Below the pieces are notes generated by a model, which saw only the letters and a program-made list of their open reading frames with translations, did not search any database and was not told the origin of the DNA. The position numbers and the translations under genes are program-made. This document shows, piece by piece, positions 1-32,000 of a DNA stretch of 32,000 bases (position 1 is its first letter; each line of letters begins with the position of its first letter). This DNA is from Opitutales bacterium. GTDB lineage: Bacteria > Verrucomicrobiota > Verrucomicrobiia > Opitutales > Coraliomargaritaceae. The stretch spans positions 166,871-198,870 of the forward strand of contig JBMYVL010000001.1 of assembly GCA_049606355.1 (NCBI GenBank), written 5' to 3'.

Positions 1-61
1 ATCGAACGCATCAGCCCAGCAATGAGTTGCCCGACTCAAGCTCCTGACAAAGTAGCCCGAT

Positions 62-89
62 AAAAAAAGACCCGCAGCGCTGCGGGTCT
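62..89 (-). terminator. Rho-independent terminator of the secretin operon
   Basis: Perfect 22-nt palindrome AGACCCGCAGC/GCTGCGGGTCT at 68-89, giving a GC-rich 9-bp stem and a 4-nt loop. On the minus strand it is followed by a run of 7 T (the A-run at 62-68 on plus). It lies 24 nt downstream of the secretin stop codon (114-116). On the plus strand only TT follows, so it mainly serves the minus strand. Confidence 0.8.
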
Positions 90-113
90 TGGCAAACAAT
101 TGATTTGGGATGA

Positions 114-2519
114 CTATTCCTCAGTCAAATCCACAGAACGATTCGCTGCGCCGGAAGGCGTCATCACCGTTGGGTTTTGGAACAGGGCATTGGCCTTCGC
201 ATTCGGATAATTCTGGCGCGCCAGCGAGCCGCCCGGGCTAACCAAGTTAGCGGTAACGAAAATCAGCAAGTTGCGCTTTTGGCGGGTCTCCCCCTCCGAG
301 CGAAACAGACGCCCGACTCCCGGAATATCCCCCAGTAACGGCACCTTATCGCTTACCGTCTTCACTTCATCGCGGGTCAAGCCCCCCATCACTAAAGTAG
401 CGCCATCAAACACGGTTACCTCCGTAGAAATCTGCCGTGTTGAAAAGATAGGCTGATAAAAGCCAGCGGGCACAGTAACCGTCGTACCACCCGAAATCGC
501 AATGCTGGGCCCTCCATACTCCACAAAGCCTTCAAATTCGGTAACGGTCGGCTCTAAAATGAGGCTGATGGAATCATCATTCTCGACATTGGGCGTAACC
601 GCCAGCTCGACGCCGACGTTACGCGTCACAAAGTCTTCAGGGGTGCCTGCCGTGATCGAAATGGAGGATCCGCCGCCTTCATCGCCAGCGCCACTACTGG
701 TCGAGGCAGTCGACTCAATATCGCCGTAACTCTCCGGATAGCGCAACTCTTGTGCCACCGAAATCGTGGCGCGCTTGCCGGACAACACGGTGACCTTTGG
801 TGCGCTCATTAGATCCGTACCTGACTTGCGCGACAATGCGCGCAGTTCAAGATCAAGATTATTGGTTGATCCCAAGCCGATGATGCCTGCCTTATTAAAG
901 GTGGCTCCAGCCACGCCCGATGCCACATCCGTGGCCAAATCGGTCACTGAAGGTAACACGGGAGGAGTAATGGACCCTTTGTTAACTCCATCTATTAAAA
1001 TTTCACTCCCTTCTTGGGAGACTCCAAAGGCGTCGGCGAGCGAACGCGGCTTAAATTGCGAGACTTTAGTTTCTCCGTCATAGTGTGTCCAATTGAAGCC
1101 GAGTTCCTCTAAGTCACCTTGGGCAACTTCTAAGAATTTCGCCTCAATCTCAACCTGTTTGACTTCGCTGTAGTTGCGTAAGATGGCACGCATCCGATCC
1201 AGGTTTTGGCGGGTCTGGGTTACGATGAGTTGCTCCCCGTCAAAAGCGAGGCTGGCACCCGGCAACCCGAAATTCACGCCCGCACGCTGAAAAAAGGCCT
1301 GCAGGGCATTGGTTTTATCATCGGCGACGACTCTCGCTTCGATTGCTGCAGCAAAGGGATCGGCCGACGTGACCGAAGCTGCGCCTCCCTCACCAAAGCC
1401 TGTGAGGCGAATCACGGTTCCCGCAGAGATGGGGAAAAATTCAGTAACGGTGCTTTGCGTGCCCGCTTGACCAAAACTCGGCGACACCGTCACCGCATCC
1501 GCGCCCACCTCGTAAGTGAAGTTCACCTGCTGCGTCACGAATTGTAAGATACGATCGAGGCTCAGGTTACGCAGGCTGATATTCACCCGTGGGTTATTCT
1601 CACTCGGATTGAAAAGCGGCACAATATTGACGCCGATACGATCGGGGTCGTACTCAAGTGACAGTTCGGACAAAGTCTCAAGCACCCGGGTGAGCTCCAT
1701 ATTGGAAAAGTTCACCTGCGGAATCACAATCGTGGACAATTTCTGTTGGACTAAACTAGGCCCGGAACTCTGTGCGAATGAGCCTTCAGCAATGTCAAAG
1801 ACTTTGGGACGATCCCATTGCTGATCCACTTCGGTGAGCATTTGCGCGCGTGTTTTATAGAGATTTTCGGCGTGAATGCCACCAAGGACCAGAGCAATAC
1901 GCTTCGAAAACAATTTCGCTTCCTTGTTGTTGGCGTCACGCGCTTCCACCTCCCGAAACGTTTGCGCCGCACCTTCGTAATCACCATGCAAAAATTGTGT
2001 ACGCCCGCGCACCAGCAAGTCACGTGTGATCTTAGCTTGAGCCACATGGCTAGGGCTCACTTCCTCGATAGTGAGTGCATTCGGATCAGCCCGTTGCGCC
2101 GCAGAGTCGTCTGCGGCTTGAACACGAACCAAGGCCTCGAGCTCGGCTGGAGCAGTAACAGTCGGTGGCACATCGATAGTCGATGCCTTTTGAGGAGCAC
2201 TTGAGAGACCGCCAGAAACTATAGGTGGTGATACCGAGTCGCGACTGGCGGCAGTCTTATCCAAAGCATCATTGATCGAAGCGAGAAGTTGGTGAACATG
2301 CACATCCTCGGGGGCGACCTTGATGAGTGCTTCAGCCTTCGCCTTCGCAGTCACCAGATCACCCGAGTCACGTGCACGTAGCGTATCTGCCATCAGACGG
2401 ATCTTGCTAGGCTCTTGAGCGATTGCCAGCGAAGGCAGGGCCAACCAAGCAGTGCCAAGTGCACAGATAACGAGTGCCATCGCTTTGCGGGAACGAAGAT
2501 AAAAACATTGGTTCATCAT
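114..2519 (-). CDS. Secretin (PilQ/GspD family outer-membrane channel) with a long N-terminal helical/TPR-like extension
   Basis: The C-terminal secretin signature is present: KVPLLGDIPGVGRLFRSEGETRQKRNLLIFVTANLV. The N-terminus has a signal peptide (MMNQCFYLRSRKAMALVICALGTAWLALPSLAIA/QEP). The position 2520-2522 of the ORF track is TTG, and the first ATG is at 2519. It is the last gene of a PilM/N-containing operon. Confidence 0.9.
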   Translation of the reverse strand: MMNQCFYLRSRKAMALVICALGTAWLALPSLAIAQEPSKIRLMADTLRARDSGDLVTAKAKAEALIKVAPEDVHVHQLLASINDALDKTAASRDSVSPPIVSGGLSSAPQKASTIDVPPTVTAPAELEALVRVQAADDSAAQRADPNALTIEEVSPSHVAQAKITRDLLVRGRTQFLHGDYEGAAQTFREVEARDANNKEAKLFSKRIALVLGGIHAENLYKTRAQMLTEVDQQWDRPKVFDIAEGSFAQSSGPSLVQQKLSTIVIPQVNFSNMELTRVLETLSELSLEYDPDRIGVNIVPLFNPSENNPRVNISLRNLSLDRILQFVTQQVNFTYEVGADAVTVSPSFGQAGTQSTVTEFFPISAGTVIRLTGFGEGGAASVTSADPFAAAIEARVVADDKTNALQAFFQRAGVNFGLPGASLAFDGEQLIVTQTRQNLDRMRAILRNYSEVKQVEIEAKFLEVAQGDLEELGFNWTHYDGETKVSQFKPRSLADAFGVSQEGSEILIDGVNKGSITPPVLPSVTDLATDVASGVAGATFNKAGIIGLGSTNNLDLELRALSRKSGTDLMSAPKVTVLSGKRATISVAQELRYPESYGDIESTASTSSGAGDEGGGSSISITAGTPEDFVTRNVGVELAVTPNVENDDSISLILEPTVTEFEGFVEYGGPSIAISGGTTVTVPAGFYQPIFSTRQISTEVTVFDGATLVMGGLTRDEVKTVSDKVPLLGDIPGVGRLFRSEGETRQKRNLLIFVTANLVSPGGSLARQNYPNAKANALFQNPTVMTPSGAANRSVDLTEE

Positions 2520-2528
2520 CAAATTAAT

Positions 2529-3458
2529 TTATGCTCTATAGTTAAAGTGCTGATCGTGAAAGAAAGCGATCACCTTGTCCTCAGGAATCGACTCATTTGG
2601 ATTTTCGAGATTCCTCGCTGCGATCGTCTCCGGAGGCGAGGAAAGGGTGAGCGTTTCCGTCTGCTCTGGCGACGCATCGGATTCTAATTTTTTCAGTGTG
2701 ATGCTTGCGCCCTCAAAGTCGATCGCTTCCACTTGAAATTTCCCAAACGGGGTCAAGAAAGACTCGCCGATCGCAGTTGGACGGATTTCGACGGTTTCAT
2801 CTTCGGCAGAGCGTAACACGATCTCAATACGATCTGCATACAACGCTTGCCCATGAATAAAGGTCTTTTCGACGCCAGTGCGGCAATCGAGAATCTTCGC
2901 AGTCGCCGCTTTGGTTAAACTGCCATCCCCTTCCATCCGGCGCACCACATCAAAGCTCAACACTTCGAATGCTGCCGATTCAAGGGTATCGCCGACTCGA
3001 GCGCGCAGGCTGCTATCCGTTTCCCTGTCATAAAATAAGAGCAAGGTTTTGCGGCCCTCCGTAAACTCCTCTTCGATATAGCCATCCAGCTGAATTCGAT
3101 ACAGGGGACGCTCAAGCTTGGCTAAATAGAGACCAAAGGGAGCGAATGTCGCGGAATCTTCATACGGCGAATGGATCGTAAACGAACCGTCAGGCCCAAG
3201 AAAAATCTGCGGTGGCGTGAATAGATCATACACCCACCCCGAGGGCTGGGGCTGCGCTTCAGGCCAATGAACTGGCTTCGTTTTCGCCGCAGGCACTGGT
3301 TGCGGCACGAAAGCTGCACCCTGCAGAACAACAGCAGGAGAACTCGACGGTGAGTTTGGCATCGGCACCCATGCAACCGCAACGATCCCACTGGCGCTGA
3401 GCACCAGAAGCCCCATCAGAAACAGTAGCTTGTCGTAAGCCTTATCCATCAAACTCAT
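2529..3458 (-). CDS. Bitopic membrane protein in the PilP position: N-terminal TM helix, Pro-rich linker, beta-rich periplasmic domain
   Basis: The ORF extends to 3554, but that would overlap the upstream gene by 113 nt. In-frame ATGs at 3458 (MSLMDK) and 3449 (MDKAY) sit just before a TM helix (LLFLMGLLVLSASGIVAVAWV). A Pro/Ser-rich linker (PMPNSPSSSPAVV...PQPVPAAKTKPVHWPEAQPQPSGW) follows, then a WVYDLFTPP motif reminiscent of the DPF motif of PilP/GspC-type proteins. I recognise no named family with certainty. Confidence 0.65.
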   Translation of the reverse strand: MSLMDKAYDKLLFLMGLLVLSASGIVAVAWVPMPNSPSSSPAVVLQGAAFVPQPVPAAKTKPVHWPEAQPQPSGWVYDLFTPPQIFLGPDGSFTIHSPYEDSATFAPFGLYLAKLERPLYRIQLDGYIEEEFTEGRKTLLLFYDRETDSSLRARVGDTLESAAFEVLSFDVVRRMEGDGSLTKAATAKILDCRTGVEKTFIHGQALYADRIEIVLRSAEDETVEIRPTAIGESFLTPFGKFQVEAIDFEGASITLKKLESDASPEQTETLTLSSPPETIAARNLENPNESIPEDKVIAFFHDQHFNYRA

Positions 3459-4449
3459 CTGGCAGAACCTGTTTTTGAATGCGGGTTTTGAGCGCTCCCA
3501 AAATCTCAATAAACTCAAGCTCGAGCGTGAAGCGGGAAATATTCTCAGAAACAATGGGCTTTTGCGTCTCGCGGGGCGCAGTCGACAAGGCGGGGTTCAT
3601 CGTACTGAAAGCACCCAAAAGTGCATCGAATGAATGGCTGCGCTCATCTTTCACATCCACAGCAAGCTTGTCCGGACGACGGACTTCCATACTACGAACC
3701 ACAATCGGCAATTGAAACTCCGCCAGCGCATTCAAAAATTCACGCAATGAGCGAGAATAACCACTAAAAGTGATTCGAAATGCGGTCGTACCGATGACGC
3801 CGGGCACTCGTGCGGATACTGCGGGGTCGATGCGATACCCTTCAAGCGAACCGTTTTTCGCGGTTGTGCGCTCAAGCCATTCGCGTTCAACGGCATCAAT
3901 ACGAAGCGGATTCGCAGCCATCAACTGGGCGACAATATGCGACAAAATCTGACGCTGCTGATCCAGCCGTGGGATTACTTCTACCGAATCCGGAACGGTG
4001 GCTTCTACGGCATAAGCCTCAAAACCAAACGCGCACGCTTCGGACAACTCGATCGGCGCCAAAACCTCTTGCTGTTGCGCCGTACTGAAGCGTCGATGCG
4101 CTGATGCCTGTTGGCGGGACTCAACGATGAATTGCTGAATCCCAGCCATCACACTCACGCCGTCGCTGGATAGCGTCATTTGAGCGCCGCGCTGCAAATC
4201 ATCGCCGATGCGGTGCAGTGCATGTGTTAATTGGGTCAAATTATCCTGAGCCAGAGCAATATTTTCGTCGGACGGGGCGGGCGAAGCAGTCACCAATGCT
4301 TGCAAGCGCAGACTGGCTGCGGTTGCCGCACGCTGCGCCTCGAGGGCCTCAGATATGGCGCTCCACGCACAGTACAGTCCGGATACGACGAACAGAAGAC
4401 ACAACACTATCAGCGCAACGAATCGTGGATTCTTTTGGGCTGCAGGCAT
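3442..4449 (-). CDS. Amuc_1100-like bitopic protein (PilO-position component of the secretin operon)
   Basis: ATG start at 4449. The N-terminus has a TM anchor (FVALIVLCLLFVVSGLYCAWSAI) followed by a coiled-coil-like segment. Several stretches resemble the Akkermansia Amuc_1100 sequence as I remember it: CAFGFEAY vs LGFQVY, LPIVVRSMEVRRPD vs LFTVNSIRIRNER, and KPIVSENISRFTLELEFIEI vs KPYMGKEQVFVKVSLNLVHF. This is a memory-based comparison, not a search. Its position between the PilM-N fusion and the secretin supports the call. Confidence 0.6.
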   Translation of the reverse strand: MPAAQKNPRFVALIVLCLLFVVSGLYCAWSAISEALEAQRAATAASLRLQALVTASPAPSDENIALAQDNLTQLTHALHRIGDDLQRGAQMTLSSDGVSVMAGIQQFIVESRQQASAHRRFSTAQQQEVLAPIELSEACAFGFEAYAVEATVPDSVEVIPRLDQQRQILSHIVAQLMAANPLRIDAVEREWLERTTAKNGSLEGYRIDPAVSARVPGVIGTTAFRITFSGYSRSLREFLNALAEFQLPIVVRSMEVRRPDKLAVDVKDERSHSFDALLGAFSTMNPALSTAPRETQKPIVSENISRFTLELEFIEILGALKTRIQKQVLPDEFDG

Positions 4450-4452
4450 CCG

Positions 4453-6123
4453 TTAAAGTGGTTGCGTCGCATCGACGCTAAGATGAATGACGAAAGGTAA
4501 AACATTCAGGCCCTCATTCAATTTAGTCCATCGAATGACCGGTTGCTTCGCTGCGACGACGAATTCCGAGTCCAGAAAATTGGACTGCAGTTGCTTGATG
4601 CGACGCGTCAGCAAGGCACGATCGACTTTTGAGGTAGGGTGGATTGGCTCCCGGACCAACATTTCCCCAGAGAGAGTAATCGTAGTGCCCGAATCGCCCT
4701 CCTGCAAATCGCTGCGCGTCACGATAAGCGAATCCAGCCACACGTCTTCAATTTGAGTGAGGCTAGCCTGTAGCTCCGCACAAAACTGGATCCAGTTCGC
4801 CTTCGATTCAATCAGCGCTTCGACCCCACGAATCTCATCTCGTAATGCACTCACAGTAGCGGTTAATTTGGCAAGCACGCTTTGCTTGGAGCTCAATGGC
4901 TGAACCAGCGCAGTTAATTCCGCTGTCTGCGCCCGGTAGGCACGCTCACTTTGCTTACAACTGAAAAAGACCGTCCATGGTGCGAGCGCCAAACAAGCGG
5001 CAGCAACCGCAAGAAAAGGTATTTTAGTGCCAAAGCATCGCTCACGCTTCATCGCATCGGGCAACAAATCGACCATTGCGGGATTCGTAATCTGACCACA
5101 AATCGCTTCTCCGACAATCGCACTGGCTGCGAGTTTCAACCCAGCTGCACTCTCGGCGGCACCGGCAGCAAATGTTACTGCCTGCAGTGGATCAAAAGTG
5201 CGAACGGCGATTTGCGTAGATGTTTCTAGTTCGTCTGCCAAAAGCTTCAGTGGACCATCACAACCACTGAGTCGAATCTGTACGGGTGCTGCGATGCCTT
5301 GCTGTCGACGATAACGAACCATTGATCGGTCGACTTCTTGGCGCATGCGACATACGAAAGCAGTTAGGCTGCCATTCCTCTCTCGAGCACTTTCAGAATC
5401 GTCCTCGCCCCCTCGAGCAGCTTCATCTGACTTGAGCGGCATCGTTTCGCCCACAGGTAAGTTTCGTCTCGAGTGAGTCGAGCTGCTTCGAGGCAACATA
5501 CTGGTACCTAAGCCGAGATGACGCGCGAAAAAACCATTCGCATGGACATACAGTAGACTCGATGCGCGCACTCCGACATGCACCCACAGCACGTCGGTTT
5601 CGGGCTCTGGCTCAACAAATCGAAACGTATTATAATCGAGCACAGAGGCCACTCGAATCGCGGTAACGCGAAGCGCAGTCCGTGACACACACGCGCAGAG
5701 TTTTTCAAGAGTCCTTACCTCACAGGCGACAACTAGAACCTCGGCCTCGACTCCATCATCGCCGATTACTTGGCTATCCCAAACGACTTCATTTAAAGCG
5801 TAGGGTATGCTTTGCTGAATCTCATAGCTAATGACTTCCTTGCGCTTGGAGGTCTCGACCTGAGGTATGCGGATCGTCTTCGTCAGCACCTGATTGCCCG
5901 GCAGAATAAAAGTTGCCGGGCCCGATAGCTGGTGCTGCGTCGTCAATTTTTGCAACGCTGCATCTACAGCAGTTAGCCATGCATCCGCGGATGTATGTGC
6001 ATACTCCAGCCGCTCGGAAACAATTTTATCAATTCGCAGCACCGGGCCACGATAAGAGACCAAGGCTGCAGTTAGCGCAGAAGACCCGCAATTTACAATG
6101 AGTCGATTCGATTTTCTGCTCAT
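4453..6123 (-). CDS. PilM-PilN fusion protein: cytoplasmic actin-like ATPase-fold domain, one TM helix, periplasmic PilN-like domain
   Basis: The N-terminus (NRLIVNCGSSALTAALV) matches the phosphate-1 type beginning of PilM/FtsA actin-like proteins. A single TM helix (IPFLAVAAACLALAPWTVFF, nt 4960-5022) is followed by a coiled coil and a roughly 100-aa C-terminal domain, as in PilN. The ORF-track start at 6141 is TTG. The first ATG is at 6123 (MSRKSN). Confidence 0.75.
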   Translation of the reverse strand: MSRKSNRLIVNCGSSALTAALVSYRGPVLRIDKIVSERLEYAHTSADAWLTAVDAALQKLTTQHQLSGPATFILPGNQVLTKTIRIPQVETSKRKEVISYEIQQSIPYALNEVVWDSQVIGDDGVEAEVLVVACEVRTLEKLCACVSRTALRVTAIRVASVLDYNTFRFVEPEPETDVLWVHVGVRASSLLYVHANGFFARHLGLGTSMLPRSSSTHSRRNLPVGETMPLKSDEAARGGEDDSESARERNGSLTAFVCRMRQEVDRSMVRYRRQQGIAAPVQIRLSGCDGPLKLLADELETSTQIAVRTFDPLQAVTFAAGAAESAAGLKLAASAIVGEAICGQITNPAMVDLLPDAMKRERCFGTKIPFLAVAAACLALAPWTVFFSCKQSERAYRAQTAELTALVQPLSSKQSVLAKLTATVSALRDEIRGVEALIESKANWIQFCAELQASLTQIEDVWLDSLIVTRSDLQEGDSGTTITLSGEMLVREPIHPTSKVDRALLTRRIKQLQSNFLDSEFVVAAKQPVIRWTKLNEGLNVLPFVIHLSVDATQPL

Positions 6124-6150
6124 CGGTATGGGCGTAAGCAAAGCCCGAGG

Positions 6151-6741
6151 CTAAGGCTGTGCTTCACGACGGATAAATACAGGTTGGTTACGTGCTTGGG
6201 TTGTGAATTTCACCGGTGTAAAGTAGGCAGGCAGGAGCAGGTGGTTCGTTTGCATCAACTGCGCACTCGCTTTGGCTTGCATGTTTCTAAGCATCGCGAT
6301 GTCGCGGATCGAACGGCTCAAAGCTTTGCCGGACTCGCGGGGATCCTGCGGGATCCCCTCCACCGATAGCTCTATAGAGTAGTACTTCGGGCGTACAGGA
6401 AGGGCATCCCGTTTCACGATCGGCCCTGGTAGATAGAAGTAGACACTGTTTTTGTGACGCGCCTCCATAACCATGATTTCAACTGAAGCTGAATAAAACC
6501 GAAACTCACCGTTCGCCAATGCGTAGCCCAACAATGGTGTCACGGTAATATTTTCTACAAAATCGGCATTCCGCGCAGTAGGTGACGGATTACCCAGGCA
6601 CAGGAGTTCAATCTCAACCTGCGTCCAGTTATCACCGAGCGCATCAAACTTGACGCGCTCTACCATGATGCTTGATTGCCCAAACAACGAGGTGGAGGCA
6701 GCCATTAAACCCAGTAGGAGTCTCGGGCGCAGTTTGGTCAT
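6151..6741 (-). CDS. Small secreted protein of unknown function, first gene of the secretin operon
   Basis: ATG at 6741. It has a Sec-type signal peptide (MTKLRPRLLLGLMAASTSLFGQSS) and mixed beta/alpha content. There is no class III prepilin motif. Only 9-27 nt separate it from the PilM-N gene. It occupies the position of Amuc_1102 in the Akkermansia cluster (synteny inference only). Confidence 0.6.
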   Translation of the reverse strand: MTKLRPRLLLGLMAASTSLFGQSSIMVERVKFDALGDNWTQVEIELLCLGNPSPTARNADFVENITVTPLLGYALANGEFRFYSASVEIMVMEARHKNSVYFYLPGPIVKRDALPVRPKYYSIELSVEGIPQDPRESGKALSRSIRDIAMLRNMQAKASAQLMQTNHLLLPAYFTPVKFTTQARNQPVFIRREAQP

Positions 6742-7000
6742 GGTGACAGTTGATCGGATATCCGTGACGCTTGGGACCTAATATAAAAAAATAAAACCCT
6801 ACAGGGCGCCAATGGGAACTCGAACACTGACACACCCCCTTGCCATAAACTGTCATGTGTTAAATCGCAGCACAGTGGGCGCGCCAATAACAATTTCTAG
6901 AACTGCCGTGAATAACTTATAAATATACCGCGCGCCTCCACACCGGCCAGCAGCCGACAAAAGCCTTGCTCCAAGCGAGCAGATTGAAACTTTCATCTAT
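6742..7000. promoter_or_regulatory. Divergent intergenic region likely holding promoters for the secretin operon (-) and the NUDIX gene (+)
   Basis: This is a 259-nt non-coding gap between divergently oriented start codons. It contains the most AT-rich tract of the window (TAATATAAAAAAATAAAA, 6779-6796). On the minus strand this reads TTTTATTTTTTTATATTA, which includes a TATATT -10-like hexamer about 35 nt upstream of the ATG at 6741. No convincing -35 element is visible. Confidence 0.3.
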
Positions 7001-7501
7001 ATGCCTACCGAGCTTCCCTTCAAAATCAGTGTGTTGGTCTTTTTGCGCAACGCACGTGGCGACCACTTGCTGATCCAGCGGCGTAAGGCGCCGAATCAAG
7101 GTTGCTGGAGCCCGATTGGCGGTAAGCTGGATATGCATATCGGCGAGTCGCCCTACGAATGCGCCCGCCGGGAAACACACGAAGAGGTTGGCTTAGCATT
7201 GACCGATGCCGAGCTTCACTGCTTCGGCTATATCTCTGAGAAGAGCTACGAAGGCACCGGCCATTGGCTGATGTTCCTCTTTGACTGCCGGCAGCAGCTC
7301 GAGTCACTCCCTGCCACCATCGACGAGGGGCACTTCGCATTTTTCAGCCGTACTGCGATTGATACACTACCGATTCCGGAAACCGATCGCACCCTACTAT
7401 GGCCTTATTATGACAATTACCGGCAGGGCTTCGTCGGCTTGCGTGCCAACTGCGATCCCGCCGGCAAGCTATCGCTCGTGGAAGAACTCAAGCTACTGTA
7501 G
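7001..7501 (+). CDS. NUDIX hydrolase
   Basis: A Nudix box is present: GGKLDMHIGESPYECARRETHEEVGL (G-x-E-x7-REuxEExGu pattern). ATG start at 7001. The 166-aa length is typical of single-domain NUDIX enzymes. Confidence 0.85.
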   Translation: MPTELPFKISVLVFLRNARGDHLLIQRRKAPNQGCWSPIGGKLDMHIGESPYECARRETHEEVGLALTDAELHCFGYISEKSYEGTGHWLMFLFDCRQQLESLPATIDEGHFAFFSRTAIDTLPIPETDRTLLWPYYDNYRQGFVGLRANCDPAGKLSLVEELKLL

Positions 7502-8563
7502 TTCGAAGGCCCCATTGCGCACCTTCCAGACTGACCACGCCTCACTGGCTTCCGGCAGCTCGGTGCCGGTGGCGATCATTTGCCAAGCACTCGGGCTGGC
7601 CCGCCAAAAGCCGGCTTTACGCCGTGGGTCCAGCTCACCCAGTACATCGTCAGCCAAGAGTACTGGCGCGATACTCAAGCTGGCCTCAAACATGCGGGCC
7701 TGAGCGATCCGCAGCGCCACGCATAAGCCTCGTTGTTGCCCATCGGAGGCAAATTCCTTGGCGCCACCGGTATGCAAAACGAACGCTACATCATCGCGGT
7801 GGGGACCGCGTTGAGTTGAACCGATCGCTTGATCGCGCGTGCGGCTTTGCTCAAAGACCTCGCGCAGCGCCGCCACCGTCTCGCATTCGAGATTCGGTTT
7901 AAACTGGAGCTCTGGGCCCTCATCTGCCTCCGCAATTGAAGTATAGGCGTCACTTAAATGAGTCTGCAGGCGAGCTACCCCAGCCTTCCGCTTCACACTT
8001 AGCTGTAATGCCTGCGGTGCCAATTCCGCCTCGAAGGCAGACAGTTCCGCCGCACTGCCGCCACGCTTCAACAAGCGATTCCGCCCCGCGATGCCGCGAT
8101 GATAATGGCGTAAAGCTTGATAATACTCCCCATCCATAGCCGAAAGCGTTAAATCAAGAAAGCGGCGGCGCTCGCTCGGCGCACCACGCAGTAGCATCAG
8201 ATCGCCGGCACTCAGCGGAACGACCGGGAAGCGTCCAATAAAATCGCCTAAGCGGGAGACCCGCTCGCCATCCAGCCAAACCTGATGCCCCTGCCCGCCG
8301 GCGCGGATCTCGAGTTCCGTTTGCCCTAAGGTTTCATGTTCAACCGTATACACCAATGCGTAGCCCTGCGCCCCTTGGCGGCGCAACGCGGAAGTCTGCT
8401 GCGTGCGAAAGGACCTTAAAGCCGTGACTAGGCCCAGCGCTTCGAGCAGGTTCGACTTACCTTGTCCATTCGGCCCCAGTAAAAAACTACGCGCGGGCGC
8501 TAAATCCAGTTCCGCAAAGGTGATATTGCGAAAGTCCTGCAGGCGTAAATGGAGGAAGCGCAT
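7493..8563 (-). CDS. recF: DNA replication and repair protein RecF
   Basis: The N-terminus (MRFLHLRLQDFRNITFAELDLAPARSFLLGPNGQGKSNLLEALGL) is a RecF-type start with Walker A GPNGQGKS. The C-terminal region has an SMC-like signature (SDGQQR) and Walker B (LLADDVLGELD). The ATG at 8563 gives about 356 aa. The upstream ORF extension to 8665 would overlap the cysteine desulfurase gene. Confidence 0.9.
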   Translation of the reverse strand: MRFLHLRLQDFRNITFAELDLAPARSFLLGPNGQGKSNLLEALGLVTALRSFRTQQTSALRRQGAQGYALVYTVEHETLGQTELEIRAGGQGHQVWLDGERVSRLGDFIGRFPVVPLSAGDLMLLRGAPSERRRFLDLTLSAMDGEYYQALRHYHRGIAGRNRLLKRGGSAAELSAFEAELAPQALQLSVKRKAGVARLQTHLSDAYTSIAEADEGPELQFKPNLECETVAALREVFEQSRTRDQAIGSTQRGPHRDDVAFVLHTGGAKEFASDGQQRGLCVALRIAQARMFEASLSIAPVLLADDVLGELDPRRKAGFWRASPSAWQMIATGTELPEASEAWSVWKVRNGAFELQ

Positions 8564-8574
8564 ACCGTTCGTTC

Positions 8575-9696
8575 TTAGATCGTGACGACCGCGGAGCCGG
8601 AAGCCTCTTCCTCTGCTCGCAATTCCGCATATACGGCACGTAGCTCGGTGGCGAGCTCGGCCCACTCTTGTGGAGTTGTTGCCGCGCTACTACTGATACG
8701 TAAACTGCGACGCATCGCTGCGTCTGAAATGCCCATCGCCGCCAGTACCGTTGAAGGTCCAGCCTTGGCAGTGGCGCAGGCCGCACCGGAACTGAGCCAA
8801 TAGCCACGCTTCTCCAACGCACGAATCCAACGATTGCTGGCAAACTCCGGAGCCAAGAGCAGCGCCGTGTTCCACAATCGCGCTGCCCCTTGACCGACGC
8901 ATTCAAATTCTGGTAAGGCCGCTAAAAAAGCATCGCGACCTGTCGACTCCCCCACTCGCGCTGCGGCCAAGGCAGCCACCATTGCCATGATCCCGGCGAC
9001 ATTTTCCGTACCCGCGCGCCGACCCGACTCCTGGCCTCCGCCGGCAAAACAGGCGAAGCCGGATTCATCTGCCGGCAACAACCAAAACCCAACCCCACGC
9101 GGTCCGCCAAATTTATGCGCACAGGCCGTCAGATAAGCGCAGGCAGCGAGCCCAGCGAGTGGCTGTTTACCTACCCATTGCGACGCATCGCAGTGATAGG
9201 CGACCCCAGCTGCTTGAGCCGCGTGCGCAATCGCCTGCCAAGGGTTCATAACCCCGGTTTCATGATTGGCGGCCATCACCGAAACTGCCGCCAATTCATC
9301 CCAGTTAATCGCTTCAAGAGCCACCGCGCCATTGCGATCGAGAGCCAACCATTCCACCCGATCCCCAAAGTAGCACTGCGCCGATTCAATCACACTGGGG
9401 TGCTCGGTTGGGCTCACTCCAATGCGTGCCCCTGCAGGCAAGCTAGCCGACCAGTAGGCAAAGATCGCATTATTGCCCTCGGTCGCACCCGAGTTGAAGA
9501 CGACCCGCTGCGACTCCACGCCCAACAGCGTCGCTAGCTCCGAACGCGCGGCCTCTAAGTGCGCATGGACTCGTGCAGCCGCGCGATAGGGACTCGAGGG
9601 ATTCAGCCAAAGGTCATCATTTGCGCGATTCCATGCGGCCCTGGCCTCCACACATAGCGGAGTGGTCGCATTGCAATCAAAATAGCGCATTTCCAT
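8575..9696 (-). CDS. Cysteine desulfurase (class V aminotransferase, NifS/IscS-like)
   Basis: A PLP-lysine motif (ACAHKFGGPRGVG) and an active-site cysteine loop (LSSGAACAT, compare SSGSAC of IscS/NifS) are present. The N-terminus (YFDCNATTP) is typical of the family. Confidence 0.85.
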   Translation of the reverse strand: MEMRYFDCNATTPLCVEARAAWNRANDDLWLNPSSPYRAAARVHAHLEAARSELATLLGVESQRVVFNSGATEGNNAIFAYWSASLPAGARIGVSPTEHPSVIESAQCYFGDRVEWLALDRNGAVALEAINWDELAAVSVMAANHETGVMNPWQAIAHAAQAAGVAYHCDASQWVGKQPLAGLAACAYLTACAHKFGGPRGVGFWLLPADESGFACFAGGGQESGRRAGTENVAGIMAMVAALAAARVGESTGRDAFLAALPEFECVGQGAARLWNTALLLAPEFASNRWIRALEKRGYWLSSGAACATAKAGPSTVLAAMGISDAAMRRSLRISSSAATTPQEWAELATELRAVYAELRAEEEASGSAVVTI

Positions 9697-9708
9697 GGCG
9701 CAGTCTTA

Positions 9709-10485
9709 CTAAGGGATTCGCAGGTCCTGCCCGACGCGCAGCGCATTCTCACTGGACATGCGATCCCGATTTGCTTGGTAAATATCAATCCAGCGCGAGG
9801 GGGTTCCGTAAAACTTGCGGCTAATCGAGCTGAGCGAATCTCCGGATTGGACGGTGTAACTGCGTGGCACTGTGGCCGGATCCGGTGCGGCCCTAGCCAC
9901 TGGCGCTGCTGGCTCCACCCGCGGTACGGCAGGCTGCGGTACGGCGGCAGATGCCGACGTCGACGATGCCCGTCGTGCGCCGCCCAGCATTCCTTCCAAC
10001 TGGCGGACGCGTTGCTGCGCGGCAACCCACTCGCGCTTCAGGCTCTCATTTTCCTGCTTCAGGCCTTTGAGTAGCTCCATTAAATCAATACGGTCCAGCT
10101 GGCCCTCGTAGGGCCGTGCCGGCAACTGCCGAGCAAACTCCTTTTCGGCAGTCTCAACCAACTGCTCAACTTGCATCAATTGGTTCGAGTCGGGCTTCAA
10201 TTGGATATAGCGCTTAAAATGATAAATCGCACTGATCGGATCCTTCATCTCCTGCAGGTAAATGTAACCCGCCTCAAAATGCGATTCGGGGGCATCACGA
10301 CGCGCATCAATTACTCTCAGAAAGGCACTCAGGGCCTCCTCGACACGACCCTGTGCCTGATAGCCCTTCGCCAGTTGATATTGCTTTTCATCCGTCTCGC
10401 TAACGACTTCCACCAGTTCCGGCGAACACCCAGGGAGCAGGCAGCTTAGGCAAACAGCAGTGAGACAAAGACGGAGGCAGTGCAT
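9709..10485 (-). CDS. Lipoprotein with TPR-like repeats, a coiled coil, a Pro/Ala linker and a C-terminal LysM peptidoglycan-binding domain
   Basis: A lipobox is present (CLSCLLPG/CSP). There is TPR-like helical content (YQLAKGYQAQGRVEEALSAFLRVI...YIYLQEMKDPISAIYHFKRYIQLKPD). The C-terminus carries a LysM domain (YTVQSGDSLSSISRKFYGTPSRWIDIYQANRDRMSSENALRVGQDLRIP). Confidence 0.8.
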   Translation of the reverse strand: MHCLRLCLTAVCLSCLLPGCSPELVEVVSETDEKQYQLAKGYQAQGRVEEALSAFLRVIDARRDAPESHFEAGYIYLQEMKDPISAIYHFKRYIQLKPDSNQLMQVEQLVETAEKEFARQLPARPYEGQLDRIDLMELLKGLKQENESLKREWVAAQQRVRQLEGMLGGARRASSTSASAAVPQPAVPRVEPAAPVARAAPDPATVPRSYTVQSGDSLSSISRKFYGTPSRWIDIYQANRDRMSSENALRVGQDLRIP

Positions 10486-10540
10486 AACAAATGAGAATCA
10501 ACTCGAATAAACGGTAGCTTCAACAAAGACCGCAGAACAA

Positions 10541-11548
10541 TCAACCCCCAACCGTAGCTGCAGCCGGCTGCAGCAAGATCTTACCGAACCGTGGCTGTTG
10601 GGCATGTTCAATCGCAGCGGCAAAGGCTGGAAGTGGATAGGTTGCTGCGACCGGCAACTGTAAGCTGCCGTTCAAAAGCATTGAGAATACCGCATCCATG
10701 ACGGCCTGGACCTCCTCCGTGCCCGCTGCTTGACTCCACTGGTCCCACCAAAAACCCCGCAAGCGTAGGTCATTAAAAATTAGATAACGCGTCGGGAATC
10801 GGATCGGATCGCCCACCATACCCCCAAAGGTCACTTGCAGGCCGCCCTGCCCCAGCGCTTTGATTTGGTCGATTGCGCTACGCCCGCCAATCGAATTGAG
10901 TGCCAAACGGATCGTCGCGCCATCGGTCAAAGTCGCCACCGATTGCACCCAATCACTGCCTTCGAGCACCACATGATCGGCCCCAAGCGCCTTGAGCGGC
11001 TCCTGCAACTCCGGACGACGGACTTGGCTGATCGTGCGCAGCCCCATGGCTTTCGCCATTTGTATTACTGCCAAGCCCACTGCAGAGTTGCCGGCATTTT
11101 GTACCACCCAGCTGCCTTTGGGCAGATCCACCATGCGAGTTAACAAGCAGTAGGCGGTCGGTGGGTTGATAAAGGCCATGGCCGCCTGCTCCACCGACAC
11201 TGCTTGTGGCACCAGCAGTAGCTCGTCGACCGAAACACATGCGAACTCTTGCCATGCGCCCACAGCGGGGAAGCGCACGCGAGTTCCAAGCGCAACATCC
11301 GCCACTCCGGCTCCCAGCGCATCGACCTCGCCCACTCCCTCGCGACCCGCCACCGCGGGTAATGGGCGCAACTTCCCATAACTGCCTGCGATCATACCTA
11401 AGTCCGAAGGATTGATTGCCGCTCGCAGTAAGCGTATGCGTACCTCACCCGCTTGAGGCTCAGGGCGGTCGATTTGCTCGAGGCGAAGGACCTCCCGCGG
11501 GGCTCCGTAGCTATGGTGACGAATCGCTGCTTGCTGACGCATACACAT
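10541..11548 (-). CDS. MDR-superfamily NAD(P)H-dependent oxidoreductase (quinone oxidoreductase / 2-enoyl thioester reductase-like)
   Basis: GEVRIRLLRAAINPSDLGMIAGSYG...PAVAGREGVGEV is typical of zinc-independent MDR enoyl reductases and quinone oxidoreductases. The nucleotide-binding stretch is VVQNAGNSAVGLAVIQMAK. Alternative ATG starts lie at 11548 and 11542. Confidence 0.75.
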   Translation of the reverse strand: MCMRQQAAIRHHSYGAPREVLRLEQIDRPEPQAGEVRIRLLRAAINPSDLGMIAGSYGKLRPLPAVAGREGVGEVDALGAGVADVALGTRVRFPAVGAWQEFACVSVDELLLVPQAVSVEQAAMAFINPPTAYCLLTRMVDLPKGSWVVQNAGNSAVGLAVIQMAKAMGLRTISQVRRPELQEPLKALGADHVVLEGSDWVQSVATLTDGATIRLALNSIGGRSAIDQIKALGQGGLQVTFGGMVGDPIRFPTRYLIFNDLRLRGFWWDQWSQAAGTEEVQAVMDAVFSMLLNGSLQLPVAATYPLPAFAAAIEHAQQPRFGKILLQPAAATVGG

Positions 11549-11687
11549 AACTTGCGCGGATCACATGCCACCCGCAAAGATTTTTCACTCGATGGCGCAT
11601 ATAAAAGCAGATCCAGAGTTGCCTCCGCAGACATCTCATTCATTCACTGTGCTATCTCCAACGACAGACCTCGATTCATTACACCTC

Positions 11688-13751
11688 ATGGCGCACCCAT
11701 TCCTCTCCAATGACTTTCATATTCGCTGGTCGACGCTCACTCCTGCAGCCATCGAAGCCGACATCACACAAGCGCTGGTTGACGCGGAAGCCGCCGTGGC
11801 AGCGATCACCGCTGAGGGCAACGCCGCCGAGTTGAGTTATGCCAGTACTTTCGGAGCACTCGATCGCGCACTCGAGCCACTCAATCACGCCTGGGGGCTC
11901 GTCAGCCATCTCGATTCCGTGTGCAATAGCCCCGAGCTTCGCACGGCCTACAATGCGATGCTGCCAAAGGTCTCCGCATTCTTCGCGGCCATTCCACTCA
12001 ATCAAGCACTCTGGCAGCACCTCAAGGCTTATGGTGAAACTGCCGCGATCACCGATCTTTCACCGACCCGCCAGCGTCACGTTCAAGAAACCCTGGCCGA
12101 CTTCCGCGAACAGGGCGCCGATCTGCCACCGGAACAAAAACAACGGGCGGCCGCGCTGCAGGAGCAGCTGGCCAAACTCACCCAGAAATACTCCGAAAAC
12201 TGTCTGGATGCGACCAATGCTTGGGAACGAGTGGTGAACGACCCCAGCGAACTCGCCGGACTACCTGAATCCGCCCGCGCCGCCGCCCGCCAAAGTGCCG
12301 AACAGGCGGGCTATTCCGAAGGCTGGCGTTTCACCCTACAGGCGCCGAGTTACATCGCAGTGATGACCCATGCGGACAGCGAAGCCTTGCGCAAAGCTGT
12401 CTGGCAGGCCTATGCCGCACTCGGTCGCGAAGCCCCCTACGACAACCGCGAACTGGTTCGCCAAATTCTGGACCTGCGTCATGAGTTCGCCCAACTGATG
12501 GGACGAGCCCACTTCGCCGACCATGTGACGGCGCGCCGCATGGCGGGATCCGGGCAGGCAGCCCTCGACTTCGGGGAAAGCATCTTTGCTCGCCTCGAAG
12601 CCGCATTTCAAAGCGAAGCCCTGACCTTGCGCGCCTTTAAAGCCTCCGCCACCGGCGTCGCTGCCCCCGCAGGAAAGGAGCCCCCACTGATGGAGCCATG
12701 GGATGTCGCCTACTGGGCCGAAAAACAGCGGGAGGCAAACTACGATTTCGATGAAGAAGCCCTGCGGCCCTACTTCCCCATCGATCGCGTCGTTGAAGGA
12801 CTATTCGCCATCACCGAGGAGCTCTTCGGCTTGCGCATCGCAGCACGCGATGACGTCGATGTCTGGCATCCCGATGTGCAATTTTACGAGCTACATGACC
12901 GTGATTCCGGCGAGCACCTCGGCTCTTTCTACGCGGACTGGCACCCGCGGAGTTCGAAGCGGGGCGGCGCATGGATGAACTACCTGACCACCGGCGACCG
13001 CGATCCGCAACAGCGCAGCCCTCACCTCGGTCTTATCTGCGGTAATCTGAGCCCCGCCATCGGCGACCAACCCGCGCTCCTGACTCATCGCGAAGTGGAA
13101 ACGATCTTCCACGAATTTGGCCATTTATTGCATCACCTGTGCGGCGAGGTCGAAGTCAAATCCCTCAATGGTGTCAACGTGCCATGGGATTTTGTCGAGC
13201 TCCCCTCGCAAATTCTGGAGAATTGGTGCTGGGAGCGTGCCAGTTTAGACCGCTTCGCGCGCCACTACCAAAGCGATGCACCGATCCCCCAGTCATTGTT
13301 TGAAAAACTGTGCCGTGCGCGCAATTACCGGAAAGCCAGTACCGCGGCTCGCCAACTCGCCTTCGGTAAAATGGACCTCGAGCTACACATCAACTGGCCC
13401 AAAAGCGAGCAGTCAGACCTCGATACGTTTATCGAGACGGCGCTGCAGGCCTACACACTTGCTTACCGGACCCCGCCGCAATCAAACGTCTTTAATTTCA
13501 GCCACCTGTTTAGCAGCCCGACCGGATATGCTGCCGGCTACTACAGTTACAAATGGGCCGAAGTCCTCGATGCGGATGCCTTCACCCGCTTTCAGAAGGA
13601 AGGGATCCTCAATCCAGCAACTGGGCGCGCGTTCCGTCATACTATTCTCGCCAAAGGAAACGCGGCTGACCCCGCCCAGTTGTTTCGAGATTTCATGGGG
13701 CGCGACCCCGACCCCGAAGCGCTGTTGCGCCGCGATGGACTGATCGAGTAA
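11688..13751 (+). CDS. M3-family zinc metallopeptidase (oligopeptidase A / peptidyl-dipeptidase Dcp-like)
   Basis: The zinc motif HEFGHLLHH is present, with a downstream E in FVELPSQILENW. Other M3-typical blocks are AYWAEK and GYAAGYYSYKWAEVL. I prefer the ATG at 11688 (MAHPFLSNDF) over the ORF-track start at 11565, because homologs begin near this point and 11565 would crowd the divergent promoter region. Confidence 0.9.
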   Translation: MAHPFLSNDFHIRWSTLTPAAIEADITQALVDAEAAVAAITAEGNAAELSYASTFGALDRALEPLNHAWGLVSHLDSVCNSPELRTAYNAMLPKVSAFFAAIPLNQALWQHLKAYGETAAITDLSPTRQRHVQETLADFREQGADLPPEQKQRAAALQEQLAKLTQKYSENCLDATNAWERVVNDPSELAGLPESARAAARQSAEQAGYSEGWRFTLQAPSYIAVMTHADSEALRKAVWQAYAALGREAPYDNRELVRQILDLRHEFAQLMGRAHFADHVTARRMAGSGQAALDFGESIFARLEAAFQSEALTLRAFKASATGVAAPAGKEPPLMEPWDVAYWAEKQREANYDFDEEALRPYFPIDRVVEGLFAITEELFGLRIAARDDVDVWHPDVQFYELHDRDSGEHLGSFYADWHPRSSKRGGAWMNYLTTGDRDPQQRSPHLGLICGNLSPAIGDQPALLTHREVETIFHEFGHLLHHLCGEVEVKSLNGVNVPWDFVELPSQILENWCWERASLDRFARHYQSDAPIPQSLFEKLCRARNYRKASTAARQLAFGKMDLELHINWPKSEQSDLDTFIETALQAYTLAYRTPPQSNVFNFSHLFSSPTGYAAGYYSYKWAEVLDADAFTRFQKEGILNPATGRAFRHTILAKGNAADPAQLFRDFMGRDPDPEALLRRDGLIE

Positions 13752-13837
13752 GTCGTCCCACACCCGTGTTGTTTAAGACAGTCGATTCCTGTCGGATTAG
13801 GAGCTGCGCTGGTTGAGTCTGCGCGCACAACGAATAC

Positions 13838-13863
13838 ACTACCTTTACTCCCAGAAAGGTAGT
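13838..13863 (+). promoter_or_regulatory. 5'-UTR hairpin occluding the ribosome-binding region of the FG-GAP gene
   Basis: A 9-bp perfect stem (ACTACCTTT at 13838-13846 pairing with AAAGGTAGT at 13855-13863) closes an 8-nt loop (ACTCCCAG). The 3' arm contains the only purine-rich SD-like element (GAAAGG) and ends one nucleotide before the ATG at 13864. Confidence 0.45.
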
Positions 13864-15537
13864 ATGAAACACTCTCAATCAACCCTTCAATACATCCAAT
13901 CCATTGCGCTGCTTGGTGCTTGTGCCATCAGCTTTTCCCTATCCACTCGAGCCAACTCAAGCGACCCCGCTCCATTTGCCTATACACTCGATAGCTATGC
14001 ACCACTGACCCTTTATTCGGGGTGCCACGTGGCCGACCTAGACTCCAATGGCTCACTTGAGCTAATTCTAGGCCAGCGTTACTGGAATGATGCCGGCAAC
14101 ATCGAGATCTGGGCGCTTGCCTCCACGCCCAAGACACTCACACGAGAAACGCAGCTTTACCTATCGGGAGAACCCCATGCGGTTCAAGCCGCTGATTTCG
14201 ATGGTGACGGCTTGAAGGAGATTGTCGCCGCCGGGCGCGGCTGGGGGCCTCATTACGCCGACTCATCAACGACGGGCTGGAGCCCGCCAGTCGCCCTCTC
14301 ACCGCAAGCCTACAGTTGGCAGGTGGCCGTTGCCGATTTTGATGCGGATGGCACCCCTGACTTCTTTCAAGGAGTCAACGGCTCTGCGGTCGGCCGTATC
14401 TTTTACGGCAATGGCGACGACAGCTTTACCGTGGTCAACTTGGCCCCGGCGTACAACCGCGGGCTCGGCTTTACCGCCATTGATGTCAACGCGGACGGCA
14501 CAGTTGACCTAATCGGCATGCAAGATGCCGGTACAATCTCCTACCTAACGGTTTACTACAACCTGGGAGGGCGCACGTGGTCAGCACCCAACTACGTGGC
14601 GCAGGTGCCGGGTCCGGTCGATCCGCATGTCGCGCCCAGCGCCGGCGATTTTAATGGGGATGGCGCCGTTGACGCGGTTACCCTGCAGTACCAAGGTTCC
14701 ACATCCAGCGATCTTGTCTACTTCGAAGGCGGCAGCGGGCCGACCTGGACGCCACGTGTGATTGAAACGCTCAGCGGTCGTTGGGGGATGCCGGCAGTGG
14801 GCGACGTCAACAATGACGGCCGGCTTGACATCCTCATTGGCGGCGGTGCCAGCAAGGAAGACCTCCTCATTTATCGCGGCGATGGCTCAGGGGGCTTTAT
14901 CCGCCAAACGATCGACCTCGATCATGGTGCAGGCGCCTTGAACTTCCTGAACGTGGCCGATTTGAATGCCGATGGCTATGCAGATATTGTCGCCGGCCGT
15001 GGCCTCGTCGGAGGCCCGACGCCCGCAGCCGATGGTTTTGATGTCTTTTGGGGGCAGGAACCCGACAGCGATTTAGACGGGGTCGTCGACAGCCTCGATA
15101 ATTGCCCATATATTGCGAACCCCACCCAGATCGATACCGATATGGATGGGCTCGGCGATGCCTGCGATCCGCTTACCTATCAATTCAGTGGATTTTTTAG
15201 ACCGCTCGACAACGACCGCATCAATCGAGCCAAGGCGGGGCGGACCATCCCGATTCAATGGCACTTGTCTGATCTTGCCGGCCAGCCCGTGACCGATCCC
15301 GCGAGTTTTATCAGCATAACTTCGGTCGCAGTCGCTCTCAGCGAGACCGATGAAGCCATTGCCGTCGAAGCCACGACAGCCGGCGCATCCGGTTTACAGA
15401 ACCTCGGCGGCGGGTTCTGGCAGTATAATTGGAAAACTCCCAAAGATTATGCCGGCACCGGGCGGCGGGTCTACCTCAACCTGGCCGATCAGAGCGGTTG
15501 TCCATCCACTCGGACGATACAGTTTGAATTCAAATAA
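13864..15537 (+). CDS. Secreted FG-GAP/VCBS beta-propeller protein with thrombospondin type 3 repeats and a C-terminal beta domain
   Basis: A signal peptide follows the ATG at 13864 (MKHSQSTLQYIQSIALLGACAISFSLSTRA). There are at least six Ca-binding DxDxDG-type loops: ADFDGDGLKEIV, ADFDADGTPDF, IDVNADGTVDLI, GDFNGDGAVDAV, GDVNNDGRLDIL and ADLNADGYADIV. A canonical TSP3 repeat lies at nt 15061-15168 (DSDLDGVVDSLDNCPYIANPTQIDTDMDGLGDACD). The C-terminal roughly 115 aa (FSGFFRPL...GRTIPIQW...WQYNWKTPK) resemble the PxKF-type domain as I recall it. Confidence 0.85.
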   Translation: MKHSQSTLQYIQSIALLGACAISFSLSTRANSSDPAPFAYTLDSYAPLTLYSGCHVADLDSNGSLELILGQRYWNDAGNIEIWALASTPKTLTRETQLYLSGEPHAVQAADFDGDGLKEIVAAGRGWGPHYADSSTTGWSPPVALSPQAYSWQVAVADFDADGTPDFFQGVNGSAVGRIFYGNGDDSFTVVNLAPAYNRGLGFTAIDVNADGTVDLIGMQDAGTISYLTVYYNLGGRTWSAPNYVAQVPGPVDPHVAPSAGDFNGDGAVDAVTLQYQGSTSSDLVYFEGGSGPTWTPRVIETLSGRWGMPAVGDVNNDGRLDILIGGGASKEDLLIYRGDGSGGFIRQTIDLDHGAGALNFLNVADLNADGYADIVAGRGLVGGPTPAADGFDVFWGQEPDSDLDGVVDSLDNCPYIANPTQIDTDMDGLGDACDPLTYQFSGFFRPLDNDRINRAKAGRTIPIQWHLSDLAGQPVTDPASFISITSVAVALSETDEAIAVEATTAGASGLQNLGGGFWQYNWKTPKDYAGTGRRVYLNLADQSGCPSTRTIQFEFK

Positions 15538-15548
15538 GGACCGCCCGC

Positions 15549-16151
15549 TCAAAACACCACGTAGCCTTGCGCGAGTTTGACGACAAACACGCCAAGGTTG
15601 CTGGTGGCATGAGCAATCATGCAGGGGAAGATCGATCGGTTCGGATTCCATCGGCCAAACCGTAGCGCATAAAACCACAACGAGTTCACAAACAAGATCG
15701 ACGTGGTAAACACCGCCTTCGTGGTGCATGTAAAGGCAAAGCCATCCTCAGTGCTCCACAAGTGTCCGTGAATGAGGGCAAAGAGCAGCGAAAATCCAAG
15801 GCAGCTGCCAACCAACCAGGTGCGCCCCCGATTCGACACCACTAAATATCCGCGAAAAATAACTTCTTCGACGATCCCCGCAGCGAGACTGGCAAAAACA
15901 AAGTACCAGACCATTTCACTCTGCTCGGATGCAATACCGAGGGTGATTTCGCCACCGGTTTCGATCGCGAGGATCGCGAGGGCGCCCAAGATACCAATTA
16001 GGACCGCGCCTAGATTCATTGCCGTAGCTCCGGGCAATCCACCCTCGCTGAGTCGCCCCGATTGATTGCTACGATAATCCGCGCGATACAGATTAAGAAC
16101 ATAGCCGGCAACGCCCAGATACAGTACAATCATTACAGGGTTTTCATTCAT
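15549..16151 (-). CDS. CPBP-family intramembrane glutamic protease (CAAX protease / bacteriocin-processing family)
   Basis: It is a polytopic membrane protein with the three CPBP motifs: EEVIFRGYL, FALIHG and HATSNL. The ORF-track start at 16157 is GTG. The first ATG is at 16151 (MNENP). Confidence 0.8.
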   Translation of the reverse strand: MNENPVMIVLYLGVAGYVLNLYRADYRSNQSGRLSEGGLPGATAMNLGAVLIGILGALAILAIETGGEITLGIASEQSEMVWYFVFASLAAGIVEEVIFRGYLVVSNRGRTWLVGSCLGFSLLFALIHGHLWSTEDGFAFTCTTKAVFTTSILFVNSLWFYALRFGRWNPNRSIFPCMIAHATSNLGVFVVKLAQGYVVF

Positions 16152-16197
16152 CGGCACCCCTCACCCCAGTACAATCGCGAACAAACCCTTGCGGCAC

Positions 16198-16569
16198 TTA
16201 AATATGCCGCGAGTCTGCCTCATCTTTCTCCGTGTAACCACTGTCCTGACGGTTGTGGTTGACCTTATTCTTTTTGACATAGGCCTCATACACGTCGTCC
16301 GGCGTCATCCCCAAGACTTGTGCCAGAGAGACTAAAAAGTGGAACAAGTCGACGACCTCTACCTTAGCATTCTGCTCGTCGAACTCTTGATATTTCGCCC
16401 ACCATTTCCACGGCACAGAGTCGATCAACTCGGCGATTTCCTGCTGCATCGCGCGCGTGTAATTGAGCACCCACTTCGCCTTATCCGCATCAGACATTTG
16501 TTCGGTATCGACTCCGATACGTTTATTGAGGGCGGCTTGCTGCACAAAAATTTCTTCCAACTTATCCAT
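16198..16569 (-). CDS. All-alpha NTP pyrophosphohydrolase (dimeric dUTPase-like / MazG-like)
   Basis: The start is MDKLEEIFVQQAALNKR. Other matching blocks are KWVLNYTRAMQQEIAELIDSVPWKWW, EVVDLFHFLVSL and NKVNHNRQ. This pattern of acidic helices (E..AE....D) fits the dUTPase_2/MazG all-alpha fold. I prefer the ATG at 16569 to the ORF-track start at 16602. Confidence 0.6.
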   Translation of the reverse strand: MDKLEEIFVQQAALNKRIGVDTEQMSDADKAKWVLNYTRAMQQEIAELIDSVPWKWWAKYQEFDEQNAKVEVVDLFHFLVSLAQVLGMTPDDVYEAYVKKNKVNHNRQDSGYTEKDEADSRHI

Positions 16570-16758
16570 GCACAGTAGGGGTAGGCGGCTTGGCACCTTC
16601 AAGCAAGCACGAACAACTTAACTCTTGCCGATACAAATTTACTGCCCTACTGCTTCAGCATTCTTCCATTGGCTCAAATCCGTACAGGTGCAAGCCGCGC
16701 CATTCGTGCGACGCGTCCTCACCCACTGGCCTCTGCCGCTGACTCGGATTACTAATGG

Positions 16759-17493
16759 ATGAAAACCACACAACGTCCCGCTACTCTGACTGCTCGAGTA
16801 CGGTCGACACCTAACCTAATCATAGAAAGCGATACAGATATGCCAGAATTCGAAGAAATTCAGCCGGATAAGAACCCGCAACACAGTTACACCCCCAGCA
16901 CCGATGCCAAACCACGCACGCGCCGCCGCAGCGGTGGCTTCAAGAAGGATTTAGGCAGTGCTCCAACTGGCACTATGGGCGAAATTGATCCTGCCGAAGC
17001 CCTCCAAGCGGAGCGCCTCAGTGGTGCGAACGCTGCCGAAACACCCGCACCGGCACAAACAGAGCCTGCCGCGACTCCAGCGGCTGAAGCTGCCAAAGAG
17101 GACATCCCTCAAGCCATTCCCGAACCGAGCGCCGAGACACTGGCTGCAATCGAGCGTGTCGAAGCGCGCCTGACGGCGCGTAAAGCGGAGCGCGATGCCA
17201 AGTACGCCGCACGCAAGAAAGCTCGCGATGCAGGCGACGCCGCAAGCCCCAAGAAAGGTCCACGAGCCGCTCAAAAGTCGAAAGCGAAGAAGGGCTTGCT
17301 CGCGACAATTTTAAGCCTTTTCGGCATCGGTACGAAAAAATCGGCCAAAGGCAGCAACCGTCGCGGTGGACGTCCACACGGTAAAGGGGGCAACCGCGGT
17401 GGGCAAAATCGCCGTCGCGGCGGACACAACGGCGGCAACCGTCGCCGCAATGGCAACGGTAATCGTCGCCGCCAACCCGCACGCCAGGACTAA
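16759..17493 (+). CDS. Intrinsically disordered basic protein with a short hydrophobic segment and an Arg/Gly/Asn-rich C-terminal tail
   Basis: This is the only long sense ORF in the gap between the dUTPase-like gene and murA. The composition is Ala/Pro/Glu-rich (AETPAPAQTEPAATPAAEAAKE), followed by a Lys/Arg/Ala helix (ERVEARLTARKAERDAKYAARKKARD). A hydrophobic patch (GLLATILSLFGIG, nt 17293-17331) precedes the tail GSNRRGGRPHGKGGNRGGQNRRRGGHNGGNRRRNGNGNRRRQPARQD (nt 17347-17490). An alternative ATG at 16840 (MPEFEE) has a GAAAG element 11 nt upstream. Confidence 0.55.
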   Translation: MKTTQRPATLTARVRSTPNLIIESDTDMPEFEEIQPDKNPQHSYTPSTDAKPRTRRRSGGFKKDLGSAPTGTMGEIDPAEALQAERLSGANAAETPAPAQTEPAATPAAEAAKEDIPQAIPEPSAETLAAIERVEARLTARKAERDAKYAARKKARDAGDAASPKKGPRAAQKSKAKKGLLATILSLFGIGTKKSAKGSNRRGGRPHGKGGNRGGQNRRRGGHNGGNRRRNGNGNRRRQPARQD

Positions 17494-17574
17494 CTGTCGG
17501 CGGGTCCACTCGGCGCTCCCCGCCCGACGCAGCCAGCGCACGCACCGCTACTTCAACTCAACACCGACTGCTCC

Positions 17575-18870
<1,296 letters not shown>

Positions 18871-18910
18871 ATAAAAAGTAGCGCTGTTTTTAATCTGTCT
18901 GCAAAACCGA

Positions 18911-19963
18911 ATGACCATGCCGCGCCCCCCTGATGACAATCCCAAAGGCGCCGATTTTATCGAGCAGAGCCTAGCAACTACATCGAGCCCGCAGGACTCG
19001 ATCTTGCGCCCCTTGTCCTTCGCGGACTTTGCCGGTCAGGCCAAGACGCTGGAGCGCTTACAGGTCATGGTGGGAGCTGCCCGTGAGCGAGGTGAAGCGC
19101 TCAACCACATCTTACTCAGCGGCCCGCCCGGATTAGGCAAAACCACTCTTTCATTAATTCTCGGGCAAGAAATGGGCAGCCAAGTCACGATCACTTCGGG
19201 GCCCGTGATTGACAAGCCGGCCGACCTTGCCGGACTGCTGACCAATCTAGGGGAAGGCGATATTCTGTTTATCGATGAGATTCATCGTATTCCCAAAACC
19301 GTGGAAGAATACCTGTACTCCGCGATGGAAGACTTCCGCATCGATATCATGATCGACCAGGGCCCCAATGCGCGCAGTGTGCGCCTTAATTTGCCTCGCT
19401 TCACTCTACTCGGCGCAACGACACGCATGGGCCTGCTGACTGCACCGCTGCGCAGTCGCTTCACTTTGCAGTCACGCCTCAGTTACTATGATCACGCCAC
19501 CCTACAGGGCATTGTCGAACGCACCTGCGGGCTACTTGAAGTCGACTACGACAGCGATGGTGCCGCCGAAATTGCGCGCCGCGCTCGTGGCACCCCGCGT
19601 ATCGCCAACAACCTTGTGAATTTCTGCCGCGACTATGCGCAGCAACGCGGCAGCGGCACGATCACCAAGGAAAATGCGGCCGCTGCGCTGGAGTTGCTGG
19701 AAATCGACCAGCGCGGCCTCGATGAAATGGACAAGCAAATCATGCGCGTCATTGCCGAAAGCTACAAGGGCGGTCCCGTCGGGCTGGGCACCGTCGCCAT
19801 TGCCGTTGGCGAAGAGGCGCACACCCTCGAAGAGGTCCACGAACCCTTTTTGATTCAGGAGGGCTACCTACAGCGCACGCCGCAAGGCCGCATTTTAACC
19901 GAAAAGGGCTGGCACATCGTGGGGCTAAAACCGCCAACGAAACCACAACGAGAGCTCCTCTAG
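18911..19963 (+). CDS. ruvB: Holliday junction branch migration helicase RuvB
   Basis: RPLSFADFAGQ is followed by Walker A (LSGPPGLGKTTLS) and Walker B (ILFIDEIHR). The sensor region (GATTRMGLLTAPLRSRF, RGTPRIANNL) and the C-terminal winged-helix region (EPFLIQEGYLQRTPQGR) are also present. Confidence 0.95.
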   Translation: MTMPRPPDDNPKGADFIEQSLATTSSPQDSILRPLSFADFAGQAKTLERLQVMVGAARERGEALNHILLSGPPGLGKTTLSLILGQEMGSQVTITSGPVIDKPADLAGLLTNLGEGDILFIDEIHRIPKTVEEYLYSAMEDFRIDIMIDQGPNARSVRLNLPRFTLLGATTRMGLLTAPLRSRFTLQSRLSYYDHATLQGIVERTCGLLEVDYDSDGAAEIARRARGTPRIANNLVNFCRDYAQQRGSGTITKENAAAALELLEIDQRGLDEMDKQIMRVIAESYKGGPVGLGTVAIAVGEEAHTLEEVHEPFLIQEGYLQRTPQGRILTEKGWHIVGLKPPTKPQRELL

Positions 19964-19983
19964 CTTCTTTGGTTCACTCAGCC

Positions 19984-22290
19984 TCAGTCGGCTGGGCCTG
20001 GGACGTAACGATAAAAGCGTATCGGCGCATCGGCATCTACTTGCACCGTCGCTTCGCTTAAGTTCTGCCAGTCAGCCAAATCCTCACTTTGCTGCAGTTT
20101 CAGACGCAGCGTCGCACTTCCATCCGACACGGCGAGGAGCTCGGAGCCGGTGCGTAAGTCACGTACCTCCTGCAAGGTTGGACGCAGCGACAGTTCTCGC
20201 CGATCCAATTCCGCCTCCGCCTCACGCAGGGACGCGTAGCGAGCATCACGAACCGCTCGCTGATTTGTTGTCGCCGATTCAACGGCGCCGGCCGGGCGCG
20301 GTACCGCCGTGGCACTGTCCGCTGTGACTCGATAGGCGACCTTTTCTGGGACACTGCCCTCTTTTAAAGTCCACGTAATCGTTCGTTCCAATCCGTTGTA
20401 AACCCCCTCGCTGGTGATACTGCCCACATCCAAGTCCACTCCGTCCGGAATATATTCAACCAAAGTGACGGCATCGCTGCCTAAATTTCCGATACTGAAG
20501 TCCCAGACGCCCGCACTACCGCTTTCCGCGAGGCGCTCTGGAGTCACTGCTGCTGCAGCTGGGAGTTGTCGGGTATTCTGGTGGGTCGCCTGTATCCTGG
20601 ATTCGATGCCGGCATGCGGTCCCAGTGAGGGCAGCTCAAAGCTCGCGGTAAATAGTGGATGCCATGTGCTTGTAATCGTCACGTCCGATAGCGCAGACCA
20701 GAGTTCCGACAAAAAGAGGGTCCCACGAATTCGTGCCTGCGGGGTAATCGTGAGAGAGGTTTGATAGCTCGCTTGATCGTAAATGGGGCCAAAATGATAA
20801 CGCGCCTGCCCTGCAGCGGCCGCGTCATCATTGATAGCGAAAGGCAGGCTTATTGGCGTCTCCTCGTCAGTTAAGCGAATCGAGCGCGGACGATTGCTGA
20901 GGCCCGACCCAACGACGTTCCAGCTATTGTGAGGGCTTACTTTTAACTCAATCGCATCACCCCGAACGCCAATATCCGCTTTAAAATCACCGCCTACGCC
21001 CGCCAACGGAGTGAGGTATGCCAGCTCACTAAGCTCATAGGGTAGCTCAAGCGTTGCGATATTCATCGGCGCATCCCCGAGTGGCGGATCAAAATCCTGG
21101 CCCATATCGATGACTTTTCCTACCACCGGAAAATCTCTGCCGCGGTTAATCGCCCAAACGCCTAAGACTTGTATTTCCAGGGCAATACCTGCTCCAGCCT
21201 CCAGCGGCATTTCTCTACCGTAATAACGGTGGTGCGCAGGCATCCCGGCACTACGGTAAAACTCCTGGTCCCCATCTTCGGTTTTTACTGAAATCGCGGC
21301 ATCGTAAGATGTCTGATCGGGTTCGTCTGCCGAAATGACTCGCTTCGAAACCTCCACATCCGCGGTCCATGGGATTCTGAGGCCTAGGCCAAAGCCGGCA
21401 AAAGCAGAGGTATGCGCATAAAACCAACGCCTGTCGTAAGTGATGCCTTTGGACCATTCATTGCCAACCGTAAAACCATTCAGCATTTTTTGGGAGTAGG
21501 TAGCGACGCCACTCGTGCCCTCTGAAAAGTTTGCCCCCGCCTCAAATGAATCCAGCCGTGTATCTTTGAGCGCAGCCCCCGGCGGGAGCGCCAGCTCCTT
21601 ACCGACTACCGGTTCATTTTCCAAGACAACCAGTTCGTGAGGAGCGAGCCAGGGGTCCAGTGTCTCGACCACACGGCTAAATTCAATCGTCTCCACAAGG
21701 GTGACGGGGCCACGGTCTTGCGAGAGTTCTTCAATCAATGCCGCGGCACCTTGGTTGCCAGCGTCCTGCGCCTCCGGGTACAGATTCAAATGCTCCCCGG
21801 CATCAATATAATTTTGCACGAGTACGTCGAGGTCCGGCAAGGGGTTGGGATCCACTGAAGTTAATTTATCTGCAGTAAAGCCGACTGCCCCGATGAAGTA
21901 ATTCTGGTAAAAGGCAGATCCATTGAGCACGTAAAAGTCCGTCGTTTTCTTGAGAATCAAGCGATCCGTCCATTCCTGAAACTCGGTCTCGGTCGTCCAG
22001 CCCGCTTTCACCACTCCTCCTGCTGCCTCCGCTGCCGCTAACGCTCCCTGCAGGCGATCCGTCACATCAAAGGCCGCCCCATCCAAAGCGCCAATAGTGA
22101 ACAGAATCCCCTCATTCGAATAAATGGGCGTGCCTTGAAGCTCCGCCAAGCTGCCACTGCGCAGCAATTGATTGACCGCGGCAGCCCGTGCGTCGGTGAG
22201 CCAAGAGCCTGCGATTAAGGCGCCGAATACGCACACGCCGCAGCGTAACGTCGGCAAGCGGCCCCAAGTACACCTAACAAAAGCTCTCAT
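19984..22290 (-). CDS. Large secreted protein of unknown function (768 aa)
   Basis: ATG at 22290. It has a signal peptide (RLPTLRCGVCVFGALIAGSWLTDARA/AAV). I recognise no catalytic motifs. A DUF11-like beta-sandwich stretch is present (TLVEYIPDGVDLDVGSITSEGVYNGLERTITWTLKEG). A charged helix follows (RDARYASLREAEAELDRRELSLRPTLQEVRDLR). The terminal beta module carries an S-x-DL-x-x-W motif (LKLQQSEDLADWQNL...IRFYRY). The ORF is long and uninterrupted and converges on ruvB with a 20-nt gap. Confidence 0.7.
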   Translation of the reverse strand: MRAFVRCTWGRLPTLRCGVCVFGALIAGSWLTDARAAAVNQLLRSGSLAELQGTPIYSNEGILFTIGALDGAAFDVTDRLQGALAAAEAAGGVVKAGWTTETEFQEWTDRLILKKTTDFYVLNGSAFYQNYFIGAVGFTADKLTSVDPNPLPDLDVLVQNYIDAGEHLNLYPEAQDAGNQGAAALIEELSQDRGPVTLVETIEFSRVVETLDPWLAPHELVVLENEPVVGKELALPPGAALKDTRLDSFEAGANFSEGTSGVATYSQKMLNGFTVGNEWSKGITYDRRWFYAHTSAFAGFGLGLRIPWTADVEVSKRVISADEPDQTSYDAAISVKTEDGDQEFYRSAGMPAHHRYYGREMPLEAGAGIALEIQVLGVWAINRGRDFPVVGKVIDMGQDFDPPLGDAPMNIATLELPYELSELAYLTPLAGVGGDFKADIGVRGDAIELKVSPHNSWNVVGSGLSNRPRSIRLTDEETPISLPFAINDDAAAAGQARYHFGPIYDQASYQTSLTITPQARIRGTLFLSELWSALSDVTITSTWHPLFTASFELPSLGPHAGIESRIQATHQNTRQLPAAAAVTPERLAESGSAGVWDFSIGNLGSDAVTLVEYIPDGVDLDVGSITSEGVYNGLERTITWTLKEGSVPEKVAYRVTADSATAVPRPAGAVESATTNQRAVRDARYASLREAEAELDRRELSLRPTLQEVRDLRTGSELLAVSDGSATLRLKLQQSEDLADWQNLSEATVQVDADAPIRFYRYVPGPAD

Positions 22291-22384
22291 GTGTTTGCTT
22301 AATAGGGAGATACATCAAATTGTCAACGCCCGTATCGGCCGCGCAGTTTCTGCTCCGAATGCAATTTGCTGCTTTGCGTGGACG

Positions 22385-22975
22385 ATGAATTGGACTATTC
22401 ACAAATCTATGGGTCGTAATTCCGTACATAAAATTAAACGTCCGCCGCGCTACTCACAGGCGGCCTCCGTGGTGCATCTTGAGGATGAACATGATCTTTT
22501 TGATCTTATTCAGCGTACGGAAAATCCCCTCCTTCTGATTCTGGAGGGGGTGCAAGACCCGCACAATTTAGGGGCGTGCCTGCGCACTGCCTCGGGCGCG
22601 GGCGTGACCGCAGTCATTGCACCCGTGAAAGGCTCGTGCGGAATCACTCATACGGTTCGCGACGTCTCCTGTGGGGGCGCAGATGACACGCCGTTTCTTA
22701 AGGTGAAAAACATCAGTGCACTCCTGCGCAAATTCAAAGATGCGGGGATTCAGCTCGTCGGCACCTCGGACCGCGGCAATGACTCGCTGTATGCAGTCGA
22801 CCTGAACCAACCGACTGCCTTTTTGCTCGGCAGTGAAGGCTGGGGAATCCGCAAGGTCACCGGCGAACTCTGCGACCACCTCGTCAACATTCCGATGATC
22901 GGCAGCGTCGACTGCTTGAATGTGTCGGTTTCGGCGGGCGTTTGCCTCTACGAAGCGGTTCGTCAGCGGCTTTAG
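22385..22975 (+). CDS. SpoU/TrmH-family RNA 2'-O-ribose methyltransferase (RlmB-like, short N-terminus)
   Basis: The SPOUT motifs are present: LILEGVQDPHNLGACLRTASGAGV, LLGSEGWGIRK and NIPMIGSVDCLNVSVSAGVCLYE. The ORF-track start at 22172 overlaps the divergent 768-aa gene. In-frame ATGs at 22385 and 22409 are more plausible. Confidence 0.85.
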   Translation: MNWTIHKSMGRNSVHKIKRPPRYSQAASVVHLEDEHDLFDLIQRTENPLLLILEGVQDPHNLGACLRTASGAGVTAVIAPVKGSCGITHTVRDVSCGGADDTPFLKVKNISALLRKFKDAGIQLVGTSDRGNDSLYAVDLNQPTAFLLGSEGWGIRKVTGELCDHLVNIPMIGSVDCLNVSVSAGVCLYEAVRQRL

Positions 22976-23036
22976 GCACGTTTTTTCTTTACGGACGCCC
23001 GCGTGAGTTCAGTTTCTGGGCTTCACCCTAGCAGTC

Positions 23037-24218
23037 ATGAGCCGAATCGATAGCATCCGCCCGAATACCGACACCATTATCGGCGAAGCCGAATTGGAAG
23101 AGCGCCTTCACGGCAAGCGTCCACTGCGGGTCAAACTCGGCGTCGATCCAACACGCCCCGATCTTACCTTTGGGCACCTTGTCGTCTTTAATAAGCTACG
23201 CCAGTTTCAAGACCTCGGCCATGAAGCCATCCTCATTATCGGCGATTTCACCACTTTGATCGGCGATCCGTCGGGTCGCTCCAACACCCGGCCCGTTCTC
23301 ACCAAGGAAGAGATCGTCGACAATGCGAAAACGTATCTAGACCAAGCCTTCAAGATTCTCGACGAGGACAAAACCACCGTACGCTTCAACAGCGAATGGT
23401 TCGACGCCATGGGCTTTGAGGATTGCCTCAAGTTAGCGCGAAAAATGACGGTGGCTCGGATGCTAGAGCGCGACGATTTTGCCAAGCGCTATGCCAACAA
23501 TGCGCCGATCTCGATTATTGAATTCCTCTATCCGCTGATTCAGGGGTATGACTCCTTAATCCTGGATGCCGATGTTGAAATCGGCGGCACCGACCAGTTA
23601 TTCAATATGCTGGTTGGACGAGCGCTGCAAAAAGATGCAGGGAAACAGGAGCAGGCAGTCATCACCATGCCCCTGCTGGTCGGTCTCGACGGCACGAAAA
23701 AGATGTCCAAAAGCCAGGACAATTACATCGCCTTTACCGATAGCGCGAAGGAGATGTTTGGTAAAATCATGTCGATCAGTGACGATACGATGTGGACCTA
23801 CTACCAACTCTTGCTTGAGTTCGATCCCTCGCGCATCGCAACGCTGAAAGCCGGTCATCCGATGGAGGCCAAAAAGCAACTCGCCTGCAGCTTAGTCGGG
23901 CAATTTCACTCTACGGAGGCGGCCACCCACGAGTTGCAGCAGTTTGAACAAGTGTTCTCCAAGAACAAACTACCCGATGACATGCCTACCTTTGCCTGGG
24001 CTGATCTCGTGCCGAATGGCGAAACCTGCAGCCTGATTGACCTCATGGCGGCATCGGGGCTGTTTGAAAGCAAAGGCGCCATTCGGCGCCTCATTCAACA
24101 AGGCGGTGTAAAAATTGACGGGGAGAAGCAATCCGACATCAATCTCGAGGTTGCTCGCTCCGGCGATGCGCAAATCTTCCAAGCTGGCAAACGTACTTTT
24201 TTCAAGGTCACTGGCTAA
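23037..24218 (+). CDS. tyrS: Tyrosine--tRNA ligase
   Basis: It has the class I HIGH-type motif (PDLTFGHLV) and the KMSKS motif (KKMSKSQ). The C-terminus has an S4-like RNA-binding domain (GAIRRLIQQGGVKIDGEK). The 393-aa length matches TyrS. Confidence 0.9.
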   Translation: MSRIDSIRPNTDTIIGEAELEERLHGKRPLRVKLGVDPTRPDLTFGHLVVFNKLRQFQDLGHEAILIIGDFTTLIGDPSGRSNTRPVLTKEEIVDNAKTYLDQAFKILDEDKTTVRFNSEWFDAMGFEDCLKLARKMTVARMLERDDFAKRYANNAPISIIEFLYPLIQGYDSLILDADVEIGGTDQLFNMLVGRALQKDAGKQEQAVITMPLLVGLDGTKKMSKSQDNYIAFTDSAKEMFGKIMSISDDTMWTYYQLLLEFDPSRIATLKAGHPMEAKKQLACSLVGQFHSTEAATHELQQFEQVFSKNKLPDDMPTFAWADLVPNGETCSLIDLMAASGLFESKGAIRRLIQQGGVKIDGEKQSDINLEVARSGDAQIFQAGKRTFFKVTG

Positions 24219-24295
24219 GCCGGGGGACCGCAGGGCTATTCACTTTTCGATACCTTTCTTTCACTTAAACACATTGAATCCAACCCAGATATACT

Positions 24296-24772
24296 ATGGC
24301 ACTCGCAGTCGGAACCAAAGCACCTGAATTCACTCTCAAAACAAAAAATGCCGACGGCCTTGCCGACGTCTCCCTCGCCGATCATTTCGGCAAGCAGAAG
24401 ACGGTACTGCTGTTCTTCCCGTTGGCATTCACCAGCGTCTGCATGGAGGAGATGTGCTCCGTCAGCGCCGGCATCCAAGACTACACACAGCTCAATGCGG
24501 CGGTCTACGGCATCTCAGTGGATAGCCCTTTCGCACTGGAGAAAATGGCCGAGGTCGATGCCCTGCAATTTCCCCTGCTGAGCGATTTCAACAAAGACGT
24601 CTCGGCGGCATATGACGTACTGTATGCCGATTTACTGGGATTCAAAGGCGTCTCAAAACGATCCGCCTTCGTAATCGATGAAGCCGGCACTATTATTTAC
24701 GCGGAGTCTTCCGATGACCCAAAGCAACTGCCTAACTTTGCTGCAATCCAAGCGGCGCTTGGACAAAACTAA
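24296..24772 (+). CDS. Peroxiredoxin (AhpC/TSA family, AhpE-like)
   Basis: The peroxidatic cysteine lies in the context [12 protein letters not shown], which closely resembles the AhpE-type FFPLAFTGIC. The N-terminus ([11 protein letters not shown]) is typical of the family. Confidence 0.85.
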
Positions 24773-24825
24773 TCGACGACAGCCCATCGGCAACGCGCCT
24801 TACTGCAAACGAACACACGACCACC

Positions 24826-27570
24826 ATGAGCCAAGCAAACGATCCGTTTAACGTCCTCAAGGAACTCAACGGCAAACACTACTACAGCCTGCCGGCTCTC
24901 GAAACGGAAGCTGGCCTCAGCGGTATTTCCAAACTGCCGGTGAGTATTCGCATTGTTTTGGAGTCAGTGCTGCGCAACTGCGACGGCAAGCGCATTGTCA
25001 AAGAAGATGTTGAAGCGCTGGCCAACTGGAGTGCGTCGCAACCCAGCAACAAGGAAATTCCGTTCGTCGTGTCGCGCGTCGTGCTGCAGGATTTCACTGG
25101 TGTACCGCTGTTAGTGGACCTCGCTGCGATGCGCGATGCGGTGCAAGCTATTGGCTCAGACCCAGCCAAAATCGAACCTTTAGTACCGGTCGACCTGGTC
25201 GTCGATCACTCCGTACAAGTCGACCGTTCCGGCTCGGCGAATGCCTTCTTAGAAAATCTGAAGATCGAATTTGCCCGCAATAAGGAACGCTATCAATTCC
25301 TAAAATGGGGCCAGCAAGCTTTTGAGACCTTCAGCGTCGTGCCACCTGCGATCGGCATCGTCCACCAGGTGAATCTTGAATATTTGGCGCGCGTAGTCTT
25401 CGAAAAAGATGGTATCCTATATCCGGATACACTGGTCGGCACGGATTCGCACACGACCATGATCAATGGCCTCGGCATCGTCGGTTGGGGTGTTGGTGGC
25501 ATTGAAGCGGAGTCGGGTATGCTCGGCCAACCTGTTTACTTTAAAACACCGGAAGTGATTGGTGTTCACCTTAGCGGCGAATTGCCGGAAGGCGCCACTG
25601 CGACCGACCTGACCCTGCAAATCACGCAACTCCTCCGCGCTGAAGGTGTCGTCGGAAAATTCGTTGAGTTCTACGGTGACGGTGCTGCGCAACTCAGTCT
25701 CGCAGACCGCGCCACCGTGGCCAATATGGCACCTGAGTATGGAGCCACGATGGGCTTTTTCCCAGTCGACGAGAAGTCCCTGGACTACATGCGCCTGACT
25801 GGGCGCAGCGAAGCGGAAATTAACCGCGTCAGAGACTACTATACGGCACAGGGCATGTTTGGCATCCCCAAGCAGGGTGAGCTGCACTACAGCAAAAGCC
25901 TCGATCTCGACATCAGCACTGTGGTGCCTTGCGTCTCCGGACCCAAGCGCCCTCAAGACCGGATCGAAGTACCCGCCCTCGGCCAACGTTTCCAAGAACT
26001 CATGGACATGCCGATCGCGGAAGGCGGCTTTGGCGTTGCCCCCGAAGCACAGGCCAGGAAAGTTCGTGTCGCGGAGCCCGTCGCCGCCGGCGGACGGGAC
26101 GAAGGTACAGTTGCTACCACCGAAGCCGTCGACGAATTGCCGGAAATCAGCCATGGTCAGGTGCTGATTGCCGCGATCACTTCGTGCACCAATACGTCAA
26201 ATCCTTCGGTCATGATTGCTGCAGGCCTTGTCGCCCGCAAGGCTCGCGAAAAAGGCCTCCGTGTAAATCCGCTGGTGAAGACTTCGCTCGGGCCCGGTTC
26301 CCGTGTCGTAACCGACTACCTCGAAGCGACCGACTTGCAGCAAGACTTGGATGCGCTCGGGTTTCAGCTAGTGGGCTACGGTTGCACCACCTGTATCGGT
26401 AATTCGGGACCCTTGGATCCTGCCATCGAAGCGGCCCTCAAATCCGGCGAGATTGTGGGCGCCTCAGTACTGTCGGGCAATCGCAACTTTGAAGCGCGCG
26501 TACACGGCGCGATCAAATCCAATTTCTTAATGTCACCTCCGCTTGTGGTAGCCTACGCGTTGGCAGGCACGGTCAACATCGACCTCAGCAACGACCCAAT
26601 CGGGACCGGCAGCAATGGAGAAGCGGTTTACCTAAAAGATATTTGGCCGAGCAATGCGGAGATCGAGAGCCTCGTCCTTTCTGGACTGAAGCCGGAGATG
26701 TTCCGCAGTAAGTATGGCGACCTGAACGCCGCGAACCCAGAATGGAATGCGGTCCAGTCGTCCACCGGCAGCCTCTATCAGTGGGATGATGCCTCAACCT
26801 ATATCCAAAGCCCGCCGTTCTTCGAAGATTTCGGCATGCAGGCAGGAACGATCGCAGACCTCACGGATCTGCGCCCGCTCGCCATCGTTGGCGACTCGAT
26901 CACCACGGACCACATCTCCCCTGCTGGGGCGATTAAGGCAGATGGACCCGCGGGTCGCTTCCTCGCCGAAAATGGGGTCGGCGCTAAAGACTTCAATAGC
27001 TTCGGCTCTCGCCGCGGCAACGACCGCATCATGACGCGCGGCACCTTTGCTAACGTCCGCTTTAAAAACAAAATGGCCGAAGGCAAAGAAGGTGGGTACA
27101 CGAAATTGATGCCGGAAGGCACGCCTGCCGATATCTATGATGCATGTCAGACCTACAAAGAACGCGGCGAGGGCTTGATAGTAATCGCCGGCGAAGACTA
27201 CGGCATGGGATCCTCGCGCGACTGGGCAGCTAAAGGGACCGCGTTACTGGGGGTGAAAGCCGTTGTCGCAAAGAGCTTCGAGCGCATTCACCGCTCAAAC
27301 CTCATCGGCATGGGTGTCCTCCCGCTACAGTTCCCCGAAGGCGTTAGCGATGAAACACTTGGTCTGGATGGCAGCGAAACCTTCAGCATTACGGGCTTGA
27401 GTGATCAGATTCAACCGGCAGCGACTCTACCGCTGGCAATCAAACGCGCCGATGGAACTACAGAAACGATTGACCTAACGCTGCGAATTGATACCTCCAT
27501 AGAAGTCGATTACTACCGTCACGGCGGCATACTTCAGTATGTCCTGCGCGACATTCTATCTGATTCATAA
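24826..27570 (+). CDS. acnA: Aconitate hydratase A
   Basis: At 914 aa the protein matches AcnA/IRP-type aconitases along its full length. Matching blocks include [69 protein letters not shown] and [18 protein letters not shown]. Confidence 0.97.
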
Positions 27571-27597
27571 TTCCACAACCGTGCATCTCGCTCTCTC

Positions 27598-28101
27598 ATG
27601 AGTGGCTCCAAACAGCCGACTTTTCTTGTTAGCGCCTACTCCGAACCGATCGTCATTCGGATCCATGGTAAGGCAAACTATCTGAACTGTAAGAATTTCA
27701 GGGAGTTCATGGAGAAAATGGTGGGCGACCGGAAGCATCGCTTTGCATTGGACTTCGAGCACTGCACTGGGATGGACAGCACTTTTCTCGGCATCCTCGC
27801 CGGTACAGCGCTTGAGCTCCGTCGGCAAGACCCGCCGGGTGTCTTGCTTATCTGCAATTTGAACGAACGGAATCGTGAATTGATCTGCAACCTCGGGCTG
27901 CAAAGCTTGCTATCGATCGATGCGGAAGTCTCGGCACCCGAAGAAGCGGTGGTCGGCACGGCATTGGACGATGCGGAAGTCTCCAGTGCGCGCCAAGTGC
28001 TCGCTGCGCACCAAAGCCTCGTCGAAGCCAATCAGAAGAATGCCGCTACCTTTCAGGACGTCATTGCATTTTTGCAAAATCAGCTCGGGCCCGACAACTA
28101 G
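27598..28101 (+). CDS. STAS-domain protein (anti-sigma-factor antagonist / SpoIIAA-RsbV-like)
   Basis: The STAS core is IRIHGKANYLNCKNFREFM...FALDFEHCTGMDSTFLGILAG. The DST motif aligns with the DSS(G) phospho-acceptor motif of SpoIIAA (Ser61/Thr62, nt 27778-27783). It sits directly upstream of a PP2C phosphatase gene. Confidence 0.75.
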   Translation: MSGSKQPTFLVSAYSEPIVIRIHGKANYLNCKNFREFMEKMVGDRKHRFALDFEHCTGMDSTFLGILAGTALELRRQDPPGVLLICNLNERNRELICNLGLQSLLSIDAEVSAPEEAVVGTALDDAEVSSARQVLAAHQSLVEANQKNAATFQDVIAFLQNQLGPDN

Positions 28102-28143
28102 GCGCCTGCCCGCACGACCCCAGCCTCCAAATTTGAAAGTGAT

Positions 28144-29580
28144 ATGATCTTATTTGCGCTCGGCACTCTCATGGGAGTCATCCTGATGTGGTTACTCTAC
28201 AGCGGAAATAGTCGACGCTTGAAGCTGGCCCAAGAAGAGAAACAACTCTTGGAGCAAGAGAAGCACATCGTCGTCGAGTTCATGCACAACATGGTGGAGG
28301 CGGTAATTGAAGAAGGCTCTCGAACCTCGATGTTTCAGCGGATTATTCACGCCGCAGTGCTCAGCACCGGAGCCATGAGTGCCTGCATTTTTGAAAAGCA
28401 AACGGACAACAGCTTGAAGGGAGTTGCAGTGGAAGGGCTCTTCCCCCCGCAGCGCAAGGTAAACACTGAGATCGGCCACAAGGCAGGCACCCGAGCACAA
28501 CACATTGAAGCCATTCTGCGTTCAGAGAGTTTTACGATGGGCGAAGGTCTGATCGGTTCAGTCGGTCAATCGCGCCGCGGCTTATTGATTGCTGATGCCG
28601 CGCATGACCCTCGCGTTATTCAACATGAGGATCCGGCACTTAAAATTCGGTCCATGATTGTCGTGCCCGTCGTCTTTCGTGGTGATCTGGTTGCGGTTCT
28701 CGCCCTCGCGAACCCCTGCGATGGGCTCGCCTTTAACCAAACGGACTTCTCTTTGGTAGAATCGCTGGCCGAACAAGTCGGCTTGGCGGTCCACAATAGC
28801 GATGCGATGAAAGTGCAAATCGAGAAGAGTAAACTCGATTTGGATCTGGAGTTGGCCAGTAACATTCAAAATTTGTTGCTGCCAAGCCGATTCCCCGAAA
28901 CTCCCAACTTAGAATTTGCCGCACACTACACAGCTGCGCAAAAAATCGGCGGCGATCTGTACGACGTCTTCCCGCTGCAGGACAACAAAATCGGCGTCGC
29001 GATCGCAGATGTTTCCGGGAAAGGCATCGCCGCCTCGATCGTTATGGCGATCTGCCAAACCAATTTGCACCACTTGTCGCGCAGCAAAAACTCGCCCGCA
29101 GAAATCCTCAAAGCGATCAATGCCGAAATGCATGAATCGATGCGGCGAGATATGTTCATCACCATGATCTATGCCGTGATCGACGTCGCCAATGAATCGA
29201 TTACGCTCGCGCGCGCCGGCCATGAACTGCCCTTGCATTACCATCGCGATACAGCCGGGCAAATCACCGTCGATAAAATACAATCCACCGGCATGGCGAT
29301 CGGAATGGTGCCGCCTGAGATTTTTGACTCCACCATCGTGGATACCACCCTTCACTTTAGCACGGACGACGCCTTCTTGCTCTACACTGATGGCGTCACT
29401 GAAAGTGTAAATCTTGAGGGCGAGGAATTCTCAGGCGAACGACTGATCGATACCCTGCAAACGAGCGGCCGAGGGAGCGCACAAGCGATCTTGAACACGG
29501 TGATCACCAGCGTGGAGCGCTTTTCCGGCGAGGCCGGGCAGACCGATGACTTGACCTTGATCGCAGTCAAACACCGCTAA
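28144..29580 (+). CDS. Membrane-anchored GAF-domain PP2C (SpoIIE/RsbU-type) serine phosphatase
   Basis: The N-terminus has a TM helix (ILFALGTLMGVILMWLLY). The GAF region includes GEGLIGSVGQSRRGLLIADAAHDPR. The PP2C/SpoIIE motifs are IGGDLYDVF, GVAIADVSGKGIAAS, LLYTDGVTES and QTDDLTLIAVK. Confidence 0.9.
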   Translation: MILFALGTLMGVILMWLLYSGNSRRLKLAQEEKQLLEQEKHIVVEFMHNMVEAVIEEGSRTSMFQRIIHAAVLSTGAMSACIFEKQTDNSLKGVAVEGLFPPQRKVNTEIGHKAGTRAQHIEAILRSESFTMGEGLIGSVGQSRRGLLIADAAHDPRVIQHEDPALKIRSMIVVPVVFRGDLVAVLALANPCDGLAFNQTDFSLVESLAEQVGLAVHNSDAMKVQIEKSKLDLDLELASNIQNLLLPSRFPETPNLEFAAHYTAAQKIGGDLYDVFPLQDNKIGVAIADVSGKGIAASIVMAICQTNLHHLSRSKNSPAEILKAINAEMHESMRRDMFITMIYAVIDVANESITLARAGHELPLHYHRDTAGQITVDKIQSTGMAIGMVPPEIFDSTIVDTTLHFSTDDAFLLYTDGVTESVNLEGEEFSGERLIDTLQTSGRGSAQAILNTVITSVERFSGEAGQTDDLTLIAVKHR

Positions 29581-29691
29581 GATTCTCGGGGCGCACTCAA
29601 TCTGTGGTAATAATTTGACATTCAAGGTCTTTCATAGAAAAACACAGACCATCGCTACTCAAGTAACCGTCTGCTAAATTTTAATTATCAC

Positions 29692-30714
29692 GTGCTGGGA
29701 CTTCTCTCCAACGACATCGGAATCGACTTAGGCACCGCCAACACCCTGGTATTTGCTAAAGATAAGGGAATCGTCTTGCGCGAACCCAGCGTCGTTGCGG
29801 TCTACACCTCCACCAAAAAAGTTTGTGCGGTCGGTTCTGAAGCGAAGAAGATGCTCGGCCGTACTCCGGGCAACATTACGGCGATTCGCCCGATGAAAGA
29901 TGGGGTGATTGCTGACTTTGAAATCACCGAAGCCATGCTGCGGTATTTCATCAACAAGGTGAATCGTACGCGCACTTTTGTAGCACCACGCATTGTCGTT
30001 GCCGTGCCTTCCGGCATTACCGAAGTGGAGCGACGCGCGGTTAAAGATTCGGCGATTCGGGCCGGGGCCCGCGATGTCGTTCTCATTGAAGAGCCAATGG
30101 CTGCTGCCATTGGTGTCGGCTTACCCATCGATGAGCCCGCCGCTAACATGATTGTTGATATTGGTGGGGGCACCACTGAGGTCGCGATCATTTCCTTGGC
30201 AGGTGTGGTCTATACGAAAAGTATTCGTGTCGGCGGTGACGAGATCGACAACGCAATCGTCAACTACATGAAGCGCGCCTACAATTTGATGATCGGTGAG
30301 CGCACTGCGGAAGATATTAAGATTCGCGTAGGCTCTGCCTATAAACTCGAAGACGAAATTTCCATTGAGGTTCGCGGTCGCGACTCCGTTGCAGGGCTGC
30401 CAAAGACGATCACGATCACTTCACAAGAGATTCGCGACGCACTCGCCGATACCATCGCTTCGATTGTCGATCTGGTGCGTAATGCACTCGAGCGCTGCCC
30501 GCCGGAGCTCTCTGCCGATCTGGTCGATCGTGGCTTTGTGTTGGCTGGTGGTGGCGCCATGATCCGCGGCCTGGATCAACAACTCAGTGATGCGACTGGA
30601 CTTCCGGTAGTGATCGCCGACGATCCACTCAGTGCGGTAGCCAACGGCACCGGCCTCGTCCTGCAAGAGCTGGCCTTTCTACTGAAAGACCTCACCGGGA
30701 ACCCTAAAAACTAA
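29692..30714 (+). CDS. mreB: Rod shape-determining actin homolog MreB
   Basis: MreB blocks are present throughout: [57 protein letters not shown] and [12 protein letters not shown]. The start is GTG at 29692. There is no in-frame ATG between the upstream stop (29635) and this codon. Confidence 0.95.
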
Positions 30715-30723
30715 GTTTCGACG

Positions 30724-31575
30724 GTGGCGAAATTACGCCTCGATAAATTTAGGCCTCTGCTTGCGCTGGGCATCTTTCTACTCAGCTGGTGGGTGTTGCC
30801 GTCCTTCATCAAATCCTTCCTGCGCACGAGCTTTGCCGAGTTCCAAGCACCGGCATGGGTCGCCAGCGCGCAACTCGATCGGCTGGAGGATTTTTGGGCG
30901 CGACGCAGCCACTCTAAAATTGAATTGATTAATGCCGGGAAGGAGCTGGCGCGGCAAAAAGCGTATTATCAAGCGCTGGCTCAGCGCCATGAGGTACTCG
31001 AAGCCGAAATTGATCGCCTCGGCGCCATCCTAAGTCTGCCCACGCAGCGCGAATATCGCCATGAAGTGGCTCGTGTCATTCGTCGTGACCTCAGCGCATG
31101 GTGGCAACAGATGATTATTCGCAAAGGGCGCGATTATCAGATCCCGGAGGGCGCCGCAGTCATCTTTGCAGGGGGCGTAGTTGGGCGTGTCGCCGAAGTG
31201 CGTGCGTTTACCTCACGCATCGAACTGATCTCCAGCCCCAACTTCCGTATGGCTGCGACCTTTGAAAAGGATGCACGCCCCGTGGTGTATCAAGGTGTTG
31301 CGCAAAATGGCTTCGGTCCACCTCACGGTGAAGTCCGCGATGCCCCGCAGGATCTCCTCGCCAACTCACAGGCGCCGCTGAAATTAATTTCGACACGCCT
31401 CGGCGGCACCTTCCCCGCGGGATTAACCATCGGTACTGTCAATTGGCTGGAACCGGGCAGCAGCGGCATCTTTCAAACCGGCAAGGTGCACCTCGACAAA
31501 CGCCTACTCTCCTTGGAAGAGGTAACAGTATTAATCCCACTCAATCCCATAGACTACAGCCACGATGCTGATTGA
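30724..31575 (+). CDS. mreC: Rod shape-determining protein MreC
   Basis: It lies 9 nt after mreB. It has an N-terminal TM helix (LLALGIFLLSWWVL), a coiled coil (ELARQKAYYQALAQRHEVLEAEIDRL) and beta-barrel domain motifs (GGVVGRVAEVRAFTSRIELI, FPAGLTIGTV). The start is GTG. Confidence 0.88.
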   Translation: MAKLRLDKFRPLLALGIFLLSWWVLPSFIKSFLRTSFAEFQAPAWVASAQLDRLEDFWARRSHSKIELINAGKELARQKAYYQALAQRHEVLEAEIDRLGAILSLPTQREYRHEVARVIRRDLSAWWQQMIIRKGRDYQIPEGAAVIFAGGVVGRVAEVRAFTSRIELISSPNFRMAATFEKDARPVVYQGVAQNGFGPPHGEVRDAPQDLLANSQAPLKLISTRLGGTFPAGLTIGTVNWLEPGSSGIFQTGKVHLDKRLLSLEEVTVLIPLNPIDYSHDAD

Positions 31576-32000
31576 TCCGCGCTGCCTCATTTTAGTGGCT
31601 GCGAATGCACTGCTGCTGTACCTCACTCAGTTGGTGAACTCCAGCCTCGCGGCTTGGTCTCTGCATTTAGTGTTGCTTGGGCCGATGCTGATTCTGCCCT
31701 CACTCTACCTTAAATTCCGCGATGGTTTTCTCTGCTGCCTGCTAACCGGACTATGGGTGGATGCTGCGCTGCCGGTCCCCTATGGCCTCTTCACCGGCGG
31801 CAGCGTTGCCTTCGCGACCGGGCTATATGCGCTCCGCCACCGTTTTCGTGCCGAACATAATTACCACCCCAATCTTCTCTCCCACACGATCAACGCAGCC
31901 GCTTTGATGGCACTGACCGCCAGCTTGGATCATGGCGCCATCAGCACCATCGCGTATTGGCTACAGGTACTACTCACGGCGCTGCTCTCTCACCTGTGCT
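31565..32000 (+). CDS. mreD: Rod shape-determining protein MreD (5' part; runs off the window)
   Basis: This ORF is not in the supplied track because it has no stop inside the window. I translated it by hand from the ATG at 31565, which overlaps the mreC stop by 11 nt: MLIDPRCLILVAANALLLYLTQLVNSSLAAWSLHLVLLGPMLILPSLYLKFRDGFLCCLLTGLWVDAALPVPYGLF... It is a polytopic hydrophobic protein in the canonical position after mreBC. Confidence 0.7.
   Translation, partial: MLIDPRCLILVAANALLLYLTQLVNSSLAAWSLHLVLLGPMLILPSLYLKFRDGFLCCLLTGLWVDAALPVPYGLFTGGSVAFATGLYALRHRFRAEHNYHPNLLSHTINAAALMALTASLDHGAISTIAYWLQVLLTALLSHLC

Follow-up and report, generated by a model that had tools for sequence, protein, structure and literature searches.

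A five-gene secretin block in Opitutales as a probable counterpart of the Akkermansia MUL2 cluster

In this study, we report a predicted operon for an outer-membrane channel in an Opitutales bacterium. As a whole, it is best explained as the Opitutales (Puniceicoccaceae/Coraliomargarita-like) counterpart of the "type IV pilus-like" Amuc_1102-Amuc_1098 cluster of Akkermansia muciniphila, published as the MUL2 locus. We consider this overall reading probable; the narrower assignment of the block to the MUL2-type clusters, by homology and architecture, is very likely correct. Judged from sequence, the block appears to be a further member of the known MUL2 system and not a new machine type.

Table 1. 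Features of the five-gene block and its flanks (positions within the window, the whole 32,000-nucleotide stretch of DNA analysed)
Feature	Position	Strand	Evidence or location
Gene 1, secreted Ig-like beta-sandwich protein with Sec signal, 196 aa	6151..6741	-	ORF, AF2/Foldseek
Gene 2, PilM fusion, 562 aa (TTG) or 556 aa (ATG)	4453..6141	-	ORF, PF11104, Amuc_1101_fam
Gene 3, bitopic coiled-coil protein, PilO position, 335 aa	3442..4449	-	Amuc_1100_fam
Gene 4, bitopic protein, PilP/GspC position, 309 aa	2529..3458	-	AF2, deep profile
Gene 5, secretin with signal peptide, 802 aa	114..2522	-	PF00263, Amuc_1098_fam
Intrinsic-terminator-like hairpin and T-run	60..90	-	24 nt past the secretin stop codon
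Intergenic region, 259 nt	6742..7000	.	Between gene 1 and a divergent NUDIX gene

The block (114-6741, minus strand) consists of five tightly spaced open reading frames, recovered by ORF calling in the window with the same coordinates and gaps as in the initial annotation. From 5′ to 3′, the genes are separated by 9 or 27 nt, by 3 nt, by an overlap of 17 nt and by 6 nt, the first value depending on whether gene 2 starts at its TTG or at the ATG at position 6123, the start annotated in a 96% relative. The strong terminator proposed at the end of the block is present: the hairpin AAGACCCGCAGCGCTGCGGGTCTT has a 10-bp G+C-rich stem (6/10 pairs are G-C), a 4-nt loop and a dG of -19.6 kcal/mol (z -2.88 versus shuffled sequences), and is followed on its 3′ side by a T7 run (TTTTTAT). 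At the other end, the intergenic region presumably holds the promoter of the five genes; no match to the sigma-70 consensus was found within it. At least 14 independent loci in Opitutae share the same genes, order and strand, as do a 164-kb contig from a close relative and a complete genome of Coraliomargarita. The block is far from a chance arrangement. Its RecF-NUDIX neighbourhood is also kept in relatives. The order is kept across Opitutales, and Victivallales carry a modified form of the block.

The secretin and the PilM fusion were correctly recognized from the start. The gene 5 product starts with a signal peptide and a TPR-like region, continues with an STN/N0-like domain and ends in the secretin domain proper (PF00263, E 1.1e-36, aa 562-761), with weak matches to TPR_19 (aa 179-211) and STN (21.7 bits, aa 309-348). 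Its best match is the NCBIfam family Amuc_1098_fam (E 6e-111, 372 bits, cut-off 750), and it misses the cut-offs of both GspD (147 bits, cut-off 351) and TIGR02515 PilQ (137 bits, cut-off 284). We therefore describe it as an Amuc_1098-like secretin. In the predicted architecture of the gene 2 product, a TM helix links an actin-like cytoplasmic PilM domain to a coiled coil and a periplasmic domain. The protein matches PF11104 PilM_2 (E 2e-11, aa 17-329; 43.9 bits for a Pfam cut-off of 27), TIGR01175 pilM (E 1.9e-16; 60 bits, under the cut-off of 133) and, best of all, NCBIfam Amuc_1101_fam (E 6e-60, aa 12-474; 203.6 bits, below the cut-off of 650), which points to an Amuc_1101 (MUL2B)-like protein. 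Finally, gene 3 matches NCBIfam Amuc_1100_fam (E 1.6e-16; 60.6 bits, below the cut-off of 180). The match begins at residue 5, in support of the ATG at 4449 as the start of the gene. A precomputed match to Pfam PF28028 Amuc_1100 exists in its homologues from close relatives (loci L025, L027 and L028). The gene 3 product is classed by these profiles as a member of the Amuc_1100 family. No match to the PDB was obtained by sequence, profile included. The initial annotation had held the O- and P-position proteins to be too divergent to name; this does not apply to the former and holds for the latter, which requires deep profiles. Since the three NCBIfam scores all fall below their cut-offs, we regard the block as a divergent copy whose functional equivalence is not assured.

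Genes 1 and 4 were linked to the cluster by other means. For gene 1, no match to the PDB was found at the sequence level. Its AF2 model (pLDDT 76.7 overall, about 85-90 in the core) was compared with the PDB by Foldseek, and the top three matches are chains of 7DSZ, the structure of Amuc_1102 (E 2.4e-4 to 9.7e-4, TM 0.47-0.52, 11-13% identity). The fold match is moderate, with a TM of about 0.5 and other Ig-like folds ranking close behind. A 43%-identical homologue shows a faint match to Pfam PF28178 "Amuc_1102". The modelled product of gene 1 thus resembles Amuc_1102 (MUL2A) in fold. A motif scan revealed no class III prepilin motif in it. The corresponding neighbourhood of one marine clade (loci L005 and L008) lacks gene 1, which is therefore not obligatory in the block. 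As for gene 4, whose longest ORF would encode 341 aa (309 aa from the ATG), no match was obtained in Pfam or NCBIfam. Its AF2 model displays a TM helix (residues 5-25), a disordered Pro-rich linker of low confidence and a beta-domain (residues 110-272, pLDDT about 90). In a deep profile built from 130 sequences, this domain aligns over 145 columns (hhalign probability 96.8%, E 2.7e-10) with Victivallales proteins that themselves match Amuc_1099_fam (E 1e-12 and 3e-10). Gene 4 would thus be a remote homologue of the Amuc_1099 family, linked to it transitively only. Its family comprises 682 cluster representatives. Natural fusions of genes 3 and 4 were found in three separate 50%-identity clusters, which supports a contact between the two products.

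Altogether, profiles, a fold match and a deep profile link all five positions to Amuc_1102-Amuc_1098, in the same order and on one strand, as the initial annotation had suggested. Genes 5, 2 and 3 match the Amuc-specific models above any other, and in both cases no pilin or ATPase gene is adjacent. The Opitutales copy nonetheless differs by its strong divergence, with all scores well under the equivalog cut-offs and genes 1 and 4 unlinkable by direct sequence search, by its RecF-NUDIX neighbourhood and by its host, a marine Opitutales bacterium rather than a mucin specialist of the gut. The view of the cluster as a machine still lacking characterisation is out of date. In PMC13174399, PMC12928651 and PMC13524802, which cite Davey 2023, the cluster is named MUL2, and MUL is reported there as required for mucin transport across the outer membrane (PMC12928651; PMC13524802). 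PMC13174399 further presents MUL2 as a type IV-like pilus locus that is conserved, with synteny over Verrucomicrobiales; the synteny survey, dated 2026, covers that order, Opitutales lying outside it. Crystal structures have been published for Amuc_1102 and Amuc_1100, and the outer-membrane fraction is rich in all five Amuc_1098-1102 proteins (PMC5332112).

We found no pilin, PilB/T/GspE ATPase, PilC/GspF platform protein or PilD prepilin peptidase in the 32 kb (Pfam scans of 20 neighbouring ORFs and motif scans). Likewise, there are no motor, pilin or platform genes in 5.6 kb beyond the window in a close relative, and no pilin, ATPase or platform genes flank 24 related loci. The description of a stripped-down block therefore holds locally. 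As a sign of autonomy it is weak and not unusual, since classical pilMNOPQ operons, such as that of Pseudomonas aeruginosa, also stand apart from the pilin, ATPase and platform genes. The initial annotation is partly supported: its identification of the block stands, its views on the O-position protein and on the uncharacterised status do not, and its stripped-down reading holds locally.

This stand-alone position also favours an ordinary type IVa PilMNOPQ operon for adhesion, twitching or DNA uptake, with pilins and PilB/C/D/T at other loci, as in Pseudomonas or Neisseria, and gene 1 as a mere accessory neighbour. The gene order is that of actin-like PilM, two bitopic coiled-coil proteins, a beta-domain protein and a secretin. 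PilM_2 is matched above its cut-off by the window protein and by 11/11 diverse homologues of gene 2, which are annotated "pilus assembly protein PilM" in databases; one of the 11 matches PilN (E 0.0013). The PilQ score of the secretin and the loss of gene 1 in one clade point the same way. However, the scores for PilQ and pilM stay below the subfamily cut-offs and the Amuc-specific families are consistently the best matches. PilM and the PilN-like segment form one polypeptide here, and no PilO or PilP match was found in Pfam. The gene 4 product is bitopic, with no lipobox cysteine, instead of a lipoprotein, and its model matches no PilP in Foldseek. The N-terminus of the secretin is TPR-like instead of carrying AMIN domains, and the block opens with an additional gene, for a secreted Ig-fold protein. 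We consider this explanation unlikely.

Slightly less likely still is a type II secretion-like exporter, in which genes 2, 3 and 4 would play the GspL, GspM and GspC roles, with gene 4 contacting the secretin N0 domain, and folded CAZymes, sulfatases or the gene 1 product would be exported to the surface; any defect in glycan uptake would then be indirect. The topology of gene 2 (cytoplasmic actin-like domain, TM helix, periplasmic domain) and the bitopic TM-linker-beta-domain protein are nearer to GspL and GspC than to separate PilM and PilN with a lipoprotein PilP, and the small bitopic partner resembles GspM in topology. The secretin has an N0/STN-like domain and scores slightly higher with GspD than with PilQ, and gene 1 has a Sec signal, like T2SS substrates. 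T2SSL is matched weakly, by the window protein (E 0.16) and by 2/11 homologues (best E 0.032). Against this, the cytoplasmic domain of gene 2 is by profile clearly of PilM/FtsA type and not of GspL type, the GspD score is below its cut-off, and no GspC match was found in Foldseek. Moreover, T2SS genes are usually clustered, whereas GspE/F/G-K are absent from the window and from all 24 loci.

A motor-less, self-contained import gate, passing large glycans to the periplasm without pilus, pilin or ATPase, its PilM-N/Amuc_1100/Amuc_1099 stack positioning the secretin or keeping it open, would fit the local absence of motor and pilin genes, the mucin transport credited to MUL and the "selfish" periplasmic glycan accumulation ascribed to Verrucomicrobiota in the literature, but it is improbable, as local absence is uninformative on the remaining genome, a PilM domain implies a cytoplasmic coupling partner and, according to the literature, the Akkermansia genome has further pilus genes elsewhere.

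If the block is, as we favour, the Opitutales counterpart of MUL2, it would encode the part of a type IV filament machine that spans the envelope and holds no motor. The PilM domain is fused to a PilN-like bitopic segment, with the Amuc_1100 (PilO-like) partner encoded next; a comparison of the C-terminus of gene 2 with gene 3 detected no PilN/PilO paralogy, which speaks against this reading. The Amuc_1099-like protein would fill the PilP/GspC position, and the TPR-bearing secretin would be the pore; the Amuc_1102-like Ig-fold protein, encoded first, would be exported by Sec. The inner-membrane proteins may stack and dock onto the secretin N-domains, and the complex may draw on prepilins, an ATPase and a platform protein from other loci. 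MUL2 and the uptake of fucoidan by marine Akkermansiaceae serve as analogies for a tentatively proposed role in glycan acquisition, which we rate just short of an even chance: in this lineage of marine polysaccharide degraders, the machine may capture complex glycans or help them across the outer membrane.

The five minus-strand open reading frames (ORFs) described in the initial annotation were all found in place, together with a hairpin downstream of the last one (see table). From gene 1 to gene 5, they are spaced by 9 or 27 nt (depending on the start of gene 2), 3 nt, a 17-nt overlap between genes 3 and 4, and 6 nt. Their order on one strand is the same as that of the Akkermansia muciniphila cluster Amuc_1102-1101-1100-1099-1098, called MUL2 (reference order: PMC5332112, PMC13174399), and all five positions could be linked to this cluster, three directly, one by fold (gene 1) and one transitively (gene 4). 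The block is real and had been correctly identified, and the best-supported reading is that it represents the MUL2/Amuc_1098-1102 family in Opitutales.

Positions in the window of the five-gene block, its hairpin and three further ORFs
Feature	Position	Strand	Description
Gene 1	6151-6741	-	196 aa (ORF)
Gene 2	4453-6141	-	562 aa from TTG; 556 aa from ATG at 6123
Gene 3	3442-4449	-	335 aa (ORF)
Gene 4	2529-3458	-	309 aa (ORF)
Gene 5, secretin	114-2522	-	802 aa (ORF)
Hairpin	90-60	-	10 bp, G+C-rich, then T-run; -19.6 kcal/mol, z -2.9 vs shuffles
FG-GAP protein gene	13813-15537	+	574 aa; five FG-GAP/VCBS-type repeats and one thrombospondin type 3 repeat
ORF without Pfam match at E <= 0.001	16759-17493	+	244 aa
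ORF without Pfam match at E <= 0.001	19984-22290	-	768 aa

First, the Secretin domain (PF00263, E 1e-36) of the gene 5 product is complete; the protein also matches STN/N0 weakly and bears TPR-like repeats close to its N-terminus, and no AMIN domain was reported by the Pfam scan. Among all NCBIfam secretin models, its top scorer is the Amuc_1098 family (NF042912; E 6.3e-111), with residues 136-768 aligned to profile positions 126-803 and 371.8 bits, which is half of the equivalog cut-off of 750. Indeed, no model reaches its curated cut-off, GspD (TIGR02517) giving 147 bits for a cut-off of 351 and PilQ (TIGR02515) 137 bits for a cut-off of 284.

Gene 2 carries a PilM domain (PilM_2, PF11104) at 43.9 bits, above the cut-off of 27; its match to the pilM model TIGR01175 (60 bits) is below the cut-off of 133. 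It also matches the Amuc_1101 family (NF045709) with an E-value of 6.3e-60 and 203.6 bits, under the equivalog cut-off of 650, over residues 12-474 and profile positions 6-473 of 608. As this alignment crosses the transmembrane (TM) helix into the coiled coil, the fusion architecture, a PilM-like protein with a C-terminal membrane/periplasmic extension, is common to gene 2 and Amuc_1101. The protein had been proposed to be a PilM-PilN fusion: its PilM part is confirmed, and its PilN part was not recovered, since neither PilN (PF05137) nor PilO (PF04350) matched any window protein at E <= 1 in Pfam searches. In eleven diverse homologues of gene 2, PilM_2 was always detected, PilN only once (E 0.0013) and T2SS-L weakly in two. 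The third direct link is that of gene 3, which matches the Amuc_1100 family (NF038287; E 1.6e-16) from residue 5 onwards, at 60.6 bits for an equivalog cut-off of 180, and whose orthologues in a close relative (L025), in L027 and in a complete Coraliomargarita genome (L028) have precomputed matches to the Pfam Amuc_1100 family (PF28028, E <= 1e-5). The initial annotation held the O-position protein to be too divergent to name; judged from its sequence, it is the Amuc_1100-family member of the block. When the C-terminus of gene 2 was compared with gene 3 for paralogy of the PilN/PilO style, the hhalign probability was 6.7%.

Gene 1 has no profile match. AlphaFold models it as a beta-sandwich and a helix, with a core pLDDT of about 85-90, and in a Foldseek search of the whole PDB its best three matches are chains of 7DSZ, the crystal structure of Amuc_1102 (E 2.4e-4 to 9.7e-4, TM 0.47-0.52). 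A homologue with 43% identity also has a faint match to the Pfam Amuc_1102 family (PF28178). With moderate confidence, the modelled fold points to an Amuc_1102-type Ig-like secreted protein. Sequence searches of the PDB with genes 1, 3 and 4, as single sequences and as profiles (alignments A1, A2 and A5), returned nothing meaningful and reached neither 7DSZ nor any Amuc_1100 chain. Against ORFs upstream of the Victivallales blocks, the gene 1 profile gave a probability of 52%.

Gene 4 is without Pfam, NCBIfam or PDB match, and no direct match to the Amuc_1099 family (NF042425) was found for it or its Opitutales homologues. In its model, a disordered linker joins a TM helix to a beta-domain predicted with confidence, for which Foldseek retrieved nothing from the PDB at E < 0.01, neither PilP nor GspC. 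The proteins in the same position in Victivallales do resemble NF042425, with E-values of 1e-12 and 3e-10 and 40-48 bits, slightly under the cut-off of 50. An exhaustive profile search gathered 682 cluster representatives of the gene 4 family, and a profile of 130 sequences aligned to these Victivallales proteins with an hhalign probability of 96.8% (E 2.7e-10) over 145 columns of the beta-domain; only this profile succeeded, shallower ones giving weak probabilities of 31% and 2%. Remote members of the family also have weak direct matches to NF042425 (21 and 16 bits).

Short conserved motifs were noted in two of the proteins. The cytoplasmic N-terminus of gene 4 contains YDK[IL]LL, which reads YEKILL in the Amuc_1099-like proteins of Victivallales, and gene 1 homologues share the near-invariant VYFYLPGPIV-RD and a C-terminal P-x-F-[IL]-RR-[DE]. 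They might serve in docking or sorting.

The initial annotation also stated that no pilin, ATPase or platform genes lie nearby. This holds for the 32 kb, in which Pfam and motif scans found no prepilin, PilB/T ATPase, PilC or PilD, and the motif scan neither a class III prepilin signal nor a GspE/PilB-type Walker box. Similarly, no prepilin or secretion-ATPase motif was detected in 24 related loci, with flanks of up to 10 kb per side where the contig permitted. The possibility of a complete canonical T4P or T2SS gene set just outside the window had been raised as well; in L025, the 5.6 kb past the window's left edge hold a small ORF, an ABC1 kinase, a hybrid sensor kinase, a periplasmic binding protein and an outer-membrane-channel-like gene, and no pilus or T2SS genes.

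The other 25 kb of the window encode housekeeping functions according to Pfam scans of the neighbouring ORFs: NUDIX, RecF, a class V aminotransferase, a TPR-LysM protein, an alcohol dehydrogenase, an M3 peptidase, an FG-GAP protein, a CAAX protease, dUTPase, an EPSP-synthase-fold enzyme, RuvB, a SpoU methylase, TyrRS, AhpC, aconitase, a GAF-SpoIIE phosphatase, MreB and MreC. The FG-GAP protein, whose gene adjoins that of the M3 peptidase in L025 too, is probably secreted, calcium-binding and adhesin-like.

The nearest genomic relatives are Puniceicoccaceae, Coraliomargarita and other Opitutales metagenome-assembled genomes (MAGs). The order of the block on one strand is kept in at least 14 Opitutae loci (tblastn and ORF maps). 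L025, a contig of 164 kb with a gene 2 product 96% identical to that of the window, has this order too, as does the complete Coraliomargarita sp. W4R53 genome (L028; GCA_054209035.1). The RecF-NUDIX neighbourhood is conserved in relatives as well. The G+C content of the block (window 1-7000, 0.51-0.54) is lower than that of the adjacent 8 kb (7001-15000, 0.55-0.62), which suggested a recent horizontal transfer; however, this is countered by the RecF-NUDIX neighbourhood kept across marine Opitutales, which favours vertical inheritance. A conserved ORF 3′ of the secretin gene in freshwater Opitutae was considered as a sixth gene of the system and rejected, as it encodes a 5′-3′ exonuclease. Finally, Opitutales-type blocks occur in bins titled Zhongshania aliphaticivorans (L006, Gammaproteobacteria) and Polaribacter sp. 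(L008, Bacteroidota), the latter with the Opitutales RecF-NUDIX synteny besides; both are probably mis-binned contigs.

Several variants of the locus were observed. In a four-gene form, RecF-NUDIX leads straight into the PilM-fusion gene and gene 1 is absent (L005:9579-9991 and L008:7013-7220, to be compared with window 6151-6741). By tblastn, gene 1 is likewise absent from L003, L004 and L006, which form one marine Opitutales clade with L005 and L008, implying that the Amuc_1102-like protein is dispensable or relocated there. Natural fusions of genes 3 and 4 (corresponding to window 2529-4449) were found in P0240, P0302 and P0303 (560-564 aa), P0304 (576 aa) and P0292 (527 aa), and fall into three separate 50%-identity clusters. 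They retain a complete gene 3-like part and the periplasmic part of gene 4, whose TM helix is lost. Such fusions are Rosetta-stone evidence of a joint periplasmic action of both proteins, like that of PilO and PilP, and suggest that the two may be in physical contact. In Victivallales (Lentisphaerota), two tandem TPR-bearing secretin genes are present (L022:14298-19418 and L024:14568-19515), and the proteins in the gene 4 position have thrombospondin-type-3-like Asp-rich repeats (weak MtsD/CglD matches).

The block is homologous to the A. muciniphila cluster, shares its architecture and keeps its order. From this, we infer an assembly model in which it would encode the envelope-spanning platform and the secretin of a type IV filament-like machine; the motor and the pilins, if any, would be encoded elsewhere in the genome. 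By analogy with Akkermansia, its likely role is to capture glycans or let them pass the outer membrane. In the sources cited here, a requirement for the cluster in glycan (mucin) acquisition is described for Akkermansia only.

An export role resembling type II secretion is a live rival to glycan capture. Indeed, the PilM-TM-periplasmic fusion of gene 2 and the bitopic gene 4 are topologically like GspL and GspC, but the cytoplasmic domain of gene 2 is clearly of PilM type, and matches to GspD, GspL (T2SSL, PF05134; E 0.16, 11.8 bits for a cut-off of 25.5) and GspC are not significant. Of an ordinary type IVa PilMNOPQ operon, the PilM domain was recognised in the window proteins, and PilN, PilO, PilP and PilQ were not; in particular, PilP (PF04351) is a lipoprotein with a beta-sandwich, whereas the TM helix at the gene 4 N-terminus has no cysteine or lipobox. 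Classical pilMNOPQ operons also typically lack neighbouring pilin or ATPase genes, so that this local lack is by itself no sign of an autonomous machine. A further reading, which we regard as quite improbable, is that PVC bacteria have a glycan import gate that is self-sufficient and needs no motor. Common to Verrucomicrobiales, Opitutales and Lentisphaerota, this gate would use the secretin inward, a stack of fused PilM-N, Amuc_1100 and Amuc_1099 would position the secretin, and a Sec-exported Ig-fold protein would replace the class III pilin as surface glycan-binding element.

As a member of the MUL2 family, the block is no new kind of system but a divergent addition, in an unsurveyed order, to one already named and implicated in Akkermansia. 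Amuc_1100 and Amuc_1098 have been studied as TLR2-active therapeutics, which makes the Akkermansia cluster medically prominent; as MUL2, the cluster has also been linked to the transport of glycans across the outer membrane. In 2017, the proteins Amuc_1098-1102 were jointly detected at high abundance in the outer-membrane fraction (PMC5332112). Reviews describe the genes as a type IV pili cluster with Amuc_1098 as PilQ, and crystal structures of Amuc_1100 are cited there (PMC10688800); Amuc_1100 was also called PilO/PilN-like in a preprint, which presents the cluster as defining the MUL2 locus (bioRxiv 10.64898/2025.12.30.696933). A 2026 ISME J paper reported MUL2 synteny for 266 of 352 non-muciniphila Akkermansiaceae genomes and detected MUL2 in 190 of 238 other Verrucomicrobiales and 97 of 235 Chthoniobacterales, with practically none in Methylacidiphilales; it also tied MUL2 to fucoidan uptake in marine relatives; Opitutales were outside the scope of this survey (PMC13174399). 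As far as these sources go, the view that the function of the cluster as a machine is uncharacterised has to be revised, since it bears a name, has in part been characterised structurally and is implicated functionally in Akkermansia.

The addition to published knowledge is modest and opens no new question, how a secretin platform mediates glycan uptake being a question for the whole family and not particular to the window. With a strongly diverged but recognisable copy in marine Opitutales, including the culturable Coraliomargarita, and a modified copy in Victivallales, the system sits deep in the PVC group and reaches far beyond a gut adaptation. These copies offer non-gut models and natural variants for the study of machine assembly, the informative ones being the four-gene form without the Amuc_1102-like gene, the fusions of genes 3 and 4, and the tandem secretins.
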